Shown: one piece after another, positions 1 through 60,633 of the stretch | Numbering within the stretch: the stretch's first letter is position 1 | How the letters are laid out: the number at the start of each line of letters is the position of its first letter | Source of the DNA: Escherichia phage Dru_SM1 | DNA length: 60,633 bases | Sequence record: PP596835.1 | Direction: 5' to 3' (one strand) | Translations under genes and position numbers: made by a program | Notes under the pieces: model-generated | The model's database searches: none | Told to the model about the DNA's origin: nothing | Seen by the model: only the letters and a program-made list of their open reading frames with translations

Positions 1-11
1 AGGGGGCTTCC

Positions 12-569
12 ATGAACGGGGCAAGTCAAGAGCAATATGATCGTGACTGGACGAATTACATCCAGTATGCAAATAGCTTGTCCGCTGAAGAGATGGCAAT
101 ACGTGACAAAGTTGTTGCTGAGTACATGTTCGACTACAATTGGACTAACGCTTGCATGAGATGCGGGTTCAATGCTATGTTTGCACAGGAGCTTGGCCAA
201 CGCTTTGCCACGGACTGTTATGTTCGATGGAAGCTCAAGGAGATTGAAAGATCCCGTGTTCAACGTACTTCTGAGCAAGCTAACATTGAAGCAGACCTTG
301 AGCGTCAGCATATCATTGAAGCATTAAAACGTGAAGCTCATTATACAGGACCGGGATCTTCTCAAGCTGCTAGAGTCGCCGCATTGGGCAAGCTTGCACA
401 AATTTATGATTTGGATGCTCCCAAGAAGGCTAAGATTGATGTTACTAACAGAGGCGGCGTAATGATAGTCCCTGCTGTAGCAAATATTGACGAATGGGAA
501 AAAACTGCATCCGAGTCTCAACAACGACTAGTTAAAGAGACTGAAGATGGAGCTAAACCGACAACCTGA
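12..569 (+). CDS. putative terminase small subunit
   Basis: 185-aa ORF directly upstream of and overlapping the large terminase gene; AGGGGG RBS before ATG at 12; assigned by position only. Confidence 0.45.
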   Translation: MNGASQEQYDRDWTNYIQYANSLSAEEMAIRDKVVAEYMFDYNWTNACMRCGFNAMFAQELGQRFATDCYVRWKLKEIERSRVQRTSEQANIEADLERQHIIEALKREAHYTGPGSSQAARVAALGKLAQIYDLDAPKKAKIDVTNRGGVMIVPAVANIDEWEKTASESQQRLVKETEDGAKPTT

Positions 570-2106
570 TAACATGCCGCGAGTCGTCTGGAAACCACAT
601 CCAGGTTCACAGACACTCGCTCTATCCTGCCCCGCTGATATTATCTTATACCATGGAACTCGCGGTCCTGGAAAAACGGACTGCCAGCTTATGCGTTTCC
701 GTAAGAATGTTGGTGTAGGGTACGGTAAATTTTGGAAGGGTATTATATTCGACCGTGAATATAAAAACCTTGATGACCTTGTAACTAAATCCCAGCGTTG
801 GTTTCCTGAATTTAAAGACGGGGCTAAATTCCTTAGTTCTAAGTCTGATTATAAATGGGTTTGGCCTACTGGTGAAGAGCTACTGTTCCGCGTTGCTTGT
901 AAAGAAAAGGATTACTGGTCTTATCACGGTCACGAATACCCATTTATCGGATGGAACGAATTGACAAAATATCCGGACGGGCGTTTGTTTGAAGCTATGA
1001 TGTCCTGTAACCGTTCATCTTTCCTACCAGAAGATAACCCAATTATCAATCCAGATGGTACGGTTACATATTTACCGGATATCCCTCTTGAAGTGTTTGC
1101 TACCAGTAACCCGTTCGGTGCGGGGCATAACTGGGTTAAGAAACGCTTCATTGACGCTGCACCGATGGGTAAAATACTCAGGAAGACTACGCGAGTGTTT
1201 AACCCGAGGACGCAGAAAGACGAAGATGTGGTTACGACGCAATGCCATATCTTTGGTTCGTACCGTGAAAACAAAAACCTAAGTCCAAAATATATTGCAG
1301 AACTTATGTCTATCACAGACCCGAACAAGCGTGCTGCATGGTTGGGCGGGAGCTGGGATATTACATCCGGTGGTATGTTCGATGATCTGTGGCGTAGCAC
1401 TGTTCACAAAGTACGTCCATTCCCGATTCCATCAAGCTGGAAGATTACACGTTCTTTCGACTGGGGTTCTTCAAAACCATTCTCCGTTGGCTGGTGGGCT
1501 ATTAGTGATGGTTCGGATGTTGTACGTGAAGATGGTACTACATTCTCTACTGTACGCGGTGACTTGTTCCGTATTAACGAGTGGTACGGCACTAACGGTA
1601 AAACAAACGAAGGTCTACATTTGCTGGACTCAGAGATTGCAAGCGGTATACTGGAGCGGGAATTGGCCTGGGGTATACACGACCGTGTAGTTCCTGGACC
1701 TGCGGATAACTCTATTTGGGATCTGGAGAACAATAACTCTACCGCTGCAACAATGGCGAAGAAAATCCGTCTTAACGGCAAGCTGTATAACGGTATCCAT
1801 TGGAAGAGAAGTGATAAATCTGCTGGGTCGCGTAAACGCGGATGGCAGAAAATGCGTGAGTTTCTTAAAGCTGCATTGCGGGAAGATGCAAACGGTAAAC
1901 CTTTGCCCGGTCCGCGCGAGAATCCAGCAATGTACATTTTTGATAACTGCAACTATTTCTTTGAGCTGGTTCCAAGTCTGCCTCGCGATGAAGTGGATCA
2001 GGACGACGTTGATACGGAATGTGAAGACCATATGGGTGATGAAGTTCGTTATATGGTTCTGGATCAAGCTGTTTATACAGGTGTTGGCAAAACTATCGGT
2101 ATTTAA
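547..2106 (+). CDS. terL: terminase large subunit
   Basis: 519-aa ORF; N-terminal P-loop-like ATPase motif (YHGTRGPGKTD); acidic C-terminal region; sits between putative small subunit and portal. Confidence 0.8.
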   Translation: MELNRQPDNMPRVVWKPHPGSQTLALSCPADIILYHGTRGPGKTDCQLMRFRKNVGVGYGKFWKGIIFDREYKNLDDLVTKSQRWFPEFKDGAKFLSSKSDYKWVWPTGEELLFRVACKEKDYWSYHGHEYPFIGWNELTKYPDGRLFEAMMSCNRSSFLPEDNPIINPDGTVTYLPDIPLEVFATSNPFGAGHNWVKKRFIDAAPMGKILRKTTRVFNPRTQKDEDVVTTQCHIFGSYRENKNLSPKYIAELMSITDPNKRAAWLGGSWDITSGGMFDDLWRSTVHKVRPFPIPSSWKITRSFDWGSSKPFSVGWWAISDGSDVVREDGTTFSTVRGDLFRINEWYGTNGKTNEGLHLLDSEIASGILERELAWGIHDRVVPGPADNSIWDLENNNSTAATMAKKIRLNGKLYNGIHWKRSDKSAGSRKRGWQKMREFLKAALREDANGKPLPGPRENPAMYIFDNCNYFFELVPSLPRDEVDQDDVDTECEDHMGDEVRYMVLDQAVYTGVGKTIGI

Positions 2107-2117
2107 CTGGAGGGTAT

Positions 2118-3614
2118 ATGGGTATTGATGCAACTCACCCGCTATATGACAAGTGGAAGGACGCATGGGTTAAGTGCAACGACTGCTATGAGGGTGAAGA
2201 TAAAATTAAGGAAGAAGGTGTTAAATATCTACCACCTTTAGCTTCCATGATTATTGATGGGATGAATAATCCTAATGATTTGGGCTTTCAACGTTGGCTC
2301 GCTTATCGTCTGCGTGCTAACTTCCCTGACGATTATTCAAGTGCGGTTACAAACAATTTAGGTCTGCTACACCAGAAGCCTCCTACAATCCAGCTCCCAC
2401 CTGAAATGGAATACATGCGGGAGCTGTGTACTGCGGACGGTGAAGACATTATTGCTCTGCTACGTCGCATCAATGAAATGCAGTTAAAAAATGGACGTTT
2501 GGGCCTGCTGCTGGACTTGCCGAAAGGTGAGGATGTAAATAACAGACCTTATATTAGCGTTTATGATGCGTTATCCATTATCAACTGGGATGATGGTAAA
2601 GATGAATTGGGCAATATCAACTTGAACATGGTTGTTCTGGATGAAAGCGGTCCTGTACGTGTCAATCAGTTTGACTGGAAAGAAGAGAAGCGTTATCGCG
2701 TTCTACAATTAGGTCCAATGGACACAGATGAAGTAGCAGGTGGAGCAGTCTACTCCCAACATCTGTTTATTAACAATACCAATTATGATGAAGGGCAAAT
2801 GATTGCTCCTTATTATAAAGGTAATACGCTGGATGAAATTCCTTTCCAGTTTGTCAATACAACAGATATTACCCCAGCACCGGAAGCGCCGCCATTGTTG
2901 GGTCTTGCTAACATTTGTCTAAGCATGTACCGAAGTGACGCGGATTACCGCCAATGCTTGCATATGCAGGGTCAGGATACTTTAGTTGTTGTTGGTGGTT
3001 CCATGGAAAATGGAGATAAAGCCCCTCAGCGTATTGGTCCTGGCGCTGTCATTAACGTTGCTATTGGTGGTGACGCTAAATATGTAGGTGTTAGCGGTGA
3101 CGGTTTGTCCGAGCAACGTCTCGCACTGGCAGCGGATAAGCAGGAAGCCCAAATTAAAGCCGGGCAAATGGTAAACAACACCAAGAGCACGCAGGAATCA
3201 GGCGAAGCTATGAAAACGCGTATTGCTGCGCGTACAGCTAGCCTGATTCGAATTGCGTATACTGGTGCGGCAGGTTTGGAAAACTTGCTGAAGGTTTGCG
3301 CTAAATGGATGGGTGCTGATCCAGAGAAAGTTGTGGTTAAGCCTAATCTTGAATTTACCAAGAGCATGTTTAACGGTCAGGACTTTGTTCAAATTATTAC
3401 TGCACGCAACCTTAAGGCTCCACTCAGCTTGCAGTCTATCCATGGCTGGCTTGTTGATCAGGGCTTAACCACACTAAGCTTTGAAGAAGAAATGGCAATT
3501 CTTGAAGAAGAGCTTAAGAAGTGGCCTCTGCCCGATGATGCTAAGGCTGATTTAAACGCAGAGCAGCAAGTAAACAAAGATCCTAAGGAAGACGACGCTT
3601 CCGATAAAGAATAG
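2118..3614 (+). CDS. portal protein
   Basis: 498-aa ORF immediately after terL with GGAGGG RBS; size, acidic C-terminus and position typical of portal proteins. Confidence 0.65.
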   Translation: MGIDATHPLYDKWKDAWVKCNDCYEGEDKIKEEGVKYLPPLASMIIDGMNNPNDLGFQRWLAYRLRANFPDDYSSAVTNNLGLLHQKPPTIQLPPEMEYMRELCTADGEDIIALLRRINEMQLKNGRLGLLLDLPKGEDVNNRPYISVYDALSIINWDDGKDELGNINLNMVVLDESGPVRVNQFDWKEEKRYRVLQLGPMDTDEVAGGAVYSQHLFINNTNYDEGQMIAPYYKGNTLDEIPFQFVNTTDITPAPEAPPLLGLANICLSMYRSDADYRQCLHMQGQDTLVVVGGSMENGDKAPQRIGPGAVINVAIGGDAKYVGVSGDGLSEQRLALAADKQEAQIKAGQMVNNTKSTQESGEAMKTRIAARTASLIRIAYTGAAGLENLLKVCAKWMGADPEKVVVKPNLEFTKSMFNGQDFVQIITARNLKAPLSLQSIHGWLVDQGLTTLSFEEEMAILEEELKKWPLPDDAKADLNAEQQVNKDPKEDDASDKE

Positions 3615-3710
3615 TTGCAACTTCCAAATTGATTGGTTTATATTAACGAACACGGGGCTGGGACGGCTCAGCTCCAAAAAACGTCACACGGGTGACAACG
3701 GAGATAAGAA

Positions 3711-4583
3711 ATGAAAAAGAGTTCTGTAGCTATTAATGTTGGTATGGCTTTGATTAATCCACGCGCTCGCGGTGAAGGTGATGTGGAACTGGAATACGAA
3801 TATGCATCTGCGGAAGAGATCCCGGCAGAGTTTGCTGCTCTTTACGCAGAGCAGGGTGGTAAATACGTTCTTGCAAAAGTTAAAGGTGTAGCCCCTGCTG
3901 ATAGCGTTCGTCGTCTGGAGAGTGCATTAGCAAAAGAACGTAACGATCATCGTCAGGTGAAGCAACAGATTAGCGCACTTGGGCGTCCGGTTGAAGAAGT
4001 CCTTGCGGACCTTGATCGTATCCCTCAACTGGAAGCTGCTGCTAACGGTAAAGGTACTCCGGAAGACATCGAAAAGATGATTAAAGCCCGTCTTGCTCCG
4101 CTCGAGCGTCAATTGCAAACTGTAGCAGCTGAACGCGATTCCGTTAAACAGGAAATTGAAGGCTACCGCACTCGCGAAACTAAAGCGAAGATTAAAGATG
4201 CAGTTATTGCCGCTGCTTCTGGTGCTAAATTGCGTCCATCTGCTATCGAAGACGCTGTAACTTATGCACAGTTGCAGATGACCGTCGACGAGAACGGCAA
4301 TGTGGTTACGAAAGATGGGGCTGGTGTAACTCCATACCTAACTCCGGCGGATTGGCTTAACGAGATCCTCCCGAAACGTCCTCACTGGGTTGAAGGTTCT
4401 GCTGGTGGCGGTGCATCTGGTCCTGGCGCTGGCGGCCATCACGGTGAAGACCCATACAGTCACGACGGTTGGAACATCTCTAAGCAGATGAACCTCTGGA
4501 AAACTAACCAATCTTTAGCTAAACGCTTAGCTGAAAAGAATGGCGTAGATCCGCTGAAGCCTGTACGTCCTGCTAAGAAATAA
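3711..4583 (+). CDS. putative scaffolding protein
   Basis: 290-aa charged Ala/Glu/Lys-rich protein between portal and major capsid genes; Gly-rich C-terminal segment. Confidence 0.45.
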   Translation: MKKSSVAINVGMALINPRARGEGDVELEYEYASAEEIPAEFAALYAEQGGKYVLAKVKGVAPADSVRRLESALAKERNDHRQVKQQISALGRPVEEVLADLDRIPQLEAAANGKGTPEDIEKMIKARLAPLERQLQTVAAERDSVKQEIEGYRTRETKAKIKDAVIAAASGAKLRPSAIEDAVTYAQLQMTVDENGNVVTKDGAGVTPYLTPADWLNEILPKRPHWVEGSAGGGASGPGAGGHHGEDPYSHDGWNISKQMNLWKTNQSLAKRLAEKNGVDPLKPVRPAKK

Positions 4584-4597
4584 GTTGACATCCCGAC

Positions 4598-4630
4598 GTC
4601 CCTGATGTTAAGTTTCAACACATCAGGGAC
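4598..4630 (+). other. stem-loop between scaffold and capsid genes (10-bp stem GTCCCTGATG / CATCAGGGAC), preceded by TTGACA at 4585-4590; no U-tract
   Basis: inverted repeat read directly from sequence; function not established. Confidence 0.5.
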
Positions 4631-4705
4631 ACGGGTTCCTAAACAGCCTTCCACGGGGAAAGGCTACCAACAGTAAACAAATCAATCCTTTTCCTGGAGA
4701 CAAGT

Positions 4706-5767
4706 ATGTCTAAATCTAAAATTATTCTACCATTTGGTCGTGGTGAAACTGACCTGACTCGTTTGAAGGATGTCATTGTCCCTGAAATCTTCACTGGTTA
4801 TGTGCAGACGCAGACCGCTGAACTTTCTGCTCTGATTCAATCCGGTGCAGTTGTAATGGACGAGCGTTTATCTGCTAACCTTGCTGGTGCAGGTTTGACT
4901 TTTAACGAGCCGTTCTATAACGACCTGAAAGATGAAGACGAAGATATCGCGGTTGATAAAGGTAATCCGTCCAAACCGTCAAATATCACTACCGGATCTG
5001 AAGTTCAGGTTCGTATGAGTCGTTCAAAATCCTGGGGTTCTGCGGATCTGGTATCTGCTTTGATTGGTAACGACCCAATGACCGCTATCGGCAACCGCGT
5101 GTCTGCGTGGTGGGTTCGCCGTCTGCAAGCTGCATACATCGCAACCTGGAAAGGTGTATTTGCTAATGCGAAGGAATCCCATAACGACGATTTGACTTTC
5201 GATATTTCCGGTTCTTCGTTTGTAAACAACCAGACCAACTTTACCGCGTCTAACTTCATCAACGCAACGGCAACGATGGGTGATGCTGCTCGTGGTCTGA
5301 CCATGATTATGGTACACTCTACCGTTCGTAACCGTATGCGTCAGTTGAACCTGATCGACTTCATTCCGGATGCTCGCGGTGAAACTCAGTTTGAGTATTA
5401 TCAGGGTCTGCGTATTATTGAAGATGACTCCATGCCGCACAATCCGACTACTGGTGTGTTTGAAAGCTGGCTGTTCGGTCCGGGCGCAACTGCAATGGGT
5501 GCTGGTTCACCGAAAGTACCGACTGCGGTTGTTCGTGACGAAGCTGCTAACAATGGCGCTGGTGAAGAAGTTCTTCACAACCGTGTTGAATGGATTCTGC
5601 ATCCAGTCGGTCATGCTTGGGCTGCTGCTCAAACTGCTAAAGGTGGTCCGTCTAACGCTGCAACTACTAACAACCTGGCCCATGCAGATTCCTGGCGTCG
5701 TGCGTTCCCTGAGCGCAAGCAGCTTAAAGTTGCTCGCCTGATTACTCGTGAGTATCAGGGTTCCTAA
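4706..5767 (+). CDS. major capsid protein
   Basis: 353-aa ORF after scaffold gene, GGAGA RBS, followed by a strong terminator; order and size typical of HK97-fold capsid proteins. Confidence 0.65.
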   Translation: MSKSKIILPFGRGETDLTRLKDVIVPEIFTGYVQTQTAELSALIQSGAVVMDERLSANLAGAGLTFNEPFYNDLKDEDEDIAVDKGNPSKPSNITTGSEVQVRMSRSKSWGSADLVSALIGNDPMTAIGNRVSAWWVRRLQAAYIATWKGVFANAKESHNDDLTFDISGSSFVNNQTNFTASNFINATATMGDAARGLTMIMVHSTVRNRMRQLNLIDFIPDARGETQFEYYQGLRIIEDDSMPHNPTTGVFESWLFGPGATAMGAGSPKVPTAVVRDEAANNGAGEEVLHNRVEWILHPVGHAWAAAQTAKGGPSNAATTNNLAHADSWRRAFPERKQLKVARLITREYQGS

Positions 5768-5798
5768 GGCTTCACTCAACGCCGCGCTGTAGTATTTT

Positions 5799-5825
5799 GG
5801 GGACATCTTATGTCCCCTTTTTTAT
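5799..5825 (+). terminator. rho-independent terminator after major capsid gene
   Basis: perfect hairpin GGGGACAT-CTT-ATGTCCCC followed by TTTTTTAT. Confidence 0.7.
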
Positions 5826-5836
5826 AGAGGTGAATT

Positions 5837-6187
5837 ATGAGATACGAACGCTATGCACATAAACGTCAATACAAACGTTATGAGCGTCATACTTCTGAAA
5901 TTGTTCCGCCCCCAGCACCACTTCCGGTCTTTACTTCACAGCCTCAATCTGTTAGCGTAAATGAAGGCGAGCAGATTACTTTAACTGCTACTGCTGAGAA
6001 CGCTAAAAGCTATAAATGGGAAAAAGATAGTGTTCCGATGGAAAGTCAGACAACTAACACTTTAACCATTGCTTCAGCTACAACAAGTGATGCTGGAAGT
6101 TATCAGCTTGTAGCAGCTAATTCAGAAGGTAAGACTACTCGCTCTAATAAAGCAACAGTAACGGTGACTCCGACTGGCGTAGTTTAA
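5837..6187 (+). CDS. Ig-like domain protein (possible capsid decoration protein)
   Basis: 116-aa ORF; C-terminal ~85 aa have the beta-strand pattern of bacterial Ig-like domains (SVSVNEGEQITLTATAE ... DAGSYQLVAANSEG ... ATVTVTP); GAGGTG RBS. Confidence 0.5.
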   Translation: MRYERYAHKRQYKRYERHTSEIVPPPAPLPVFTSQPQSVSVNEGEQITLTATAENAKSYKWEKDSVPMESQTTNTLTIASATTSDAGSYQLVAANSEGKTTRSNKATVTVTPTGVV

Positions 6188-6251
6188 GAAACATTGACCT
6201 TACTGTTAAGTTAAACGATAATTTAAGCGGTTGTAACAAAGGAATAAATCA

Positions 6252-6905
6252 ATGAAAACACTAATTGAAGCACTGTTAGAACTCGATCCGGATAACCCGA
6301 ATCATTGGACTAACGATGGTTTACCTAAAGTAGACGCTCTTCGTTTTGCTACTGCTAACCCGTCTTTGACCCGCGACGATATTACGTCCGCTGCTCCACT
6401 GTTTACTCGCGACAACCGCGTGCTGGAAGAACCGGAACCTGTTGAACCAGTTAAATCCGCTGATCCAGTTTTACATGAAGCTGTTAAACAGGAGAAAGCT
6501 CATGAGGAACAAAAGAAAATCGCGGTTGCAACGATGCAAATCGAAGTTAAGATTAGCGAAGCACTGCGTGCTCTTCTGGAGCCGGAAAAAATCGGTGACA
6601 CTTCCAGCCTAAGCGATGAAGAGCTAAAAGTGAAGAGCGAAAAGCTCGGCAATGTGGTTAAAGAGATTGCTGACACCAAGCACGCGCTGGAGCTTGCTAT
6701 TGCAGACGTTCAATCGGATCTGGATAAGATTATCGTTGAGCAGGAGCGTCGTCGTCCTAAGTCCGGTCTTACTGCAACTCAGATGTATCTTGAAGCGCAG
6801 AAAAAACGTAAACCTGAAGACATGCTTTCTGACCATCGCTTCCAGAACCCTATTGACGATCCGGTTGCCCGTATGGTTGCACGTAATATGATGCGTCGAG
6901 GTTAA
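6252..6905 (+). CDS. hypothetical head-module protein
   Basis: 217-aa acidic ORF with RBS in the head gene block. Confidence 0.4.
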   Translation: MKTLIEALLELDPDNPNHWTNDGLPKVDALRFATANPSLTRDDITSAAPLFTRDNRVLEEPEPVEPVKSADPVLHEAVKQEKAHEEQKKIAVATMQIEVKISEALRALLEPEKIGDTSSLSDEELKVKSEKLGNVVKEIADTKHALELAIADVQSDLDKIIVEQERRRPKSGLTATQMYLEAQKKRKPEDMLSDHRFQNPIDDPVARMVARNMMRRG

Positions 6906-7043
6906 CCATGGAAATGAGCCATAGACAATATGTGTTGTGGCTCCTCCGACGTAATAGAAAACGGCGTCAAGAAGACGCCGTTTCTGTTCCTGAAGAAGAG
7001 CTCCCGCCACTTATCCCTACAACCATCGCAATGAGGAAGAAAG

Positions 7044-7550
7044 ATGGAGATTCCACTGATAGTTGAAGATGGTACTGGTGTACCGGACGCCAACAGTTAT
7101 GTGACCATTGAACAAGTCCGCATGTATGCCGCAATGCGAGGTATTGTACTTCCAAGTGAAGATGAAGATCTAAAGACAAAGATCTTCGACGCTATGGATT
7201 TTGTGGAAGGGTACGGTCAACGGTTTAAGGGTTACAAAATGGACCCACAGCAACCGCTAAATTGGCCACGCTACGGGGTGTTTGTGGACGGGTTCGAGCT
7301 ACCCCAAAGCCCTTTGCCAAAGGCGCTTATAAACGCGGTTTGCCAGCTTACAGCGGACTCAGCCACCGGCGGTCCTCTTAATGGAAAAACTACTGCATAT
7401 GCAGTCAAAAGAACTAAAGTAGAAGGGCTTGAGATTGAATATGCAACTGGTAGTACCGCGCAATCCGGACCAGCAAAGACTTACGATAAAGCAATGACGT
7501 TTTTATCACCTTTGCTGGGTTATCAAATGGGTAACAGATTAATACGGTGA
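7044..7550 (+). CDS. putative head-tail connector/adaptor protein
   Basis: 168-aa ORF between head and tail genes; position-based. Confidence 0.35.
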   Translation: MEIPLIVEDGTGVPDANSYVTIEQVRMYAAMRGIVLPSEDEDLKTKIFDAMDFVEGYGQRFKGYKMDPQQPLNWPRYGVFVDGFELPQSPLPKALINAVCQLTADSATGGPLNGKTTAYAVKRTKVEGLEIEYATGSTAQSGPAKTYDKAMTFLSPLLGYQMGNRLIR

Positions 7551-7553
7551 TTT

Positions 7554-7934
7554 ATGAGCTTTCCTTATGAGCAGTTAGTTGAAGCTGCAAAGCAAATGAT
7601 TAACGACGCTGGCGTGAACTGTACCCTTGTGGTCATGGAAGAAGGAGAAGGTCAAGATGAGTGGGACGATCCTAGTGTTGAAAAACGCTACCCATTTATT
7701 GGAGCTTTTCTTTCTCCGAAGGAAAAAATGATCGGTGGGAGCCTTGTTTCTGCTGGCGAATTGAAAGTCTTAACCTATCCAATGACTCCGCCATTGACAC
7801 GCGATAAGGCAATGACTGCACGCATTGAGCGTATGTCACCGGATGGGGAACTGGAAGTGTGGACCATAAATGAGTTTGTTGATACACGACCAGCTAACGT
7901 TTCTGTTCTTTACACTTTTAAGGTGACGCGATAA
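7554..7934 (+). CDS. putative head closure / head-tail joining protein
   Basis: 126-aa ORF, tightly packed in the neck gene block. Confidence 0.3.
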   Translation: MSFPYEQLVEAAKQMINDAGVNCTLVVMEEGEGQDEWDDPSVEKRYPFIGAFLSPKEKMIGGSLVSAGELKVLTYPMTPPLTRDKAMTARIERMSPDGELEVWTINEFVDTRPANVSVLYTFKVTR

Positions 7935-8341
7935 TGGGATTCGGGGCGGATATTCGACGTGCAAGTCAGAAGGTACTTGTTCAGACAAGCGAACAGGCCA
8001 AAAAAGTCGTTGTCAAGTTCACAGAGAACGTGATACAGGATACTCCTGTTAAGACCGGACGCACAAAAGGTGGTTGGCGGTCATCCATTGGTGCGCCGTA
8101 TGCAACGGAAACTATCCGCCTCGATCCTACTGGAGAGATGGCTAAAGCTGAAGCCCGAGTTGTTGCACGTCAACTACCTAATGATAAAGACTGGACTTTT
8201 TATTTTAGCAACATGACTCCATATGCTGGCAAATTGGAGTTCTTAGGTTGGTCACAGCAAGCCCCGAACGGTATGGTTCGTATTAACGTAGCGAAGCTTC
8301 CAATGTTGATACGTCAAGCTATAGCAGAAGGAAAACTATAA
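7934..8341 (+). CDS. putative neck protein (HK97 gp10-like)
   Basis: 135-aa ORF; KTGRTKGGWRS segment resembles the gp10-family neck proteins; overlapping start/stop with neighbours. Confidence 0.4.
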   Translation: MGFGADIRRASQKVLVQTSEQAKKVVVKFTENVIQDTPVKTGRTKGGWRSSIGAPYATETIRLDPTGEMAKAEARVVARQLPNDKDWTFYFSNMTPYAGKLEFLGWSQQAPNGMVRINVAKLPMLIRQAIAEGKL

Positions 8342-8790
8342 TGCTTGGATACGATTTCATTAATGATGCATTTAATAAGATGCTACGCGAAGCAGTTGGA
8401 CCGGATATTGGTATAGCGTGGAAGAATAAGAAGTTCACACCTAAAGCCAACCAGATGTGGTTAAGGGCAATCAATGCTCCCGCTTCCACTTACGCAGCAA
8501 CGCTAGGTGATAACGGTCTGAATGAAATTCCTGGTTTCTACCAAATTACAGTATATAGCCCTTTAAACACTGGAACGTCTAAGCAGAATCAAATCTTGGA
8601 TTCTATTCGGAAAAAGTTTAAACTGGGCTTGCGTATCCCGTGCCCGGATGACCACACGTTACGGATTGTCAGTTTAGACTTTTCGCAAGGTGGACAAACT
8701 TCGCTGAACGATTTTACCAAAGGCGGGGTTGAAGATAACTGGGACGTTAACTTTATCACAATCTATTGGTCGGCTCGTGAGCCGAGGTAA
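8341..8790 (+). CDS. putative tail terminator / tail completion protein
   Basis: 149-aa ORF immediately upstream of major tail protein gene. Confidence 0.35.
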   Translation: MLGYDFINDAFNKMLREAVGPDIGIAWKNKKFTPKANQMWLRAINAPASTYAATLGDNGLNEIPGFYQITVYSPLNTGTSKQNQILDSIRKKFKLGLRIPCPDDHTLRIVSLDFSQGGQTSLNDFTKGGVEDNWDVNFITIYWSAREPR

Positions 8791-8804
8791 GAGAGGATCT
8801 AAAT

Positions 8805-9740
8805 ATGGCTACAGGTTCACGTTATTCGTGTTACTACGTCAAAGAAGATGTAAGCAACACTACGCCAGCGAGTGCGGAGTTTACTCCGTTCCGTGTGACC
8901 AGCTCCGGTCTGGACATTAATATTGCAACGCTGGAATCTGAAGAACTGCGCGATGACGCTGAAACTGCGGACTTCCGCCTCGGTGCTCGCAGTGTTGAAG
9001 GTACAGTAACGGGCGAAATGTCCTTCGGCACCTTCGATGATCTTATTGCTGCTGCACTTCGTGGGGAGTGGCAAGACAACGTCCTTAAAGGCGGTATTGT
9101 CCGTCAGTCATTTACTTTCGTAGACTATAACGCAGATCTGCCGTCAGGTAAATATACAATTTATCGCGGTTGCGAAGTTAATAGCATGACTTTCTCATTG
9201 TCTGCGGAAAACATGACCACAGTGGAATTCGGTATTGTTGGTCGCTCGATGGAGATTGCGGAATCGCTCCCATCTGGTGCAACTATCAAAGACCGTACGA
9301 CTACTTCACCGATGGATGGCTTCTCCGGTCGCTTGCTGGAAAACAACAAAGAAATCAGCGTTATTACGGAAATCGGTCTTACCGTTGAAAACGATATCTC
9401 TCCGCGCTTCGTTGTTGGCTCGAAGTTCTCCATTGAACCGTCTGCTGGTCGCCGTGCTGTAACTGGTACAGCTAACGTTTACTTCCTGGATAACAAACTG
9501 CGTAAGAAGTATCTGGATGAAGTGGAAACTTCAATCAAGTTTGATCTGATTGACCCAAGCAATCCGCAACAAAAATACACTGTGGAAATCCCTCGCGTGA
9601 AATTCACTGAAGCTCCGCGTCCTATTGACGGTGAAGGGGATATCATGCTTAATATGGGCTACCGCGGATTGCTGGACCCAACAACCGCAAGTTCCATCAA
9701 AATTACCCGCGTTCTAGCGGCAAATAAGGATAAGAGATGA
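8805..9740 (+). CDS. major tail (tube) protein
   Basis: 311-aa ORF with AGAGGA RBS, immediately upstream of the chaperone/tape-measure pair. Confidence 0.6.
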   Translation: MATGSRYSCYYVKEDVSNTTPASAEFTPFRVTSSGLDINIATLESEELRDDAETADFRLGARSVEGTVTGEMSFGTFDDLIAAALRGEWQDNVLKGGIVRQSFTFVDYNADLPSGKYTIYRGCEVNSMTFSLSAENMTTVEFGIVGRSMEIAESLPSGATIKDRTTTSPMDGFSGRLLENNKEISVITEIGLTVENDISPRFVVGSKFSIEPSAGRRAVTGTANVYFLDNKLRKKYLDEVETSIKFDLIDPSNPQQKYTVEIPRVKFTEAPRPIDGEGDIMLNMGYRGLLDPTTASSIKITRVLAANKDKR

Positions 9741-10144
9741 CCGACACCAAAAAAGCCAAAGTTGCAGTAGCTAAAAGCTTCCGTGATTTTAAAACTGTGA
9801 GCCGGGCAAACGACCCAGCAAACACTAAGCCGATGAATGTGGTTATTCCTGGTGTAGGCGACACGGGCGAAAAACTCTACATTCGTAGCCGTTACTGCAC
9901 AGAGTACCGTGATGCTGAACTGAAAGCACAGCGTCAACTGTTGGCGCTTATGCAGGGTAAAGACGGTGAAGTAACGGATGCTATGAAGGAAGATATCCTT
10001 ACCCGTTCACTGTGTAATCTTGTAGCAGGTTGGACTTTTGACGAGCCACCGACTGTTGACAACGTGTTTGAGTTCTTAACGGAGAACCCAACTGTCCGAG
10101 AAGACCTTAACGTATTTGCCGCTAAAGATAGTAATTTTTTCTAA
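9737..10144 (+). CDS. tail assembly chaperone (G-like)
   Basis: 135-aa acidic ORF between major tail protein and tape measure genes; ends at a slippery heptamer. Confidence 0.65.
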   Translation: MTDTKKAKVAVAKSFRDFKTVSRANDPANTKPMNVVIPGVGDTGEKLYIRSRYCTEYRDAELKAQRQLLALMQGKDGEVTDAMKEDILTRSLCNLVAGWTFDEPPTVDNVFEFLTENPTVREDLNVFAAKDSNFF

Positions 10145-10542
10145 AAGCGCGCAGACAGTTAATTGATAAAAAGATCCTCCAATGGGAACTAAATAGTAAA
10201 GTCCCCGGCGGGGGATCTTCTTTATTATCGCAACTGCAAAAGGTTGAGGAACAGTCTGGTAAGACGCCACCTAAGCTTAAAGAATATCGGGAAAAGGAAA
10301 TACCGGTTTGCTTTGAATACCTGTCTACTTTATTTGATGATATCTACACTGGAGGGGATTTTAGTTATACAGAATTGCACAGCTATCAAGTGACAATGGG
10401 CTTACGTCTTCAACCGTACGAATGCGAAATACTGCGGCAGCTATGGCTTGAAAAGCGCGTGTCAGAAGCTGAACAAAATGCTAAACTCATGGAAAGTCAA
10501 ATGCAAAATCAAAATAAAGGTAGAAGAAAAAGGAGAAGATAA
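9737..10542 (+). CDS. tail assembly chaperone, -1 frameshift fusion product (GT-like)
   Basis: -1 frame from 10141 is open for 133 codons with no stop until TAA at 10540-10542, which overlaps the tape measure ATG; extension has no ATG or RBS of its own. Confidence 0.5.
10135..10141 (+). other. candidate -1 programmed frameshift slippery site T_TTT_TTC
   Basis: heptamer XXXYYYZ at the last two codons of the chaperone gene; the -1 frame opens exactly here after a TAA at 10132-10134. Confidence 0.5.
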
Positions 10543-13500
10543 TGGCCGAAACCGCTTCGCTAGTAATCAGAGTTGACGCGAGAGGGATTAGTACCGCGGA
10601 CTCCATGTTGCGGAACTTAGCGCGTACAGGTGACACAGCGGAGCGGTCTGCTCAACGTGTTACCTCCAGCTATAAAACATTGTCTAACACATCTAACGAA
10701 CTTGCAACTGTCACAAGTCGTTTAGATGCTGCAATTGTAGGAATGATTAGCGTTGACACCATTAATCGTGTTATTTCGCTGTCTGACTCCTGGACCATCC
10801 TTACCAACAAACTTGAACTAGCTCGTATGGGTAATGAAACCGTTGCGGATTCCCAGCAACGTGTGTTTGATATTGCCCAGCGGTCGCGTACAAGCTTGGA
10901 AGCAACTGCAACTCTATATTCCCGTCTCCAGCGTGCAATGAAGAATACTGGTATGACGGGTATGGAGCTTGGACGTATCACTGAAACGATCAACAAAGCG
11001 ATGATTGTTTCCGGTGCAACGTCACATGAAGCAAGCGCTGCCCTTATTCAGTTTTCGCAAGCGATGGTATCCGGTGTTTTGCGCGGGGATGAATTCCGAT
11101 CTGTTGCGGAACAAGCTCCACGCTTAACTCAAATCATGTCCGATTCGTTAGGCGTTACCATTGGACAATTGCGTGAGCTGGCCTACAGCGGCAAGTTAAC
11201 CTCAGATGTGGTTATCAAATCGTTGTCTGGTGCTGCGGATACAATTGATAAAGAATTTAGCCGCACTATGCCAACGTTCAACCAGCAATGGACAGTTGCA
11301 ACAAACAACCTGACTAAGTTTATGGGCGAATCCCAAAAGACTCAAGGTGCGGTCGCTGCATTGGGGCAGACGTTTGTTGCGTTATCCAAAAACTTAGGAA
11401 CGGTTGTAACGGTTGGTTCAGCTTTAGCCACAGTAATTACCGCCCGTATCATTACGGCAATGCTTGCTAAGACTAAAGCGTCTATAGCTGCTGCAAAAGC
11501 ATCTCAGATGGAAGCTGCACAAACGGCGGCAACTACTGCGGTGATGCAAAGCTCTATTGGCGTTACTGCACAGAAAGCGGCTGCGGATCGTGCTGCTTCG
11601 CTTGCAGCGTTACAGGTTGCTCGCGGGTCATTAGCGGTTGCTAAAGGTACGGCAGCGGAAGCAGGCGCACGTCTTGCTCTTATTAACGCTACCCGTGCGC
11701 ATTCTGCGGCAATTATGGCGGACGTACAAGCGCGGCAAGCGCTCAATGCTGCGCTCAATGCAACTGTACCAGCCGCAAGCCGGGCAGCTACAGCAATGAG
11801 CGTGCTGCGCGGTGCTATGGGGTTAATTGGCGGTCCTGTTGGTGTAGCAATGCTGGCAGCGGGTGCAATTTACTCTTATAAGGCATCGCTGGAAGCTGGT
11901 CGTGCGGAAAACAATCAGTTTGCGGATAGTGTTGGTTCTGTACGCGAGAAACTGATGCAGATGACAGAAGCTCAGTTGGCAGCTAACGCAGTTAAAGCTC
12001 GCGCAATTCTCCCCGAACTTGAAGAGCAAATGAAACGGGAACAAACTGCTCTTAAATCTGCAACGGAAACGCAGAAGTTCTATGAAGCACAATTAAAACG
12101 TCGTGCTGCGTCCGGTCGTGATACAGCTAGTGCCGAGAAGAACTTACAAATTGCAACGGATAACGTCAAGCTTGCTGCCGAGCGTGCTGAAGAAGCTCAA
12201 CGCCGTTACAACAATGTCTTAGAAATGACAAGCCCCGCTATCGAGAAGATAATCCCTCTAGCGCGTCAGCTTGCTGCTGATATGAAGGCCGTTCTTAACA
12301 TCAAATCCGGTCCGCTTATTGACGAAAAAGTATTGGATCGCTTTAAAGGTCAACTCGGGGACGTTAACCGTGAGATCGACGTTAACACGGTTAAAGGTGC
12401 TGGTAACGCTCGCCAGGCTGCAATCCTTAGCGGGCTGTATCAAACTCTAGGCAAGGATGCAGACACATATGGAAGTCTAATCCGCAAAGTAGCTATGGGG
12501 CAGGATGTTAGCTCTGAAGCAACAAGCGAGTCCGCAAAAGAACTTGTTAAATATGCTCAAGAGCTAGCGGAAGCTTACGGCAAGAATTATGATCTCGAGG
12601 AAGCGGAGAGGAACCGAACTAAAGCGACAAAAGACGGTATTAAAGCAGAACAACAGAACGCCAAAGTTATTGACGATTTACGCAACAAGCTTAACGAAGT
12701 AACCACAGGGGTTAAGGAAAACGCTAAAGCTAAAGCGCAAGCTGTGGCACTCAATAAGTTAAATGCGTCCGCAACGGCTGCGGAAAAAGCAGAAGTTGTT
12801 AGTCTTGCTGCTGCAATTTACGATGCAGAAGAAGCTCAAAAGAAACTGGACGAGCGTAAGAAGAATCGTAAGTTTGCTCAGGGTCTGTTAGATGAAGGTA
12901 TGACAGACTATGAAAAAATCGCGTACGAGCAAAATACAAAGATTGCAGAGCTTAACGCAAAACAGCGAGCCGATGATTTAGCTTACTATCAGCTTTACGA
13001 AGATGCTAAAACCCAAGTGCTGAAAAAAGCAAGCATGGAAAGGGAAAACCTGGATAAAGTTCTTATGAACCGAATGATATCCTTTTCTCAGGAATCGTTG
13101 GGTATTATACTGTCAGGGCTGGAAGAAGGTGTTAGTAAGCAGAACTTTATTTATAAGGCAATGTTTGCCGCACAGAAAGCAATGCAAATCCCATCAATCC
13201 TTGCTAACACGGAAACCGCGGCATCTGCGGCGCTTGCGTGGGGTACACAGCAAGGCGGTGCTACAATGGGCGCAGCTATGGCTGGGATTGTTAAAGCTAT
13301 GGGTTATGCGTCAGCTGCTACTGTGGGTGGCTTAGCAATCGCTGGCATGGCACACGATGGTATTGATAATGTTCCACGCGAAGGTACATGGTTATTGGAT
13401 AAAGGTGAACGCGTACTTAATGCTCCGTCTAATGACAAGTTAAACCGCTTCCTGGATAGCCAAGCTTCACAACAAGGTGGCGTGAATATGTCTGGTGGTG

Positions 13501-13658
13501 TTAGCATTGTCCAGTATATCACGGTGCAAGGGAATGGCGATGCTGCACTCACGCAAGCCATGCAGCAAGCGGCTCGTGATGGTGCGGAGCAGGGATATAA
13601 TAAAGTTCTTACAGACTTTGCATCCCGAGGAACAATTCGTAGAACTGCAATGGGGTAA
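10542..13658 (+). CDS. tail tape measure protein
   Basis: 1038-aa Ala/Gln-rich helical protein with Gly-rich C-terminal region; position after chaperone genes. Confidence 0.85.
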   Translation: MAETASLVIRVDARGISTADSMLRNLARTGDTAERSAQRVTSSYKTLSNTSNELATVTSRLDAAIVGMISVDTINRVISLSDSWTILTNKLELARMGNETVADSQQRVFDIAQRSRTSLEATATLYSRLQRAMKNTGMTGMELGRITETINKAMIVSGATSHEASAALIQFSQAMVSGVLRGDEFRSVAEQAPRLTQIMSDSLGVTIGQLRELAYSGKLTSDVVIKSLSGAADTIDKEFSRTMPTFNQQWTVATNNLTKFMGESQKTQGAVAALGQTFVALSKNLGTVVTVGSALATVITARIITAMLAKTKASIAAAKASQMEAAQTAATTAVMQSSIGVTAQKAAADRAASLAALQVARGSLAVAKGTAAEAGARLALINATRAHSAAIMADVQARQALNAALNATVPAASRAATAMSVLRGAMGLIGGPVGVAMLAAGAIYSYKASLEAGRAENNQFADSVGSVREKLMQMTEAQLAANAVKARAILPELEEQMKREQTALKSATETQKFYEAQLKRRAASGRDTASAEKNLQIATDNVKLAAERAEEAQRRYNNVLEMTSPAIEKIIPLARQLAADMKAVLNIKSGPLIDEKVLDRFKGQLGDVNREIDVNTVKGAGNARQAAILSGLYQTLGKDADTYGSLIRKVAMGQDVSSEATSESAKELVKYAQELAEAYGKNYDLEEAERNRTKATKDGIKAEQQNAKVIDDLRNKLNEVTTGVKENAKAKAQAVALNKLNASATAAEKAEVVSLAAAIYDAEEAQKKLDERKKNRKFAQGLLDEGMTDYEKIAYEQNTKIAELNAKQRADDLAYYQLYEDAKTQVLKKASMERENLDKVLMNRMISFSQESLGIILSGLEEGVSKQNFIYKAMFAAQKAMQIPSILANTETAASAALAWGTQQGGATMGAAMAGIVKAMGYASAATVGGLAIAGMAHDGIDNVPREGTWLLDKGERVLNAPSNDKLNRFLDSQASQQGGVNMSGGVSIVQYITVQGNGDAALTQAMQQAARDGAEQGYNKVLTDFASRGTIRRTAMG

Positions 13659-13661
13659 TAT

Positions 13662-14246
13662 ATGCTCACTTGGCCCGAAGAGCTTAGACCATCGGAAATG
13701 GAATGGTATCTAGTTTCAAACGCTGTAGAATTTACAAGCCCCTTCAATGGGGCTTCCCAAACTGTGTCATATCCCGGATCTCGTTGGGAAGCGACACTGA
13801 CATTTAGCAACTTAAATGACTGGCAATCCAGAAAGCTTGAATCAACGTTAGCTAAACTTGATGGCAAAGCTGGTCGCATTATGCTTCAGGATTTTGGTCG
13901 CTGGGGTAGGCCTCCAATGGGATTACCTGTGGTTAATGGTGCAAATAACACTGGGACAACTTTATCAACTAAGGGTTGGACTCCTGACCGTAAGGTATTA
14001 TGGGAAGGGGACTATATCGCAGTAAACAATGAATTAAAATTGATAACAGAAGATGCTTGGAGTGATTCTTCTGGTAACGTAATTTTAAACATTGCCCCAA
14101 TGTTAAGAAGCATCCCTCCAAACGGTGTAAAGATTGAAACTCAGAAACCCCAAGGATCTTTCCGTTTAGCCGAAAACACAAATGGAGTTAAACGTCAACC
14201 TGCATTTAATAACTCCTTTACTTTAAAATTCTCGGAGGCGTTCTAA
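13662..14246 (+). CDS. minor tail protein (M-like)
   Basis: 194-aa ORF immediately after tape measure gene; order as in lambda-type tails. Confidence 0.45.
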   Translation: MLTWPEELRPSEMEWYLVSNAVEFTSPFNGASQTVSYPGSRWEATLTFSNLNDWQSRKLESTLAKLDGKAGRIMLQDFGRWGRPPMGLPVVNGANNTGTTLSTKGWTPDRKVLWEGDYIAVNNELKLITEDAWSDSSGNVILNIAPMLRSIPPNGVKIETQKPQGSFRLAENTNGVKRQPAFNNSFTLKFSEAF

Positions 14247-14830
14247 TGTTATTCAGTCCGTTTAGCGATAGCCTTCTTAGCGCAATGGAGCAACCAAACG
14301 TCGCGCTAGTGTTGGCAGCGGAAATAGACTTCCCTTCCGGTATCACCCGCGTGCATACCGGAACAGGAACTGTTATTATCAATGGTCAGACTTTTCTTGG
14401 TGTAGGTACTCTAGGGGATGTTGGATCGGTTACAGAAGAAAACAGCACAAGCTCAAGCACTATGTCCATGGCACTTAGCGGTCTGGATATGAGTCTTGTA
14501 GGGGAGACGTTAAACGAAGAAGTTATTGGCCGCAATGTTATTTGCTATCTTGCGGTTATGAACGATCAAGGCGTTGTCACTGGTGCAAACGTATTATTTG
14601 AAGGGTTTATTACAGATACAGCTTTACAAGCAGGACAACAAAATGCTTTGAGCTATGTTATTGCCAATGTCTTTGAGCGTTGGTCACAAGGTTTACCGGA
14701 TCGCTATACGGATGAAAGTCAACAACGTTTACATCCAGGCGATCGGTTCTTTAGATATGTCGCACAAATGGCTGAACGTTCGATCTTTTGGGGGAGTAAA
14801 AAAGATGCGCCAGGATTCACGTATGAGTAA
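14246..14830 (+). CDS. minor tail protein (L-like)
   Basis: 194-aa ORF in the tail tip block. Confidence 0.45.
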   Translation: MLFSPFSDSLLSAMEQPNVALVLAAEIDFPSGITRVHTGTGTVIINGQTFLGVGTLGDVGSVTEENSTSSSTMSMALSGLDMSLVGETLNEEVIGRNVICYLAVMNDQGVVTGANVLFEGFITDTALQAGQQNALSYVIANVFERWSQGLPDRYTDESQQRLHPGDRFFRYVAQMAERSIFWGSKKDAPGFTYE

Positions 14831-15239
14831 AATGCCAGGATGGCAGACACGTTTATTAACCACAGTAAAGGAGTTGTCATCGACTCCTTTTTCTTGGGGC
14901 GAAAACGATTGCTGTACGTTTGCCGCTAAATGTGTTGATGCACAATACAACACAAATATTTATAATCAGATAGCAGGTAAATATAGCACAGAGCTTGGAA
15001 GCAAGCGATTTTCAATTGAAAAAGTCGGAACAGCTTATCTTCCAACCTTGCTGGATGCTTACCTGAGTGAGCGTGTTGATAAGAACTTTGCACAAAGAGG
15101 AGATGTGGTTACATTTGAGGGAGCATTGGGCTTAACTGCTGGCATATTATGGACGGGATATGTATGGGCTATGGGTCCGAACGGTGTGGAAACATTCCCG
15201 CTTAATAAGATCAAAATTACGGATATTTGGAGGGTCTAA
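14805..15239 (+). CDS. tail assembly protein with NlpC/P60-like motif (K-like)
   Basis: start moved to ATG 14805 (GGGGAG RBS); contains WGENDCCTFAAKCV, resembling the catalytic Cys region of NlpC/P60 domains in K-type tail proteins. Confidence 0.5.
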   Translation: MRQDSRMSKMPGWQTRLLTTVKELSSTPFSWGENDCCTFAAKCVDAQYNTNIYNQIAGKYSTELGSKRFSIEKVGTAYLPTLLDAYLSERVDKNFAQRGDVVTFEGALGLTAGILWTGYVWAMGPNGVETFPLNKIKITDIWRV

Positions 15240-18190
15240 TGCCACCAGCAATAATTGGAGCAGCAATAGCTTTAGGTGCTTCCGCTGCCGCTGCGGCGGG
15301 GTGGATTGCTACGGGCGTAGCTTTAGCTATTGGTATGGCTGCAACTGCGGCGGGTGCTCTTTTAACTAAGACACCTAATATGAACTTTAATGCTTATAAA
15401 GGTCAACAAGAGCGTAAACAGGTTTTACGAGCAGCCGCAGCGTCTCGAACAGTAGTGTATGGCACAACGGTCGCTTCCGGAGTTATGACGTTTGCCGAGG
15501 AGCAGCCCGGAGATCAGGACAAAGACGAACTCCTGCATATGGCGCTTGTTGTAGCTTCACATCCATTGGAGGGGATTGGTGATATTTGGCTTGGGGATGA
15601 TCTTGTACAGACTTTCGAACAGTATGTTACTTGGGAATTTCATAACGACCGTCAGACTGTAGATCCATTCATGTTAAGCAATTGCCCTTCCTGGAAAGAG
15701 GATATGATTGGGAAAGGGATTGCATGGCTTCGCATTAGCTTTAAATTTAATGCGGAAAAATTCCCGTCTGGCTTGCCAAACATTAAGCTTCTTAAAAGAG
15801 GTCGCCGTGTATATGATCCTCGTTCTGGTTATACCATATTTAGCGATAATGCAGCGTTAGTGATACTTGATTACTTCCGCACGTATTTAAAGCGCAAAGA
15901 TGAAGATATTAACTGGGACCAATTCAAAGAAGCGGCTAACATCTGTGATGAATACGTCAATAACGCCGATGGTTCTACAGAGCGCCGTTATAAAATCAAC
16001 GGTGAATTTGAAGTAGATGAAGCCCCATCCAAAATTCTGGATGCTATGTTGCAAGCTTGTGGCGGCGAGCTAACGTATGTAGCGGGTAAACACGGTCTTC
16101 TGGTTGGCGCATATTACGGTCCAGCAACAATGACGCTGGACGAAAGTTGTATTGCTGGGGATATTAAAATTGTTCCAGAGACTTCTTATAAGGAGCGCAC
16201 CAACACCATCACAGGGACATTTATTGATCCAAAGCAAAACTATGTTGAAGCGGACTTCCCCCCAGTTGTGGTTAAGGAATGGGTGGAAAAAGATGGCGGT
16301 GAAATAACTCAGGACATGGATTTCCGATTTGTAACAAGTGAATATCAAGCCCAACGTTTATCTAATATTATTCTACGTCGTAAACGTGTTGGACGCACAA
16401 TTGAGATTCCTTGTAACATGAAGGGTTATAAATTTCGTCCAGGAATGTATGTAAAAGTTACCATTACGCAGATTGGCATGAAGAATGTTGAAATGCGTGT
16501 TACTAAATGGTCCTTTAACCCTAAAGGTGGTGTTAACCTTACCTTACGTCAAGATTTCCTGGAAATGTGGGACGATGCAATTGGTAAGCCTATGGACAGA
16601 CCAGATCTTGTAGACTTGCCAAGTGGTGGTGTTGCCCAACCTCAAAATCTTCAATACCAGATATTGCAGATTAGTGATGTGGTACAGGGGGTATTATCCT
16701 GGACCAACATGGGGCAAGTTGCATATAACCGCGTAGCTGTGCGACAGGGAGGTGTCACTATTTGGACAGCACAAGTCCCCGGCCAAAGCGTTCGTGTCAC
16801 TGGGTTGCTGCGTGGGTCGTATACTGCGCACGTTCAAGCTGTATCGCACAGTGGCGCAATATCACCGGAAGCTTATCTGGAGTTTAATATTCAAGCCCCA
16901 CCGCCGCCTTCATCTGTCGAAATACAGAACGGTTATTTTTCTTTAACTCTTATACCAAAGATTGCAGAGCTCACTAGTGTTAGCACACAATTTGATTTCT
17001 GGACGTCTGGTGAAACAAAACTGCCGTCTGTTAATACAGATGTTGTTGAGCGCGATGCGACCCGTGAAGGTATGGGAACTATATGGCAGAAAAATAACTT
17101 ACTCAATGACCACACTTATTACTGGTATGTAAGAACTATCAATGCCTTTGGGTCGTCCGCGTTTGTGGAAGTTGAAGCTCGTGTATGGGCAGAAACTGCA
17201 CAGATCATAGAAATTATGGATAAAGAGTTTCAAGAAACTGAAACTTTCAAAAACCTCATGGAGACTGTGCAAAAGGTTGATGACGGTGTAACGGAATTGT
17301 CCAAAGTAGTTGAAGGACAAGCTACAAAAATTGAATCGGTTCAGAGTAGTGTGGGTGATGTTGTTGTTACCGTGCAAGAGCAATCACAAGCACTAGCAGA
17401 TCTTAATGGCAAACTTTCCGCTCAATGGGGCCAAAAGGTTCAAATAGACAATAATGGCAACAAATACGTTGCAGGTATGCAGTTAGGTATTGAAGGTAGC
17501 GGAGGACAATTCCAGTCTTACTTTATGGTGAGCGCTGATAACTTTGCTATTTATAATCCTGTAGCGGGGGCTGCAAGCTTAGCGTTTGTTATTAAGAACG
17601 GTCAAACCTTTATTCGTGAAGGCTTTATTGAAGACGGTTCTATCAATAACGCAAAAATTGGTAATATTATTCAATCCTATAACTGGAACGGTAACGATCA
17701 AGGTTGGGCAATTACTAAAGACGGTTATTTCCACGTTAACAACATAATTGCAAGAGGGACTATTTACGCAACCAACGGTGAGTTTAGAGGGACCGTGTAT
17801 GCAACTAATGGTAAATTCACTGGAACTGTTGAAGCTCAAAGCTTTATTGGCGATATTGCAAACATGCACACTGGAACGAACGTTAGTCGAACGGCCAACG
17901 GTGTACTGGAAAAGGTAATAACATACACAGATTCATCCTCCTCAGGTCATGCAAGACACGTCTGTGTCATAGCAAACGTGAGAGGGAATGGTGCAGGTAC
18001 GATAAACATTAACGGATCCGAGGGTTCTTCCAGCGTACAGGATAGAGAACGACTTATTATGCATTCTGCTGTTGTAACTGGTCCAAACGTTACGGTAAGA
18101 ATTACAGTTTCCGCTCAGAACAATAGAGGGGCGTCTATAGCCTCGCCTACTATTATTGTTTCGCACGGATCCGGTTCATTCACTGGTTAA
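15227..18190 (+). CDS. tail tip / host specificity protein (J-like)
   Basis: 987-aa ORF; hydrophobic Ala-rich N-terminus; largest tail-tip gene in lambda-type position; followed by a terminator. Confidence 0.7.
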   Translation: MEGLMPPAIIGAAIALGASAAAAAGWIATGVALAIGMAATAAGALLTKTPNMNFNAYKGQQERKQVLRAAAASRTVVYGTTVASGVMTFAEEQPGDQDKDELLHMALVVASHPLEGIGDIWLGDDLVQTFEQYVTWEFHNDRQTVDPFMLSNCPSWKEDMIGKGIAWLRISFKFNAEKFPSGLPNIKLLKRGRRVYDPRSGYTIFSDNAALVILDYFRTYLKRKDEDINWDQFKEAANICDEYVNNADGSTERRYKINGEFEVDEAPSKILDAMLQACGGELTYVAGKHGLLVGAYYGPATMTLDESCIAGDIKIVPETSYKERTNTITGTFIDPKQNYVEADFPPVVVKEWVEKDGGEITQDMDFRFVTSEYQAQRLSNIILRRKRVGRTIEIPCNMKGYKFRPGMYVKVTITQIGMKNVEMRVTKWSFNPKGGVNLTLRQDFLEMWDDAIGKPMDRPDLVDLPSGGVAQPQNLQYQILQISDVVQGVLSWTNMGQVAYNRVAVRQGGVTIWTAQVPGQSVRVTGLLRGSYTAHVQAVSHSGAISPEAYLEFNIQAPPPPSSVEIQNGYFSLTLIPKIAELTSVSTQFDFWTSGETKLPSVNTDVVERDATREGMGTIWQKNNLLNDHTYYWYVRTINAFGSSAFVEVEARVWAETAQIIEIMDKEFQETETFKNLMETVQKVDDGVTELSKVVEGQATKIESVQSSVGDVVVTVQEQSQALADLNGKLSAQWGQKVQIDNNGNKYVAGMQLGIEGSGGQFQSYFMVSADNFAIYNPVAGAASLAFVIKNGQTFIREGFIEDGSINNAKIGNIIQSYNWNGNDQGWAITKDGYFHVNNIIARGTIYATNGEFRGTVYATNGKFTGTVEAQSFIGDIANMHTGTNVSRTANGVLEKVITYTDSSSSGHARHVCVIANVRGNGAGTININGSEGSSSVQDRERLIMHSAVVTGPNVTVRITVSAQNNRGASIASPTIIVSHGSGSFTG

Positions 18191-18196
18191 ACAAAA

Positions 18197-18220
18197 CCCC
18201 GCTAATGCGGGGTAATTTTT
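18197..18220. terminator. bidirectional rho-independent terminator
   Basis: hairpin CCCCGC-TAAT-GCGGGG flanked by A-run upstream and TAATTTTT downstream; sits between convergent J-like gene and lipoprotein gene. Confidence 0.6.
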
Positions 18221-18452
18221 AGTAATCTATAACACAGTTGGAAGGACTACCAATTCGTCGGTAGTCGTGATCAATCTCATGACACCATTGCCCAGTCATT
18301 GGAAGTTTTTCGGTATCATAGATTAAAGAACCGTTACCGTCACGGTCTAAAGGTTTTGGAATAACACCGGAATTAGGCTTTCCTGTGTCCAGACCAGTAC
18401 CGCAAGCAGCTAACAGAAATGTTAATGCTAAAATTACAATAGAACTTTTCAT
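18219..18452 (-). CDS. small lipoprotein (candidate receptor-blocking superinfection-exclusion protein)
   Basis: 77 aa from ATG at 18452 with AAAGGAG RBS; signal peptide plus lipobox (LTFLLAAC-G); lone opposite-strand gene between tail fiber genes. Confidence 0.6.
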   Translation of the reverse strand: MKSSIVILALTFLLAACGTGLDTGKPNSGVIPKPLDRDGNGSLIYDTEKLPMTGQWCHEIDHDYRRIGSPSNCVIDY

Positions 18453-18489
18453 CGGGACTCCTTTTAGGTTGTTGTCAAGGTTCAAGTTT

Positions 18490-18517
18490 AATATACTTGT
18501 TAGGTTGAGTAAGTCAA
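18490..18517 (-). promoter_or_regulatory. candidate sigma70-type promoter for the lipoprotein gene (TTGACT-N16-TATATT)
   Basis: -35 TTGACT (rc of 18512-18517) and -10 TATATT (rc of 18490-18495), 16-nt spacer, ~40 nt upstream of the start. Confidence 0.4.
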
Positions 18518-18535
18518 TTAAATGTGGGAGAAATT

Positions 18536-20674
18536 ATGGCTACGCGCTTGCACGGCATCTTGCTGGATGGGTTGAATAATCCAATTATTAACGCTACAGT
18601 TGCTCTTATTGCTAAAGGGAACACAATTACCGTTCTTAATGGTAGTGAGGCTATATTTCGCACTGACGGATCCGGTGCGTATAATGTAACTGTCCAGACT
18701 GGTCATTATAAAGTAATCATCGGACCTCAAGGTATTGAGCCTTATAAAGCTGGGGAGATTGTTATTTATGGTGACAGTCCTGAAGGTTCGCTGAACGGAT
18801 ATTTAATTAACGGGGCTCCAGAAGAATTAACTCCAGATGTTATCAAACAAGTCCAGCAACTTGTGGCTAACTCTGAAGAATATGCTTTGCAAGCTGGGCG
18901 TTCTGCTGCGGCAGCAAACGCAGACGCTACGGACGCACGTAACAGTAAAGCGGCGGCTGCAACCTCAGCAAGTGAAGCATTAACTTACAAGAATGATTCT
19001 AAAACTAACGCGGATGCGGCTAAACAAGCCCAGTCCAGTGCTGCTGGTTCTGCTAACACTGCAACCAAAGCTGTAACCACAATAACAAATCTCAAAAAGG
19101 ATGTTGAAAAGTTAAAGTCGGATACACAGACTATTAAGAATAGTTCAGTAAGCGAGACGCAAGCAATTAAGGACGCCGCTGTGTCCGAAACTACCGCGCT
19201 AAAAGACGCTGCCGCTGCTTCAGCTACGAAAGCAGCTAATAGCGCCACCGAAGCCGGAAAACAAGCAGGTAACGCAGGTACAAGCGCAACAAACGCTAAG
19301 AACGATGCAGACCGCGCAAAGACGGAAGCTGACCGTGCGGAATCTGCTGCCAACAATGCACCAGAAATTCAGCCGTTACCTGATGTGTGGATACCGTTTA
19401 ACGATTCTCTAGATATGATTACGGGCTTTTCGCCTTCATATAAAAAGATTGTTATTGGTGACGATGAAATCACAATGCCTGGCGACAAGATTGTTAAGTT
19501 TAAGCGAGCTTCAACTGCGACATATATTAATAAATCGGGTGAATTTGTCGTTGCGAAAATTGATGAACCACGATTTGAACGTGAGGGCCTACTTATTGAG
19601 GGGCAAAGAACGAACTATATTCTTAACTCGCTTACTGTTTCTAAATGGGGTGCATCTTCGTGGTTGACAATTTCATCAAGCGGAGTTGATAGCTTTGGTT
19701 TTACATATGGTCGATTTGATGTTCAGTCTAGTAATGTTGGAAGCACAACATCCGGTAATATTGCCGTGGCTCCTTCACCAAGAGCATTTGACGTTACTGG
19801 TGGTGAGAAGTATTGCACTATATCTTGCCGATGCAAATGTGAATCAGACATAGATATTCGATGCAGACTCCGATTTGAGAACTACGACGGGACTGCCACA
19901 TCCTTCATTGGCGATGCGTACATGAATATGCAGACTTTAGATATAACAACTACAGGTGGCGCGGCAAATAGAATTACAGCTAAAGCGGTCAAGGATAATG
20001 CTACAGGATGGATATTTTTTGAAGCGACAATAAAAGCACTAGATACCGAAAATATGATTGGTGGCCAAGTTCAGATAGCACCATCTCAAAGAGTTGGTTC
20101 TTTTGCAGATGGTGATCATATTATTGTTGCAACGCCGCAATTCGAAGGTGGGGCGACTGCATCGTCATTCATCATATCTGATACAGTTGCAGCAACACGC
20201 GCAAGCGACACGGTAACTGTTCCTATAAAGAATAATATTTACTCCATTCCTTTCACAATACTGTGTGAAGTACATAAGAACTGGTATAAAACGCCAAATG
20301 CAGCGCCACGTGTTTTTGATACCAGCGGTTATCAAACCGGAGCGGCTATTATTCTTGGCTTCGGTCGTTCAACAGATTACGACGGATTTCCTTATTGCGA
20401 TATTGGAAGAGCTAACATCCGGGTAAACGAAAACGCATCGCTTGAAAAAATGGTTATGGGGATGCGTGTAAAAGCAGATCAATTGACATGTGCAATAAGT
20501 AACGGACGTATATCCAGCGAAACAAAAACAACCTGGACTTATATTCAAAGCTCCGCAACTATTCGTATCGGTGGTCAGACAACGACAGGACAACGTCATT
20601 TATTTGGTCATGTCAGAAATTTTCGAGTATGGCATAAAGCATTGACTGACCGTGAATTGAAGGAGTCTGTATGA
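18536..20674 (+). CDS. tail fiber protein
   Basis: ORF 18524-20674; likely start ATG 18536 (GGGAG RBS); Ala/Ser/Thr-rich repetitive central region (AKQAQSSAAGSANTATKAV...) typical of fibrous proteins. Confidence 0.6.
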   Translation: MATRLHGILLDGLNNPIINATVALIAKGNTITVLNGSEAIFRTDGSGAYNVTVQTGHYKVIIGPQGIEPYKAGEIVIYGDSPEGSLNGYLINGAPEELTPDVIKQVQQLVANSEEYALQAGRSAAAANADATDARNSKAAAATSASEALTYKNDSKTNADAAKQAQSSAAGSANTATKAVTTITNLKKDVEKLKSDTQTIKNSSVSETQAIKDAAVSETTALKDAAAASATKAANSATEAGKQAGNAGTSATNAKNDADRAKTEADRAESAANNAPEIQPLPDVWIPFNDSLDMITGFSPSYKKIVIGDDEITMPGDKIVKFKRASTATYINKSGEFVVAKIDEPRFEREGLLIEGQRTNYILNSLTVSKWGASSWLTISSSGVDSFGFTYGRFDVQSSNVGSTTSGNIAVAPSPRAFDVTGGEKYCTISCRCKCESDIDIRCRLRFENYDGTATSFIGDAYMNMQTLDITTTGGAANRITAKAVKDNATGWIFFEATIKALDTENMIGGQVQIAPSQRVGSFADGDHIIVATPQFEGGATASSFIISDTVAATRASDTVTVPIKNNIYSIPFTILCEVHKNWYKTPNAAPRVFDTSGYQTGAAIILGFGRSTDYDGFPYCDIGRANIRVNENASLEKMVMGMRVKADQLTCAISNGRISSETKTTWTYIQSSATIRIGGQTTTGQRHLFGHVRNFRVWHKALTDRELKESV

Positions 20675-20946
20675 AAGACTTAACGATGAAATTTAAGGAT
20701 AAGAAAGCATTTGAAGACTTCCTTGTGGTTATTGATTGGGAAGGCAATGAAACTTTGCAAAATCAAATAATGCTTGATGTTATAGGTTACACCTATACCG
20801 AAGTTGAAAGTTTATCGGATGAACCAACATATATTCAAAATGAAGGATATTATGTAAACGTAAGGGTTATTGATGACTCATTTGATTTTACACAGTACAG
20901 TAACCACAGTGTTATTTTTGATCAACCTTTAAGAGAATGGGCCTAA
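20671..20946 (+). CDS. hypothetical protein (possible fiber accessory)
   Basis: 91-aa acidic ORF overlapping the tail fiber stop. Confidence 0.4.
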   Translation: MKDLTMKFKDKKAFEDFLVVIDWEGNETLQNQIMLDVIGYTYTEVESLSDEPTYIQNEGYYVNVRVIDDSFDFTQYSNHSVIFDQPLREWA

Positions 20947-21049
20947 TTATGACTAAGCAAGTAACAAATATTCCAGCTGACATCAAAACTCTCTTAAAAA
21001 GAGTGCAAACCTGAGCGACTTAGCAGACCGTGCCGCAGCGTGGTTAAAC

Positions 21050-22270
21050 GTGCGCCCGCTTGGGTCTACTCCACTTGCTGGAGATCCCGTTGGAGACTAT
21101 GACGCCGCAACTAAGCGTTGGGTGGAGAATAGGATTAATACTGGTACAGTAGGGCCCACAATGAATGGCGTTATGAATTACGGGGTCGGGGATTTTCATC
21201 TTCGAGATAGCCGTGCGTATATTCAACCGTATGAGGTGGTTTCTGACGGACAGCTTCTTAATAGGGCTGACTGGCCTGAATTGTGGGCGTACGCGCAAAT
21301 GGTTGGGGCCATAGATGATTCAGTTTGGTTAGCAGATAAATTTCAGCGTGGCAGATATTCATTGGGGGATGGAACAACAACCTTTCGTGTTCCAGATAGA
21401 AATGGGGTACAGCAAGGGTCAATACGCGCTCTTTATGGCCGTGGAGATGGTGGGAATAGTGGTGCAAATGGGCAACTGTTCGAATCCGCTGCGCCTAATA
21501 TCTATGGGCGTATTGCTAGTTATTCTGGTTCGTCATACGCTCAGGTATTCAGCGATATCAATCAAGGTGCATTTAGAACAAGTAATGATCTATTCCCTGA
21601 TGCCAGAGGTGATGCAATCCCGATAACTGGTGCAATTGCAATATCCGGGCGTTATAATACTCTTGAGATTGATGCGTCACGTTCAAGCCCTATCTACGGT
21701 GCGTCCACTGATGAAATCCTTACGCGCAACTTTGTTGGTGTGTGGGTAATCCGTGCATCTGGCGGGTTTGTTGCTGCAAACACATCCTGGAGCGTTAAGA
21801 ACTCGGATAAGAGCACACTTCCGCAGAATACCTCCGTTCGCGGCGGTGAGGTGGTTTCGGAATATTCCAACCCAGCAGGTAAGCAATTCGCGCGCATGTA
21901 CTCAAACTCTGTATGGGGTTCTGCTAACGCGGCTGTTATTGAGGCAGAAGGTTCTACTAGACACTCCTACAAATTTTACGAGAATGGCACAGTTGACTTC
22001 CGACAGTCGGGTAGGGTTAACACCTTCCATATGAACACACCTATGGGTACATGGAATGATGCTACTGAGGCCCTAATGAACAACCTTACTACTAATGGCA
22101 TGAATAGGGTTGCCATTGCTAGTGGTTCCGACACACTAGTTCGTGGCTATTCTATCGGGGGGTATCGCCCTAATGGCTACCCAACCAAGGTCGGTTACCA
22201 TATGGATCATTGTAAAAAGCATGTTAAGGGGTATGCTTTACTTCGTAACCAGTTGGTTACATCCGCTTAA
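21050..22270 (+). CDS. tail fiber protein with tail-collar-like motif
   Basis: 406-aa ORF; segment GDGTTTFRVPDRNGVQQGSIRALYGRGDGGNSG resembles the phage tail collar domain; start is GTG at 21050 per ORF track (first in-frame ATG is at codon 38), so start uncertain. Confidence 0.55.
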   Translation: MRPLGSTPLAGDPVGDYDAATKRWVENRINTGTVGPTMNGVMNYGVGDFHLRDSRAYIQPYEVVSDGQLLNRADWPELWAYAQMVGAIDDSVWLADKFQRGRYSLGDGTTTFRVPDRNGVQQGSIRALYGRGDGGNSGANGQLFESAAPNIYGRIASYSGSSYAQVFSDINQGAFRTSNDLFPDARGDAIPITGAIAISGRYNTLEIDASRSSPIYGASTDEILTRNFVGVWVIRASGGFVAANTSWSVKNSDKSTLPQNTSVRGGEVVSEYSNPAGKQFARMYSNSVWGSANAAVIEAEGSTRHSYKFYENGTVDFRQSGRVNTFHMNTPMGTWNDATEALMNNLTTNGMNRVAIASGSDTLVRGYSIGGYRPNGYPTKVGYHMDHCKKHVKGYALLRNQLVTSA

Positions 22271-22295
22271 CAAATCCATATATGGAGATTTTCCT

Positions 22296-23003
22296 ATGTC
22301 TGACATGACTCTTTTACCTACTAATCTCGGTGGCGACGGTTTCGGTGGTGAAGCTGGTGCGGCTGGTATCGGTGGCGCGATCGGTGGTTTGATTGGTTCC
22401 TGGATCGGTAACGGTTGGGGCAGCAATGGTGGTTGGGGTGGTCGCGGTAACTTCGCTGGTCCGGTGGAAGTGCAAGCTTCTGTTGACACCAACGCAATTC
22501 TGCAAGCTATCAACAACGGTACTCTTCAGACCATTCAGGGGCAGAACGGTACTAACCTGACTGTTGAGCGCTCCGCTGCTTCTACCTATAACGGCATAAC
22601 TCAGCAGAACACTCAGAACATGCTGGCTTCCGTTCAGGGTTTTGCTGGTCTGAACACGCAGATCCAGAGCGGCACAAGCCAAGTGCTCGCGGCTCTGTGT
22701 AACAACGAAGCAGCTAATATTACCCGTTCCTTCCAGGCGCAGCTAGAAGCTCAGAAGTGTTGCTGCGAAACCAACCTGAACATCGAGCGTCAAGCAGAAG
22801 CTACTCGTGCGCTCCTGCGCGATCAGCACGCACAAGCGCAAGCTGTTCTGATCTGTGACCTGAAGTCCCAGTTGCAGGAAGCTCGCTTTGCAAACTCTCA
22901 GTTGGCACAAACGGCTGGTCTTACTTGTAAGATCAATCAGGTTGAGCAGTTAGTTAACTTTAAACTGCCAACTCCTCCAACTCCTCCGACTGGCTGCTGC
23001 TAA
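22296..23003 (+). CDS. glycine-rich, Cys-cluster protein of unknown function
   Basis: 235 aa from ATG 22296 (GGAGA RBS); N-terminal Gly/Trp-rich region (GGDGFGGEAGAAGIGGAIGGLIGSWIGNGWGSNGGWGGRGN), internal KCCCE and C-terminal PTPPTPPTGCC. Confidence 0.5.
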   Translation: MSDMTLLPTNLGGDGFGGEAGAAGIGGAIGGLIGSWIGNGWGSNGGWGGRGNFAGPVEVQASVDTNAILQAINNGTLQTIQGQNGTNLTVERSAASTYNGITQQNTQNMLASVQGFAGLNTQIQSGTSQVLAALCNNEAANITRSFQAQLEAQKCCCETNLNIERQAEATRALLRDQHAQAQAVLICDLKSQLQEARFANSQLAQTAGLTCKINQVEQLVNFKLPTPPTPPTGCC

Positions 23004-23073
23004 TCGTTGAAGTGTGGTTAAACTAAAGCGCCTTTCGCTCCTCCGCTTGGGCGCTTTTAACAGAGGTACTATC

Positions 23074-23442
23074 ATGAGCCACATTAAAATTGCAACGATG
23101 GGAATGCCACGGGTCAAATTGCCTAAGGTTGCTTTACCTCGCATTAGCGTAGGTGAGCACCACCATGAACATGAGAAAGAGGAATATAAACATGCTCAAT
23201 CTTATGCTCGAGATCATGAACATATGGCAGCTATGTCAAATGTTCTTGACCGGATGGAAGAACCTCCGCATACGTGGGCGGCGTACCACGACAAGCCCGG
23301 CGGTATGATGTCCATTGTTGAAATGGAATACCGCGAATTAATGGAGTGTAAGAAAGAAGGCGACCGCGCAGGGATCATGAAAGAGTTAACTGATCTTGCC
23401 GCAGCTTGTACTTGCGCTCTTCAAAAAATGAAAGATATGTAA
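23074..23442 (+). CDS. hypothetical protein (weak MazG-like resemblance)
   Basis: 122 aa from ATG 23074; His/Glu-rich; segment VEMEYRELMECKKEGDRAGIMKELTDLAA loosely resembles MazG-type pyrophosphohydrolase helices. Confidence 0.3.
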   Translation: MSHIKIATMGMPRVKLPKVALPRISVGEHHHEHEKEEYKHAQSYARDHEHMAAMSNVLDRMEEPPHTWAAYHDKPGGMMSIVEMEYRELMECKKEGDRAGIMKELTDLAAACTCALQKMKDM

Positions 23443-23457
23443 GAATAGGAAGCCGAC

Positions 23458-23988
23458 ATGCAAAACGTAAACGCAGGAATGGGCGTAACCCAGTTCAACG
23501 GGATGAAACCGAAAAACTCCATCAACATGGGCGGTGTTGATTGGACGTTACGTCGGGACGCTACCGATTCAACTACCATGTTCCCACACCAGAAGGTGAG
23601 CTGGCTTAATGCTGGATGTGAACCTATGGGTGATGGAAGGGTTCATTACTGTTGGATTATGGGAGTGATACCGCCTACGCCGGGCACTATCGAACGACCC
23701 GTGAATGTGATGTATGTCGGCTTCCACCAGTTCAAGATTACAATTGCTCCAAACTCCATTAGTCAATCAGATCTTGATCGTATGCATGTTTACGTCAGCG
23801 ATGGCACAGACTTCGCAGGGGATTTTATTAGTAAGTTTCTTGGTATGCAACCAGAGCAGCCTGTAGAAGCACGCGAGCATATTAGCCCGTGGCCACCCAT
23901 GATTGATCAGGAAGTGCTGCAACCAAAGACCGCTCAAACGGTCCCTCAGAAACCGGAGCAGAAGGTGAAACCAAATGACGAAGAATGA
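23458..23988 (+). CDS. hypothetical protein
   Basis: 176-aa ORF with AGGAAG RBS. Confidence 0.45.
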   Translation: MQNVNAGMGVTQFNGMKPKNSINMGGVDWTLRRDATDSTTMFPHQKVSWLNAGCEPMGDGRVHYCWIMGVIPPTPGTIERPVNVMYVGFHQFKITIAPNSISQSDLDRMHVYVSDGTDFAGDFISKFLGMQPEQPVEAREHISPWPPMIDQEVLQPKTAQTVPQKPEQKVKPNDEE

Positions 23989-24259
23989 AGGTATTGATAA
24001 AGTCGTTGAAGGGCTTTCTATTCGTGCTCATGTTATAGCAGACGAAGGTCATGATCAACTTACAATTATGAAATCTGCATTCAGCGATTTTAAGTCTCTT
24101 GGAAACTTAAGCGGGTTAATGACTGTGGTGTCGACCGGAAAATTAACCCAGCAGCAAATCAGTCTAGCTCAGCGTATTGCTGTTAAAGTTATTGCGGTAC
24201 TTGGGATGATTGAAGCTGAAAAGCCCAGTTCCAAGCAGGATAACGAAAGCGACCTTTAA
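23975..24259 (+). CDS. hypothetical protein
   Basis: 94-aa ORF overlapping upstream gene. Confidence 0.4.
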   Translation: MTKNEGIDKVVEGLSIRAHVIADEGHDQLTIMKSAFSDFKSLGNLSGLMTVVSTGKLTQQQISLAQRIAVKVIAVLGMIEAEKPSSKQDNESDL

Positions 24260-24270
24260 GGAGGTCTACT

Positions 24271-24474
24271 ATGTGTGGTAATACTAACCGTTGCTGTCTA
24301 GGCAGTCCTGCAACACAAGCAGGTATACTTCAGGGGCAATTGGCTCAAGCAGCGTGTAATTGCAAAACTTTTCAACCAGTAGCGCCAACTCCTGTGTTTG
24401 TGAATGCTTTTGCACCGCCTGTTTTCAATACTTTTGGCGTATACCCATACGGTGCTTTCTTTCGTATATTCTAA
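24271..24474 (+). CDS. small Cys-rich protein
   Basis: 67 aa with AAGGAGG RBS; 5 Cys in the first 31 residues (CGNTNRCC ... CNC); followed by a terminator. Confidence 0.4.
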   Translation: MCGNTNRCCLGSPATQAGILQGQLAQAACNCKTFQPVAPTPVFVNAFAPPVFNTFGVYPYGAFFRIF

Positions 24475-24484
24475 GAAGAGAAAA

Positions 24485-24507
24485 GGGGCAAACGCCCCCT
24501 TTCTTTA
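24485..24507. terminator. bidirectional terminator between convergent rightward and leftward gene blocks
   Basis: hairpin GGGGC-AAAC-GCCCC with A-run upstream and T-rich downstream. Confidence 0.5.
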
Positions 24508-24786
24508 ACGCTTATGAAAAGCTGACAGGATTGCAAGTGTTACAGCACCCAATCCGACGACGGTAGCATAAGTGAGTTGGCGTTGAACTTTAACAAAGCC
24601 ATAATAGGTGCTAGGGATGTCTACAATCCCAAACGCCATGGCAAAGCTGGTCGCAAGTAGTGCTACAGCAAGGGCGCGTAATAACGCCCTGCTCATTGCT
24701 GTAAAGCCCTTCTCATTACTATCTCCGGTCATTATAACAACAATGATTAGAAATAGCGAAACGACAACTAATAGATATTCCATCAT
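24505..24786 (-). CDS. small membrane protein
   Basis: 93-aa ORF with two long hydrophobic segments. Confidence 0.45.
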   Translation of the reverse strand: MMEYLLVVVSLFLIIVVIMTGDSNEKGFTAMSRALLRALAVALLATSFAMAFGIVDIPSTYYGFVKVQRQLTYATVVGLGAVTLAILSAFHKR

Positions 24787-24989
24787 TTGCGTCTCCTGTA
24801 CATGTATTGATCATACGCAGTCGCAATAATAGTGACTGGCCAGCAAGCGAGTATACATAGAAGACTTACAATCTTCTCCCAAAGTTTCTTATGGGCTAGC
24901 GCATAATCATAGTTATTCCAACAAAAGAAATAAGTCATTGTTGCAATAACTGCACCAATTACAAAATACATAACCACATATTCATGCAT
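24783..24989 (-). CDS. small membrane protein
   Basis: 68-aa ORF with two hydrophobic segments and basic C-terminus (YRRRK). Confidence 0.45.
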   Translation of the reverse strand: MHEYVVMYFVIGAVIATMTYFFCWNNYDYALAHKKLWEKIVSLLCILACWPVTIIATAYDQYMYRRRK

Positions 24990-25176
24990 CGGTAAACTCC
25001 CAAATCAGATTATAATTATTTCCCGCTGGTACATAGCGCCCTGGACGTGGATCGAAGCTTTTCACTGAAAACTCCAGCGTTCCAGCGCTATATAGTTGCA
25101 CCTTTTGTCCGTCCCACGGTCCGCCGATCAATTTAAAAGTCTGTCGATAACCTTTTGCAGCTTTAGCCATGCTCAC
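24982..25176 (-). CDS. hypothetical protein
   Basis: 64-aa ORF, start/stop overlap with neighbours. Confidence 0.4.
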   Translation of the reverse strand: MSMAKAAKGYRQTFKLIGGPWDGQKVQLYSAGTLEFSVKSFDPRPGRYVPAGNNYNLIWEFTDA

Positions 25177-25212
25177 TCCTTAAATACCCGCGCGAACGCG
25201 GGTATTATTTTA

Positions 25213-25428
25213 TTACGCTTCCGGTGTTTCCGGTGTTTCCGGTGATGGTTCATCAGGAACAACAATAACGTCGGCTAAAACTTTCAACGCTTCTTGTTGC
25301 TCCGCTGTCATATTATTCCAGTAATAGACGTGAATGTAAACTACTGGTTTGTCACCATGTTGCCACGGTTCGCGACTTACTACATCCACACCTAAATCGC
25401 TTGCTACGCTCTTTTCTTTACCGGCCAT
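25213..25428 (-). CDS. hypothetical protein
   Basis: 71-aa ORF with acidic PETPETPEA tail. Confidence 0.4.
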   Translation of the reverse strand: MAGKEKSVASDLGVDVVSREPWQHGDKPVVYIHVYYWNNMTAEQQEALKVLADVIVVPDEPSPETPETPEA

Positions 25429-25460
25429 GCTAATGTACCCCTTTAAAGTTTTACACGCTG

Positions 25461-25754
25461 CTAGCCCCCAAAAGTACCCCTATGATCAAGGGTTCTAATG
25501 CGCTGCTCCAGCCAACGTGCGTTCTTTTCAAAATGTTTATTGGTACGCGCTGCTTTGCACGCATCAATAATACCTAACTCACATCCAAGCTGCGTTTGTC
25601 CCATCACGTAAGAATTGGTTAACATGCTGGATACAAGCTCTTCACATTGTAACTTAATAGGATGGTCTTGGCATAGTTTCTTTGCTGCATCTTTTAAATC
25701 CACAGCTTGGACACCAGGCGCTATCAGCAAAGTTACGAGTAATAAACGTTTCAT
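25461..25754 (-). CDS. secreted protein with signal peptide
   Basis: 97-aa ORF; N-terminal signal peptide (MKRLLLVTLLIAPGVQA-VD) and 4 Cys. Confidence 0.45.
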   Translation of the reverse strand: MKRLLLVTLLIAPGVQAVDLKDAAKKLCQDHPIKLQCEELVSSMLTNSYVMGQTQLGCELGIIDACKAARTNKHFEKNARWLEQRIRTLDHRGTFGG

Positions 25755-26038
25755 TATGCTTTCCCTTTACGACATAAGGCTTGAAGTTCCAGAAGCGCAT
25801 CAATGTCTTCCTGTGGAGTTACACCAACGTGAATTGGATATTTATCGCGGCATTCGTTGCCGACTTCAACAGTGTGGTTAATGTAGCCGTAAACACATCC
25901 ACCAATAACAGTGAAGATAAGCGCAACAATCATTGTAAGGTACTTACCTTGTTTGCGTTCTTCATTTTGTTTATTAAGCTGACGGTTAAGTTCCACCGCG
26001 TCAATTTTACCTTTATTGTAATCGTCTACTAAGCTCAT
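25754..26038 (-). CDS. membrane protein
   Basis: likely start ATG 26038 (AGAGGAGA RBS); one transmembrane segment (LTMIVALIFTVIGGCVYGYI). Confidence 0.45.
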   Translation of the reverse strand: MSLVDDYNKGKIDAVELNRQLNKQNEERKQGKYLTMIVALIFTVIGGCVYGYINHTVEVGNECRDKYPIHVGVTPQEDIDALLELQALCRKGKA

Positions 26039-26102
26039 TTTGTATCTCCTCTTGTTGTATGCATATATTAAAACAGACCCGCGAAGGGTCTGCAAGTAGA
26101 AT

Positions 26103-28088
26103 TTAGGCGTATCCCATGTCTTCGAGATACTTCTCTGCTTTAGCTATATAAGAATCATAATCTATGTCGTCCGGTATTTTATCCGGTAGCGTCATGATCG
26201 GGACACCTCCCGCGCTACCAGCTACACGGTTGCCCGAGTTAGCATAGATTATTTCAGGTGTTTCTTCATTAGTGCTTAAGTACCAGCGTACAACCTTACC
26301 CAAAAATTCGCCATTCCATACCGCGCCGCCTTTTACCGCACGTAGGATAATGAATTTTCTAATATCGTTGCAATTGCGTATAGTACGAGAAACAGGCGTA
26401 CCGTGGGCCAAACATTCACATACAGCTTCCATAATGATCTCACCAGTACAGTTCTTTTGAAGACCTGTCTTGGCAAACCAGCCTTTACGCTTGATTTCAA
26501 CATTTCCTTCCTCGTCAGGTTCTTTTACTGCAACATAGTTATTGACGTTAGCACTGTACAGCTTGTCATAGTAGTTGGATTCCATTTCAAAACCTGTTAC
26601 GGATTCCCACCACTTAATCATGTTATCAACGAAATCCTGCATATGGTCTGGATACTTAACCACAATACCATCCGTGTTAGCTGAGATTACTTTAACACCA
26701 TTCAACTCAAATGCCTCAATAAGCATCAACAGTGAAAGCTGTCCGGTTAATGTAACTTGTATCAATAATTGCGGAGCGTACAGTACGGACCACATAGACC
26801 CCAGCTTACCAAACGATCCGTTGATAACGATCTTCAGCGTGTTGGCTGTGTTCTTGTCCCCTGAGTGCTTAGCTGCAATACGACGATCTACAATACTCTT
26901 ATAAACACGAAGGAACGCTGGTCCCAACTGTTCTGGATATAAGCCCTGATTAAGAATGATTGAAGGATAATAAGACGTTACGTCAATGTCCCGCTTTTTG
27001 ATACCAGGCTCTTTACCGTGACCAGCACACTCTTCGGAGCTATGCAAACCACCAATACCCATACGGTAGACACCGTCCGCAATCTTGATCTCAAGACCTG
27101 TTAATGCAGGAGGTAAGCTGATACCACCGTTATCGCTAACAATAAAGCGACAGTCCCGAACAATATCCAAAACACTATTCATCAAAGGAGTTTGAAAACG
27201 AATAAAGTCTGGTATGTTGTATGCATACTTTGTTCCAGGATAAACTTGCGGACGCTGTGGGCGCACTCCCGTCAACGCTTGGATTTCGTGCTTAATTACG
27301 TCTTCTGCAATCTGTGCATCTGAGCGTGAACGCAGGTCCACACCGTATTCTTGCGACATAATTTCACGCAAGTGAATAGGCTCTTGCAATGCAATAAAAC
27401 ATTCTTCCGTCTGTACAAGGTCGTTAATACAGTACCAGCGCACAATAAGCATCTGGTCTTGCGTCAACATTGTATTAGGCTTGAACGGTAAATCCTGCAT
27501 ACGACGAGTATGTACACGTCCGCCGTATTGTTTCAAACCGCCGGACCCAGGCAGCACTTCCATGATATCGATGTGGTTAACGTTCTGCATACGCTTGAGA
27601 CGGTAACTCTTTAATACATCCGAAGGACGCCAGTCTTCAACGATTATTTTATCAGTTGCGTCTTTAAGCTGAGCATTAGAGCAGCCGTTAAGCGCAAGCG
27701 TAGCAATGGGCATATCGTACCCGTTACCGTTAAAGCTTACGATAAGGAAGTTTGTCATTACCCAGTTAAGTAATAAGCAATTCAAACTACAACCGTGATA
27801 CATCTCGAAGTAGACAACTTTCTTAGTTCGCACTCCGCGAAATGCAATTAAGAAATAATTTGGATAACATTCTATATCATATACAAGCGGTTCGCGGTTA
27901 ATCCATGCTTGAATAAGTTCGTCCTGTGTGTACAGGTTGTATTGGAAGTTCCGCGCTTCCTCAAGATTAGGCAAATAATCCGGGCGCTCCCAAGTGCGTT
28001 CCGGCGGTAAACGTTTAACCTTTTCTTTCTTTGCTTTTGGCTCAGGCGGTAAGTCCTGCCAAAAGAAACCAATAGCATCTGTCCGCAT
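26103..28088 (-). CDS. DNA polymerase, family B
   Basis: Exo I motif YDIECY, motif A DVTSYYPSII, motif B KIVINGSFGKLG, NTDG near C-terminus; start set to ATG 28088, which overlaps the upstream stop (TAATG). Confidence 0.8.
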   Translation of the reverse strand: MRTDAIGFFWQDLPPEPKAKKEKVKRLPPERTWERPDYLPNLEEARNFQYNLYTQDELIQAWINREPLVYDIECYPNYFLIAFRGVRTKKVVYFEMYHGCSLNCLLLNWVMTNFLIVSFNGNGYDMPIATLALNGCSNAQLKDATDKIIVEDWRPSDVLKSYRLKRMQNVNHIDIMEVLPGSGGLKQYGGRVHTRRMQDLPFKPNTMLTQDQMLIVRWYCINDLVQTEECFIALQEPIHLREIMSQEYGVDLRSRSDAQIAEDVIKHEIQALTGVRPQRPQVYPGTKYAYNIPDFIRFQTPLMNSVLDIVRDCRFIVSDNGGISLPPALTGLEIKIADGVYRMGIGGLHSSEECAGHGKEPGIKKRDIDVTSYYPSIILNQGLYPEQLGPAFLRVYKSIVDRRIAAKHSGDKNTANTLKIVINGSFGKLGSMWSVLYAPQLLIQVTLTGQLSLLMLIEAFELNGVKVISANTDGIVVKYPDHMQDFVDNMIKWWESVTGFEMESNYYDKLYSANVNNYVAVKEPDEEGNVEIKRKGWFAKTGLQKNCTGEIIMEAVCECLAHGTPVSRTIRNCNDIRKFIILRAVKGGAVWNGEFLGKVVRWYLSTNEETPEIIYANSGNRVAGSAGGVPIMTLPDKIPDDIDYDSYIAKAEKYLEDMGYA

Positions 28089-29041
28089 TAAACACGTTCT
28101 CCAATTAAAACACCGCGAAGATTTTCCCCAAAGAATGCGCAAGGTTGCGGATACAAACTAAAGTCCGCAGTCTTAACCACATTTTCAAGCAATAGCAGGA
28201 TATCAATATTGTACACTCCCGTTATTGTGCGGTCTTGTAATACGAAGCTCGCACCTTCTGCATCATCGTAATGAGTACGCGCTAGACCGTTTTCAATATA
28301 TACGCGAGGACGATCTTCTGCAAAAGGTTTAATTTTATGCAAACCCTCAAAAAGACCGGGATCAACAGGATGTGCATTGCATTGAACATTTAAAATACGA
28401 CGTATATCCGGCCACTCCGCATCAATAAGCTGTGTTCGCAACCAGCGACCTTCTGGATAATGAAATGTTACATTGTTCTTGCTAACCTGAATATGTGTCG
28501 GGTTAGCTTTAATGCGCAGTATTTCTTTAATAGCAACAGACGGTATTATGCAGTCAATAGGGAATTGATTACCAAACCAATATTCCGCAATGGTGACGTT
28601 ATTTGTAGCAAACAGGCTACCGTTATTAATCAGAATACCGCAAGCCCACGGGCGGGATGCATCTGAGCCTACAAACGGAGCAACGGACTTCACACCATGA
28701 ACGAGGCGAGCCCCATCTATTTCGTATAAATCACCTTCAGGGAATACGTGAGGCGTTTCCTTGTCAATGCAGCGTATAGCAACACGAAACGGTCCGGACT
28801 TAATATTAAGTTTACCGTTAGCCATCATTGTTAACTGTACGGTTTCGTCACAGTTTGAAATAGCTTTAATCATAGGCCCAGCTTCGGGCTTGCAATCAAT
28901 ATCCAGCTCAATAGGGCTACCCAGTGCAATAACACCGTTAAAGCCCTGTACCTGTCCATCACGGATAAGAAAGCTGGTAAGCCCTTCTACCAGTTCCTTT
29001 TTAGCGACGGACCCTTGAACAAATTTAAGAGCGTCTAACAT
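28088..29041 (-). CDS. hypothetical protein (possible polymerase accessory / sliding clamp; unverified)
   Basis: 317-aa ORF translationally coupled to the DNA polymerase gene; function guessed from position only. Confidence 0.3.
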   Translation of the reverse strand: MLDALKFVQGSVAKKELVEGLTSFLIRDGQVQGFNGVIALGSPIELDIDCKPEAGPMIKAISNCDETVQLTMMANGKLNIKSGPFRVAIRCIDKETPHVFPEGDLYEIDGARLVHGVKSVAPFVGSDASRPWACGILINNGSLFATNNVTIAEYWFGNQFPIDCIIPSVAIKEILRIKANPTHIQVSKNNVTFHYPEGRWLRTQLIDAEWPDIRRILNVQCNAHPVDPGLFEGLHKIKPFAEDRPRVYIENGLARTHYDDAEGASFVLQDRTITGVYNIDILLLLENVVKTADFSLYPQPCAFFGENLRGVLIGERV

Positions 29042-29268
29042 TAGCGATCCTCGATTGCTCTAATTGTGGTTAAATCTAATTCGCAGGTTGGAGGGTATCC
29101 ATAAAGTCCCATTTGTTTTCCTTGTGCATTAAACCATGTACCTGACGGATCCTGCCACTGCTTAGGTGTCTTGTGGAGAAATACTACTCTGTTTTCACCG
29201 TAATAATTAATTCTTACTCCTGTGTGAGTATATTTACGTTTACCTTTTGGTCTTCTTAAGTTGGCCAT
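29041..29268 (-). CDS. hypothetical protein
   Basis: 75-aa basic ORF overlapping neighbours. Confidence 0.4.
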   Translation of the reverse strand: MANLRRPKGKRKYTHTGVRINYYGENRVVFLHKTPKQWQDPSGTWFNAQGKQMGLYGYPPTCELDLTTIRAIEDR

Positions 29269-30188
29269 CAGAACAACTCCATTACACGATCACGGAATGT
29301 GCCGTCATGGGTGGCGTTAATGTTTGCAGCAATTACACCATACGCCCATAAGTTGAAGGCAGCACGTGATTCATAGATTGTTGATAAACGTTCGTAAGTG
29401 AAACCGTTTTGCTCAAGGTATTTAAGGACAGCATCCTGTTCAATTTCAGTTAATGTTGAAACATGCTTACCAAAATGATGGCGGTCCGGTGACTTATCTG
29501 ATACGCGCATTGGTCCCCACGGAGGAGTAACCACACTTCCAAACGCTGCCGCTTGAATCCAGGAGGATGAGTCACAGCTATACCACGGATAACGCTCCAT
29601 AATGGTTGTTGACGTAATACCAAACGCATGAAGTTTAATCTTAGCACGCCCGCTACCGTCGCAAATATATTTGTCCCACATGCGGTCAAGCCAAGTTTTA
29701 AGCGTGTCCGTTGAACGCCCTACCATGCCCCCGATGGTGATGTATTCGTAGTTCTTCATGTAGTATTCAAGATAGCGGAAGTCCTCCCCGAAGTGGAAGC
29801 AGGGTAACGGTTTAGCACCGCGTGCTTCCATTTCAAGCTGGTTACGGTAGGTTTGCAACGGATCACCGATACCATCGAGCACCGACGCCATTACTGCACC
29901 ATCTTCTACGCGAAGGATGTCTTTGTTGCGCTTAATGTATTCGCAGTATTCAACAATATCAATGTGAGCACCCAAAGAGTGCGCGGAGAATGCGCCGGAG
30001 TCGAGAAACACTTTAGCCCCGTCCGCACGCATCTGATCAACATACTTTTGACGTCCAACGTAGTGGTATGATTCCAAAATATGGGGCAGATTGCGCGTGA
30101 TATTTTTCTCATGCTCGGATAGCTTTTCGTAACGCTGCTGTCCAGGCATATAACCGTTCGTGTAAACTGCTGCCATAAAAACGTTCAT
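29268..30188 (-). CDS. dpdA: DpdA-like DNA transglycosylase (tRNA-guanine transglycosylase homologue)
   Basis: 306-aa ORF; TGT-like region (KVFLDSGAFSAHSLG), ~300-aa size, and position next to folE/queD/queC/queE. Confidence 0.6.
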   Translation of the reverse strand: MNVFMAAVYTNGYMPGQQRYEKLSEHEKNITRNLPHILESYHYVGRQKYVDQMRADGAKVFLDSGAFSAHSLGAHIDIVEYCEYIKRNKDILRVEDGAVMASVLDGIGDPLQTYRNQLEMEARGAKPLPCFHFGEDFRYLEYYMKNYEYITIGGMVGRSTDTLKTWLDRMWDKYICDGSGRAKIKLHAFGITSTTIMERYPWYSCDSSSWIQAAAFGSVVTPPWGPMRVSDKSPDRHHFGKHVSTLTEIEQDAVLKYLEQNGFTYERLSTIYESRAAFNLWAYGVIAANINATHDGTFRDRVMELF

Positions 30189-30391
30189 TTTTGGAATGGT
30201 CCTCCAAACTGATCAATTAATTCTAAAGTACGCCACGCTTCATTAAATGCTTCGTCCGCTCGATGTTTAGCGTCAATAATCTGCTGCTTTAAAACATCTG
30301 TAGGCGCATCATTCTGTATTGCAGAGCAAGCATCCGCAGTACCTGCTTTAAGCTGGTAGAATGCTGTCTCTAAGATTAGTTGTCTTGACAT
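30185..30391 (-). CDS. hypothetical protein
   Basis: 68 aa from ATG 30391 with GGAGGAAAT RBS. Confidence 0.4.
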   Translation of the reverse strand: MSRQLILETAFYQLKAGTADACSAIQNDAPTDVLKQQIIDAKHRADEAFNEAWRTLELIDQFGGPFQK

Positions 30392-30462
30392 ATTTCCTCC
30401 AATGACTAAAAAGCCCATACCAGTATTATGACCGATATGGGCTTGATCTGTAAAGCTATCTA

Positions 30463-31110
30463 TTATTTACAAGCTTCGAGGAACTCCCGGCGCCAATATG
30501 CACCCATATCGGTTCCCCCCAGCCCCGCGCGTGCGGTGCATCCGCGGAATGCTTTGGTAATAGTAGAGCTGCCGCATACCTGCTTAACACCGCGCGACTC
30601 CATGCACATATGCTTGGCGTCAATATAAACACATACAGCTTTCGGGTTTAAATGCTCCTGAATAGCGTCAGCAATCTGGTTAGTTAGACGCTCTTGCACT
30701 TGCAAGCGACGGCTAAAAGCATCAACCACGCGAGACAGTTTACTGAGCCCCACGATGCGACCGTTAGGAACATACCCCACGACAGCGCGACCGATAATAG
30801 GGGCCATATGGTGTTCACAATGACTGTAAACAGGAATATCACGAACAATGACCATTTCATTGGTGTTTTCCGCCCCATCCTCAAAGGTTTTAAACAGACC
30901 AGCAATATCTACATCGTAACCGCTAAACCATGTAGCATAAGCTTTAGCGACACGGTCTGGAGTCTCTGCTAATCCTGGACGTAATTCAATGCAATCTTCA
31001 ATCTGAGTTAGTAAAGTATGCACCGCGCGAGCAATACGGAATTGAGTACCTTCATTATCAATAGTAAATTTTGGCATGGTTTGCAGTTTCCTTGTTGTTA
31101 ATGTGGTCAT
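30463..31110 (-). CDS. folE: GTP cyclohydrolase I
   Basis: 215-aa ORF; catalytic region CEHHMAPI and [23 protein letters not shown] closely resemble bacterial FolE; start overlaps queD stop. Confidence 0.85.
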
Positions 31111-31111
31111 A

Positions 31112-31633
31112 TTACAGGCTATAGTTTACGTGACATTTCGAAGTTTCTTCGATGGTGCATTCTACAAGTTGAACACCATGTTCGTCAAGCAGTTGTGGCC
31201 CAATTACTTCAACCATGTACGCAGCTAAGTTTTCAGCGGTCGGGTTGAATGGAAGTGACACCAGCGAACCTAAATAATCCATTTGATCCCGATGCGACAT
31301 ATTGTCCATAGTTGTCGTATCTACAAATTTATTTAAGCTCTTAATGAGAGGATCATGCTCCCAGTGCAGGAACTTATGGTCCCAGTTATCTTCCAGCCAC
31401 TGACACAGCGTAGTTTTGACCACACTAAAATCGATCACGCGTCCCACGTCGTCCAGCCCACCTTTTTCGCGAAGTGTGCCACAGCGAATAACTTTAACGT
31501 CCGTACGACCTTTCGGTGCAACCTTAAAGTAAAACTTATAGTTGTGACCGTGAATGTGGCGACATTTGCTTTCATGACCCACAACACGATGTCCGGCGCA
31601 AATCTCATGTGAACGAATTACTGTATAGCTCAT
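31112..31633 (-). CDS. queD: 6-carboxytetrahydropterin synthase
   Basis: 173-aa ORF with QueD/PTPS zinc motifs (CAGHRVVGH ... CRHIHGHNY). Confidence 0.8.
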
Positions 31634-31887
31634 TTTAATACCTCTTTAGATTGTTCAATTTCTAACGCACGCTGTGCAGACGCAATAATGTCTTTCAAAT
31701 CTTCTACAAGATTCTTATGACCGCGTTCGCCAGGCTGCAACGCCTTTTTAATCAAATGTTGTAAAGCTGGGTTAGTTGTCTTCCAAGCTTCCAAGACATC
31801 ATACACGTCCACGATGCATTTTACAACATTCCCGTTTTGATCTTTACCATAAATAACTTTCTGGTATTTATTCAAATTATCTTTCAT
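31630..31887 (-). CDS. hypothetical protein
   Basis: ORF 31630-31932; likely start ATG 31887 abutting the upstream gene. Confidence 0.35.
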   Translation of the reverse strand: MKDNLNKYQKVIYGKDQNGNVVKCIVDVYDVLEAWKTTNPALQHLIKKALQPGERGHKNLVEDLKDIIASAQRALEIEQSKEVLK

Positions 31888-31889
31888 TT

Positions 31890-32369
31890 TTACGCTCTCG
31901 CTGTACGTGAATGAACTTCGTAAACAACCCAAAGGATAGCGGACGCTGTGAATTTACTTAAGCTCATTGCTACCATAGATCCCGGATTAACAATACCTAT
32001 AATACTTAAGAACACAATGGAGTCAATTGGTACAGCTACCAAAGAGCTGATAAATACTCGTTGATGGAAAGGCTTCTTGGTGACCGTGTATACTACATAA
32101 TCCGCAAACTCACTAAGCGCAAAAGACGCAACGGATGCAACTACAACCGCAGGATCTCCGAACACCCAGCTAAGAATGCAACCAACAATCATTGCAGGGA
32201 TAACACCTTTGCCAGCGTTACGCTGTGCGTAATCACGAAGAACAAAGATAATACCTACAAAGAAAGCCATCATAGGGACTACGCCAAGTGGCGTATTAAG
32301 CATCGGAAGGTAGGAAAAGCCCAGGTTTACGAATGTAATTGCAGCCAGATAAGCAACGATAAATTTCAT
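31890..32369 (-). CDS. multi-pass membrane protein (possible queuosine-precursor transporter)
   Basis: 159-aa ORF with ~5 hydrophobic segments inside the que cluster; transporter role inferred from context only. Confidence 0.35.
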   Translation of the reverse strand: MKFIVAYLAAITFVNLGFSYLPMLNTPLGVVPMMAFFVGIIFVLRDYAQRNAGKGVIPAMIVGCILSWVFGDPAVVVASVASFALSEFADYVVYTVTKKPFHQRVFISSLVAVPIDSIVFLSIIGIVNPGSMVAMSLSKFTASAILWVVYEVHSRTARA

Positions 32370-32489
32370 ACTTTTGTTCTCCAGTTTTAACAGCGCTATT
32401 CGCTGGTTGTTGGGTTTAAAAGCTTTAGTAGTATAGTTGGGTTACCGCACCCTAAACAATGCGCTAGCGGTGCGGTTTTCGCGGTAAGA

Positions 32490-33197
32490 TCAAGCTTTGC
32501 TAATAAATTCGCTGTACCCTTTAGCACGCAGTTTGCACGCTGGACATTCCCCGCAACCGTATCCCCAGTCATGCAGAGTACGACGGACGCCATTATAGCA
32601 CGTATGGGACTGCTCAATTACTGTGGTTAAGAAACCAACCTTATCCGCCAGCTCAAACGTTTCTGCTTTATTTAAACGCATAAGCGGAGTAACAAAATGG
32701 ATATCTGTTTCATATCCAACGTTTAAGGTAGCTTCAAGCAAATCTACAAACTGCTGACGGCAATCCGGATAACCGCTATAGTCCGTTTCACAGACGCCCG
32801 TAACCACATATCGGGCTCCAACCTTCTGCGCGTAGGCGTGCGCGGTAGTCAGGAAAAGGGCGTTACGGTTTGGCACAAAGCTTGCTGGAAGGTTGTTGTG
32901 CTGTTCGTGATGTTCGTTAACATCACCTTCGTTTCCGATTAAAGCACTATTGCCGATCTGTTTCAATGCAGGTAATTCAAAGACAACAAACGGAACATTG
33001 TGCTCTTTACAAATTTGATTAGCACAAGCCAGCTCAATGTTATGACGTTGACCGTATGCAAAACCAATAGCGTAGACTTTATCGTAGTTATTCAGTGCAA
33101 GACCTAGACAAGTCACGCTGTCCTGGCCGCCAGACAGGACGACAACGGCGGAGTTATGATTTTTTACAGGGAATACCAGTTTATCTAATTTATTCAT
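32490..33197 (-). CDS. queC: 7-cyano-7-deazaguanine (preQ0) synthase
   Basis: 235-aa ORF; PP-loop VVLSGGQDS; C-terminal zinc Cys cluster (CYNG...GCGECPAC); stand-alone QueC size, no extra domain. Confidence 0.85.
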   Translation of the reverse strand: MNKLDKLVFPVKNHNSAVVVLSGGQDSVTCLGLALNNYDKVYAIGFAYGQRHNIELACANQICKEHNVPFVVFELPALKQIGNSALIGNEGDVNEHHEQHNNLPASFVPNRNALFLTTAHAYAQKVGARYVVTGVCETDYSGYPDCRQQFVDLLEATLNVGYETDIHFVTPLMRLNKAETFELADKVGFLTTVIEQSHTCYNGVRRTLHDWGYGCGECPACKLRAKGYSEFISKA

Positions 33198-33198
33198 T

Positions 33199-33387
33199 TT
33201 AGAAACCTTTAAGGCTAATATTAAGGTTAACGACTACTTGTTCAACTACAGCTTCAGATGTTACCTGACGCTGGTGTATCTCAAGCTCCGAATGTATTTT
33301 CTTGGATGCAGCGCGACAAATAGCGTCATTCAACTCGTCTTGTAAACGTTGAATTTTCTGCATAAGGATTACAGTTTCTTCATTCAT
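33199..33387 (-). CDS. hypothetical protein
   Basis: 62-aa ORF between queC and queE. Confidence 0.35.
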   Translation of the reverse strand: MNEETVILMQKIQRLQDELNDAICRAASKKIHSELEIHQRQVTSEAVVEQVVVNLNISLKGF

Positions 33388-33592
33388 TTACTTCACCTTT
33401 AATATCGCAAGGGTTAATTGTTACGTTAGACATTACAATTGGATGATTGCGCGCTCCAATTGTACTAACGTGATTAATATCCAATTCTACATGCACGCCC
33501 TGCATAGTAGCGTGAGCAATTGAAGAATTAAGTTTTTCTACCAGCTCAGTGATCATTTCCTGATGCTGTTTCGCTTCTTCCAAAGTGACCAT
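33380..33592 (-). CDS. hypothetical protein
   Basis: 70-aa ORF overlapping neighbours. Confidence 0.35.
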   Translation of the reverse strand: MVTLEEAKQHQEMITELVEKLNSSIAHATMQGVHVELDINHVSTIGARNHPIVMSNVTINPCDIKGEVNE

Positions 33593-34299
33593 TATTCCAC
33601 CCCGATATATTTGTGAACCTGAAGCTGCAACGTGTAACCGTGTTTCATACAGCTTTGGACAACGGCTTGGATATTACTGTGGTTAAGGTCTTCATCCTGC
33701 TCGTCCATTGGCTGTAAATATATCTTACCCTTGAAACCCTTCGGAGGTCTAGCGATAAATGGCGTAGCTTGATGATCTAATGCTTGAAGAGGTAAACCGT
33801 CTTCCACGTTTACACAGCACGCTTTAAGTACATATTTAAATGCATTAGCGCGGTACAGCACAGAAGGATGAATCTTTGAAGTCTTGGGACTACATACAAT
33901 CACAGGTAACTGGGAAAAGTTCTTAGGTAAAGGCATAGACCCATTAGTTTCAATTTGCACCAAATAGCCCCGCGATAACAGTTGTTCAATGAAGGGGTTA
34001 ATTTGCTGACGGAACGGTTCACCCCCAGTGATAACCACAAGTGAGGTGCTATTGCCCGATTCCAGCTTACGGCTTTCGATTAAACGCATAATATCAACGA
34101 TATGATAAAGGCTACGACCAACAGTATAATCTGTATCACAGCCAGGACATTGCAGGTTACACCCAGCAAGACGCACAAATACAGCAGGTTGACCGCAGAA
34201 TGGACCTTCACCCTGAATGGTAGAGAATACCGAATGCACGTCTAAATACATATCGTTTTCTTTAGAACGGGACTCGGGAGCTTGTTGATTAATATTCAT
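33592..34299 (-). CDS. queE: 7-carboxy-7-deazaguanine synthase (radical SAM)
   Basis: 235-aa ORF; QueE-type motifs (TIQGEGPFCGQPAVFVRLAGCNLQCPGCDT); AGAGGA RBS. Confidence 0.8.
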   Translation of the reverse strand: MNINQQAPESRSKENDMYLDVHSVFSTIQGEGPFCGQPAVFVRLAGCNLQCPGCDTDYTVGRSLYHIVDIMRLIESRKLESGNSTSLVVITGGEPFRQQINPFIEQLLSRGYLVQIETNGSMPLPKNFSQLPVIVCSPKTSKIHPSVLYRANAFKYVLKACCVNVEDGLPLQALDHQATPFIARPPKGFKGKIYLQPMDEQDEDLNHSNIQAVVQSCMKHGYTLQLQVHKYIGVE

Positions 34300-34311
34300 C
34301 TTAAATCCTCT

Positions 34312-34343
34312 AGTGAAAAAGAAAGCGCCTCATTGGGCGCTTT
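34312..34343 (-). terminator. rho-independent terminator (leftward)
   Basis: hairpin AAAGCGCC-TCATTG-GGCGCTTT followed on the minus strand by a T-run (rc of GTGAAAAAG); lies between the Ala/Lys-rich gene and queE. Confidence 0.5.
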
Positions 34344-34368
34344 CATTATAACGTGATATGTTTTGATA

Positions 34369-35169
34369 TTACAAGCCGTTCAGGGCTTCCGGTACTGGTA
34401 CAGGTACGCGACCAGTCACACCATTAAATTTCTTCCAGCGTGCATACTGGGTTTTAACGGTATCTTCGTTCAGACCATGTCGACCAGCCAGGTTCAGAAC
34501 ATAAGAGATCGGAGCAGGCTGACCCAGCGTAGCGCTAATGTGGTCCATCAGAGCCCAGGCACGACCGCAGGAAGTTTCCGGTTGCGGACGACGAACACCG
34601 TTCTGTTCCGGCATACGATTAGCTTCTTTTTCTTTCTCGCGGAGCTCTTTAGCGCGCGCTTTTTCCGCTTCTTTTTCTGCCTGTTTTGCAGCACGGATCT
34701 TGTCTTTGAAGCCTTTAATAGTAGCTTCCAGACCATCCACCAGGCCCTGAGCAGAAGTTACAGCACCGGACAGGTCTTCACCTTTAGACTTCTTAACAAC
34801 AGCTTTCAGCTCTTTCAGAGCTTCTTTAATGGTCTTCAGGTTTGCAGATCCCTGAGTTTCTGCTTCCGTGATTTGTTCAACAGTGCTTTCGTCGGTGACG
34901 GTAGCCAAAGAGTTTTTCAGAATTTCAGCAGCGTTAGCAATCGCATTAAATTTGTTTTCCGCTTCAGCGCGGATTTCAGCTTGTTTCTTTTCAGCGGCAG
35001 CTTTTTTCTCTGCTTCTTTTTTCTCTTTTGCTACGCGTGCAGCTTCAGCAGCAGCGGCTTTCTTAGCTTCTGCGTCATTCACAGTAGCTTCTTTCTTTGC
35101 AGGTTTAGCAGATTTTGCAGCGGCAGCGGCGGCTGCAGCAGCAGCTTTTTTGTCTTCAATGTTGCTCAT
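34369..35169 (-). CDS. Ala/Lys-rich protein (histone H1-like low-complexity region; possible DNA-binding protein)
   Basis: 266 aa from ATG 35169; N-terminal ~200 aa are Ala/Lys/Glu repeats (KKAAAAAAAAAAKSAKPAKKEA..., AKEKKEAEKKAAAEKK), C-terminal ~70 aa non-repetitive. Confidence 0.5.
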   Translation of the reverse strand: MSNIEDKKAAAAAAAAAAKSAKPAKKEATVNDAEAKKAAAAEAARVAKEKKEAEKKAAAEKKQAEIRAEAENKFNAIANAAEILKNSLATVTDESTVEQITEAETQGSANLKTIKEALKELKAVVKKSKGEDLSGAVTSAQGLVDGLEATIKGFKDKIRAAKQAEKEAEKARAKELREKEKEANRMPEQNGVRRPQPETSCGRAWALMDHISATLGQPAPISYVLNLAGRHGLNEDTVKTQYARWKKFNGVTGRVPVPVPEALNGL

Positions 35170-35295
35170 TCTCTTCACTCCGAATTGTTATGGGTTCGTT
35201 TGTTACCAACGGGTTAAATGTACCAAAGGATTTTGTGACACGCAACCCCTTATCTGAACATTTTTAAAAATATTTTTGATCAAGCTTAGAACTTA

Positions 35296-35790
35296 CTAGC
35301 TCTTTGCCCCTCTTCCCGGCGTCCATGCAGCTTGCAATGCGGGTTGTTCACAAACGACCCGGGCACCGGAAATAATACCACCCTCCCGTTCAGCATCGTA
35401 TTTGACACGGGCAGGTTTCCAAAGTCCTTCATCCATTGACGGAACGTATTGCCCAATTTGAGGTGAGCAAAAGCCTTGGATATCGTATTCCACACAGAAT
35501 TCGGCTTGTGCGCTGATTTGGGCGTGATCCAGGATTGTTTCTGGAAGTTGCGTAAAGTAATCAAACAAAATGCGCTCAACGATTTCCCGTTCATAAGGTG
35601 CAGCTCCTAAATTTTCTGTCAAGTTAATATAAAGCATTTGAAGATCAACATCTTCAAGATCATGTAAATTGTCTACTGGTGTTACCAGTGTCGACTCAGG
35701 GCAACAAATAATTCCAAGTTGGTGTAGTGTCAGCCAATTGGGATGCTTTGCCAAGAGTTCAAATTTATCTGTATCAATTAGGACGTACAT
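35296..35790 (-). CDS. hypothetical protein
   Basis: likely start ATG 35790 with AGGGGA RBS; acidic. Confidence 0.4.
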   Translation of the reverse strand: MYVLIDTDKFELLAKHPNWLTLHQLGIICCPESTLVTPVDNLHDLEDVDLQMLYINLTENLGAAPYEREIVERILFDYFTQLPETILDHAQISAQAEFCVEYDIQGFCSPQIGQYVPSMDEGLWKPARVKYDAEREGGIISGARVVCEQPALQAAWTPGRGAKS

Positions 35791-35848
35791 TGCAATCCCC
35801 TGTAAATAAGTAATGCCCAATAGTAGGAGCATTAGATGTTGAAGTCAA

Positions 35849-37825
35849 TTAGAACGGAACGTAATCCGGATCATCTACTTGTACAGGATTAACCACATTA
35901 TTCACCGTTATACCTTGCGTATTCTGTGAAACAATATCATCCCAGCTCACATCATCGTTATAGCTTGGACCTTCGGTTGTTCCATCCTGCCCGTATACTT
36001 TAACTTGAATAGCTTCGTCGTCCTGTGGAGCTTCAAACTTACCGAAACACGTACCATCATAATCATAGTTCAATATCTCAGGCCATTTCTTATTGGTATG
36101 AACTTTGATGTATTTCGGTGTTTTAAGCATTGCAGCAACATCAAGAGCTTCTTCAATAGTTTGTGGTAAAGGAAGATGCGTCCTTTTCTTCCACCATGCA
36201 ACCGCTTTACGACCTGCCCAGTCGCCATGCAGCAAAGCTACCCATTCGCTAAATATTTTACTACCGCAATAATAAGTCACCTTCATTGTTGGAGGTTTAG
36301 AGCTGTCATTGCGTTTAGTGTGCTTCGCATAAGTAACATGCGTAACTTTAAAGTCTTCAACTACCGGAATGTCCTGCTTGATCAGGGCTTCCGTACTTGC
36401 AGCTTTCTTGAGTTTGGTCTGGAACTTAAACTCATGACCGCAAAAGCCTTCTTTAACGTAATCCGTCCCGCGTAGCCTAAATCCTTTCAGATATAATTGT
36501 TGAACTTGTTCCTGTGTGACGCTGTCCATTGGGATTGGTGCGAAGCCACCGCAATAGCGAGCAGATGCATGATTATACGACCCGCATACATCACATTCTT
36601 TAACCGGAGCAGTACCAGCACCTTTTTCGCCAGGGCGCTTGGGCTTAACAGGGTCGTTAATAGGGCCTAAACGCCGCGTATTACCGCTGAAATCCAGTAC
36701 AAGGCAGTTCTGCTTAGGGCTTGCCGCAATAGCTTGTAAGCGCCCCTCCTGCGTGGAAAGATCAAAGCCCTCCGCGTACACCGGACGCGTACCGCGACCC
36801 AGCATCTGGACCCATAGCACCGCCGACGCAGTGGGGCGAAGCATGATAATCAGATCAAGCATTGGATGGTCGAAACCTGTGGTTAAGACGTTGTTGTTCG
36901 TTAACGCACGAAATTCACCGCGCTTGAACTTTTCAATAATCTCGTCACGCTCTTTTGCATCAAGCTTTGAGTGAATACATCCGCAACTAATACCCATATC
37001 GTTCAGCATATCGCACGCGTCTTTAGCGTGTTCAATACCAGAACAAAATATAAGCCAGCTTTGACGGTCTTCACCACATTCAATCGCTTCCTCAAGTGCG
37101 CGGAGTGTTGCGTCATCGCGATTTACCGCACTTTGCAACTCACTCTGGATAAACTCACCGCCGCGTTTACCTACCCCGTTGAGGTCCAACTCCATCTTTG
37201 TACGCTTCGGCACAACCGGAAGCAAATAACCTTGCTCCAGGAACCAGTTAAAGGCTTCAGGGGTAGTTGCATCAAACGTTACTTTATCAAATAAAGCATC
37301 ATCGTCTTCGTTTTCCTTAACAATTGAGCCGTAACCCAGTCGATAAGGTGTAGCGGTAAGGCCGATAATTTTTAAATACGGGTTAACTTCACGCAATGCT
37401 GCAAAGAACTTCTTATACATTGTTGCATCACGCGGACTAATAAGGTGCGCTTCATCCACAAAGATTAGATCAACCTTGCCGAACTTTTTAGGATGCTTAG
37501 CAACAGATGCAATCCCCGCAAAGGTAATAAGATTGTAGACTTCTTTACGCTTCAAACCTGCGCTGTAAATACCTGCTGGCGCTTCGGGCCAGACTTTCAT
37601 TAATTTATCATAGTTTTGTGCAATTAACTCTTTGACGTGAGTTAACATCATTACGCGCTGGTTTGGATACCATTTGTAAAGCAGATCGAGGAACCCCGCG
37701 ATAACGAGCGATTTTCCTGTCCCTGTTGGTAACAGGATCAAAGGGTTCCCCGCGTTACCCTTTTCAGCGTCAAAATAGCGAAAAACGCTATAGACTGCTT
37801 CCTGTTGATAATCGCGGAGATTCAT
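35849..37825 (-). CDS. SF2 DEAH-box helicase
   Basis: 658-aa ORF; Walker A (LLPTGTGKS), DEAH (FVDEAHLIS), helicase C region (LTTGFD, QMLGRGTRP); Cys cluster CDVCGSYNHASARYCGG. Confidence 0.75.
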   Translation of the reverse strand: MNLRDYQQEAVYSVFRYFDAEKGNAGNPLILLPTGTGKSLVIAGFLDLLYKWYPNQRVMMLTHVKELIAQNYDKLMKVWPEAPAGIYSAGLKRKEVYNLITFAGIASVAKHPKKFGKVDLIFVDEAHLISPRDATMYKKFFAALREVNPYLKIIGLTATPYRLGYGSIVKENEDDDALFDKVTFDATTPEAFNWFLEQGYLLPVVPKRTKMELDLNGVGKRGGEFIQSELQSAVNRDDATLRALEEAIECGEDRQSWLIFCSGIEHAKDACDMLNDMGISCGCIHSKLDAKERDEIIEKFKRGEFRALTNNNVLTTGFDHPMLDLIIMLRPTASAVLWVQMLGRGTRPVYAEGFDLSTQEGRLQAIAASPKQNCLVLDFSGNTRRLGPINDPVKPKRPGEKGAGTAPVKECDVCGSYNHASARYCGGFAPIPMDSVTQEQVQQLYLKGFRLRGTDYVKEGFCGHEFKFQTKLKKAASTEALIKQDIPVVEDFKVTHVTYAKHTKRNDSSKPPTMKVTYYCGSKIFSEWVALLHGDWAGRKAVAWWKKRTHLPLPQTIEEALDVAAMLKTPKYIKVHTNKKWPEILNYDYDGTCFGKFEAPQDDEAIQVKVYGQDGTTEGPSYNDDVSWDDIVSQNTQGITVNNVVNPVQVDDPDYVPF

Positions 37826-37827
37826 AA

Positions 37828-38736
37828 TTAATCTTTCCCGTAATAATTAGCTACTTGATAGTTTTGGCAACCAACTTTCTGACCTTGAGTATCTACTGTA
37901 CTGGAATGGAAATTGCAATACCATGTTCCATCTTCTTTAGGCTCAAGGAATTGGCATGTGCGACAGTTTACTTCCGGCATAGTTTTACGCCAGCATAGTG
38001 AGGAGTGATCGCACCATTTACATTCGAAGAAAGTGGAATCTTTAAATGCGCGGTCCGGAATATCTGTAGCAATAGCAATCTGCACACCACGATCAATATA
38101 CATGTCCGCGGTAACAGGATCAAACGGAATAATTTCTGCGTAAACTTCATCGTCATTCTTGTTTACAGCAAGATATAACGCTGCGCCAAGACCTAGTTTT
38201 CGCATGTACACGTTCATCTGTACATAGTGCTCAGGTTTGGCTTCTTTAACACCTTTAGCTTTCAGCTTTTTAAAAGACTTATCGTTATGCGTCTTCATTT
38301 CGGTGAGCACAGGCATCCCAGGCTGCACGTCCGGACAACCTATAACCACACCATCGCAGGAACCGCCAAAGTGTCCGCCAGCTTCGCTGATACGGAACTG
38401 GTGTCCATTTTCGTCCTGCTGATAGACCTGCATACCTGCTGCAAGAAGCATAGCAATGAAACGCGCTTCTTCCAGATGTCCGCGGTTAAACAGTCGAAGC
38501 TGGCGCCCGTCAAACTCTTTGCGTGTAGCCCAGCGATATCCATAGAAAAGCTTGCGTGCGCATTGCTGCCCAATAAGGGAAGCGCCTAAGTGACTGCGGT
38601 TACCGCTTTCAGGGCGATAAGCGTCTTCAATTGTGGGAATGACTACGCCAAGATACTTACGGTAAGTCCCACCCTGATCTTTTTGCACACCGTCATTGAT
38701 CGCTTGAAGTGTTTTTTCTGCAATATAAATAGCCAT
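37828..38736 (-). CDS. PD-(D/E)XK nuclease, Cas4/RecB-like with Cys cluster
   Basis: 302-aa ORF; one N-terminal Cys and a C-terminal cluster (ECKWCDHSSLC) flank a D...E.K core (DGVVIG...LTEMK). Confidence 0.5.
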   Translation of the reverse strand: MAIYIAEKTLQAINDGVQKDQGGTYRKYLGVVIPTIEDAYRPESGNRSHLGASLIGQQCARKLFYGYRWATRKEFDGRQLRLFNRGHLEEARFIAMLLAAGMQVYQQDENGHQFRISEAGGHFGGSCDGVVIGCPDVQPGMPVLTEMKTHNDKSFKKLKAKGVKEAKPEHYVQMNVYMRKLGLGAALYLAVNKNDDEVYAEIIPFDPVTADMYIDRGVQIAIATDIPDRAFKDSTFFECKWCDHSSLCWRKTMPEVNCRTCQFLEPKEDGTWYCNFHSSTVDTQGQKVGCQNYQVANYYGKD

Positions 38737-38801
38737 TGGAATACCTTAGAAAAATAAGCCGTCGAAAGACGGCTTATGGACACTACAGAGGGAGGGTTAT
38801 C

Positions 38802-39689
38802 TTACTGCTGCCACGGCGGGACTGCTGCTTGTGCCGGATGCGGTTCAGCTTGCTGCTGCGGCTGAGCTTGCTGCTGAGGTGCTGCTGCCTGGCCAGGCTG
38901 TGCTACCTGCTGCGCCCACGGCTGCTGAGCTGCTTCCGGTGCTACTGGCTGTTGTACTGGAGCTTGCTGCACTGGCTGCTGTGGTGCTGCGTTTTGAGCA
39001 GGATTATCCCACGGCTGCGGTGCGGCATTCTGCCACGGTTGTGCTGCTGCGCCCTGCTGTGGTGCTGGTTGCTGCTGCACAGGCTGCTGAACTGGCTGCT
39101 GTTGCTGCACCGGAGCTTGCTGCTGTACAGGCGCTTGCTGTTGCTGAGCAAACGGGTTAGCTGCTGGTTGCTGCGGTGCTGCGCCCGGGAAAGCTGGCTG
39201 CTGAGCTGGCGCACCTGCACCGAACGGGTTAGCTACTGCTGCTTGAGTACCCATTGCTGGAGCACCTGCTTCTTTTTCTGCATACTTAACCGGATCGTTG
39301 ATGTTAGCATAACCGTTAGGCTCGTTGCTGTCTTCATAACCTTCCTGAGAACGAACTTTCAGACGCAGGTTCAGCGGAATGTTATGCAGTTGAGCAGGAG
39401 TATCCCAGCGAATTACGCCAACCGCATGGGAAAGCGCGCCCAGTTGCTCGTAAGCGATACGCACGGTATCTTCGTTATCGTTGATAACGTTATAACGAGC
39501 GAAGATTTTACGGCCTTTAGCAAAACCATCAATGATGCTAAACGTTACCTGGATTGCCATACCGCCATTTTTGGTCGGTTTGAATTCAGATGCTTCAATT
39601 ACTGCTTTATACCAACCTTTCGGCAATGCGCCGTAAGAAGGTGCTTGATAGCTGCTCGCGTCAAAGTGGAAATTAGTTGGCATAGTCAT
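38802..39689 (-). CDS. putative ssDNA-binding protein with Gln/Pro/Ala-rich C-terminal tail
   Basis: 295-aa ORF; N-terminal ~130-aa globular region then low-complexity Q/P/A repeats; sits next to Sak4-like ATPase. Confidence 0.4.
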   Translation of the reverse strand: MTMPTNFHFDASSYQAPSYGALPKGWYKAVIEASEFKPTKNGGMAIQVTFSIIDGFAKGRKIFARYNVINDNEDTVRIAYEQLGALSHAVGVIRWDTPAQLHNIPLNLRLKVRSQEGYEDSNEPNGYANINDPVKYAEKEAGAPAMGTQAAVANPFGAGAPAQQPAFPGAAPQQPAANPFAQQQQAPVQQQAPVQQQQPVQQPVQQQPAPQQGAAAQPWQNAAPQPWDNPAQNAAPQQPVQQAPVQQPVAPEAAQQPWAQQVAQPGQAAAPQQQAQPQQQAEPHPAQAAVPPWQQ

Positions 39690-40417
39690 TAGTTGATACC
39701 TTTCATTTTGTTGATAACAGAACCTAAGTGTGGGACTTCAACCGCATCTAAACGTCCCGAACGATCCTTAGCGATTGTATTAAAGTCCGGTTGAGTTTGC
39801 AAGTAACGATACGAGTTACCTTGCTGATCCTTATTTACATTCAGACGAAACACTTCGTCGAAGAAATAAGGGAGCATTTGCCCCAATTTGGACCCAGGCA
39901 TAGATGGAGCATACGCGGTAACACCGGAGACTTCATCTTTGTCTTTGCCCATTTTAGCAGACATATAAACATGTTTGCCAGGAATATCGCGAAATTTACG
40001 GATTAGATCTTGCATCTTTTCAAGCAAAGTACCATAAGCTTGACGAGGATCTTTTGTTCCTTTTTTCGCATTGTTTAAACATTGTTCAGCAATTTCGCTC
40101 AAGCTGTCAAGCGCAATAGAATCGAAATACTGCTGGTTAGCTGGAGTTACACACCACTGATAAGCAGCTTCAACGTCCTCCAGACATTTAACTTCGATAA
40201 CAGGAATGTCATAAACGATCGGCAATCCCATGTTACCATAAACGCGATTAAGGTTTTCCGCTGCAATAGACAACAGACCGGACTCTGCGCTGATCAAAAT
40301 TGGTTTAGGTAGTGTGGCTACAAGGCTGGTTTTACCCATACCCGCTTCACCGTAAACCAGAATTTTAACGCCTGTGTCTTGCACTACTTGTGAAGACATT
40401 TTAATTTCAATGGCCAT
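39689..40417 (-). CDS. RecA-like ATPase (Sak4-like recombination protein)
   Basis: 242-aa ORF; Walker A LVYGEAGMGKTS; size and neighbourhood typical of Sak4-type proteins. Confidence 0.55.
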   Translation of the reverse strand: MAIEIKMSSQVVQDTGVKILVYGEAGMGKTSLVATLPKPILISAESGLLSIAAENLNRVYGNMGLPIVYDIPVIEVKCLEDVEAAYQWCVTPANQQYFDSIALDSLSEIAEQCLNNAKKGTKDPRQAYGTLLEKMQDLIRKFRDIPGKHVYMSAKMGKDKDEVSGVTAYAPSMPGSKLGQMLPYFFDEVFRLNVNKDQQGNSYRYLQTQPDFNTIAKDRSGRLDAVEVPHLGSVINKMKGIN

Positions 40418-40482
40418 TTAACGCCTCTCTTTTAAGTTCGTGCTCATTGTAACGTAATATACTTTGAACCCTCAATTACTTT

Positions 40483-41397
40483 TTAATCTAATGCCTGATC
40501 ACTTTCATCGCGGAAATGCATAAAGTTAGCAAAACGCGGTTTATCTTTAACACCATGAGGGAAGTGTTTATATGAAATAGTCCGACCTTTAATCTTGTCA
40601 GGGTTATTCCAATAATAAATCTTATCCTCTTGCGTTAATTTACCAGGACTAACGTTGATTGTATTGCCCGTCTTAACGTCTTTACAAACAAGCGTCCCGA
40701 TCATACCGTTAGGAACTTTATTTTCCTGATGTGAAGATCGTGTAGTCCTTCCCAGCTCGTTAACAGTGGCTTCATTAAGATTAGTTTCACCCTCGATAAT
40801 ATCGAGGACAATAGCGTCTTCCTGAATAAAGCGTTTAATACGAAGATATCCACCTTCGCGAACTGTACCTCGCCCATGCTTATAAGGCTTTTCAGGATCG
40901 CGGATAATAATACCTTCATAACCCATATCAAGCCAGATGTTTTCCCAGTAGAGCAGCTCTTGCAAAGACTTAACCACATACATCGGCACAACTTGCAGAT
41001 CGAGCAATTCCCCTTTAGCGTGCTGTGTGGTTATAAAGTCTTTCATCATGTTGTAGCGTGCTTCATAGCCCAGCTCTGCAACACTTTCCGCGCACAGATC
41101 AAAGATGTGCCATTTCAGGAATGGTTCACCTTCAATTGTGTTTACCGCACTGGTTGTTTTACGGCACAGATCCGGGTCCGTTTCAACTCCTGCCGCAAGT
41201 TCACCGTCATAGCCCATGTACTGAGGACCGCTGAAAATTGCGCTTGTATGGCGGTTTTTAAACAGCTTTAAGCTTCGCCCTACTATCCGCCCGTCCGGAT
41301 TTAAACCGCGCACACCGTCGATTTTAGGCAGTATACAGCACGGAAACTTAATCTTTTCTTCAACCGCGTCAGTCGCTAAATGTGGCTTGAATGCCAT
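40483..41397 (-). CDS. ATP-dependent DNA ligase
   Basis: 304-aa ORF; adenylation motif PKIDGVRG (KxDG) and overall size of small phage ligases. Confidence 0.65.
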   Translation of the reverse strand: MAFKPHLATDAVEEKIKFPCCILPKIDGVRGLNPDGRIVGRSLKLFKNRHTSAIFSGPQYMGYDGELAAGVETDPDLCRKTTSAVNTIEGEPFLKWHIFDLCAESVAELGYEARYNMMKDFITTQHAKGELLDLQVVPMYVVKSLQELLYWENIWLDMGYEGIIIRDPEKPYKHGRGTVREGGYLRIKRFIQEDAIVLDIIEGETNLNEATVNELGRTTRSSHQENKVPNGMIGTLVCKDVKTGNTINVSPGKLTQEDKIYYWNNPDKIKGRTISYKHFPHGVKDKPRFANFMHFRDESDQALD

Positions 41398-41406
41398 ATG
41401 CCCTCC

Positions 41407-42060
41407 TTACATTTCATAGTCAAAGTCTGACCAGTCTGAGCGAGTTGTAATTGAATTTACGCCCATACCTTTACCCATAGAACGCCGCCAAACGGTTGCA
41501 GCTTTTTGAGCTTTCTCTTTCATACGAGTATTGCGACGTAAATGTCCGCTGCCCTTTTTAGGTCTATTTTCCTTTTTCTTTGCTTCGGAAATAAGCTCTT
41601 TACATTCCTGCAAACGGATTTTGCTTCTTTCCAATCGCATAGCAGAACGCGCACGTTCATCGCAGAATCTTTGTGCTTTACTACGTTGGTCTTGCGTGCT
41701 CGTATGACCTTTAACGTGGCGGAACTCAATAGTTAGATTATATTTACGCAATTGATCGTTCAACCATTTGAAAGCTACACCTTCCTGTTCACTTTTCCAG
41801 CTTGCTTCTTTATACACTTTAATAGCTGTTGAACAATCTGTTTGCACAATTAAATGATCGCCCGGATGGATTAATTTAGCCTTCATTCCCTCCCAAATAA
41901 CATTACAGATTGCCATTGTTTCAGCTGCATTATTATCAGGAGCTCCGCGTAACGGTCCACCGTTAGCGTTATTTCCACGGTTACACACTACCCATCCACC
42001 GTATCCCGCGGCTTTTGTATTTGGACAAAAACTTGCATCGGATATAATTGTTACTCGCAT
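41407..42060 (-). CDS. ribonuclease H
   Basis: start set to ATG 42060 (AGGAG RBS); RNase H-like segments (TIISDASF ... AAETMAICNVI ... IVQTDCSTAI ... FRHVKGH); basic C-terminal extension. Confidence 0.6.
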   Translation of the reverse strand: MRVTIISDASFCPNTKAAGYGGWVVCNRGNNANGGPLRGAPDNNAAETMAICNVIWEGMKAKLIHPGDHLIVQTDCSTAIKVYKEASWKSEQEGVAFKWLNDQLRKYNLTIEFRHVKGHTSTQDQRSKAQRFCDERARSAMRLERSKIRLQECKELISEAKKKENRPKKGSGHLRRNTRMKEKAQKAATVWRRSMGKGMGVNSITTRSDWSDFDYEM

Positions 42061-42103
42061 AATAACTCCTGTTAAAAAGGGGTCTACTGACCCCTTTAGT
42101 TTA

Positions 42104-42895
42104 TTACAGTTTGTCTTTGAACTCTTCGATATATTGCTCGATCGGATACTGTTTGCGTTTGAAACGATCAAACAAGATTTTAGCTGCGGTTACGTCTTCT
42201 TTATTCTCCTTATTTGCGCCAGGAGCCATAAAATCACGCCACGTGAAACCGTTCAAAGTATGCATGTTTGCAATGTGTTTATTGTAACGACTTTCCCAGT
42301 CCACACGCGGACCTTCCATCTTGCGCAAACCGCGTCCAAGAACTTGGACATATACATCTTTCTGACGTTGTACAGCTTCACCATTATAAGGTCCGGTTTT
42401 AAACTCAACAACACTACCGTTAAGATCTGCACCATCTGCAAAATTTTGCAACAGAGTGTCAATAACGTCATTGAACGTCTGGACCATCACTTTTCCCTGA
42501 GCAATACCTGCCAAATAACCGACGTTTTCTTCACCGTACAACTCAATCAGTTCTTTCTTGGTCGCTTCTGCTTCTTTGATTGCGGACAAAGCCAACATCT
42601 GTTGTTCGAACATGTACTCCTGTTCCAGGAAGTGCGTATATCGCTCTTCATCCACTTTGCAGACAATCCATTTGTATTCAACATCCTTGCTGAAGTCCGG
42701 ATACTGATCTACTTCTACTACTTCCGTAGTAAAGAACTTGCCGTTATATTGAATAACAACTGTATCGCCCGGCTGCAATTCGTCACTTTCCAGAGCACGA
42801 TAGGTATAAAGACGACCACCTGCTTCAAACTTAACTTTGACAGTTACAACGCCTTTTAACAGAGCATGATAAGCTTTCTGAAATTCTTTACGCAT
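42104..42895 (-). CDS. hypothetical protein
   Basis: 263-aa ORF in the replication block. Confidence 0.45.
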   Translation of the reverse strand: MRKEFQKAYHALLKGVVTVKVKFEAGGRLYTYRALESDELQPGDTVVIQYNGKFFTTEVVEVDQYPDFSKDVEYKWIVCKVDEERYTHFLEQEYMFEQQMLALSAIKEAEATKKELIELYGEENVGYLAGIAQGKVMVQTFNDVIDTLLQNFADGADLNGSVVEFKTGPYNGEAVQRQKDVYVQVLGRGLRKMEGPRVDWESRYNKHIANMHTLNGFTWRDFMAPGANKENKEDVTAAKILFDRFKRKQYPIEQYIEEFKDKL

Positions 42896-42936
42896 TTTAG
42901 TTTCCTCTTGGGCGGATTGACCGCCCGTTAATGTGG

Positions 42937-43407
42937 TTAGGCTTTATTTGGCACAATTTCCAGAGACGCGGAACCAACTTTCGATTCAACGCACTGGTTA
43001 AAGACTGCGGCTTGCTCTGCTGTAAGTTTGCGCCAAGCCGCAACTTTCAATACAGGTTTATTTTCTACAAGCTGATCAACGTTAACACCAACTTTAATCA
43101 AATCGCCCAGGATTCCGTTAAGGCTTGGAAGATCAATCTTACGATCAATCTTGTGGGTCATTTTCATAACCCCGCCAGTAATTTCAACTTTATTAGTCCC
43201 CTCAGACGGCGCTGGGAAATAGGACTTAATAATCTTATCACGGAGTGCTCGCTCACGAGCTTGCAGCTTCTGCAATTCCGCTTTAGTTTTATACCACTCA
43301 ATTACATCTGCTTCTGTTGCTTGTACTGCTTTATCTGCGTCGAACATTTTTCTGTCCTCTGTTGTGTTTCGATGTATGTATAGTAGCACATCCATGTGCT
43401 TAGGCAA
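42937..43407 (-). CDS. hypothetical protein
   Basis: 156-aa ORF. Confidence 0.45.
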   Translation of the reverse strand: MPKHMDVLLYIHRNTTEDRKMFDADKAVQATEADVIEWYKTKAELQKLQARERALRDKIIKSYFPAPSEGTNKVEITGGVMKMTHKIDRKIDLPSLNGILGDLIKVGVNVDQLVENKPVLKVAAWRKLTAEQAAVFNQCVESKVGSASLEIVPNKA

Positions 43408-43410
43408 GAC

Positions 43411-44004
43411 TTATTTTTTATCTAAATGACGTGAAATCATGATCGGATGCGTAGCAGCTTCTTCCTCTGATGTAACCACATTGGCAGAAGTACCAGTAGA
43501 CCCGAAGCCATTAGCACCGCGCTCAGTAGTTTTGAGCTCGTCTACTTCTACCAGTTGCACGCAAGGCACCTTAATAAGCATAGCTTGCGCAATACGGTCG
43601 CCATGACTGACTACAAAACCACCATCATTATCAATAGTAAGCTTAACCTTAACTTCCCCAGTGTAATCGCTGTCAATAACACCTACGCAGTTAGCCAAAC
43701 GAACGTCATTTTTGAACCCATGTCCACTCCGGGAGTAGACCATAAGCGCATATCCTTTAGGGATATCAAATGCTAACCCTGTACGGAATACGTGCTCGTA
43801 AGAGAAAATGATTTGTTCACAACCGTCTTCACTTTTGAGATCCGCGTGCAGGTCAAAGCAAGCTGCCCCCGCACTGGCAAACGATGGCAGGATTGCGGTG
43901 TCTGTTAAGCGTTTTACCCCGAGAAGAGTTGGCGCAAAGGATGTAGCAGATATGCTAGAATTAGTTATAGAAATAGTGTGCATGTTATTCAATACGTCAG
44001 TCAT
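43411..44004 (-). CDS. dut: dUTP diphosphatase
   Basis: dUTPase motifs (AGAACFDL, RSGHGFK, GVIDSDYTGE, RGANGFGSTG); N-terminal extent uncertain. Confidence 0.75.
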   Translation of the reverse strand: MTDVLNNMHTISITNSSISATSFAPTLLGVKRLTDTAILPSFASAGAACFDLHADLKSEDGCEQIIFSYEHVFRTGLAFDIPKGYALMVYSRSGHGFKNDVRLANCVGVIDSDYTGEVKVKLTIDNDGGFVVSHGDRIAQAMLIKVPCVQLVEVDELKTTERGANGFGSTGTSANVVTSEEEAATHPIMISRHLDKK

Positions 44005-44016
44005 AATTTCACCTTA

Positions 44017-44481
44017 TTAAGAGTATGTACCTGTTTGAACAATGTGATTAATAGCATGTGCTCTGAAGATTTCCCTAAAATCTTCAAGTTCTATTGTAGC
44101 ACGAATTGGCTCCTTTTTAATATAATAATTGAACTCATTAATATCAAAGACGGAAGGGTTCATACATATAACAACTTTCCAACCCGCTCTAGGAATCTTA
44201 TACATTAAGACTGGGATCTTATTACATTCCTGTGCAGACTTAACAGTTTGCTTCCACCATGTGTTAACAGCAAGAGTTGCATGGTTTTTGATCTCTACAC
44301 AATATTGGCAAGTATTATCAATATCCGCACCACCTACAGCCGATTGATTTTGTCGCCTTTGTGCAATAGGTTTAGGTGGTAACGGTTTACCAATAAGCTT
44401 ATGCACTTCCGCATAAATATCGTTGAAAAAATCGCAAGCTTCCCTTTCAGCTCTCTGACCTTTTTGCCGTATGTTGACCAT
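44017..44481 (-). CDS. putative PD-(D/E)XK nuclease (possible resolvase)
   Basis: ORF 44017-44586; likely start ATG 44481; core GGADIDNTCQYCVEIK matches the D...(D/E)xK pattern. Confidence 0.4.
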   Translation of the reverse strand: MVNIRQKGQRAEREACDFFNDIYAEVHKLIGKPLPPKPIAQRRQNQSAVGGADIDNTCQYCVEIKNHATLAVNTWWKQTVKSAQECNKIPVLMYKIPRAGWKVVICMNPSVFDINEFNYYIKKEPIRATIELEDFREIFRAHAINHIVQTGTYS

Positions 44482-44959
44482 GATTTGCAAATTCCTTATG
44501 TAATTCCAATCTTTTAGTTCTAACCCAAGCTTTAGCAGCTTGCAAACCTTCAGGTGTAAGTTCAAAATATTTTGATACCAAAACACCTTTTACATGTAAG
44601 TTCGCATAATAGACTTGAATGCCATTATGTTTTGTAATAGTTACGCACTTAACACCAGTCTTTGAATCTTTACGAATAACCATATTATAATTGTTCTGTG
44701 AACGATCAGCTAGTCTAAGATTTTCTATTCTGTTATCATCTCGAACTCCGTTAATATGATCAATTATCTTGTCTTCAGGAATATCACCATTGAAGTATTG
44801 CCATATTAACCTGTGAGCGAAATAAAATCTCTTATCAATTTTACCTTGAATGTAACCGTCCTGACGTTTTGTACCAAATGGTCTTTTATTATAACCGTTT
44901 TTATTTCTTTGAAATAATTTGCCATCTATATAAATAAAGCGATCGTTTACATTGATCAT
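44447..44959 (-). CDS. HNH homing endonuclease
   Basis: HNH motif DHINGVRDDNRIENLRL; start likely ATG 44959 (MINVNDRF); 3' end overlaps the downstream nuclease gene. Confidence 0.7.
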   Translation of the reverse strand: MINVNDRFIYIDGKLFQRNKNGYNKRPFGTKRQDGYIQGKIDKRFYFAHRLIWQYFNGDIPEDKIIDHINGVRDDNRIENLRLADRSQNNYNMVIRKDSKTGVKCVTITKHNGIQVYYANLHVKGVLVSKYFELTPEGLQAAKAWVRTKRLELHKEFANHGQHTAKRSES

Positions 44960-45145
44960 GTTTACCTCCTTTATATGTATTTTAATATGAAGTAAAATCA
45001 ATCTCAATAAAAAAGCGCAACGTTTTCACGCTGCGCTTAGTTTAAATAAGGTACTTGACTATTCAGCTTCCCTTATTTCCGGTAAATTATACAGCCTCGC
45101 CAAAGGCTGGTGACGGTTTGGTACATCTGGCGCCGTCGCGTTAAA

Positions 45146-45172
45146 CATCGTTCACATCGTTCACATCGTTCA
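45146..45172. repeat. tandem repeat (CATCGTTCA)x3, with a fourth copy at ~45267
   Basis: three perfect head-to-tail 9-mers inside a 345-bp non-coding gap (45008-45352). Confidence 0.8.
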
Positions 45173-45352
45173 TTAAGTTGCGGGTTTACCCTGTCCGCTC
45201 CAGGAAGCCCAGCGAAAGTAGTTGCTGTAAGGAGGTACAGCTACCGCTTTCAAGGGCTTGAGTTAAGCATCGTTCACTAAGTTAATGTTGTTAAATTGTT
45301 AAACCTCGTTAACTGTGGTTATCTTAAAGGATGCAGTCTTGAATGGCAAGCT

Positions 45353-45670
45353 TCAATTTTGCGCGGTTCCCTTTTCCGCTTTTGGTGCTAAAGTACCATC
45401 ATTTAACATCAACTCAAAACCTGTTACTTGGTCGGTTGGAACAATAGGGTAATTCATAATAGCCATGTGGATACAATGCCCTCCGTCACATTCATCGATG
45501 TATTCATTACCCCAATAGTATAAATGCCCATCTCTTCGAATATCCATTGCTGTCGGGAAGTCTACAAGAATTCTTTTGATTTCTTTTCGTCCTTCTTTAT
45601 GCAGATTAGTTTCAATACGGATAAGCTCCGCATAAATTGCTTCACAGATAGTATTTACAATTCCCATCAC
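45353..45670 (-). CDS. hypothetical protein
   Basis: 105-aa ORF. Confidence 0.4.
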   Translation of the reverse strand: MMGIVNTICEAIYAELIRIETNLHKEGRKEIKRILVDFPTAMDIRRDGHLYYWGNEYIDECDGGHCIHMAIMNYPIVPTDQVTGFELMLNDGTLAPKAEKGTAQN

Positions 45671-45993
45671 CAGTCCGCCTTTTCTGTTTCGTTAATACAT
45701 TTTACAAGTTGATCAATACTTACATCAACGTAAATCTCACTCTGCTCAAGCTCTTTTATAAACTCATCCTCACAGCGGATTGGATTATGAAGCGATCCAA
45801 TTTCATACACTTGAACATGAGGAATAAGCGGTAAAAGATAAGTCCTTACCAGCTTGATCAGGACATGATGTTGATCTCTTTCCTGCAAATCAATATTATT
45901 GTCTTCACAAAAACCATCAATAATATCTCCGTCCCCGAAACCAAATTTACTTGCTAATCCATAAGCTCGTAATCTTAGAACGTTATCGGTCAT
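45667..45993 (-). CDS. hypothetical protein
   Basis: likely start ATG 45993 with GAGGG RBS. Confidence 0.4.
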   Translation of the reverse strand: MTDNVLRLRAYGLASKFGFGDGDIIDGFCEDNNIDLQERDQHHVLIKLVRTYLLPLIPHVQVYEIGSLHNPIRCEDEFIKELEQSEIYVDVSIDQLVKCINETEKADW

Positions 45994-46013
45994 CTTTATC
46001 ACCCTCACAAAAG

Positions 46014-46283
46014 TTACAACTTAAACTTAACTACTCTCTGGTATCTAAGAAGTTGTGTAACAACCTTATCTAATTCCGTGATACGCCGTTTAATTTTGAG
46101 CCTTTTTCGCAATTGACCAATATTATTAATGTTCAGTTTGTCTAATTCTTTTCTTAAATATGACAAAAGATTTAATTGATACTCTATGACAAACCCAATT
46201 CTAAAATAAGACCCAGTAGTAGACTGAGGCGGTATGCAGGCAGGCCACACAGGAAAATCGTCAATGTTCATTTCACACCTCAC
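46014..46283 (-). CDS. hypothetical protein
   Basis: 89-aa ORF. Confidence 0.4.
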   Translation of the reverse strand: MRCEMNIDDFPVWPACIPPQSTTGSYFRIGFVIEYQLNLLSYLRKELDKLNINNIGQLRKRLKIKRRITELDKVVTQLLRYQRVVKFKL

Positions 46284-46512
46284 AGAATGTACATAAACCA
46301 GAAATAACCAGCTACGAAAATAGCACCCGCAAATAATTTTAAAGGCTCAAACATTGTCCCCTCCGTTAACTTTATGCTGTAAGTATAGCAGGACTTACGA
46401 TGTATGCAACAACTTTAGACTTGAAATACATCTATAAAATAGCACGATTTGCCTTTACCTTTGATCCGTCTAGCTGTACTATTAACTCATAAACAGAGCG
46501 GAGGATTACAAA

Positions 46513-46737
46513 ATGGTCATGCTGAATAAAGTATATAGCACAATGGGCGCGGATTATAAAGTTGTACGTCACCCTCGTACTGGCAAATTTGAAGCATATA
46601 TCCGTCCAATGGGTGAAGGTTGGATGTATTACGGTACTTATGACGACGCTGAGCAAGCTTATAAAGAGGCGGAAAGTGCAGCGGAAGCATCCGAAATTAT
46701 GGCAAGGTACGACGTCGATGATTATTACCTTAGCTAA
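46513..46737 (+). CDS. hypothetical small protein encoded opposite to the surrounding leftward genes
   Basis: 74-aa ORF with GGAGG RBS; followed by a hairpin terminator. Confidence 0.45.
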   Translation: MVMLNKVYSTMGADYKVVRHPRTGKFEAYIRPMGEGWMYYGTYDDAEQAYKEAESAAEASEIMARYDVDDYYLS

Positions 46738-46741
46738 CAAT

Positions 46742-49124
<2,383 letters not shown>

Positions 49125-49125
49125 C

Positions 49126-49650
49126 TTATACACCCAATTTGTTACAACCATGGTTCTTGTGAAAATTGTAATCGGTTAATGCTTTACTTACAGCCATTTG
49201 TGCATCTTCAAAAGTATCGTATACTCCAAGATATTTTGAAGTCCCGTCAACGCCTATACGAGCTTGCCATTTATTAGTAGCTTTGTGAAATGTAACTCCA
49301 TTTACTCCAGAGGTATTATTGCGTTTCTTACTTTGATTTCGTCCATTTTCTTTGTGAGTAACAAGACGCAAGTTTTCAATGCGGTCGTCGTAACGAACAT
49401 GATTAATATGGTCAATCTCATACCCTTCGGGAATGGGTCCATTATGCATTTCCCATACTATACGTGAACGACGATATAGTTTACCGTTAAGGGTAATACG
49501 AACATATCCTTTATCTGTAAGCGTACCCGCAACGCAACCTTCTTTCGCTCTTGCGCCCATATCTTTCTTCCAATACAACACTCCTTCATTATATTGGAAT
49601 ATCACCGCCCATTGTGGGAAAGCTTTAATTTCAGCGGGAAACAGTTCCAT
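49126..49650 (-). CDS. HNH homing endonuclease
   Basis: 174-aa ORF; HNH motif IDHINHVRYDDRIENLRL; first 16 residues resemble the primase N-terminus. Confidence 0.7.
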   Translation of the reverse strand: MELFPAEIKAFPQWAVIFQYNEGVLYWKKDMGARAKEGCVAGTLTDKGYVRITLNGKLYRRSRIVWEMHNGPIPEGYEIDHINHVRYDDRIENLRLVTHKENGRNQSKKRNNTSGVNGVTFHKATNKWQARIGVDGTSKYLGVYDTFEDAQMAVSKALTDYNFHKNHGCNKLGV

Positions 49651-49656
49651 ATTTAA

Positions 49657-49860
49657 TTAAGACCTCCGACGCTTATCGCCTTGCATCTTTTCCAGGACGG
49701 GTTCTGCCAATGAACGTTTATAGATGTACACGCTACCGATTTTAATAGCGCCGGGAATGCATTCGCGCATTCTGGAGAGCTTAAATTTTGAAATACCGAA
49801 CTGGTTTTCAATTTCGGTAGTTGTTATATAGTTGTGATTAAATTCTTCGACGTGGGTCAT
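49657..49860 (-). CDS. small DNA-binding protein (helix-turn-helix, excisionase/AlpA-like)
   Basis: 67-aa basic ORF near the start of the leftward block; HTH-like segment. Confidence 0.45.
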   Translation of the reverse strand: MTHVEEFNHNYITTTEIENQFGISKFKLSRMRECIPGAIKIGSVYIYKRSLAEPVLEKMQGDKRRRS

Positions 49861-49921
49861 AGCTCCTCCTTTGTCCGCACACTATACACAGATAAGAGGA
49901 GCCATTGCAATGCGTTTTGCA

Positions 49922-50665
49922 TTATTGGATTTCAGTTCTTTGGTACTGCATCACGATCTGAAATACCTGATCCGGTGTTCGCCCTTCGCGCAACTGTATC
50001 ATCCATTCATCCAACTGTTCTAAACGTGCTTGAGCTTCGTTAATGTCCTTAAACGGCTGCCATGATACGGGGACACAGCCATTAACACTTAGAGTAATTG
50101 ATGTAGTCCCGTTTTCATACACTCTAAGCGCGCAAGTCGGCCAAACGCCACGCTTATCCCATACAGGCGGGTTTTCTACCGATTTATAAGTGCTATACCA
50201 TTTATTGCGAAGCGATGTTCTTTCCTTATCCGTCAACGGAGCGCCTTTAACCCTTTCATGCTCCTCCAGCCAAGCTTTAAATTTTGGGTCCGGTTTGCGC
50301 CCAACTTTTCCACCTTTCCCTTTCGCATGTTCTTTAAAAGCTTGTTCATATGGATCATTGCCATGCGATTTGTGCCAGTTAAACATACCATCATAACGTG
50401 TTATCTCTTTAGCATCCAACTCGCGTCCCAACTTATTGCTTACCCATGCGCGGAAAGCGGCTCGCTCTGGACCCCATTTACCCGTTTTCTGTCTTGTAGC
50501 TTTTTTAACAGGCTGCTCCACATCTTCGTTGAAGTAATTTTCTACCATTGCAAGCGCCTGGCTTTTAGATGGTGCACCGCGCAACCGTGAGCACTCCTGG
50601 ACGATCCATGCAGCGAAGCACAACTCCTTAACCACAGTTTTAGATGCAATCATTTCTTCACTCAT
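49922..50665 (-). CDS. hypothetical protein (first gene of leftward block)
   Basis: 247-aa Lys-rich ORF next to the control region. Confidence 0.45.
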   Translation of the reverse strand: MSEEMIASKTVVKELCFAAWIVQECSRLRGAPSKSQALAMVENYFNEDVEQPVKKATRQKTGKWGPERAAFRAWVSNKLGRELDAKEITRYDGMFNWHKSHGNDPYEQAFKEHAKGKGGKVGRKPDPKFKAWLEEHERVKGAPLTDKERTSLRNKWYSTYKSVENPPVWDKRGVWPTCALRVYENGTTSITLSVNGCVPVSWQPFKDINEAQARLEQLDEWMIQLREGRTPDQVFQIVMQYQRTEIQ

Positions 50666-50760
50666 AATAACACTCCTCGTTATAAGAATAGATTTAAGCC
50701 GTCCACAAAACTTTTACAGTATCGCAAAACCTTTAAAAGTTACGTTATAAGGGAATTATA

Positions 50761-51000
50761 TTAAAAGATAGTGCTAGTGGCAATTATAGTGGCATTACTG
50801 CGTATAGTGCGCCGTTGCTGGCTTTCAATGTCCTGCCACTATAACTGCACAAACGGCTATCACTACTATTTTGTATAAAGTATAAATTTTTGGGTTTTGC
50901 GTTACGTATAAATACCCCCTTTAAACTAAGAATTATAGTAGTAGTGGATAAACATAGTGAAATGCCACTATCACTACTTACTATAATTAATTTAATAAAA
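50761..51000. promoter_or_regulatory. iteron/operator-like repeat cluster (core TATAGTG / CACTAT, at least 8 copies in both orientations)
   Basis: 10-bp inverted repeat TATAGTGGCA (50785-50794) / TGCCACTATA (50833-50842); three direct ATAGTG copies at 17-19-bp spacing; TATCACTACT twice. Confidence 0.5.
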
Positions 51001-51290
51001 AATTGGGGTATCTGTACCAAAAACCTAAAACTTTCAGTCAACAGACTAAAAACGGATAGAAACTAAAAGTTAATAATTAATACCATAAATATATATAAAA
51101 TAAGGTTTTATTAGTAATTTATATAGTACCTATTGGTATTAGTTGACGTTCGCAAGGTCTGCTACAAAAAATCACAAAACTCACAAAAAGTGAAAGTTTG
51201 CAAGTCATGGCAAAATTGTTAATAGAATATAGTGTATGGATATACAGTATTATTCCAGATTCCGGAATAATTGGAATAATGGAATAAATT
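51001..51290. other. AT-rich non-coding region (candidate DNA unwinding element / divergent promoters)
   Basis: ~290 bp ORF-free and strongly AT-rich, with short direct repeats (TCACAAAA x2, GGAATAAT x3); between the two divergent gene blocks. Confidence 0.4.
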
Positions 51291-51456
51291 ATTGAACTAT
51301 TGTGATCGGAAGGTATATCAAGCTATAATCTGCGTTAAGGCAGAGAGGAGTTATTGCAGAGGTCCGGTAACACGGGCAGCCTCCACAGCAATAACAAGTC
51401 TACAGGAGGCTGTCTTACGTAGCGCGCGCAAAATTAAACTATTGTTTGGAGGGAAT

Positions 51457-51786
51457 ATGAGTCTTGAATGGGATTATAAAAAACACTGGTGGAAGAAAGA
51501 GCCAAAATGGAATAAATATTTTGAGTATAAGGATGGAGATTTATTCTGGAAGAAGGACTTTAAGAAATACGGCATATCCAAAGGTGATGAAGTTAAAGAT
51601 GTTTGTGCTCCGCATCTTCATTGTAAAATTTGCTTGGCACCTATTTGCCAAGGTGAAAACCGTAAAGTCTTAAGGGCTCGTGTCGTTTATGAAATGTTCC
51701 ACGGTCCACAGGGTAAAGGAGCTGTCTTCGGGAAGTATATCAACGACCCGAAGAATGACATGATTGAAAATCTTTATCTAAAATAG
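51457..51786 (+). CDS. degenerate HNH endonuclease-like protein
   Basis: ORF 51292-51786; likely start ATG 51457 (GGAGGG RBS); N-terminus matches the intact HNH genes (FEYKDGDLFWKK) but the HNH region is altered (INDPKNDMIENLYLK instead of IDHI(D/N)H...RIENLRL) and the C-terminal domain is missing. Confidence 0.4.
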   Translation: MSLEWDYKKHWWKKEPKWNKYFEYKDGDLFWKKDFKKYGISKGDEVKDVCAPHLHCKICLAPICQGENRKVLRARVVYEMFHGPQGKGAVFGKYINDPKNDMIENLYLK

Positions 51787-51817
51787 GGCTCCCGCAGAAG
51801 CCCGTTGGTTGATGTGG

Positions 51818-51952
51818 TTATAGAACTCGCCAGTTAGTGATTAAGCCTTGCGAGAGCATAAACTTGCCAGTCTGCTCCGCGTCGTAGCGGTTATTGAAAA
51901 CATCTTCTACTTCCCAATCGCTACCAAAATATTTTATTTCTAAAGTGAACAT
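51818..51952 (-). CDS. small hypothetical protein (44 aa)
   Basis: ATG 51952 with AAGGAG RBS at 7-nt spacing; below the ORF-track size cutoff. Confidence 0.3.
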   Translation of the reverse strand: MFTLEIKYFGSDWEVEDVFNNRYDAEQTGKFMLSQGLITNWRVL

Positions 51953-52005
51953 AATAAACTCCTTTGCTGTTAATGATATAATTATAGGTCAGCTTGAAGG
52001 AAAGA

Positions 52006-52620
52006 TCAAGCATCTAAACCATTATATTTGCGCCAGGCGTAGAACTGAATGGCTACCGTTGTTCCGTTGTAAGAAGGCATTGCTGCTTTCATTTCTTTCA
52101 GCTCCGGCGTGCGGCCCAGTTCCTTCAGAAGCTTGTCACCCATTGCCCACACTTCGGCAGTTTTTCCTTTGAGCGGCTTGCGAGCGCCATTTTTGAAATC
52201 GCAGCGAGCAGTTTTTACATCCTGTTTTGGCGCGGCAGCTTTTGGCTCTTCAATTTTGATTTCAGAAACCTGCGTGGCAGCTTTTGCATGTTTCATATCT
52301 TTCTCTTCCTCCTGCTCCAAAGCTTCGAGGCAGCTTTTGACAATTTCCGGATTTACCATCGGGCGCAGTACCGAGACGCTGGAAGCTGGCGCGGCGGTCG
52401 GTGCCGGGACTTTCTGCTCCGGCTGTTGCGCTTTTTTATGGTCGCGCAGTACCTGAAGCACTTCCTTCTCGACGATGTAAAAACCAATCTCGTCCTGATG
52501 GATTAACTGTTCGTGTGCGTCGCGTGCAACCTGACCCCAGCGAGTCTTAAGGGCACGGCGTGCATTCGTTTTCATGGTGTAGCGCATTTTGTCCTGTTCG
52601 CGGTGAGTTACTTTAGACAT
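52006..52620 (-). CDS. hypothetical protein
   Basis: ORF 52006-52665; likely start ATG 52620 with AAAGGAG RBS; Ala/Pro/Lys-rich central linker. Confidence 0.45.
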   Translation of the reverse strand: MSKVTHREQDKMRYTMKTNARRALKTRWGQVARDAHEQLIHQDEIGFYIVEKEVLQVLRDHKKAQQPEQKVPAPTAAPASSVSVLRPMVNPEIVKSCLEALEQEEEKDMKHAKAATQVSEIKIEEPKAAAPKQDVKTARCDFKNGARKPLKGKTAEVWAMGDKLLKELGRTPELKEMKAAMPSYNGTTVAIQFYAWRKYNGLDA

Positions 52621-52693
52621 GGTATAGCTCCTTTCGTTAATATTAGTTTGCTTATTACTGCCCACCGTAATGATGAGCAGTGTATAAGAAAAC

Positions 52694-52942
52694 TTATTGC
52701 ACGATTGCTACGAAATCGGCGGTTGCGATATCCATGCTTGCGAAAGCATGGATGCCATAGTCGGTGTCGTTTTCGGCGTTAAACGCTTTGAGGAACTGCT
52801 GTACTGCCGCTTTATGGTTAAGCGTTACGTCGATAGCATAGTCCCAGCTATAGACTTTGCGCTTGCCAAAACCTTTAACTGCAATGCGTGCGCCTTTGGT
52901 GTTAGTTGGTGCCAAAAATTTGGTGATGATAGAAGTAGCCAT
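52694..52942 (-). CDS. hypothetical protein
   Basis: 82-aa ORF. Confidence 0.4.
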   Translation of the reverse strand: MATSIITKFLAPTNTKGARIAVKGFGKRKVYSWDYAIDVTLNHKAAVQQFLKAFNAENDTDYGIHAFASMDIATADFVAIVQ

Positions 52943-53013
52943 AATGTAATCCTCTTTTTGTTTAAGTTGACTTATTATTGCCCAGTCAGATCAACTAGGC
53001 AAGATATAAATCA

Positions 53014-53177
53014 ACTATTTTCGCTTACATAATCCAGTGCAGCTTCGAGGAAATAAAATTCTTCCTGCTTATATAAGCTGATTGCCCACTCCAGCTGAGC
53101 GCGGGTAAGGTGGCGATATTTGTTGTCGATGCAGTAGCTGCGACCGAAGTACATAATAGTGAAGTATGAGCTGGACA
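53014..53177 (-). CDS. small hypothetical protein (54 aa)
   Basis: ATG 53177 with GGAGG RBS; more protein-like than the overlapping 72-aa ORF in another frame. Confidence 0.3.
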
Positions 53178-53396
53178 TAACGCGCCTCCAAGTGTGGTTA
53201 AGAAGTAGTACCGTGTTGCTATGGGTACATAATAGCGATGCATTGTGATATTGAATAGGCCAAACGTGCTATTTTGATATTGTTTTGCATCTAGTGAAAA
53301 TTATGCTTGCCCTGCATGTTTAGCACTAATGGCCTAACTAACATCACATCATCTGGAGTATTCGCGCAGGCGTACACATGCTTATAAGGTGGTGCC

Positions 53397-53510
53397 GGAT
53401 CGACCAGGTGGGAGCGGTGCACAGGATCGACCAGGGGCATCCGGCGCCCTGCGTGTGCGGAGCCTACCAGGTGGGAGCAGCTCCTGCGTGTGCCGGAAAT
53501 ACCAGGTGCG
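53397..53510. repeat. GC-rich degenerate direct repeats (ACCAGGTGGGAGC x2, GATCGACCAGG x2, CTGCGTGTGC x2)
   Basis: four ACCAGG(T)G units ~26-37 bp apart in a GC-rich island within a divergent intergenic region. Confidence 0.5.
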
Positions 53511-53562
53511 CGCGAGCCCATGCACTTTACAAAATATTTTTATAAAAAGTGCAAAAAGGTGT

Positions 53563-53590
53563 AGACATATGATCGGTCTAGCACTACTAT
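53563..53590 (+). promoter_or_regulatory. candidate promoter for the rightward small genes (TAGACA-N16-TACTAT)
   Basis: -35/-10-like hexamers ~50 nt upstream of the ATG at 53640; weak. Confidence 0.25.
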
Positions 53591-53639
53591 ATACACATAC
53601 CGCAAGGGTACTACAAATTAACTCAAAGGGGTTTACATC

Positions 53640-53843
53640 ATGTCTATTCGTAACGTTATCTGTGTAATGGTTGCAAACAATAATTTTGGTTTCGTAGAAG
53701 GTGCAGAGTATAAAATGGATCTTAAAACTCGTTGCATTATTAAAGGTGAAGAGGAATGGCGTGCAGTAGTAGAAGATTGCGGAGATATCTACATCTATAG
53801 TTCTGATACAATGAAAACTATCGCTGTCTTCGAATTTAACTAA
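53640..53843 (+). CDS. hypothetical protein
   Basis: 67-aa ORF with RBS. Confidence 0.4.
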   Translation: MSIRNVICVMVANNNFGFVEGAEYKMDLKTRCIIKGEEEWRAVVEDCGDIYIYSSDTMKTIAVFEFN

Positions 53844-53911
53844 GCTAACTTATACAATGGGCATTAATACAGTGCCCATTAATAAGCTAACTAATTATAA
53901 CGAGGTGTATT

Positions 53912-54097
53912 ATGTCTACGGACACTGTGAAGTCTGTAAATAATAGCAACAGAACATTTAAAGTTATGTATTATGGTCAGGACGTTGGTCAGGTCAAGGC
54001 GCCCAGCCGTATCGTGGCGGAAGAGTTCGTCCGTACAGAGATGCAACTTGGAATCGCCGATTTTGGCGCCATCGTTAAACTGGTAGAGGTGTACTAA
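53912..54097 (+). CDS. hypothetical protein
   Basis: 61-aa ORF with GAGGTG RBS. Confidence 0.4.
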   Translation: MSTDTVKSVNNSNRTFKVMYYGQDVGQVKAPSRIVAEEFVRTEMQLGIADFGAIVKLVEVY

Positions 54098-54098
54098 T

Positions 54099-54239
54099 AT
54101 GCCACGCAAATACACGCTTACACGCGCACAGCACGCGCTATTAATTGCAGCAATGCGCGCAGAATATGCAGTTCATGGCTGGCATAGTGCCATGATGCGC
54201 GGTAAAAGCATATATGCGGACATGCGCTCGCAAGGATAA
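54099..54239 (+). CDS. small hypothetical protein (46 aa)
   Basis: ATG 54099 directly after the upstream stop; basic; below the ORF-track cutoff. Confidence 0.3.
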   Translation: MPRKYTLTRAQHALLIAAMRAEYAVHGWHSAMMRGKSIYADMRSQG

Positions 54240-54730
54240 CGCACACAGCAGCACCACAGCGAGCTAAAGCTCAAAGGTAATGGTAATGCATTACCAACAC
54301 ACAACGAGCACGCTGTACCCCACAAAGCGGCGCTAATTTCAACACTCACAGGCCGTACGAGTTAACGTACAGCCTGCTCTGCTATATGCACGCCCCATAC
54401 ACAGCCAGCTCACGATATACATTAATATAATAACGAATGAAATAGATTCGTCTGGAAGAATAACAGATCTTGCAGTCACAGACCGGTCCAATGAGCCGAC
54501 TCATAGACCCCACCTAGGATCATCAGGGTACTAATAATCACCCGAGGGCGCCTTATCCATCCTGATAGTAAGTCCACGCCTAAATCTCACCTGTCACATA
54601 GCCTATCCACCTATATGCGAAGGCAGACCCGACCCACCTTAGAATCTACCCTATCAACATATTCATCATTGAAAAATCTGTGGGTTATTGCTAAAATATA
54701 GATGACAAAAAATTGATCGAAGGTATTGAA

Positions 54731-55204
54731 ATGAACTGGAATGATATATTTGAATACAGAGATGGTGTTTTGTATTGGAAGCTGAGTAGGCGATGTATAA
54801 ACGCAGGCGACAGAGCAGGATGTGTTCAAGAGGATGGATACACGAGAATAGTATTTGAAGGTAAGCAATACCTGCGACACCGCATAGTGTGGTTAATGCA
54901 CGGAAGAACTATTCCGAAAGGTATGGAAATTGATCACATTGACCATGACCGCCAAAATGACCGAATTGAAAATTTACGTTTAGTTAGTGCTGTAGTAAAC
55001 TGTCAAAATAAAGGAAAATATATCAGTAACACAAGCGGCGTCACTGGTGTAAGTTGGGACAGAAAGAATTTAAAATGGTTTGTAACTATAAGAGTGAATA
55101 AAAAGAATGTATTTTTAGGTCGTTTTGACAAATTCGATGAAGCAGTTAAGGTACGAAAGGAAGCGGAATTGCTGTATAATTTCCACGAAAATCACGGTAA
55201 ATGA
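54731..55204 (+). CDS. HNH homing endonuclease
   Basis: HNH motif IDHIDHDRQNDRIENLRL; likely start ATG 54731 (GAAGG RBS). Confidence 0.7.
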   Translation: MNWNDIFEYRDGVLYWKLSRRCINAGDRAGCVQEDGYTRIVFEGKQYLRHRIVWLMHGRTIPKGMEIDHIDHDRQNDRIENLRLVSAVVNCQNKGKYISNTSGVTGVSWDRKNLKWFVTIRVNKKNVFLGRFDKFDEAVKVRKEAELLYNFHENHGK

Positions 55205-55223
55205 TGGTTAAGCAGAGGAAATT

Positions 55224-55421
55224 GTGAGACTTGGACCTTATCTTGGTTATTATGGTCGGGCTTTTTGGAATGATGAAACTAAAAGGTTTGAAGGTTGGCT
55301 AATTACACCTGAACGTTTTACATTTCATAGTGTAAAAGAGAAAAATATCGTTCTTAATTTTCAAAAATGTGTCACTAAATATGTAGAGGAGCAAGAAGAA
55401 TGTCTTATGTGTCAGCATTAG
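55224..55421 (+). CDS. hypothetical protein
   Basis: 65-aa ORF. Confidence 0.35.
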   Translation: MRLGPYLGYYGRAFWNDETKRFEGWLITPERFTFHSVKEKNIVLNFQKCVTKYVEEQEECLMCQH

Positions 55422-55765
55422 AAGCTGCTGGATGCGAAGTATTAGATTTTGTTGAGTTTGGTTGTTATCAGGGTGAATGGCTTGCCCTGATAAGAAAAGA
55501 TGGTGTATTGGGAGTTTGCGAAGGGTCTTATGGATCATGCTCTGGTTGCGATTCATTTCAAGCTGAATTTGGCTGGGGTGATGAGGAAAGTCCCGATTAT
55601 CAGAAACGTCTTGCTGAATTTGGTGAAAGTTACTTACCAGCTAACAGCTTTGAAGAAATGATCGCCAAACTTCAAAAGGATATTGAGAATTATGATTGGG
55701 ATGACGATTATAAATCTATGCTAGAAACTGTTCGTGAATGGCAGAAAAATATAGGACAAGTATAA
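55400..55765 (+). CDS. hypothetical protein
   Basis: 121-aa acidic ORF with several Cys (CEGSYGSCSGC). Confidence 0.4.
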   Translation: MSYVSALEAAGCEVLDFVEFGCYQGEWLALIRKDGVLGVCEGSYGSCSGCDSFQAEFGWGDEESPDYQKRLAEFGESYLPANSFEEMIAKLQKDIENYDWDDDYKSMLETVREWQKNIGQV

Positions 55766-55816
55766 TTATCAATCTATAATGGGCTCTACGGAGCCCTTAA
55801 TTATCTGGAGGTTGTT

Positions 55817-56119
55817 ATGCTGTATTTAGGAATGGATTTAAATCGAGAAAAACCGGATATCCCTGCGGTCGATTCTAAAACTGCAATCAAAGTCCTGTTT
55901 TTCGGTCAGGAAATCCCTGTGGCGCCTTGGGCTACTCACATTGCAGTGGACGCTAACGGTGTTGTCCACTGTTATAATAGTAAGCCTAAAGCATATGAAC
56001 AACTTAAAGAATGGCTGCATGATGGTGATAAGAGTCGCTACTGCGGTGAATTTGACCTTGAAGGCGCGGACTGGCGGGATACATTGAAGGAGATTACTAT
56101 ATATGTCACAGAAAAATAA
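55817..56119 (+). CDS. hypothetical protein
   Basis: 100-aa ORF with GGAGG RBS. Confidence 0.4.
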   Translation: MLYLGMDLNREKPDIPAVDSKTAIKVLFFGQEIPVAPWATHIAVDANGVVHCYNSKPKAYEQLKEWLHDGDKSRYCGEFDLEGADWRDTLKEITIYVTEK

Positions 56120-56576
56120 ATGCTATGATTTAGAACGCGACGCTTGTGAATTAGATCAAGCTGGAGGTTATTACTCCCGCCATGTTATGGCAATGACGTC
56201 CGAAGGTTTGCACAGCAAAGGTGATATTGCTGCGGAACTGGGTTATCGTGACATGCGCATTGACCAGTTAGAAGCAAAATGGCGTGCTCAGGAAGAACGT
56301 GCAGAAAATGCTGAGACGGATCTTGTCAACATGCGTGCTGCTGAGCACGCTCTATCTGATTCTTATATTCGTTTGCGTCAAATTGTTGGTGCAATGAATC
56401 CGCCTGGTGTGAGCAGCGAAGAGGTGTGGGCGCATACCGAGAAGAAGGCTCAAGAGTTGCGTGATCGCTGCGAAGCTCTGGAAGCTGTAGCCAAGGACTT
56501 CCTGCGTCGTAATAAATATGGTCCTTTGTTCTATCGTGATTTGTATAACCGTTTTAAGGAGGTTATTGGTGATTGA
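56103..56576 (+). CDS. hypothetical protein
   Basis: 157-aa ORF. Confidence 0.4.
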   Translation: MSQKNKCYDLERDACELDQAGGYYSRHVMAMTSEGLHSKGDIAAELGYRDMRIDQLEAKWRAQEERAENAETDLVNMRAAEHALSDSYIRLRQIVGAMNPPGVSSEEVWAHTEKKAQELRDRCEALEAVAKDFLRRNKYGPLFYRDLYNRFKEVIGD

Positions 56577-56639
56577 AGAAAATATCAAATATTGGAAAGG
56601 TTTTATTGATGAAATGTTGAAACCATTGGAGAAGAAATA

Positions 56640-57032
56640 ATGCTATTAGTCGTCACCGGAGGTCGAGATTTTAAGCATGCGGAGTATATTTATGCTCAAT
56701 TGGATAAGCTGCATATGCAAAGAAGGATAACCACACTTCGCCACGGTGACGCTGACGGTGTTGACCGCATTTGCGCACAGTGGGCAGAGCGCAACGGTAT
56801 TAAGACAGAAGCGTTCCCTGCCCCGTGGGACAATCTTTCCTTACCAAATACCAAGATACGGTATAACGCCAAGGGTGCTTATAATGCACAAGCTGGCGCA
56901 TACCGTAACCAATTAATGCTGAATACTGATCCTAAACCAGATCACGCTATTGTGTTTCCTGGCGGAGCTGGTACTATGGATATGTACAGACGGATTAAAG
57001 CATCCGGTATTCCTTACACATTAGCGGAGTAA
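56640..57032 (+). CDS. SLOG/LOG-like Rossmann protein (DUF2493-like)
   Basis: 130-aa ORF with motifs VVTGGRDF, HGDADGVDRICAQWA and FPGGAGTMD typical of SLOG/LOG-type nucleotide-binding folds. Confidence 0.45.
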   Translation: MLLVVTGGRDFKHAEYIYAQLDKLHMQRRITTLRHGDADGVDRICAQWAERNGIKTEAFPAPWDNLSLPNTKIRYNAKGAYNAQAGAYRNQLMLNTDPKPDHAIVFPGGAGTMDMYRRIKASGIPYTLAE

Positions 57033-57035
57033 ATA

Positions 57036-57506
57036 ATGGCTGACGTTAAAACTATTGTTGATGCAATGGACGAATCCAAAGACTGTCAACTGAAGAAGTC
57101 GTTTGAAGTAAAACAGGTTACAGAGACTCAGTTGGTCTGTAATTTTGCGCGTTATTGTGGACTGGGGCGCGGGAAAGACTGGAACGGGCTTATTGTTATG
57201 CCCACATCACAGATCCTCGTTTACGTCCGCAATATTCTTGAGGATTTATTATATCTTCAAATTGATATTGGTGACGTAGAAATTAACATGACCGCGAGCT
57301 CTACCATTGTGGTTAAATGGCAGTCGGGCGAGACACTGCGTTTGGAAGCGTGTCATTGTGCTAAGAGCTTGCACCACCTGCGCGGCTGTCATTACCAGTT
57401 TGTTGGGTTTGTACATCCGCAAGGGTTAAGCGAGCGTACGGCGCTGGTAGCGCGTTTGCTGCTGCGTCCTTATAATAACGAGCCGGAAGTCATATACGAG
57501 GCATAA
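57036..57506 (+). CDS. hypothetical protein
   Basis: 156-aa ORF. Confidence 0.4.
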   Translation: MADVKTIVDAMDESKDCQLKKSFEVKQVTETQLVCNFARYCGLGRGKDWNGLIVMPTSQILVYVRNILEDLLYLQIDIGDVEINMTASSTIVVKWQSGETLRLEACHCAKSLHHLRGCHYQFVGFVHPQGLSERTALVARLLLRPYNNEPEVIYEA

Positions 57507-57507
57507 G

Positions 57508-57714
57508 ATGGAAACTCCATTAGCTAAACAAATGATAGAGCGTGCGGATCGGGACGGTTTACCGGAAGACCATGCTATGCGTCGAACTGCCCAAGTATTT
57601 GACGAAATTAGCGTTAAATATGCGATGGGTAAGAGCACGCCTAAAGGTTTATTGGGCGCCTGGGCTCGCGCTCGGCGCTGCTGGTGCAACTACACCGGAG
57701 AACCACTTGTATGA
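57508..57714 (+). CDS. hypothetical protein
   Basis: 68-aa ORF, stop overlaps the next start (ATGA). Confidence 0.35.
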   Translation: METPLAKQMIERADRDGLPEDHAMRRTAQVFDEISVKYAMGKSTPKGLLGAWARARRCWCNYTGEPLV

Positions 57715-58133
57715 TTAAACACGTTAAACAGCCAACGTTGAATACATGCGTTTCTGCGTGTTTGGCAATGATCCTTAATAAACCTGTCGAAAAGGTCATT
57801 AAGGAATTTCACAGTCGTTATTATAACAACTGGGAAATCACTATCAGCGAATATTTGACTAAAAACGGCGTCCAGCATCATTGTTCAGAAGGTGGTGGGC
57901 GTGAAACTTTGCATATGGGAGGTTTGTTCCTGTGCACGGTGCCAAGTCTTAATATTCCTGGCGCATTGCACCAGATTGTGATTGATATGACGGATCACAA
58001 GTTTATTGTGCATGATCCAATTAAAGGATGGGAAGGTAAAAAGTTCTATGTTGGTCCGGATCAAGATCCTGAAGAGCCTGGAGCTTTTATCATTCATACT
58101 TGGGTCAAAGACGTTGAAATCCTGCCTTATTAA
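57711..58133 (+). CDS. putative papain-like cysteine peptidase (C39-like)
   Basis: ORF 57684-58133; start ATG 57711; N-terminal QPTLNTCVSACLAMIL (Gln/Cys region of C39-type peptidases) and downstream HKFIVHDP candidate catalytic His. Confidence 0.45.
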   Translation: MIKHVKQPTLNTCVSACLAMILNKPVEKVIKEFHSRYYNNWEITISEYLTKNGVQHHCSEGGGRETLHMGGLFLCTVPSLNIPGALHQIVIDMTDHKFIVHDPIKGWEGKKFYVGPDQDPEEPGAFIIHTWVKDVEILPY

Positions 58134-58195
58134 TTTTCTTGCTATCACATAACCCTTCATTGTATTGTGTACCCATCGAATAAGAGGGGTACACA

Positions 58196-58381
58196 ATGAC
58201 CAAACTATACGCCGGATTGTTTTTATTTGCGACGTTGATGTTCGCTGGGCTTTATACCTATACAGTAGTCGAACAACCTTCCACGGTTATCCGAATCTTT
58301 GCAAGTACAGGGCTTTGCATCTGTCTTATTCTGTTTGTTTTATGCATTGTTATTATCCAAGACCAAAGGAAAGTTAAATGA
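58196..58381 (+). CDS. small membrane protein
   Basis: 61-aa ORF with two hydrophobic segments. Confidence 0.35.
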   Translation: MTKLYAGLFLFATLMFAGLYTYTVVEQPSTVIRIFASTGLCICLILFVLCIVIIQDQRKVK

Positions 58382-58842
58382 CCACAATTGCGTTCGATGG
58401 AAAAGTATTAGCTGCGGACCGTGGAGTTATGCGCGGGGAAGCTGTGACTGCTTATAAGAAAGTTCATAGCGTGAATGGACATCGTGGACGTTTTTTACTG
58501 GGCTTGTGCGGCCTTACAGCATTTACCGATCAGGTGTTGCGTTATTTTAATAGCGCGGAACCTGTTAAGTTCCCTGATATTAAACTTTACAGCAAAGATG
58601 ATGATTACGGGCAAACTTGCGGTCTTGCTGTCACTCCGGAAGGCACTTGCCATTTTATTTATAACGATGGTACTTTGAGCGAACCCATGCTGGATGGATG
58701 GGGATCTGAGGGTAGCGGTTGTGTGTTTGCTGCTGGCGCGTTAGCTGCTGGTGCAAGTGCGAGCGAAGCTATTGAGTTGGCAATTAAACACACCACATGT
58801 GCATTCCTGGGAGTTGATACAATATCATTTGAGGGTTTTTAA
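58378..58842 (+). CDS. HslV/proteasome beta-subunit-like Ntn hydrolase
   Basis: 154-aa ORF; begins MTTI (Thr nucleophile directly after Met, as in HslV); GKVLAADRGVMRGEAV and GSEGSGCVFAAGALAAGASASEAIELA align by eye with HslV conserved blocks. Confidence 0.5.
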   Translation: MTTIAFDGKVLAADRGVMRGEAVTAYKKVHSVNGHRGRFLLGLCGLTAFTDQVLRYFNSAEPVKFPDIKLYSKDDDYGQTCGLAVTPEGTCHFIYNDGTLSEPMLDGWGSEGSGCVFAAGALAAGASASEAIELAIKHTTCAFLGVDTISFEGF

Positions 58843-59103
58843 ATGACTACATTCAGTCACCTGATCCCACCTGCTTATCATAGTAAGGTAGTTGACCACG
58901 GGACGCATGTTGTAATTGGTGGCGAAATCTTTATCACAGATAACGAGGAAATCGCCATTGCAATTATTGACAGCACTCAGCATGACTTTATGGTTATCCT
59001 GCAACACGAACCAGATAACTTCACTTTTTACTCCAGCTACGGGGTCGATAAAGGTGGAAAAAGTCTTGTTGCTTTCTACATTAACGACTGGTTTGACGGG
59101 TAA
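58843..59103 (+). CDS. hypothetical protein
   Basis: 86-aa ORF directly after the HslV-like gene. Confidence 0.4.
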   Translation: MTTFSHLIPPAYHSKVVDHGTHVVIGGEIFITDNEEIAIAIIDSTQHDFMVILQHEPDNFTFYSSYGVDKGGKSLVAFYINDWFDG

Positions 59104-59188
59104 TCTCCTTAGATCAATTCTCCTTGCGCCGTATCAGCCTTCTCTGCTACCCTTCATATGTTCATGTCAAGCGGAGGAGGCTTTAAGC

Positions 59189-59626
59189 ATGGCACTTCAA
59201 CCTCGTGGTATTCGTAATAACAATCCAGGCAATATTCGCTGGGGTGATAATTGGCAGGGCTTAGTTCCTGCTGATAAGCGAACCGATAAATCTTTTGCGC
59301 AATTCACGCAACCGATTTACGGCATTCGTGCACTAGCGAAAATCCTGACAAACTACACCAAACGTGAAGGCTTGCCCAATGTGGGTAAGAAAAACATCGA
59401 CACTGTACGTGAAATTATCGCTCGCTGGGCACCGCCTAACGAAAACGATACGGAAGCGTATATTCGCTCTGTTGCCAAAGCAATTGGTGTTCAACCTAAC
59501 GATCCAATTAATGTCTTCGACAAGGCAATTATGTCAGGATTGGTGAAAGCAATCATTCGTCATGAAAATGGCATGATGCCCTATACCGATGACGTAATTA
59601 ACCGCGCTATTGCAATGGTACTTTAA
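59189..59626 (+). CDS. putative endolysin (family not determined)
   Basis: ORF 58916-59626; likely start ATG 59189 (GGAGGAGG RBS); sits immediately upstream of holin and Rz/Rz1; no catalytic family assigned. Confidence 0.45.
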   Translation: MALQPRGIRNNNPGNIRWGDNWQGLVPADKRTDKSFAQFTQPIYGIRALAKILTNYTKREGLPNVGKKNIDTVREIIARWAPPNENDTEAYIRSVAKAIGVQPNDPINVFDKAIMSGLVKAIIRHENGMMPYTDDVINRAIAMVL

Positions 59627-59662
59627 CTGACGGGGCGTTAGCCCCTTTTATTTGGAGGGAAC

Positions 59663-60007
59663 ATGTTCAATTCACCCAACGAACATTGGGCAGTTCTAGC
59701 GGGGTTTGCGTTTATCTCCCTCATTGGGGGAGCTCTCGGTTATGTCATGCGTACAATAGACGCTGGTAAGAAAGTACGGGCAAGTATTGCGTTTCTTGAA
59801 GGCTTATCCGCCGCTTTCTTTGGCGTTATAATGTATGCGATCTACAGGGAGTTTAACATCAGCCTTTGGTTCGCTTTTGGCCTTGCTGGCCTATTTGCTT
59901 GGGCAGGTTCACGTGCTACGCTAAAAGCCCTAACGTCGCTTATAGCTTCACGGACAGGGATCAAACTCGATTCAGGGGACTGCAAACATGAAAACGATTC
60001 TAAATAA
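59663..60007 (+). CDS. putative holin
   Basis: 114-aa ORF with ~3 transmembrane segments and charged C-terminus, between endolysin and spanin genes. Confidence 0.5.
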   Translation: MFNSPNEHWAVLAGFAFISLIGGALGYVMRTIDAGKKVRASIAFLEGLSAAFFGVIMYAIYREFNISLWFAFGLAGLFAWAGSRATLKALTSLIASRTGIKLDSGDCKHENDSK

Positions 60008-60461
60008 CTTCTTCGGTTTTATAAAAACTAAACCGCGTCTGTTTATCGAGTATTTGATGATCGGCGCGGTTGTGTTTTTATGCGGGGTGGCTGCATACTT
60101 GTGGTCACAGAACGAGCTCAGCAAAACTAATTTAAATCATGCTGAGCAAAGACTAACCGTTGTAGAACGGGACAATGCAAAGCTGGGCGAAGCTGTTGTA
60201 TTTCTTGCATCCCAACGGGAGAAGGATACTGAATCCTATCGAAAATTGGCTTCAGCAATTGAAAGTGAGCAACATAACCACAGGTTGCTTCAGGACAAAT
60301 TAAAAGCACTGGAGAAAAGCAATGCCGACGTCAAAGCTTATCTTAATGAGCGTGTTCCTGATGATTTGCGCAGGCTGCTCGACGGAGATACAACCTCCAC
60401 CGCCGCAGATAGTGAAGATAAAACTTCCAGCTCATCTGTTGGTAGAATGTCGGGAAGTTGA
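59988..60461 (+). CDS. Rz: i-spanin (Rz-like)
   Basis: 157-aa ORF; N-terminal transmembrane anchor then charged coiled-coil-like region; Rz1-like gene embedded in +1 frame. Confidence 0.55.
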   Translation: MKTILNNFFGFIKTKPRLFIEYLMIGAVVFLCGVAAYLWSQNELSKTNLNHAEQRLTVVERDNAKLGEAVVFLASQREKDTESYRKLASAIESEQHNHRLLQDKLKALEKSNADVKAYLNERVPDDLRRLLDGDTTSTAADSEDKTSSSSVGRMSGS

Positions 60462-60624
60462 TAAATATCCTTTGGTTTATACGAGGGATATTATCCAACG
60501 TTTGCAGGATACAGAAACAGCTCTGACTGAATGTAAACTGAGGGTTAAGGAAATCATACGCTATGAAGCTGAAAATGTTTCGCTTGATTTTGTAGGATCA
60601 AGCAATTATATTCAGCCTAAATAG
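60322..60624 (+). CDS. Rz1: o-spanin (Rz1-like lipoprotein)
   Basis: 100-aa ORF inside the Rz gene in another frame; signal peptide with lipobox-like LMICAGC and proline run (QPPPPQ). Confidence 0.55.
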   Translation: MPTSKLILMSVFLMICAGCSTEIQPPPPQIVKIKLPAHLLVECREVDKYPLVYTRDIIQRLQDTETALTECKLRVKEIIRYEAENVSLDFVGSSNYIQPK

Positions 60625-60633
60625 CAATAAGAA

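Follow-up and report, generated by a model that had tools for sequence, protein, structure and literature searches.

Gene content and extent of the cluster

The stretch of DNA analysed here, 60,633 nucleotides from Escherichia phage Dru_SM1 (PP596835.1; hereafter the window), carries on its minus strand a complete preQ0 pathway, with FolE, QueD, QueE and QueC all found by Pfam, NCBIfam and PHROG profile searches, together with a dpdA gene and a gene for a membrane protein (Table 1). The initial annotation had described five contiguous leftward genes. All genes that it named lie where it placed them, on the minus strand and with their motifs readable in the translations, but they are not contiguous, as six small ORFs (62-85 aa) are interleaved. 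The start that it gave for the module, position 28088, does not hold either: the interval so defined takes in the sliding-clamp gene, a replication gene that lies outside the 12-gene cluster drawn for phage CAjan by Kot et al. (PMC7544227).

Table 1. Features of the preQ0 cluster of Dru_SM1 and its borders (window positions).
Feature	Position	Strand	Evidence and remarks
Sliding-clamp gene (DNA polymerase)	28088..29041	-	phrog_947 1e-81; weak DnaN matches; relatives annotate it as DNA polymerase beta subunit; not in module
Small ORF, 75 aa	29041..29268	-	phrog_38388 8e-58; last cluster gene as drawn for CAjan
dpdA, DNA guanine transglycosylase inserting preQ0, 306 aa	29268..30188	-	phrog_887 8e-96
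Small ORF, 77 aa	30185..30418	-	phrog_20065 2e-40; CDS annotated in relatives
folE, GTP cyclohydrolase I, 215 aa	30463..31110	-	PF01227 6e-63; TIGR00063 191.6 bits, above cut-off; motif CEHHMAPI
queD, 6-carboxytetrahydropterin synthase, 173 aa	31112..31633	-	PF01242 2e-21; phrog_2389 4e-54; motif CRHIHGH
Small ORF, 85 aa, C-terminal domain of a 182-189 aa cluster protein	31630..31887	-	Seen in alignments with the KurtStettler and CAjan clusters
yhhQ-like gene for a short membrane protein of VUT/DUF165 type, 159 aa, putative preQ0 importer	31890..32369	-	Vut_1 2e-5 and TIGR00697 1e-4, both sub-threshold
queC, stand-alone 7-cyano-7-deazaguanine (preQ0) synthase, 235 aa	32490..33197	-	PF06508 7e-75; TIGR00364 243 bits (cut-off 150); SGGQDS and C-terminal Cys cluster
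Small ORF, 62 aa	33199..33387	-	CDS annotated in relatives; 89-97% aa identity
Small ORF, 70 aa, conserved in Seuratvirus clusters	33380..33592	-	CDS at same place in KurtStettler and CAjan; 93-97% aa identity
queE, radical-SAM 7-carboxy-7-deazaguanine synthase, 235 aa	33592..34299	-	phrog_2076 2e-68; QueE NCBIfam models 1e-27, below cut-off; CNLQCPGC
Terminator-like hairpin (34344-34321) and overlapping promoter-like site (34374-34345)	34321..34374	-	Consensus scan; just upstream of queE

A consensus scan for promoters and terminators stayed near background except for one strong hairpin upstream of queE, in which 9 pairs, 6 of them G-C, are followed by a run of T. Judged from the sequence, this hairpin and the promoter-like site that overlaps it are a possible transcriptional boundary of the cluster.

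Searches with three window segments (bases 1-25000, 28088-34299 and 35634-60633) all have their best genome matches in Seuratvirus, with 76-100% of each query aligned at 92-96% identity, and Dru_SM1 is collinear with Seuratvirus genomes from the terminase to the lysis genes. By these sequence comparisons, Dru_SM1 belongs to the genus Seuratvirus (Queuovirinae), of which it is a further genome-level variant, reaching no more than 96% identity over no more than 87% of the segments compared.

A DpdA outside the bacterial equivalog

Profile searches were expected by the initial annotation to place the dpdA product in the TGT/DpdA family. With the curated general profiles this fails: the Pfam TGT model (PF01702) gives no match at E<=0.01, and the NCBIfam DpdA equivalog NF041059 is matched at 16.9 bits where the cut-off is 200, which places the protein outside the bacterial equivalog. 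In fact, the structure-based identity between the phage protein and the DpdA of the bacterial Dpd system (PDB 7ui4; NF041059) is 17%, and the bacterial enzyme has 413 aa as against 306 aa in Dru_SM1. The family placement stands on other evidence, namely the match to phrog_887, the identity of all 306 residues to the experimentally validated DpdA of CAjan, and a fold search whose five top matches are DpdA, arcTGT, TGT, QTRT2 and Cap10, the best being the DNA preQ0 insertase DpdA. The AlphaFold model is moderately confident (mean pLDDT 65.7), with the C-terminal 90 residues poorly modelled. The catalytic and pocket residues named by Kot et al. are invariant in 39 homologues. We therefore find a phage DpdA of the TGT superfamily, catalytic aspartates included, which by analogy with its CAjan counterpart would act as a DpdA even though it lies outside NF041059.

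Comparison of the coding sequences with those of CAjan reveals 32 synonymous and no non-synonymous codon differences in dpdA. The YhhQ-like protein is likewise identical to that of CAjan (159/159 aa), with 31 synonymous and no non-synonymous differences. Since all substitutions in both genes are synonymous, both appear to be under strong purifying selection.

Many GenBank relatives, as well as PHROGs, carry the older names “queuosine tRNA-ribosyltransferase” and “queuosine biosynthesis”, and the fold of DpdA is that of a tRNA-guanine transglycosylase; both would suit genes that serve queuosine modification of tRNA, in host or phage translation, and not modification of DNA. We give this reading hardly any weight. 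The identical CAjan DpdA is required for dPreQ0 in DNA, the top structural match is a DNA enzyme and not a tRNA enzyme, the C-terminal tRNA-binding domains of arcTGT (577 aa) are missing from the 306-aa protein, and the window holds no tRNA genes.

preQ0 synthesis and the predicted base

Two of the four biosynthetic enzymes, QueE and QueD, score under their NCBIfam equivalog cut-offs. QueC is, as the initial annotation had it, a stand-alone protein of 235 aa with no amidotransferase (GATase) domain. Among the ORFs scanned with Pfam, none matched a QueF-like reductase above cut-off. A stand-alone QueC with neither amidotransferase nor QueF points to dPreQ0 as the modification. The same type had been predicted, in preference to archaeosine or preQ1, and this agrees with LC-MS/MS of CAjan DNA, in which dPreQ0 alone was found, and with the lack of any detectable tailoring enzyme among the window ORFs scanned.

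These scans covered the cluster and other ORFs, apart from the large tail proteins and the ORFs below 90 aa in 22314-26095, and, within the sensitivity of Pfam, gave no GATase, QueF, ArcS, DUF3109 (DpdM) or formyltransferase domain and no DpdL or DpdN. Translations of the ORFs in 34369-60461 were joined for scanning, and those of selected ORFs of 22314-26095 and the structural module were scanned separately; the non-cluster ORFs yielded only replication, recombination, homing-endonuclease and lysis domains. Just one PTPS-family protein was found, with no second in the Pfam scans, and no other dpd-type genes were seen in the window.

Two further candidates were rejected. The QueF model PF14489 matches weakly within FolE (3.9e-5; 24.2 bits, cut-off 27.3), a sub-threshold signal that we attribute to the shared fold and not to a separate QueF gene. 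The two small ORFs upstream of queC, of which the 70-aa one is weakly similar to the adjoining 62-aa one (E 9e-5), were considered as remnants of a lost Gat domain, but do not resemble the Gat portion of a Gat-QueC from a Nonagvirus-like contig; a tblastn search of the cluster with that part gave nothing significant (one stray match, E 0.66).

The module might still make preQ0 and end in another base, such as dADG, dG+ or dPreQ1, through host QueF or a tailoring enzyme that went unrecognised among the small ORFs. QueF is present in E. coli. Six cluster ORFs are without assigned function, and some phage DpdAs accept several deazaguanines (PMC10516641). We nevertheless consider such an outcome very improbable, given the domain scans above and given that in CAjan, with the same DpdA and ORF set, dADG, dG+, dPreQ1 and dQ amount to fewer than 6 per 10^6 nt (PMC6884629). 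dPreQ0 thus remains the predicted base.

The membrane protein

The membrane protein that the initial annotation had reported inside the cluster is present and probably belongs to the YhhQ/VUT family. Its scores fall below the thresholds: 25.3 bits against PF02592 (Vut_1; cut-off 27.2), with part of the model covered by a short protein of 159 aa, and 22.2 bits against TIGR00697 (queuosine precursor transporter; cut-off 50.95). PF02592 is carried by most of the protein's 108 homologues, some of them named YhhQ or queuosine precursor transporter, and the annotations of CAjan and KurtStettler call the protein a preQ0 transporter. Deletion of yhhQ in CAjan left the modification unchanged (PMC7544227).

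A natural deletion in a small cluster gene

Protein and DNA alignments with KurtStettler and CAjan reveal an in-frame deletion of 291 bp in the 85-aa ORF that lies between queD and yhhQ, with its junction at about 31865-31887. The deletion removes the N-terminal 97 codons but spares the conserved C-terminal domain as well as the start codon. Consistent with this, phrog_23361 matches the ORF only at profile positions 94-181 of 181. The lost part gives no Pfam match in either KurtStettler or CAjan and corresponds to the part of the 182-189 aa protein that varies among relatives.

A loss of this kind might weaken the module, so that the level or pattern of modification would be unlike that of CAjan. 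The short form occurs in none of 35 GenBank relatives, and the C-terminal domain recurs in gene g253 of a Nonagvirus-like cluster (49% identity over 82 aa), which hints at an association with the pathway. We note that the reading frame, start codon and conserved domain are nonetheless kept, that this domain is widespread on its own, in proteins of 60-150 aa, and that a 90-aa form, 91% identical, exists in a metagenome assembly. The variability of the missing part among relatives and the intactness of all six genes with assigned function argue further against a weakened module, which we regard as most improbable.

The 75-aa ORF next to dpdA is identical to those of CAjan and KurtStettler in all 75 residues, with only synonymous changes relative to CAjan. 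We rejected it as an obligate partner of DpdA: it is absent from the Nonagvirus-like cluster and is consequently not universal. That at least one small ORF of the cluster, with this one and the C-terminal domain at 31630-31887 as candidates, encodes a hitherto undescribed factor that assists the deazaguanylation of phage DNA seems to us unlikely. Such a factor could aid DpdA as DpdB aids bacterial DpdA, or could tune the site or amount of modification; if it exists, the natural N-terminal deletion in Dru_SM1 would be a ready-made allele with which to address the question.

Proposed chemistry and expected consequences

The following scheme takes its chemistry, target motifs and protective effect from experiments on CAjan and BASEL phages; gene content, order, families and identities are those of Dru_SM1. 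[quoted passage not shown] The probable role of the YhhQ-like protein is salvage, by bringing in preQ0 from outside the cell; under laboratory conditions it would be dispensable.

The initial annotation's view that such a gene set replaces dG with a 7-deazaguanine and counters restriction is borne out in CAjan. LC-MS/MS of its DNA found dPreQ0 only, at 70,628 per 10^6 nt or ~32% of G, HaeIII and EcoRV failed to cut it, and a dpdA knockout lost the modification and regained sensitivity to restriction (PMC6884629). The GA and GGC motifs, and deletions of folE, queC, dpdA and yhhQ, have been reported for the same phage (PMC7544227), and Seuratvirus phages resist type I and II restriction-modification in vivo but are sensitive to type III (PMC8594841). 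The nanopore signals and restriction resistance predicted for Dru_SM1 have been published for CAjan (PMC7544227, PMC6884629).

By motif count, G in GA or GGC makes up 28.5% of G in the Dru_SM1 window (63,208 per 10^6 nt) and, in the same count, 28.1% of G in CAjan (62,862 per 10^6 nt, compared with the dPreQ0 measured there). For Dru_SM1 this amounts to 7,665 predicted sites on the two strands together; its sequence also has 56 GGCC sites for HaeIII and 18 sites for EcoRV, both enzymes being expected to fail on its DNA. From the identical DpdA and the LC-MS and nanopore data on CAjan, we infer that Dru_SM1 virion DNA carries dPreQ0 at GA and GGC.

In sum, we put the probability at roughly 0.93 that the region is the dPreQ0 DNA-hypermodification module of Seuratvirus (Queuovirinae), here in an E. 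coli siphophage, with DpdA swapping preQ0 into DNA. The cluster is real and intact in Dru_SM1, but it is already known from the CAjan/Seurat group of E. coli phages, which replace about a third of the guanines in their DNA by means of it. The scientific addition is small, because the system, its chemistry, target motifs, genetics and effect on restriction have all been published for phages in which the key enzyme has the same amino-acid sequence. For practical work, Dru_SM1 DNA should be expected to resist some restriction enzymes and, in nanopore sequencing, to show systematic shifts of the signal at GA and GGC, which matters for cloning, restriction typing and base-calling. The peculiarity of Dru_SM1 is the natural in-frame deletion in one cluster gene without assigned function.

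Comparison with known clusters

At the nucleotide level, 97-100% of the region aligns to KurtStettler (96.5% identity) and CAjan (92%), and the gene order is the same. The CAjan cluster (NC_028776, 28,621-34,560; Hutinet 2019, PMC6884629; Kot 2020, PMC7544227) has, like that of Dru_SM1, six genes of assigned function in the same order, a stand-alone QueC and no tailoring enzyme. Besides the identical DpdA, YhhQ and 75-aa ORF, QueE matches in 234/235 residues (99.6%). QueC is identical in 230-232 of 240 aa to CAjan and KurtStettler (CAjan 230/240, 96%), the last residues differing. Unlike these proteins, FolE and QueD share only 74% and 78% of their residues, respectively, with their CAjan counterparts, which indicates a mosaic. 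CAjan also encodes a 107-aa ORF (AJT60524) for which Dru_SM1 has no equivalent, and its ORF beside yhhQ has 189 aa compared with 85 aa.

KurtStettler (Bas22, MZ501091), a Seuratvirus of the BASEL collection, is the closest relative of the region, aligning over 100% of it. It shares all 12 ORFs at 97-100% protein identity, FolE and QueD at 98-99%, and its annotation names DpdA, dPreQ0 synthase QueC and preQ0 transporter YhhQ. In contrast to the deletion form in Dru_SM1, its ORF bas22_0042 has the full 182 aa. Elsewhere the two phages diverge: of the first 25 kb, 87% aligns, at 91.6% identity.

The Nonagvirus cluster (phage 9g type) differs in its product, which is dG+ (2'-deoxyarchaeosine) and not dPreQ0. 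A Nonagvirus-like contig encodes proteins 68% (DpdA), 80% (FolE), 70% (QueD), 65% (QueE) and 52% (clamp) identical to those of Dru_SM1, and its cluster has neither yhhQ nor the 75-aa ORF. In place of a stand-alone QueC it has a fusion of GATase and QueC (471 aa), in which the QueC part is only 29% identical to Dru_SM1 QueC; this Gat-QueC fusion of the Nonagvirus dG+ system has no equivalent in Dru_SM1, where QueC stands without a GATase domain.

Gene content of the cluster

The initial annotation had described 28088-34299 as a complete 7-deazaguanine DNA-modification module, and the observation of this module is confirmed. The motifs it quoted are legible in the ORF translations, and profile searches against Pfam, NCBIfam and PHROG assign FolE, QueD, QueC, QueE and a sliding clamp. 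For QueE, several dedicated models scored at about 1e-27, all below cut-off. The ORF listing reveals minus-strand genes without interruption from 34299 down to 28088; the pathway genes are not, however, contiguous as had been stated, since six small ORFs of 62-85 aa are interleaved with the assigned genes.

Features of the cluster and its surroundings, with profile matches and protein identities to two related phages
Feature	Coordinates	Strand	Profile match	Identity to CAjan	Identity to KurtStettler
Sliding clamp	28088-29041	-	phrog_947 1e-81		
dpdA	29268-30188	-	phrog_887 ("queuine tRNA-ribosyltransferase") 8e-96	306/306	
folE	30463-31110	-	PF01227 6e-63; TIGR00063 above cut-off	74%	99%
queD	31112-31633	-	PF01242 2e-21	78%	98%
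Shortened ORF	31630-31887				
yhhQ (membrane protein)	31890-32369	-	Vut_1/YhhQ 25.3 bits (threshold 27.2, just under)	159/159	
queC	32490-33197	-	PF06508 7e-75; TIGR00364 243 bits (cut-off 150)	230/240	
62-aa ORF	33199-33387				
70-aa ORF	33380-33592				
75-aa ORF				75/75	
queE	33592-34299	-	phrog_2076 2e-68	234/235	
Terminator-like hairpin and promoter-like site	34321-34374	-			
269-aa gene	34369-35178	-	no Pfam match		
DUF669 gene	38802-39689	-			
Spurious ORF opposite DUF669 gene	38736-39692	+			
Homing endonuclease	49126-49650	-	HNH_3 5e-20		
Homing endonuclease	54713-55204	+	HNH_3 4e-16		

DpdA family and fold

The HMM check proposed for DpdA, a DNA guanine transglycosylase of the TGT superfamily, gave a divided answer: two general curated libraries did not recognize the protein, with no Pfam match and 16.9 bits against a cut-off of 200 for the NCBIfam DpdA model, whereas the PHROG family matched it. 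A sequence comparison with PDB chains gave no match. In an alignment of 38 homologues (68-75% identity), all nine catalytic or pocket residues proposed for CAjan DpdA by Kot et al. (Asp63, Ser64, Phe67, Asp105, His132, Gly153, Gly154, Phe189 and Asp206) are invariant, and the TGT/DpdA placement therefore holds. The predicted structure has a mean pLDDT of 65.7, reaching 70-90 in the barrel core (residues 50-200), while the C-terminal 90 residues are poorly modeled.

Predicted modification

QueC is, as proposed, a stand-alone protein (235 aa) with no fused amidotransferase. A Pfam scan of ORFs from the rest of the window, with the structural module and 22314-26095 sampled by selected ORFs, found no GATase, QueF, ArcS, DUF3109 (DpdM) or formyltransferase, in agreement with the reported lack of a QueF-like reductase; the QueF signal obtained was a sub-threshold match inside FolE itself, which we read as a shared fold. 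Pfam matches elsewhere comprise a helicase, AAA_24, DNA ligase, dUTPase, PDDEXK nuclease, primase, two HNH endonucleases, a SLOG-family protein, DUF669, RNase H, a holin and tail proteins.

In the Seuratvirus CAjan, LC-MS/MS detected dPreQ0 at 70,628 per 10^6 nt, which corresponds to about 32% of G, with dADG, dG+, dPreQ1 and dQ below 6 per 10^6, and knockout of dpdA removed all modification and rendered the DNA fully digestible (PMC6884629). Nanopore sequencing sited the CAjan modification at GA and GGC, with a signal abolished by deletion of folE, queC or dpdA but not of yhhQ (PMC7544227). Counted on both strands, G within GA or GGC makes up 28.5% of G in the window (63,208 per 10^6 nt) and 28.1% in CAjan (62,862 per 10^6 nt). 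Since the two DpdA proteins are identical, the same modification load and pattern would be expected here, and the dPreQ0 interpretation of the initial annotation is supported. In vivo, Seuratvirus phages of the BASEL collection resist type I and type II restriction-modification and are sensitive to type III (PMC8594841).

Some palindromic restriction sites are rarer than base composition would predict (GGCC, 56 observed and 146 expected; GAATTC, 5 and 18; GGATCC, 4 and 11), while GATATC, CATATG and ATTTAAAT occur near expectation across the window. Site avoidance appears to coexist with base modification.

Membrane protein and small ORFs

PF02592 is present in most of the 108 homologues of the membrane protein, several of which bear the source names YhhQ, VUT family or queuosine precursor transporter, and CAjan and KurtStettler annotate it as a preQ0 transporter. 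The suggestion that it could import a precursor agrees with the published view of YhhQ as a putative transporter, dispensable for modification in the laboratory (PMC7544227). We note that yhhQ is under strong purifying selection although its laboratory deletion leaves modification unaffected.

The ORF between queD and yhhQ encodes 85 aa; its counterparts in KurtStettler and CAjan encode 182 aa and 189 aa. Codons 8-104 (97 N-terminal codons) are missing through a clean in-frame deletion of 291 bp, bounded by two AATAAA microhomologies with its junction near 31865; the start codon is retained, as is the highly conserved C-terminal domain. The deletion may be an assembly artefact. The short form is absent from all 35 GenBank relatives that match across the junction. 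A public assembly does contain a 90-aa form that is 91% identical, and the C-terminal domain often occurs by itself, as a protein of 60-150 aa that lacks Pfam annotation.

The adjacent 62-aa and 70-aa ORFs resemble each other weakly in an N-terminal helix (38% over 26 aa, with a pairwise E of 9e-5) and may be diverged tandem paralogues. The CAjan record labels the second of the pair "radical SAM domain-containing".

Genomic surroundings

Judged by sequence, the window appears to span essentially an entire genome of the genus Seuratvirus (Queuovirinae), 60.6 kb long. Its flanks are collinear with complete Seuratvirus genomes, beginning with the small terminase gene at base 12 and finishing with the lysis genes, and share 92-96% identity with them across 76-87% of each 25-kb query. 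Because the nearest relatives in the collection reach only these values, the phage may represent a distinct Seuratvirus species; no record in the collection is identical to the window. No tRNA genes were found in the window.

Directly upstream of queE, a 70-bp gap holds a strong terminator-like hairpin (9-bp stem, 6 of its pairs G-C, followed by a T run) overlapped by a promoter-like site, and the cluster's transcription unit may begin here. At 34363-35217, the real gene lies on the minus strand and encodes an Ala/Lys/Glu-rich product with a run of nine alanines; the longer ORF (284 aa) on its antisense strand is spurious, and a comparable false ORF lies opposite the DUF669 gene. One of the two HNH_3 genes immediately follows the primase gene. 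Both are likely to be mobile insertions contributing to the differences from related genomes.

Comparison with known systems

The region matches about 50 phage records. Escherichia phage KurtStettler (Bas22) aligns along 100% of it at 96.5% identity and CAjan along 97% at 92%, and the gene order is identical in both. Both phages have DpdA and YhhQ proteins identical to those of the window; the 32 codon differences from CAjan in dpdA and 31 in yhhQ are all synonymous, a clear signature of purifying selection on the two genes. The neighboring FolE and QueD are close to KurtStettler and far from CAjan, so the folE-queD part (30463-31633) looks like a recombination mosaic within the genus, inside the cluster.

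In a Nonagvirus-like contig (L005), DpdA is 68% identical to that of the window, the counterpart of queC is a 471-aa GATase-QueC fusion, and a protein (g253) carries the C-terminal domain of the shortened ORF. DpdA, FolE, QueD and QueE, which flank QueC, are 65-80% identical between the clusters, whereas QueC shares only 29% identity with the QueC part of the fusion (L005, 3340-4755). Consequently, what separates the genera seems to be replacement of queC as a whole, together with the gain of yhhQ, rather than loss of the Gat domain alone. In sum, the cluster is a textbook member of the already known system described in 2019-2021 for phages with a key enzyme of identical protein sequence.

Follow-up and report, generated by a model that had tools for sequence, protein, structure and literature searches.

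ORF49 of a Seuratvirus coliphage encodes a conserved protein with a predicted helical stalk that may organise phage DNA inside the infected cell

Our preferred reading of ORF49, held tentatively, is that its product is an abundant intracellular DNA-binding protein that organises phage DNA. As we picture it, large amounts of the protein would be made within the infected cell, the C-terminal domain would bind phage DNA, perhaps aided by a short basic N-terminal tail, and a helical stalk would act as a spacer or oligomerisation rod, so that the protein would give architecture or order to phage DNA while it is replicated or transcribed. Its analogues would be plasmid KfrA, in which an HTH is joined to a long Ala-rich helical rod, or the phi29 proteins p6 and p16.7. 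The protein would be neither a histone packaged in the capsid nor, despite its lineage-wide position before queE, a part of the 7-deazaguanine pathway.

The gene, its family and its locus

The window, the whole 60,633-nucleotide stretch of DNA that was analysed (Escherichia phage Dru_SM1, PP596835.1), matches phage PhiDruSM1: primer mapping gave exact matches for 25 of 26 primer halves, and the primers used to delete ORF49 match exactly at 34373-34392 and 35167-35201. ORF49 is a gene of a Seuratvirus coliphage, and its counterparts among annotated homologues are CAjan AJT60531.1 and WildeMaa bas23_0048. We refer to the following features.

34369..35169, minus strand: ORF49 coding sequence, ATG start, 266 aa plus stop codon (open reading frame and translation)
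34951..35166, minus strand: Ala/Lys/Glu low-complexity segment, aa 2-73 (entropy and A+K+E windows, AF2)
34708..34950, minus strand: non-repetitive helical hairpin, aa 74-154, tip of a predicted antiparallel helical bundle
34618..34707, minus strand: second A/K/E-rich helical segment, aa 155-184, leading into the C-terminal domain (AF2, entropy windows)
34390..34614, minus strand: conserved C-terminal domain, aa 186-260, beta-hairpin plus three helices, predicted winged-helix-like
34313..34344, minus strand: intrinsic-terminator-like hairpin and T-run between the ORF49 stop codon and queE
35178..35181, minus strand: GGAG ribosome-binding site 8 nt before the ORF49 ATG (read from the sequence)
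35170..35295, minus strand: non-coding leader or promoter region of 126 bp upstream of ORF49 (sequence, deletion table, primer mapping)
35296..35790, minus strand: ORF50, 164 aa, upstream of ORF49, phrog_7864, unknown function (PHROG match)
52012..52194, minus strand: ORF72 C-terminus, aa 143-203, second copy of the domain (hhalign, hmmsearch, shared PHROGs)

The ORF49 protein is a member of a phage-lineage-specific family; residues 15-266 match phrog_11298, a PHROG phage family of unknown function, with E 1.9e-111. About 1900 cluster representatives carry the C-terminal domain, and essentially all of them come from phages with a que/dpdA cluster. When 185,579 bacterial and archaeal species were scanned, one genome each, there were 8 matches. 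Six are on phage-like contigs with a que module and the other two on short fragments; the scan thus yields no informative host homologue. A scan of viral contigs with the two-domain relative P0160 gave no match, and a BFVD fold search with the full ORF49 model returned only uncharacterised proteins from the same lineage. The domain is 50-68% identical between phages of Escherichia, Pseudomonas, Vibrio, Alteromonas and Pantoea, which argues for a common ligand, for instance DNA or a core phage protein. In the proteomics, escape-mutant and RNA-seq literature on Seuratvirus and Queuovirinae, we found no study of the protein except the knockout table discussed below.

The gene queE (33592..34299) lies directly downstream. 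The sequence-only reading had described a 266-aa product just upstream of queE with a terminator between them, and the open reading frame, queE and the hairpin were all found. The hairpin, at 34344..34321, has a 9-bp stem, GAAAGCGCC-caatga-GGCGCTTTC, followed by TTTTT, with a folding energy of -14.4 kcal/mol; it reads as a strong terminator and is the same in close relatives. Across related loci, a terminator-like hairpin precedes queE in 37 of 72, and a non-coding gap of 58-390 nt precedes it in all 72 that could be scored. In 78 of 80 viral contigs the next gene upstream of queE is the domain gene, and this adjacency is kept in isolates from five host genera, even with very divergent triple-domain forms; the domain does not adjoin queE in contig L102 or in a Synechococcus phage. 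In every locus examined the domain gene sits within a module running from helicase to polymerase, and the setting of ORF49 itself is the replication module of a lytic phage. GC skew, checked for a replication origin at this locus, switches at ~23 kb and ~51 kb, not at 35 kb.

Within the leader, a candidate extended -10 (TGG-TACATT) is located at 35217-35225 and an A/T palindrome at 35265-35280. A consensus promoter scan of the leader found no strong sigma-70 site, so the promoter is one that we infer. When repeats of the leader were sought genome-wide as possible operators, the A/T palindrome alone recurred.

Predicted architecture, paralogue and neighbour

The ORF49 protein is 20.7% Ala, 13.5% Lys and 11.7% Glu. 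About 200 of its 266 residues had been described from the sequence as low-complexity repeats, similar in composition to histone H1-like proteins, and neither description holds. With low complexity defined as windows with entropy <=2.2 bits or A+K+E >=70%, it is limited to aa 2-73 and 155-184, about 90-100 residues, while aa 74-154 are ordinary helical sequence; the ORF49 DNA contains no real tandem repeat except the GCN run that codes for poly-Ala. The charge is nearly balanced, with 48 K+R versus 39 D+E (net +9, pI 9.4), and the first 186 aa contain a single Pro. The modest net charge speaks against a DNA organiser.

Residues 2-73 include poly-Ala and a short basic KSAKPAKK stretch, with helices predicted by AF2 at 4-19 and 32-89, and their sequence and length vary between homologues. 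The sole H1-like stretch is aa 7-26 (KKAAAAAAAAAAKSAKPAKK), which is not conserved among homologues. For the N-terminal regions of 59 homologues, the medians are 20% K, 19% D+E, ~0% Pro and a net charge of ~+4; the family as a whole is moderately basic (median pI 9.2). Four of these 59 begin with a signal-peptide- or membrane-anchor-like segment, which would fit a membrane-tethered organiser, or would count against DNA binding if those proteins are exported. We conclude that the A/K/E region is a polyampholyte helix of the TolA kind and no histone H1-like tail.

Helices 32-89, 97-127 and 134-184 are modelled by AF2 with pLDDT above 90, and residues ~32-184 are predicted to form an elongated antiparallel helical stalk, in part an Ala/Lys/Glu polyampholyte helix and in part an ordinary three-helix tip. 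In the alignment, the block of aa 74-154 is found only in Seuratvirus/Nonagvirus-type homologues and is missing from short homologues. The pLDDT is 88.8 for the full-length protein and 81.7 for the C-terminal domain alone. Searching the PDB for folds with the full model returned only generic three-helix bundles, with E above 0.2.

A non-repetitive C-terminal domain of ~70 aa had also been noted from the sequence, and the alignment bears this out: the last ~75 aa are non-repetitive and conserved, with the consensus MPEQNGVRRP..CG.AW..D..S...G.P..I.......GLN..TVK.QYARW[RK]KFNGVTGR, in which RRP and YARW[RK]KF..GR supply conserved basic and aromatic residues. The model has the three-helix core with associated beta-hairpin that defines winged-helix/HTH domains, and the predicted fold is generic winged-helix-like. 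Some relatives have tandem arrays of 2-3 of these domains, as expected of a polymer-binding module.

Searches of Pfam, NCBIfam and PDB sequences with the full protein and with the domain gave only chance-level coiled-coil matches and, up to E = 10, no linker-histone or Hc1 family. The only recurrent Pfam match was HNH_repeat, in 4 of 24 divergent members (best E 1e-3). The Pfam KfrA_N model matched no family member; an hhalign comparison of the KfrA_N alignment with the domain placed columns 18-65 on KfrA residues 5-49, a span that coincides exactly with the HTH, with E 1.3e-3 and a probability of 19%. We regard the similarity of the domain to the KfrA_N and HNH_repeat HTH families as weak. 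The label "FtrA domain" or "transcriptional activator" in the R7M, Vid5 and CA8 records was rejected, since it corresponds to no Pfam or NCBIfam match.

A second copy of the domain is found at the C-terminus of ORF72 (CDS 52006..52620), 17 kb from the que cluster. ORF72 aligned to A2 with an hhalign probability of 92.5% (E 5e-7), the domain was recovered by hmmsearch of the six frames of the window with a profile built without ORF72 (E 3.6e-7), and ORF49 and ORF72 share phrog_18634 and phrog_21588. ORF72 is a free-standing paralogue with an N-terminus unlike that of ORF49. It is reported to counter BREX type I, with plating restored on co-expression, and an HHpred KfrA_N call has been reported for it (Ojima et al.).

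The neighbour ORF50 is related to the N-terminus of the fusion protein P0094 (BLASTP, 28% identity over 130 aa, E 5e-8). Fusions of an ORF50-type region, an A/K/E helix and the C-terminal domain occur in P0094, P0157, P0169, P0179, P0189 and P0191, and an L102 open reading frame at 2748..3344 is further evidence of a fusion between ORF50-type sequence and the domain. Because ORF50 homologues are fused elsewhere to the A/K/E helix and the domain, ORF49 and ORF50 are probably functional partners.

Abundance, deletability and rival explanations

The codon adaptation index (CAI) of ORF49 is 0.594, which ranks first of 89 ORFs (major capsid 0.550, SSB-like DUF669 0.531, median 0.288), calculated with weights under which capsid, SSB-like and scaffold genes rank as expected. 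Judged by its codon usage, the protein is probably very highly expressed and abundant, and having the highest CAI of the genome fits a stoichiometric role, not a catalytic one. In the table of a systematic PhiDruSM1 knockout, deletion of ORF49 is scored "No", as is deletion of 50 bp in its leader at 35193-35242 ("PH_ORF52"), while ORF50, queE, queC, queD and folE have the score "Yes". A single screen, published as a preprint, is the source of the "essential" call, and its authors describe the classification as imperfect. In the same screen dpdA was also undeletable, though it is dispensable in CAjan.

ORF49 has been thought of in connection with modified DNA, but the evidence does not require such a link. 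CAjan with inactivated dpdA is viable and has no modification, so loss of modification cannot explain the lethality of an ORF49 deletion. [quoted passage not shown] Among dpd/que components, searches with the ORF49 protein gave only a chance-level DpdI match (E 2.9). The ORF49 protein is not needed for DpdA-mediated modification. It could still be an accessory factor, such as a protein presenting DNA to DpdA or controlling its target density, and the conserved place before queE, the que/dpdA cluster in nearly every domain-bearing genome or contig examined, and the shared undeletability of dpdA and ORF49 would all suit this role. However, a terminator parts ORF49 from queE, the paralogue ORF72 is far from the que cluster, the domain is found away from queE in two cases, and the co-occurrence is confounded by the common descent of the whole module; together with the viability of unmodified CAjan, these points make an accessory function highly improbable.

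The idea of a histone H1-like basic protein that coats DNA and packages or protects it, modified DNA and the virion included, draws on the Ala/Lys-rich composition with its KSAKPAKK stretch, the likely abundance, and the plausibility of DNA binding. On composition it is largely refuted by the sequence: acidic residues are about as frequent as basic ones in ORF49 and in the N-termini of its homologues, Pro is nearly absent, the region is a confidently predicted helix and not a disordered tail, and no linker-histone or Hc1 family was matched. Virion proteomics had been suggested as a check on packaging, and the virion proteomes of R7M (14 proteins) and Vid5 (11 proteins), both relatives, contain no homologue. 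We find this explanation scarcely credible.

Three other functions have to be set against a DNA organiser. ORF49 could serve the replication-recombination machinery as a protein-protein adaptor or scaffold, with the domain docking on a phage or host protein (helicase, Sak4/DUF669, clamp, polymerase or RNA polymerase) and the stalk as a spacer. The winged-helix domains of the RPA32 C-terminus or MCM and the repeats of RecX offer parallels, the gene is always in the helicase-to-polymerase module, the ORF50-type fusions in several phages suggest work in a complex, and the high conservation across hosts fits a conserved phage partner. However, it is rare for an adaptor to have the highest codon adaptation among a phage's genes, tandem arrays and the free-standing ORF72 better fit a generic ligand such as nucleic acid, and the conserved surface has many Arg, Lys and aromatic residues, so we consider an adaptor rather unlikely. 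A sequence-specific transcription factor, activating or repressing middle or late genes or the adjacent que operon, would account for the HTH-like domain and for the essential score. KfrA, the most similar relative, is an autoregulator, Sigma70_r4_2 gave weak matches in 3 of 35 members (best E 0.033), and three phage records are annotated as transcriptional activators. That label has no profile behind it, regulators are usually of low abundance while ORF49 has the top CAI and its own terminator, and no operator-like repeat from the leader was found elsewhere in the genome; a transcription factor is in our judgement unlikely. Abundant early phage proteins are often inhibitors, e.g. Ocr, and ORF72, which has the same domain, restores plating on BREX type I, so ORF49 might be a counter-defence or host-takeover protein that is essential only as the laboratory host carries its target. 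Yet the rebooting host is a cloning strain, and for ORF49 no defence phenotype could be scored. Counter-defence genes, moreover, tend to be patchily distributed, unlike this core gene, whose position is fixed across phages of many hosts. A counter-defence role is very unlikely.

If the protein organises DNA, it might do so at defined sites. The 8-mer TGTGGT[TC]A has 54 copies in the genome, about one per 1.1 kb, on both strands and mostly intragenic, with a spacing far more even than chance, and 82 of 90 related loci, from phages of at least five host genera, show enrichment of its motif class. Binding of TGTGGTTA by the ORF49 protein is a possibility, and that the C-terminal domain of ORF49 and ORF72 reads TGTGGT[TC]A seems to us quite unlikely. 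A comparison of helix-3 residues with the TTA or TCA form of the 8-mer showed no clean covariation; Vid5 is TTA-rich with an "RAE" helix. The primase or some other core protein is an equally possible reader of the 8-mer, and the co-occurrence of domain and 8-mer is confounded by common descent. If the domain does read it, the phage would have its own sequence-nucleated "chromatin": the abundant, essential ORF49 protein would load at regularly spaced sites and organise replication or priming of phage DNA, and ORF72, acting at these sites too, would shield phage DNA from BREX or mark it against that system.

The Queuovirinae are common coliphages and phages of Pseudomonas and Vibrio, and they serve as models for 7-deazaguanine modification and in defence screens. 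ORF49 is probably their most strongly expressed non-structural gene, holds a fixed position across the lineage, is reported as undeletable, and carries a domain that belongs to no curated family; its paralogue ORF72 links this domain to BREX evasion. If ORF49 does organise DNA, it would define an HTH family that is new and provide a tractable system with a component of a phage "nucleoid". The analysis also corrects two circulating labels, "histone H1-like" and "FtrA transcriptional activator", and sets ORF49 functionally apart from the que cluster that always accompanies it.

Comparison with known systems

Ala/Lys-rich low complexity is shared with Hc1/Hc2, AlgP and the C-terminal tail of mycobacterial HupB, to which the 20-residue KKAAAAAAAAAAKSAKPAKK is similar. 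In contrast to those tails, which are strongly basic, Pro-containing and disordered, the ORF49 region is balanced in charge, nearly without Pro and predicted helical. The same Ala/Lys/Glu polyampholyte composition is seen in TolA domain II and ER-K-type charged single helices, a few ORF49 homologues share with TolA an N-terminal anchor, and in one source a homologue goes by the name "membrane protein involved in colicin uptake". The ORF49 protein differs from TolA in having no transmembrane segment, and its C-terminal domain is unlike TolA domain III (no Pfam match and another predicted fold).

The phi29 proteins p6 and p16.7 and TF1 of SPO1 are early, very abundant non-virion proteins of lytic phages that bind along phage DNA and organise its replication or transcription. 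We found no sequence or fold match between ORF49 and these proteins. The layout of p16.7, a membrane anchor followed by a coiled coil and a C-terminal helical DNA-binding domain, resembles that of those ORF49 homologues that begin with a hydrophobic segment. The homing-endonuclease-associated helical repeat HNH_repeat (PF18780) is similar to the domain as a short tandem helical module with an aromatic-x-x-W...G end. Matches to it were found in P0221, ORF72 and 4 of the 24 sequences in A3, with reported scores of 14.7-16.9 bits against a gathering threshold of 26, and none in the ORF49 protein itself; the ORF49 family differs in having no attached HNH nuclease domain.

KfrA of IncP plasmids, e.g. 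R751 (PF11740, KfrA_N), differs from the ORF49 protein in several respects. Its HTH is N-terminal, not C-terminal, its rod in R751 is rich in A/E/R and not A/K/E, it lacks the extra beta-hairpin (QNGVRRP) ahead of the helices, and its setting is plasmid partition and the korA-korB regulon, whereas ORF49 belongs to a lytic phage. Both proteins join a small HTH-type domain to an Ala-rich charged helical rod of ~100-300 residues, and aa 2-73 and 155-184 of ORF49 are long alanine-rich charged alpha-helical regions of the kind found in KfrA. KfrA residues 5-49 and the ORF49 domain have the pattern [FW]A[VI]AD.L...G..P....V......T[IV]....WR in common.

The ORF49 gene and its product

Halves of the PhiDruSM1 deletion primers match the window exactly in 25 of the 26 tested (Ojima et al., bioRxiv 10.1101/2024.04.14.589459, Table S1), so the window is PhiDruSM1 or an identical relative, and the PhiDruSM1 knockout table can be read onto window coordinates for every gene. 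In that table the gene is ORF49, "hypothetical protein". Across this region identity is 97.5% with Escherichia phage WildeMaa and 92% with both CAjan and Seurat; the three phages belong to the genus Seuratvirus, subfamily Queuovirinae. The features of the locus are:

33592..34299, queE, downstream of ORF49
34344..34321, terminator-like hairpin between ORF49 and queE, folding energy -14.4 kcal/mol
34369..35169, minus strand, ORF49, ATG start, 266 aa
35296..35790, minus strand, ORF50 (phrog_7864), upstream of ORF49, deletable in PhiDruSM1

The position of ORF49 just before queE, with a terminator between them (a 9-bp stem followed by a T-run), is as the sequence-only reading had placed it. GGAG lies 8 nt before the ATG, and the 126-bp non-coding gap 5' of the gene is unusual given the tight packing of this genome. 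An A/T-rich palindrome (core AAAAATATTTTT) is found in the leader at 35260..35281 on the minus strand, with similar copies in two further intergenic regions (53528..53545 and 44564..44575), and it could be a UP element, an operator or an unwinding element. GC skew gave no sign of a replication origin at the locus.

The product contains 20.7% Ala, 13.5% Lys and 11.7% Glu, with 48 basic and 39 acidic residues (net charge +9, pI 9.4). It had been described as histone H1-like, with about 200 low-complexity residues, but the A/K/E segments cover only residues 2-73 and 155-184, about 100 in all, and residues 74-154 are ordinary sequence. Pro is almost absent, acidic residues nearly offset basic ones, and no real tandem repeat was found in the DNA of the gene except a GCN run encoding poly-Ala. 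For the N-terminal regions of 59 homologues the medians are A 31%, K 20%, D+E 19% and net charge +4. AlphaFold2, run with a 59-sequence alignment, gave a mean pLDDT of 88.8 and helices at 4-19, 32-89, 97-127 and 134-184, which predicts an elongated antiparallel stalk rather than a disordered basic tail. A fold search with the whole model returned generic three-helix bundles only. The comparison with histone H1 thus fails on composition and on homology alike, in every test made.

A conserved C-terminal domain and its paralogue

The non-repetitive C-terminal domain proposed earlier is confirmed. Residues ~186-260 are 50-68% identical among homologues of 90-380 aa, while the rest of each protein varies freely. 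The consensus is MPEQNGVRRP..CG.AW..D..S...G.P..I......GLN..[TN]V[KR].[QE]YARW[RK]KF.G.TGR, and N190, P195, C201, W205, Y242, W245, K247 and G253 are invariant. Among 1.84 billion proteins, the profile of this domain retrieved 1906 cluster representatives at E<=1e-3, some with two or three tandem copies.

Neither the protein nor the domain has a sequence match in Pfam, NCBIfam or PDB. Structure prediction gives the domain a beta-hairpin and three helices, and the viral proteins that match it in structure all belong to the same lineage and are uncharacterised. The sole recurrent Pfam signal for the family is HNH_repeat, which is sub-threshold. Aligned with a KfrA_N alignment built here, columns 18-65 of the domain profile fall onto KfrA residues 5-49 (E 1.3e-3, probability 19%), which is suggestive, not proof, of a relationship. 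Four homologues (P0072, P0079, P0085 and P0115) start with a hydrophobic stretch that looks like a signal peptide or membrane anchor. One of the four has a lipobox-like LAAC, and in most of them the A/K/E helix is C-terminal to the domain rather than before it.

A six-frame hmmsearch found only two copies of the domain in the genome, ORF49 itself and one paralogue:

52006..52620, minus strand, ORF72, 204 aa, C-terminus equivalent to the ORF49 domain

The two domains align with an hhalign probability of 92.5% (E 5e-7), the independent search recovered ORF72 at E 3.6e-7, and the two proteins have PHROGs in common. ORF72 is reported to be anti-BREX type I, with AVAST III and qatABCD also affected (Ojima et al.). 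Its N-terminal domain differs from that of ORF49, and visual inspection suggests that P0160 and P0221, two-domain relatives, also have it.

In at least six proteins from metagenomes, and also in contig L102, ORF50 is fused N-terminally to an A/K/E helix and the ORF49 domain. Because of these fusions in other phages, a Rosetta-stone link, we suggest that the ORF49 and ORF50 products work together.

Gene order and a dispersed 8-mer

Among isolates, the domain is present in 149 phage records, and the matches whose taxonomy or neighbouring genes were examined are all Queuovirinae or close relatives with a que/dpdA cluster. Recorded hosts include Escherichia, Pseudomonas, Vibrio, Alteromonas, Pantoea, Rhizobium, Stenotrophomonas and Synechococcus. 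A scan of bacteria and archaea, with one genome for each of 185,579 species, gave just 8 matches, 6 of them on contigs with a que module (five of these 55-112 kb long) and 2 on short fragments, so the family is in effect confined to lytic phages.

queE follows the ORF49 homologue in 78 of 80 viral contigs, starting 58-390 nt 3' of it, and the remaining two contigs end too early to include queE. The order kept is exonuclease, helicase, variable small genes, ORF49 homologue, queE, queC, queD, folE, dpdA, clamp and polymerase, also in most contigs with very divergent triple-domain forms; in about half of the related loci the gap ahead of queE holds a terminator-like hairpin. Exceptions are Rhizobium phages, where the homologue is 2 kb from queE, a Synechococcus phage with the domain gene after the polymerase gene, and L102, where three small domain genes adjoin the terminase genes.

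The window contains 46 occurrences of TGTGGTTA, against 2.4 expected, and 54 sites on both strands when the TCA variant TGTGGTCA is included (for example 1227, 3332, 34032(-), 35890(-) and 60275(-)). Of these TGTGGT[TC]A sites, 48 are inside ORFs, never in frame 0. Their spacing is much, and significantly, more even than random (CV 0.59 vs 0.97; none of 2000 random sets was as even), with a largest gap of 2.6 kb. Of 90 related loci from phages of Escherichia, Pseudomonas, Vibrio, Alteromonas and Pantoea and from metagenomes, 82 are enriched in the 8-mer (at least three per 10 kb). It has the appearance of a functional DNA site shared by the whole lineage. Distant relatives with a divergent or multi-copy domain (L100, L086, L031, L101 and L103) are without this enrichment and strongly over-represent other 8-mers, such as GCTTGACA in L100 (14 occurrences vs 0.4 expected) and TGTGGGAA in L086 (10 vs 0.7). 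No clean covariation was seen between the 8-mer and the third helix of the ORF49 domain. Speculatively, primase may be as good a candidate reader of the site as the ORF49 domain, since the site contains priming triplets of the TGGTC/GTG type.

Essentiality, expression and likely role

In the PhiDruSM1 screen, neither deletion of ORF49 (34393..35166) nor a 50-bp deletion in its leader (35193..35242) was recovered, whereas deletions of ORF50, queE, queC, queD and folE were obtained, and the que deletions were sensitive to BREX and restriction-like systems (Ojima et al.). Those authors caution that the deletability classification is imperfect. dpdA was scored undeletable there, yet inactivation of dpdA leaves CAjan viable (PMC6884629). 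For the stretches 26103..28088 and 29268..30188 (minus strand), the same table lists deletions of the DNA polymerase and its processivity factor as obtained and that of dpdA as not obtained. Either the strains differ or the essential/non-essential calls are noisy.

Codon adaptation to E. coli was calculated with hand-entered Sharp-Li weights, which nevertheless put the capsid, scaffold and tail genes at the ranks expected of them. ORF49 scores 0.594, the highest of 89 ORFs; the major capsid has 0.550, an SSB-like DUF669 protein 0.531, and the median is 0.288.

38802..39689, minus strand, DUF669 protein, matching PHROG families annotated as single-strand DNA-binding protein

The DUF669 gene ranks third in the genome by this measure, and its deletion was likewise not obtained in PhiDruSM1. 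Packaging of ORF49 into virions, as proposed earlier, is disfavoured, with homologues undetected in purified virions of R7M (14 proteins) and Vid5 (11 proteins). We regard the ORF49 protein as abundant, probably essential and intracellular.

A dedicated role in 7-deazaguanine modification would fit the striking synteny with the que genes, but the module as a whole is inherited vertically, which confounds that synteny, and we consider such a role unlikely. [quoted passage not shown] 

ORF49 is best described as a rod-like helical body with a winged-helix-type head, representing a new lineage-specific family. The most likely mechanism, which we put forward tentatively, is that of a putative DNA-binding architectural or organising factor. 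Less likely, though still plausible, are roles as a docking adaptor for other proteins and, marginally behind it, as a classical transcription factor. In principle, such an organiser would resemble KfrA and the phi29 proteins p6 and p16.7.

Follow-up and report, generated by a model that had tools for sequence, protein, structure and literature searches.

A predicted DUF669-family single-strand DNA-binding protein with a long, nearly uncharged tail and a Pro-Pro-Trp tip, coupled to a Sak4-like ATPase in Escherichia phage Dru_SM1

Among the closest described systems is the pair of phage HK620, Sak4 (HkaL) and SSB (HkaK/Abc1), described by Hutinet et al. (2018), who place the SSB in the DUF669 family (PMC5928155). 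The HK620 SSB stimulates annealing and recombineering by its cognate Sak4, and its last six residues, NDYPPF, are needed both for this stimulation and for loading Sak4 onto SSB-coated ssDNA (PMC5928155). The SSB of phage N4 (gp45) was connected with DUF669 through profile comparison, at an HHsearch probability of 98% (PMC4889955). Its C-terminus, and not its ssDNA binding, is needed to activate the σ70-RNA polymerase via the β' subunit, and a paper in the reference list of the same article presents the protein, in its title, as required for replication and recombination (PMC4496689). The acidic tip that is accepted for SSBs also figures in the published description of DUF669 (PMC4889955). As for structure, the closest solved fold is that of PrgE, which is no classical SSB and binds dsDNA in addition to ssDNA (PMC11137577).

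We analysed a stretch of 60,633 nucleotides from Escherichia phage Dru_SM1 (PP596835.1), hereafter the window, which represents a Seuratvirus-type genome and shares 95–97% identity with SLUR75, Skure, Seurat and CAjan. The two neighbouring open reading frames of the original prediction, coding for 295 and 242 amino acids on the minus strand, were both recovered (Table 1), and so was their translational coupling, since one base of the TAATG junction is common to the stop codon of the upstream gene and the start codon of the downstream one. The junction reads …CAACTAATGACTATG…, with an AAAGG sequence 9 nt upstream, and the annotation of phage Seurat shows an identical 1-nt overlap. An alternative in-frame ATG corresponds to codon 3 of the downstream gene, in which case translation would start 5 nt past the upstream stop; as both starts are close to this stop, the two genes are tightly coupled either way. 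A 318-aa open reading frame on the plus strand (38736–39692), rich in Leu, Cys, Arg and Trp and without a PHROG match, was rejected as the shadow of the CAG/GCN/CCN-rich tail sequence. In most of more than 30 listed Seurat-like phage records, the product of the 295-aa gene is labelled "hypothetical protein".

Table 1. Coordinates of the gene pair, its neighbours and the features of the 295-aa protein in the window
Feature	Position	Strand	Support
Superfamily-2 DNA helicase, 658 aa, after the nuclease	35849..37825	-	ResIII/Helicase_C
Cas4-domain (PD-(D/E)XK) exonuclease, downstream partner	37828..38736	-	phrog_1990, E 3.9e-118
Intrinsic-terminator-like hairpin, 25 nt past the SSB stop	38754..38777	-	10-bp stem with 5 GC pairs, then TTTTT
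DUF669-family single-strand DNA-binding protein, 295 aa + stop	38802..39689	-	Pfam DUF669, phrog_13350, phrog_6015
C-terminal tip VPPWQQ, conserved Pro-Pro-Trp anchor	38805..38822	-	alignment of 47 homologues; cluster representatives
Disordered, nearly uncharged Gln/Pro/Ala tail, residues 146-295	38805..39254	-	composition, pLDDT, repeats, indels
Third internal QPW motif, Q256-P-W258	38916..38924	-	W258 unchanged throughout the Seuratvirus group
Two internal QPW motifs, Q217-P-W219 and Q225-P-W227	39009..39041	-	conservation
N-terminal OB-fold domain, residues 1-140, with conserved F-D/N-A N-terminal arm	39270..39689	-	
TAATG junction, one base common to Sak4 stop and SSB start	39687..39691	-	sequence
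Sak4-like core-only RecA-family ATPase, 242 aa	39689..40417	-	AAA_24, phrog_124

Looking at the N-terminal part of the 295-aa protein, we found support for the assignment to the DUF669/SSB families suggested beforehand. Residues 8–144 match Pfam DUF669 (PF05037) over profile positions 2–138 of 138 (54 bits for a cut-off of 21, E 2.5e-14), and the protein matches phrog_13350 over its full length as well as phrog_6015, annotated as 'SSB'. The first 145 residues are of ordinary amino-acid composition. In the AlphaFold2 model, pLDDT exceeds 93 at residues 21–140 and is about 45–52 at residues 143–290; this change at about residue 140 gives some 140 globular and 150 disordered residues, close to the 130 and 160 first estimated. 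The modelled domain has the topology β1-β2-β3-α-β4-β5, that is, the five-stranded β-barrel with a helix between β3 and β4 of an OB fold, and PrgE, a DNA-binding protein with an OB fold, comes first among its structural matches, ahead of RPA, Rim1, LEF-3 and bacterial SSBs. An N-terminal domain unrelated to OB folds, the outcome that would have spoken against the original prediction, is therefore not what we observed. A profile search of PDB sequences with the N-domain alignment gave no match, and the same search with the full-length alignment gave low-complexity matches only (for example the P/Q linker of ZipA, E 4e-4), meaning that sequence comparison reveals no homologue of solved structure. 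Binding to ssDNA would be expected from the family, from the conserved aromatic and basic residues W26, Y27, Y118 and K111, and from the published experiments on the HK620 and N4 proteins.

The product of the upstream gene has the features of the Sak4 family. It matches Pfam AAA_24 over residues 16–220 of 242 (97 bits for a cut-off of 27, E 1.2e-27) and phrog_124, 'Sak4-like ssDNA annealing protein' (E 1.7e-59); its translation contains a Walker A motif (GEAGMGKT) and a Walker B-like motif (SIALDS), and it has no RecA C-terminal domain. Pairwise comparison with the HK620 Sak4 showed no significant similarity, nor did comparison of the 295-aa protein with the HK620 SSB, for which hhalign of the N-domain profile was also non-significant; the current Pfam DUF669 model matches neither the HK620 SSB nor PrgE. 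As no pairwise similarity to the HK620 pair is detectable, function is transferred here through shared family and synteny. As in the HK620-type module, ssb lies immediately downstream of sak4, with an overlap (here of 1 nt) that indicates co-translation. The order Sak4, SSB, Cas4-type exonuclease is kept in PaMx42, SPLA11, RHph_I36, 1N2-2 and JenP2, and the position after the nuclease is taken by a helicase in three distant contigs (L075, L077 and L078) as well. A DUF669 open reading frame was found downstream of the Sak4 homologue in 53 of 63 loci, and of the remaining 10, most or all stop at sak4 or shortly past it; conversely, starting from the SSB, an AAA_24/Sak4 gene was immediately upstream in four look-ups out of four. 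The hairpin past the SSB gene is the strongest terminator-like site within 35.5–43.5 kb, and a terminator is annotated at the corresponding place in PaMx42. Taken together with the published stimulation of a cognate Sak4 by a DUF669 SSB, these family matches support the single-strand annealing module first proposed, and we conclude that the gene pair probably encodes an SSB and its partner annealing ATPase, belonging to a recombination module of known type.

We then looked for other SSB genes. The E. coli SSB gave no tblastn match to the window, the 295-aa protein has no match to Pfam SSB, and a second SSB candidate was neither found in the window nor annotated in the close relative SHIN8. Viruses encoding a DUF669 protein are generally without other SSBs (PMC4889955). 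Since no other SSB is encoded, the 295-aa protein is probably the SSB of the phage replisome as well.

The tail, residues 146–295, consists of 32.7% Gln, 24.7% Ala and 20% Pro (77% in all), and this stretch of 150 residues contains three acidic and no basic residues, for a net charge of −3. The tail had been called far longer than typical SSB tails. This is correct with respect to the HK620 SSB and to E. coli SSB, whose tail is about 65 residues long, but not within the subfamily: among 138 newly retrieved representatives of 50%-identity clusters, obtained by a search with the N-domain alone, 116 are at least 220 aa long. A long tail is the normal state of this subfamily, and what is unusual compared with common SSBs is the uncharged Gln/Pro/Ala composition and the presence of a PPW motif in place of an acidic tip. 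The suggestion that such a tail is an interaction hub is plausible.

The tip had been described as aromatic and acidic. The first term is right and the second is not, since the last 14 residues (PHPAQAAVPPWQQ) contain neither Asp nor Glu. All four Trp residues of the tail are preceded by Pro, for which the chance probability at the Pro frequency of the tail is about 0.2^4 = 0.0016; this value and the invariance of the motifs across relatives argue that the Pro-Trp pattern is not due to chance. In an alignment of 47 homologues with 40–50% identity in the N-domain, W293 is invariant and P291 and P292 are at least 90% conserved, while the remaining tail cannot be aligned. Among the cluster representatives, a PPW motif is present within the last 20 residues in 104 of 138 (97/116 long and 7/22 short members), and in the subfamily it lies 2–8 residues from the C-terminus. 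The long tails carry in addition 3–4 extra (Q/P)PW copies. A single PPW is kept in orthologues that adjoin Sak4 and have tails of 10–30 residues, and PPW also occurs in distant phages; some short-tailed members of the clade end in PPWAKK. VPPWQQ is unlike the characterised SSB tips in that it has no acidic residue and its aromatic residue is not C-terminal. The module type itself is known, and we found no description in the literature of a non-acidic, Trp-anchored, multivalent SSB tail.

With family membership, predicted fold and disorder, motif conservation, gene order and gene coupling established, we consider it likely that the 295-aa protein is a phage SSB made of a DUF669 OB domain and a flexible tail whose PPW motif recruits Sak4. 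The divergent OB domain would coat ssDNA, and translational coupling would ensure that the SSB is made stoichiometrically with the upstream ATPase. SSB-coated ssDNA could arise at replication forks or through the Cas4-type exonuclease and the helicase encoded nearby. The PPW tip exposed on this ssDNA would recruit Sak4, which would then anneal complementary strands in an ATP-dependent manner, as for the HK620 pair with its NDYPPF tip. The same SSB would probably act with the phage replication proteins (PolB, a clamp-like factor and primase). In such a scheme the Gln/Pro/Ala stretch would be a spacer of variable length, and the three internal (Q/P)PW copies would make the tail multivalent.

The internal motifs are open to another interpretation, compatible with the first, in which self-association is the main function of the tail: rather than a specific dock for Sak4, it would be a multivalent sticker-and-spacer sequence, with Trp and Phe as stickers and Gln/Pro/Ala as spacer, that mediates SSB–SSB cooperativity or condensates on ssDNA. 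The four (Q/P)PW and three Phe motifs set in an otherwise uncharged disordered tail are in keeping with this idea. So are the data for the subfamily, where 2.8% of tail residues are Trp, 56% of them directly after a Pro (compare with a background of 23%), and where the number of Trp grows with tail length (r = 0.67), from about 1 in short tails to 3.5–4.4 in long ones. The G/Q/P-rich linker of E. coli SSB is also reported to take part in condensation (PMC11947617). However, the orthologues with a single PPW and a tail of 10–30 residues occupy the same module, meaning that multivalency is dispensable for the core function, and a natural deletion of 33 tail residues is tolerated. Self-association as the main function is possible but, in our opinion, rather unlikely.

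This deletion also bears on the idea that replication slippage has expanded the Gln/Pro/Ala stretch as functionally neutral low-complexity sequence, importance being limited to the OB domain and the last few residues. The DNA coding for the tail contains short tandem repeats of 12 and 18 nt, close relatives differ mainly by in-frame indels (the one with the 33-residue deletion is 100% identical elsewhere), and across the subfamily the tail ranges from about 10 to about 200 residues with the tip kept. In contrast, the QPW motif at 225–227 is nearly invariant among the 47 divergent homologues (Q225 at least 90% conserved, P226 invariant), and the motifs containing W219 and W227 are all invariant in the Seuratvirus group. 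Moreover, long tails are kept in most subfamily lineages, and the aligned parts of the tail are 78% identical in the Seuratvirus group, compared with 79–85% for the OB domain (P0005, P0007). We regard neutral expansion as unlikely.

It is very improbable that the tip acts as in N4, contacting the host RNA polymerase to activate late transcription and couple it to replication, with Sak4 recruitment secondary or carried out by another surface: the N4 SSB is indeed a distant DUF669 relative (PMC4889955) that adjoins a Sak4-like gene and activates σ70-RNA polymerase through its C-terminal residues (PMC4496689), its non-acidic end SLFGKK has the aromatic-x-KK form of the PPWAKK tips, and the annotation of the first 50 kb of SHIN8 lists no RNA polymerase, so that the phage probably relies on that of the host, but no sequence relation to the N4 SSB was detected (hhalign of the N-domain profile with gp45, probability 5%) and all the loci examined have Sak4 alongside the PPW tip, which fits a partner internal to the module.

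Returning to recruitment of Sak4 by the PPW motif, this explanation can be extended, although as a whole the extension is tentative and rather doubtful. A large branch of phage DUF669 proteins may have swapped the near-universal acidic tip for an uncharged or basic (T/V)PPW, multiplied on a long Gln/Pro/Ala spacer in many lineages (that of Dru_SM1 among them), and so acquired a private multivalent docking code. If true, this code would bring in Sak4, the Cas4-type nuclease, the helicase and the replisome of the phage itself, might nucleate a condensate on ssDNA, and would keep the phage SSB outside the interactome of the host SSB tip. A neutral or basic Pro-Pro-Trp tip is present in more than 100 sequence clusters and predicts that partners are recognised in a different way. 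From a practical point of view, the Seurat-like "hypothetical protein" gene can be annotated as a phage SSB, and the Sak4/SSB pairs are candidate portable tools for recombineering; if PPW is the recruiting motif, with a spacer that can be shortened naturally, design rules for such pairs would follow.

Compared with known proteins, PrgE of the Enterococcus plasmid pCF10 (PDB 8S4S/8S4T) adopts an OB fold extended by additional helices and uses an N-terminal arm to oligomerise on DNA. It differs from the Dru_SM1 protein by an identity of 10–12% without any Pfam or profile link (hhalign non-significant), by its size (144 aa with a short C-terminal tail) and by its context, a conjugation operon without a Sak4 partner. 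The N4 SSB, like the Dru_SM1 protein, is encoded directly downstream of a Sak4-like gene with the same gene order and overlap, and its C-terminus likewise lacks an acidic character and carries an aromatic residue close to the end. It differs by a larger structured region, by a tail that is only a short G/A/P/K stretch, and by the RNA polymerase activation of its C-terminus, a function not known for the PPW clade.

E. coli SSB shares with the phage protein an overall plan: an OB domain, a disordered G/Q/P-rich linker, which contains a QGGWGQPQ element, and a short tip with an aromatic residue that recruits partners. Its OB domain belongs to a separate family (Foldseek matches are weak, E about 1e-2), and its tip, DDDIPF, is strongly acidic and ends in Phe-COOH, whereas PPWQQ is neutral; with no Pfam SSB match and so few acidic residues in its tail, the Dru_SM1 protein is not a canonical bacterial SSB. 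A neutral PPWQQ in place of an acidic Phe-COOH tip probably makes the host SSB-tip binding pockets unusable.

The HK620 SSB is 195 aa long, and its shorter tail is charged and lysine-rich, with aspartates near a Phe that is truly C-terminal; in Dru_SM1, the tail is an uncharged Gln/Pro/Ala sequence of 150 residues, with a Trp two residues from the end and four copies of the motif. Docking of the HK620 tip probably uses a terminal carboxylate with an acidic patch, and this mode may not apply to VPPWQQ, which is not acidic and whose aromatic residue is not C-terminal. In both phages sak4 precedes ssb with overlapping stop and start codons (by 4 nt in HK620), Sak4 belongs to AAA_24, and the SSB tip is built on a Pro-Pro-aromatic motif.

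The 242-aa ATPase and the 295-aa protein encoded directly after it (Sak4 and SSB below) were assigned to families. Sak4 matched Pfam AAA_24 (E 1.2e-27) and the PHROG family 'Sak4-like ssDNA annealing protein' (E 1.7e-59), and its translation carries Walker A and Walker B motifs. Residues 8-144 of SSB matched Pfam DUF669 (54 bits against a cut-off of 21), and the protein matched phrog_13350 over its full length as well as phrog_6015 ('single strand DNA binding protein'); its gene is annotated 'hypothetical protein' in most of the GenBank records listed. A search of the window with the E. coli SSB sequence found no canonical SSB, and the annotation of SHIN8, a pharokka-annotated relative, lists none in the first 50 of its 58 kb. 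The single-strand-annealing module proposed in the original prediction is supported by DUF669/AAA_24 membership, this being an experimentally characterised kind of system. Its translational coupling was also borne out: the Sak4 stop and the SSB ATG have one base in common (TAATG), with AAAGG 9 nt upstream. Codon 3 of SSB is a second ATG, with which the start of most homologues aligns, and sak4 and ssb are tightly coupled whichever ATG is used. The module order is ligase, Sak4, SSB, Cas4-type exonuclease, helicase.

Features of the Sak4-SSB region and its surroundings
Feature	Coordinates	Strand	Basis or remark
7-deazaguanine/queuosine-precursor cluster	~29268-34299	-	synteny with Seurat annotation
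Cas4-type exonuclease	37828-38736	-	PHROG match
Terminator-like hairpin	38777-38754	-	25 nt past SSB stop; strongest in 8-kb neighbourhood
Antisense ORF, 318 aa	38736-39692	+	rejected
DUF669 SSB, 295 aa	38802-39689	-	ORF call; directly after Sak4 ORF
Sak4-like ATPase, 242 aa	39689-40417	-	ORF call
RNase H ORF	41407-42171	-	mechanical ORF call
263-aa ORF upstream of RNase H	42104-42895	-	mechanical ORF call
DUF7173 protein	42937-43407	-	

The window (1-60633) is an essentially complete Seuratvirus genome (subfamily Queuovirinae). Positions 38000-41500 share 95-97% DNA identity with Escherichia phages SLUR75, Skure, Seurat, CAjan and about 30 others, and the same phages also match the structural half. 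Structural genes occupy the plus strand to ~24 kb, and the minus strand carries replication and recombination genes between ~26 and 50 kb; sign changes of the GC skew fall at ~24 kb and ~52 kb. The queuosine-precursor cluster (TGT/DpdA-like, FolE, QueD, QueC and QueE), located between polymerase and helicase, implies modified phage DNA, so that, judging from gene content, the substrate of SSB and Sak4 is probably modified DNA. The DUF7173 protein is encoded a few genes upstream of the pair, as in two distant metagenomic contigs (L075:1-49 and L078:553-1197), and may therefore form one conserved replication/recombination block with it. The Cas4-type exonuclease had a strong PHROG match and no Pfam match at E ≤ 0.01; its C-terminal cysteine cluster (…CKWCDHSSLCW…CRTC…WYC…C) suggests an Fe-S or zinc site. 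As called mechanically, the RNase H ORF, which has 254 aa and a TTG start, shares 68 nt with the ORF upstream of it; since RNase H is shorter in the Seurat annotation (220 aa), its true start is probably further downstream. The antisense ORF, which spans the whole SSB gene, is Leu/Cys/Arg/Trp-rich with no PHROG match; it is the shadow of a tail whose CAG/GCN/CCN-rich sequence lacks stops.

The AlphaFold2 model of SSB residues 1-150, built with 31 homologous N-domains (pLDDT 86), has the classical OB strand order β1-β2-β3-α-β4-β5. Its best Foldseek match was PrgE (E 3.7e-6, probability 1.00), an OB-fold DNA binder of Enterococcus plasmid pCF10, followed by bacterial SSBs at ~1e-2; among predicted viral structures, the matches were phage proteins labelled DUF669 or SSB. 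The likeness to PrgE is structural only, neither Pfam nor hhalign giving a sequence link between the two. PrgE uses an N-terminal arm to coat ssDNA in a beads-on-a-string manner (PMC11137577); by analogy, the conserved N-terminal F-D/N-A segment of SSB, in which F9 and A11 are invariant, may play a role similar to that arm. In the full-length model, pLDDT exceeded 93 at residues 21-140, was ~45-52 at residues 143-290 and rose slightly, to 65, at the PPWQQ end, where the model has a single helical turn. SSB is thus predicted to be an OB fold carrying a disordered, uncharged tail.

Residues 1-145 are of ordinary composition. Gln, Ala and Pro account for 77% of residues 146-295, which include 3 acidic residues but lack basic ones. 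All four tail Trp are preceded by Pro (QPW219, QPW227, QPW258, PPW293), and the tail also holds three Phe motifs (NPF, AFP, NPF). Since the last residues read AVPPWQQ, the tip had been wrongly termed acidic; the rest of that description holds. Over SSB residues ~150-260, the full-length family profile also matched a P/Q-rich linker in E. coli ZipA (PDB 9iue, E 4e-4), which we rejected as a homologue, the match reflecting the compositional likeness of two disordered linkers.

A word-indexed search with full-length SSB gave 531 relatives, and nearly all of the 120 listed had a Q/P/A tail with PPW near the end. Because such a search is biased by the low-complexity tail, it was repeated exhaustively with residues 1-145 only, which yielded, at E ≤ 1e-3, 5179 representatives of 50%-identity clusters. 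Lengths of 240-340 aa predominated among the 150 best; the tail, first regarded as unusually long, is therefore typical of the subfamily. Among 138 newly retrieved representatives, PPW lay within the last 20 residues in 97 of the 116 long proteins and 7 of the 22 short ones; almost all representatives had their last Trp 2-8 residues from the C-terminus, and a few had classical acidic tips (DDVPPFE, EDDDSDLPF). When 47 sequences with N-domains 40-50% identical to that of SSB were aligned, the tail was unalignable except for two islands, QPW at 225-227 and (H)PAQxAxPPW at the end (P226 and W293 invariant; Q225, P291 and P292 at least 90% conserved). Of the residues in subfamily tails, 2.8% are Trp, and 56% of these follow a Pro, the background frequency of Pro being 23%; the number of Trp rises with tail length (r = 0.67), from ~1 at <40 residues to 3.5-4.4 at 80-160. 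Tails of close relatives differ mostly by in-frame indels, and the tail coding DNA holds 12- and 18-nt tandem repeats. The natural variant P0004 is 100% identical apart from the loss of 33 residues in the Trp-free part of the tail (SSB residues ~175-207), in effect a spacer-shortening mutant supplied by nature. By these alignments, tail length is plastic and the PW motifs, above all the tip, are the conserved functional candidates.

Scanning IMG/VR with Sak4 gave 63 loci (46-100% identity), with a DUF669 ORF next on the same strand in 53; the remaining 10 stop, in most or all cases, at the end of sak4 or shortly beyond it. Short proteins (146-176 aa) are numerous among these orthologues and nevertheless terminate in …TPPW(A/M/K)KK. 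Conversely, AAA_24/Sak4 was immediately upstream of all four diverse SSB representatives, one with an acidic tip. The order Sak4, DUF669 SSB, Cas4-domain exonuclease recurred in five distant cultured phages (PaMx42, SPLA11, RHph_I36, Idiomarinaceae phage 1N2-2 and JenP2), four of which have Trp-based tips (APWEE, APSWAQQ, KPPWAQ, TPPWKRSTEGDDAAQ). Three AW motifs occur in the Q/P/G tail of the PaMx42 SSB (L070:1483-2226), whose end is basic and Trp-free (…RRADSRAAGSSNRRAAHRLAVPHLGAHAKTN); the record may contain a frameshift here, or the tip may be of another type.

The DUF669 protein of HK620 is a genuine SSB (Hutinet et al., PMC5928155) that enhances both ATP-dependent annealing and oligo recombineering by its cognate Sak4; this stimulation and Sak4 loading on SSB-coated ssDNA both require the six C-terminal residues, NDYPPF (PMC5928155). 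We propose that the Dru_SM1 SSB would coat ssDNA arising at replication forks or through the action of the helicase and the Cas4-type exonuclease, and that its flexible tail would present PPW to recruit Sak4, as the HK620 PPF tip does; annealing of complementary strands by Sak4 would follow. The protein is the sole SSB candidate and probably has a further role in the PolB replisome. Additional PW copies may increase avidity or favour self-association. The tail's multivalency would suit sticker-and-spacer self-association or condensation, a possible but doubtful reading that is compatible with Sak4 recruitment; against it, short-tailed orthologues show that multivalency is not essential to the module. 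The Q/P/A stretch would be a spacer of adjustable length; that it is instead a neutral slippage product fits the indels and length plasticity but is somewhat less probable still, given that the internal QPW is conserved and that long tails are generally retained. Being neutral, the tip would probably not compete with the acidic tip of the host SSB for its basic binding pockets. The SSB of phage N4 (gp45, ending SLFGKK) activates host σ70-RNAP via its C-terminal residues (PMC4496689), and a similar role in late transcription, suggested by the non-acidic, aromatic-x-KK resemblance of the tips, is improbable in view of the strict linkage to Sak4 and the lack of detectable homology to N4 SSB with the tools used.

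DUF669 proteins have been linked to N4 SSB, proposed to act in replication as SSBs whose OB folds have diverged strongly, and described as having 'acidic C-terminal tails' (Kazlauskas et al., PMC4889955). We found no description of Q/P/A tails or a PPW tip in the family. Thus the neutral or basic Pro-Pro-Trp tip that sequences indicate for a large DUF669 branch appears, as far as we found, to be undescribed, as does the repetition of this motif along a ~150-residue uncharged Q/P/A tail in phages like Dru_SM1. As for the arrangement of the genes, N4 carries gp44 (Sak4-like) and then gp45, HK620 has the same order as the window with a 4-nt overlap, and ~80% of sak4 genes adjoin an ssb (PMC5928155).

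Follow-up and report, generated by a model that had tools for sequence, protein, structure and literature searches.

Three separately acquired HNH homing endonuclease genes and a selectively maintained nuclease-dead derivative predicted in the Seuratvirus Dru_SM1

The DNA analysed here (the window; 60,633 nt, record PP596835.1) is the genome of Escherichia phage Dru_SM1, a Seuratvirus (Queuovirinae) of E. coli. It quite probably carries three free-standing homing genes of the I-HmuI-like HNH_3 plus AP2 type, each acquired separately, together with a dead derivative of the same family that is kept by selection. The I-HmuI-like nucleases are encoded at 44447-44959 (minus strand, HNH1), 49126-49650 (minus strand, HNH2) and 54731-55204 (plus strand, HNH4), and the derivative by an ORF of 109 codons at 51457-51786 (plus strand). 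When the six-frame ORFs of the whole window were all scanned with a profile, no fifth HNH copy was found.

Intact HNH genes and their distribution

All three intact genes exceeded by far the gathering score of Pfam HNH_3 (PF13392), scoring 62-75 bits where the cut-off is 24.8 (E 3.7e-21, 5.5e-21 and 3.3e-17 for HNH1, HNH2 and HNH4, respectively). They also matched PHROG 99 (HNH endonuclease) with E-values from 3e-45 (HNH1) to 2e-65. The catalytic residues IDHI(N/D)...N(D/N)RIENLRL...N..N are kept in their alignment, including the D-H general base and the Asn ligands of the beta-beta-alpha-metal fold. The initial annotation had placed the four ORFs and their motifs correctly. The N-terminal segment FxY(R/K)DGxL(Y/F)WK, which it described as shared, holds in general, but HNH1 fits the 'LYWK' motif only loosely because its sequence reads FIYIDGKLFQR. 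An AP2-like C-terminal domain was indicated by Pfam AP2 matches below the cut-off of 33.3 bits in HNH2 (20.2 bits, E 7e-4) and HNH4 (16.6 bits); the C-terminus of HNH1 is more divergent in this region. Searched against the PDB, the family profile matched I-HmuI (1U3E, E 3.4e-7) and the AP2 domain of WRI1 (E 3.1e-6). HNH1, HNH2 and HNH4 are predicted to perform cleavage and homing.

The HNH genes are poorer in G+C (32-38%, with HNH1 at 32%) than the genome (44%). Purifying selection acts on the intact genes (dN/dS 0.08-0.25); this is compatible with active homing and also with a host-beneficial role. Each was found in just 2-4 of about 33 sequenced relatives: the HNH1 allele in three records, HNH2 in two, and HNH4 in three with one more diverged allele. 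In other phages the same sites hold copies 89-99% identical at the nucleotide level, and the empty sites of HNH-less relatives are clean, so that presence or absence at a fixed site is sporadic.

The purifying selection, together with the apparent translational tie of HNH2 to the primase (see below), might suggest that the phage inherits these genes vertically as stable working parts, for example helpers of packaging or replication comparable to the terminase-associated HNH of HK97. This seems decidedly improbable, since each gene is missing from most Seuratviruses and two relatives, Seurat and GottfriedDienst, lack any HNH gene, while the same sites may be occupied by other HNH lineages (site 1 in SA80RD, site 2 in contig L013) and HNH genes are found at still other sites in relatives such as CAjan and Skure. 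The I-HmuI-like nuclease with a probable AP2-like domain is, moreover, the architecture of known homing enzymes. That the four genes are within-genome duplicates of one HNH gene that later diverged is extremely unlikely. They do have a domain architecture and an N-terminal motif in common, but their mutual protein identity is just 20-47%, against the 89-99% nucleotide identity of same-site copies in other phages, and the closest full-length relatives of the 109-residue protein are HNH genes of Jerseyvirus, not those of the window. For HNH1, HNH2 and HNH4 alone the identity is 29-47%, and thus they are not duplicates made within this genome. The separate acquisition of the three genes remains the preferred reading.

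Insertion sites and neighbouring genes

At site 1, the last 35 nt of HNH1 (170 aa) overlap a gene for a PDDEXK_15 nuclease (44017..44481, minus strand; Pfam E 2.8e-13). The initial annotation had recognised the overlap, which lies, however, at the 5' start of the nuclease gene and not at its 3' end. A block of DNA (44464-45086) is missing from HNH1-less relatives; within it, just upstream of HNH1, a consensus scan found a terminator-like hairpin (45038-45013) and then a promoter-like site (45007-44979), together spanning 44979..45038 on the minus strand. The annotation of SA126VB has a promoter at the position equivalent to this promoter-like site. The HNH1 copy of SA126VB is 98.7% identical at the nucleotide level, and the gene is otherwise present only in VogelGryff and OddieOddie. 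In a protein alignment, the PDDEXK_15 nuclease of HNH1 carriers was a divergent allele, with about 60% amino acid identity to that of HNH1-less phages; its DNA was 67% identical or unalignable to HNH1-less relatives, compared with 86-96% identity to relatives in which the HNH1 site is occupied.

At site 4, HNH4 (157 aa), with its probable AP2-like C-terminal domain, is preceded by a promoter-like site (54669-54697, plus strand; promoter scan) within the inserted block 54617-55199. The gene is 95% identical at the nucleotide level in Skure, WildeMaa and phiG7, and SA80RD has a 74% allele. The gene downstream (55224..55421, plus strand) is a homologue of CAjan gp76. Alignment of HNH4-carrying with HNH4-less relatives revealed that in carriers it starts with GTG, lacks 22 N-terminal codons and has its first ~35 codons re-coded; the segment 55200-55402 is 80% identical to HNH4-less phages and 90% to HNH4-carrying ones.

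HNH2 is located differently, after codon 16 inside the ORF of a primase/helicase gene (46788..49124, minus strand; 778 aa; Pfam DUF3987 and NrS-1 polymerase HBD), whose homologues are annotated as primase in relatives. As read from the sequence, the new detail here is that HNH2 is inserted within the primase ORF and takes its N-terminus from the start and first 16 codons of the native primase. The native start and codons 2-16 (MELFPAEIKAFPQWAV; 49603..49650, minus strand), recognised by their match to relatives, now serve in frame as the N-terminal leader of HNH2, and the upstream region and RBS of the native primase lie before them. This leader equals the first 48 nt of the CAjan primase gene and is a few bases off in all HNH2-less relatives. 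The body of HNH2 (49126..49602, minus strand; codons 17-174 and the stop) comprises the HNH_3 nuclease with the probable AP2-like C-terminal domain. The stop codon (49126-49128) and the primase ATG, which starts at 49124, are separated by a 1-nt spacer, in agreement with the earlier observation that this copy abuts the primase start. The primase then begins with variant codons 1-25 (MKLFPDEIKQYNQWAIAGEDKRPLI; 49050..49124, minus strand), at which 26 of 75 nt differ from the native CAjan sequence; the native sequence returns at codon 26, and codons 26-100 differ from CAjan at 10 of 225 nt. The variant 5' end is identical to the upstream HNH2 leader at 32 of 48 positions, and nucleotides 6461-6510 of SA126VB match the window twice, at 49078-49127 and at 49604-49653. 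Full-length DNA matches to HNH2 were found only in ECP2304 and SA80RD, and no phages but the two others that carry HNH2 have the complete variant primase 5' end.

In this arrangement, HNH2 would now be initiated from the RBS, start and first 16 codons of the native primase, and the cassette would bring its own 25 variant primase codons directly after the HNH2 stop, so that full-length primase would still be made, probably by translational coupling of HNH2 and primase. The HNH2 target likely spans native primase sequence at about codons 14-25, a stretch that is split in HNH2 carriers. At the same place, contig L013 contains a second HNH lineage (P0014, 57% identical to HNH2) with the same layout, in which the cassette has the same native 14-codon primase leader as well as a strong RBS of its own; codons 1-17 of the primase are re-coded there at 18 of 51 nt with just 3 amino acid changes. 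Because some derived bases are shared (AATCAGTGGGCTAT), the two primase-site cassettes may stem from one old insertion and not two.

An accident of annotation or ORF calling, with the true HNH2 start further in and the 48-nt repeat a neutral remnant, is an unlikely origin of the leader fusion. Most family members begin at a conserved M-N-W motif and have no primase-type leader, as such an accident would predict. HNH2, however, has no in-frame ATG, GTG or TTG with an RBS near the usual start of the family; its first internal Met is residue 31, within the conserved N-terminal sheet; W14 of the leader stands in for the conserved Trp of the family; and the leader frame is retained in three HNH2 carriers as well as in the P0014 cassette, which is independent or diverged. 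The use of the native start by HNH2 is therefore preferred.

At all three sites, segments of the neighbouring gene are re-coded or replaced in carriers, and it is the nuclease allele, primase codons 1-25 and the first ~35 codons of the gp76-like gene that set carrier flanks apart from HNH-less ones. We infer that these differences protect the carrier from cleavage, as self-immunity or a co-conversion tract. During mixed infection, each enzyme would nick or cut the allele of a related phage that lacks the HNH gene, close to the point where its own gene is inserted, and repair templated on the HNH-carrying genome would copy the gene along with a stretch of the adjacent gene; because the sequence of this stretch is different, the carrier itself would be no target. 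HNH1 would move together with the divergent PDDEXK nuclease allele, and HNH4 with the 5' part of the gp76-like gene in its shortened and re-coded form. The DNA of Seuratviruses has 7-deazaguanine modifications, which might block or alter cleavage. Together with the low mutual identity and the scattered occurrence of the three genes, the altered neighbour stretches support the repeated invasion that the initial annotation had proposed.

The 109-residue nuclease-dead protein

Homology and dN/dS identify the product of 51457-51786 as an HNH_3-derived protein. Its kinship with the HNH genes, asserted earlier, was confirmed by tblastn matches to HNH genes of Jerseyvirus (E 6e-7), by PHROG 99 (E 7.9e-6, over the part of the profile that the intact genes also match) and by a profile search against 1.84 billion representatives, in which full-length HNH proteins matched at E 1e-5. 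No Pfam match was found, PHROG 99 matched only at the value given, and no family annotation other than 'HNH endonuclease' was obtained, so the ORF is considered a homologue and not a scoring member of HNH_3. It reads FGKYIN...NDMIENLYLK* where the enzymes have IDHIN...NDRIENLRLV.., and with FGKYIN in place of IDHIN the catalytic D-H pair is lost. The protein also ends before the last Asn metal ligand and before the AP2-like domain, and the absence of the HNH histidines and of the C-terminal domain had likewise been described correctly.

Only four copies of the gene are known (the window, SLUR76/SLUR26 and two metagenomic contigs), forming one cluster among the 1.84 billion representatives and all in Seuratvirus-like genomes; their length of 109 codons, dead motif and stop are identical. 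In the region upstream (51286..51456, plus strand), a 44-nt element that all Seuratviruses conserve contains the promoter-like site TTGTGA-18-TATAAT (51300-51329); the region also has a leader of 100 nt (51330-51429) and the RBS GGAGGG. The leader is 89-99% identical in the four copies, whereas synonymous sites of the ORF differ by 40-70%. On the other side, a conserved 41-nt right flank of the variable slot (51784..51824), 97-100% identical in relatives without the ORF, starts exactly at the TAG stop; a terminator scan scored its G+C-rich hairpin (51786-51803) as a minus-strand terminator.

The initial annotation had regarded this ORF as a decayed copy, that is, a pseudogene left by an old invasion. 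Such a view could draw on the loss of the D-H pair, the last metal ligand and the entire C-terminal domain, on the lack of a Pfam match, and on the stop that coincides with the first base of the conserved flank, as expected of truncation by recombination or deletion. It is nevertheless very improbable, and largely refuted by the comparison of the copies. The 109 codons, the stop and an invariant 21-residue C-terminus are kept at dS 0.6-2.0; dN/dS is 0.06-0.18 in six of six pairs (p ≤ 7e-7), similar to that of the intact HNH genes and equal to that of functional neighbours (0.10 for an ordinary neighbour gene); and the gene has its own RBS, promoter-like site and conserved leader. By its sequence, then, the 109-residue protein is a truncated, catalytically dead and maintained derivative, not an eroding pseudogene. 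Its ancestor, an enzyme of the same family, would have been truncated at the edge of the variable slot and have lost its catalytic residues; selection would since then have preserved its product, a small basic protein (pI 9.2). An AF2 model with pLDDT 75, built on 12 sequences that are mostly true nucleases (an earlier model was poor, pLDDT 42), had I-HmuI (1U3E) as its best PDB match (probability 0.99, TMq 0.55), the match being to the nuclease domain. The role of the protein is most probably nucleic acid binding or regulation, and not DNA cleavage. As the AP2-like domain is absent, any DNA binding would have to depend on the N-terminal sheet alone.

Comparison with known systems

The N-terminal beta-sheet and the beta-beta-alpha-metal nuclease domain are common to the window genes and to I-HmuI and I-HmuII of the Bacillus phages SPO1 and SP82 (PDB 1U3E); I-HmuI, however, is encoded in an intron and has a helix-turn-helix domain at its end, whereas the window genes are free-standing with a probable AP2-like end. 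Free-standing homing endonuclease genes (seg/mob) occur at boundaries of genetic exchange in T4-like and ICP1 phages (PMC10448857). Like these, the window HNH genes are intergenic or gene-adjacent and sporadic among close relatives, lie where identity to relatives drops, and have polymorphisms of neighbouring genes co-inherited with them. Unlike these, they reside in a Seuratvirus, and HNH2 is not intergenic but inside the primase ORF, borrowing the primase start.

Mitochondrial mobile ORFs are known to bring a foreign gene terminus, as for atp6 of Allomyces macrogynus and atp6, atp9, cox2 and nad3 of Glomus (PMC3630166). [quoted passage not shown] In Allomyces and Glomus it is the 3' end of the host gene that is replaced, the native C-terminus being an unused remnant; HNH2 is the mirror image, with the 5' end replaced and the native N-terminal codons reused as the endonuclease start. 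HNH2 is also an HNH enzyme of a phage, while the organelle elements encode LAGLIDADG or GIY-YIG enzymes.

The MH1 domain of Smad proteins is a degraded His-Me finger nuclease. Another domesticated or dead derivative of a homing endonuclease is CapR of Vibrio PLE satellites, as cited in PMC10448857. The 109-residue protein resembles these in that its model keeps the His-Me/HNH fold, its catalytic residues are lost and purifying selection acts on it. It differs from such domesticated derivatives in having no AP2-like DNA-binding domain and in belonging to a tiny family. The phage would thus carry selfish nuclease genes together with a dead relative that evolution keeps rather than lets decay.

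The intact HNH genes and their distribution

The 13.5 kb around the HNH region match 37 phage records, most of them Escherichia phages of the genus Seuratvirus (Queuovirinae). The top match, vB_EcoS_SA126VB, is 94% identical over 74% of this stretch, none of the 37 records reaches a coverage of at least 80%, and the parts left uncovered are the variable cassettes described below. Three genes, HNH1 (44447-44959, minus strand), HNH2 (49126-49650, minus strand) and HNH4 (54731-55204, plus strand), match Pfam HNH_3 (E 3.7e-21, 5.5e-21 and 3.3e-17, respectively) and PHROG 99 'HNH endonuclease' (E 3e-45 to 2e-65), and all retain the D-H pair, the Asn of NDRIENL and the distal N..N, which bears out their initial annotation as intact. 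The N-terminal segment described there as common to the three is matched loosely by HNH1, whereas the catalytic motif is present in each. For the family profile, the match to I-HmuI, a homing enzyme of solved structure (1U3E), has E 3.4e-7, and that of its C-terminal part to the WRI1 AP2 domain E 3.1e-6; the Pfam AP2 score of the intact proteins is under its own cut-off. A profile scan of the window ORFs revealed no HNH copy beyond these three and the one at 51457-51786.

The three proteins are mutually 29-47% identical, and each gene has same-site copies of 89-99% nucleotide identity in a few other Seuratviruses, so an origin as within-genome duplicates was rejected. In the phage database, HNH1 is carried by SA126VB, VogelGryff and OddieOddie, HNH2 by ECP2304 and SA80RD, and HNH4 by Skure, WildeMaa and phiG7, with a 74% allele in SA80RD; Seurat and GottfriedDienst are without all three. 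Site 1 of SA80RD, where HNH1 is inserted in the window, is occupied by another HNH lineage (37% identical), and two further HNH sites are present in CAjan and Skure. Sporadic carriers, empty relatives and alternative lineages and sites speak against vertically inherited components. The G+C content of all four HNH-family genes is 32-38% versus 44% for the genome. As far as the compared sequences tell, the picture is that of free-standing homing endonuclease genes; identities, carriers, sites and G+C together give good support to the repeated invasion proposed earlier, and we infer cleavage and homing by HNH1, HNH2 and HNH4. In the Skure region 2079-3157, an HNH gene is located between the dUTPase and nuclease genes, a site different from those of the window, and the annotation of the Skure nuclease ORF includes 31 extra N-terminal residues not present in other alleles.

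Comparison of the insertion sites with relatives lacking the respective HNH gene showed that window 44464-45086 stands in place of 181 nt at site 1, and window 54617-55199 (583 nt) in place of 231 nt at site 4, the place of HNH4. In the first block, HNH1 is preceded by a terminator-like hairpin and by a promoter-like site; the second includes a promoter-like site at 54669-54697. The 3' end of HNH1 overlaps by 35 nt the 5' start of a PDDEXK_15 nuclease gene (44017-44481, minus strand), and not its 3' end, as had been annotated. In all site-1-occupied genomes this nuclease gene is a different allele, about 60% identical in amino acids to that of the empty-site genomes. Downstream of HNH4, a gp76-like gene has a GTG start and lacks 22 codons of the N-terminus, and about 35 of its codons are re-coded; beyond these, carriers and HNH4-less relatives are nearly identical. 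The re-coded form is common to 4/4 HNH4 carriers. This gene ends in ..EECLMCQH* in the window and in ..EECV* in relatives. It is followed by an ORF of 121 aa (55400-55765, plus strand); none of the six relatives first compared has DNA matching 55403-55757, and this stretch looks like another variable cassette adjoining HNH4.

HNH2 inside the primase gene

In every HNH2-less relative the primase gene starts with ATGGAACTGTTTCCCGCTGAAATTAAAGCTTTCCCACAATGGGCGGT..., translated MELFPAEIKAFPQWAV-AD.... In the window, SA80RD and ECP2304, exactly these 48 native nucleotides are joined in frame to the HNH2 body, along with the native sequence upstream of them. They form the first 16 codons of HNH2, a primase origin hidden by automatic annotation. 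As initially annotated, HNH2 abuts a primase start: the gene (46788-49124, minus strand) restarts 1 nt after the HNH2 stop. The first 25 codons of the restarted primase are variant (MKLFPDEIKQYNQWAIAGEDKRPLI), with 26/75 nt changed relative to CAjan in codons 1-25 versus 10/225 in codons 26-100. Since the native leader and the variant start flank HNH2, positions 6461-6510 of SA126VB match the window twice, on both sides of the insert. The full variant 5' end was found only together with HNH2.

Most HNH2 homologues (150-165 aa) cover about 90% of the query and therefore lack the primase leader. P0014, a protein 57% identical to HNH2, carries the same leader at its N-terminus (14 codons), and its gene immediately precedes the primase gene in a 60-kb contig. 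In this contig a strong AAGGAGG site precedes the primase restart, and primase codons 1-17 differ at 18/51 nt and in 14/17 codons, with 3 amino-acid changes only. In both cassettes, Trp14 of the leader replaces the conserved N-terminal Trp of the family, suggesting that the insertion junction lies at this short match. Another HNH2 homologue, P0062, is a single polypeptide (298 aa, from a 57-kb contig) in which the HNH part is fused to a Holliday-junction resolvase domain, RusA (PF05866). A scan of IMG/VR for the native primase leader returned just two contigs, both with plain primases.

The two primase-site cassettes may be independent insertions, as their junctions are 6 nt apart and the identity of their HNH bodies is 57%. 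They may instead be old alleles of one event, since their replacement segments have some derived bases in common. The variant 5' end (49080-49123) also resembles the primase start of Nonagviruses (9g, JenP1, SE1; 84% over 44 nt). Direct copying from a Nonagvirus was rejected as stated, given that the likeness is confined to these 44 nt and the Nonagvirus primase diverges directly after them. The likeness hints at a passage of the cassette through a more distant Queuovirinae lineage.

HNH2 and P0014 probably target the native primase gene at about codons 14-25, where its sequence is highly conserved. This target would be split when the cassette inserts, and the re-coded replacement 5' end would remove the right half-site; identical to the upstream leader at 32/48 positions, the replacement might also limit loss of the element by recombination. 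The primase's own signals would serve the translation of HNH2, and translation of the primase would be coupled to it. Among described systems, the nearest parallel is provided by the mobile ORFs of fungal mitochondria (Allomyces atp6, Glomus): they introduce a divergent coding segment for the C-terminus, and the native segment persists downstream as a duplicate (PMC3630166). The phage cassette is their mirror image, affecting the 5' end of the host gene instead of the 3' end.

A nuclease-dead copy and its slot

The fourth copy is an ORF of 330 nt (51457-51786, plus strand; 109 aa) with no match in the Pfam search. Its homology is seen in tblastn with Jerseyvirus HNH genes (E 6e-7), in PHROG 99 (E 7.9e-6) and in an exhaustive search, in which its profile matched full-length HNH proteins at E around 1e-5. 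In the alignment it has FGKYIN where the intact enzymes have IDHIN, and its sequence stops with ENLYLK*, short of the distal Asn and of the AP2-like domain. Thus, the earlier description of an HNH homologue without the catalytic His and the C-terminal domain stands, while the decay read into it is contradicted, this ORF being the sole candidate. The ORF is also annotated in SLUR76/SLUR26, and two metagenomic contigs carry further copies (P0001 on L009, P0002 on L010). The copies all agree in length (109 codons), stop and FGKYIN motif, and their last 21 residues are invariant, at a nucleotide identity of only 76-88%. Pairwise dS is 0.6-2.0, dN 0.06-0.16 and dN/dS 0.06-0.18, with a significant synonymous excess in every pair (p 1.7e-13 to 7.4e-7); for comparison, dN/dS is 0.08-0.25 for the intact HNH genes and 0.10 for the neighbouring gp68-like gene. 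The opposite strand contains no long ORF to explain the constraint. A GGAGGG ribosome-binding site precedes the ORF, and a promoter-like site (TTGTGA-18-TATAAT, 51300-51329) is located further upstream. Judged by its invariant length, stop and motif, low dN/dS and expression signals, the 109-aa protein is a maintained nuclease-dead derivative.

For an AlphaFold model from 12 sequences (pLDDT 75), the top PDB match is I-HmuI (probability 0.99, TMq 0.55); a model from three sequences was too poor (pLDDT 42) and was discarded. The protein is basic (pI 9.2, 19 Lys). A word-indexed protein search returned just two further copies, and the exhaustive search of 1.84 billion representatives a single 109-aa cluster, so that a wider 'dead HNH' family was not definable. 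The analogy of domesticated endonucleases, for example CapR (cited in PMC10448857), leads us to favour a nucleic-acid-binding or regulatory role. The protein may be a regulator that binds DNA or RNA and acts on the unusually conserved leader of its own gene, or may protect a homing site against related enzymes.

The cassette (51330-51783) occupies a slot between a 44-nt element (51286-51329), which includes the promoter-like site, and another of 41 nt. Conservation of the two elements across all Seuratviruses is 97-100% (97-99% for the 44-nt one), and other small genes, gp66 or Seurat64, fill the slot of relatives. The right-hand element starts exactly at the TAG of the ORF, which would be consistent with the ORF having arisen through truncation at the edge of the slot. 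A 100-nt leader (51330-51429) between the promoter-like site and the ribosome-binding site is 89-99% identical among the four copies (the others at L007 1545-1646, L009 5876-5976 and L010 about 450-550), whereas synonymous sites of the ORF differ by 40-70%; the 28 nt after the leader are 61-68% identical in most pairs. A long hairpin is predicted in the leader (-36 kcal/mol, one compensatory pair); its stability does not clearly exceed that of shuffled sequences (z -1.47). In phages without the ORF, the 44-nt element is followed by a different element of about 72 nt, GCGCTTAATCGCGGGATATTGGAGGAGG...GGGCTGGCCCGGA, invariant in 7/7 relatives examined (the two together at L001 8098-8213 and L004 7850-7965, among other genomes). 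Neither Rfam nor ARAGORN gave a match in the leader or slot region, the 72-nt element has no tRNA or Rfam match, and the leader and this element could not be aligned to a common structure. They may represent a small phage RNA with two alternative forms. Close by, an unlisted ORF of 44 codons (51818-51952, minus strand; MFTLEIKYFGSDWEVEDVFNNRYDAEQTGKFMLSQGLITNWRVL) has a strong AAGGAG ribosome-binding site and a promoter-like site (52009-51981) and is common to VogelGryff at 94%; its position holds a gp67-type HNH gene in CAjan and in L009.

Implications for phage homing endonucleases

HNH homing endonuclease genes are commonplace in phages, and their mere presence here is, as a class, ordinary phage biology. 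What stands out is the capture of the primase leader with a re-coded 5' end and the selected dead copy. A linked reading, in which the 109-aa protein is a domesticated dead HNH fragment with its own function and the primase-site cassettes represent a distinct lifestyle, is put forward tentatively, as slightly less than an even prospect. There is also a consequence for annotation, as the dead copy is automatically labelled 'HNH endonuclease' in the SLUR76 record and the primase-derived codons of HNH2 go unnoticed. The selected dead copy offers a small, testable case of a selfish nuclease becoming something else. The primase-site cassettes may be a distinct, intron- and intein-free way for a homing endonuclease to reside inside an essential phage gene: the cassette may take the translation start of the host gene as its own N-terminus and bring a re-coded replacement 5' end, dispensing with splicing, and primase codons of about 14-25 are marked as the candidate target for cleavage mapping.
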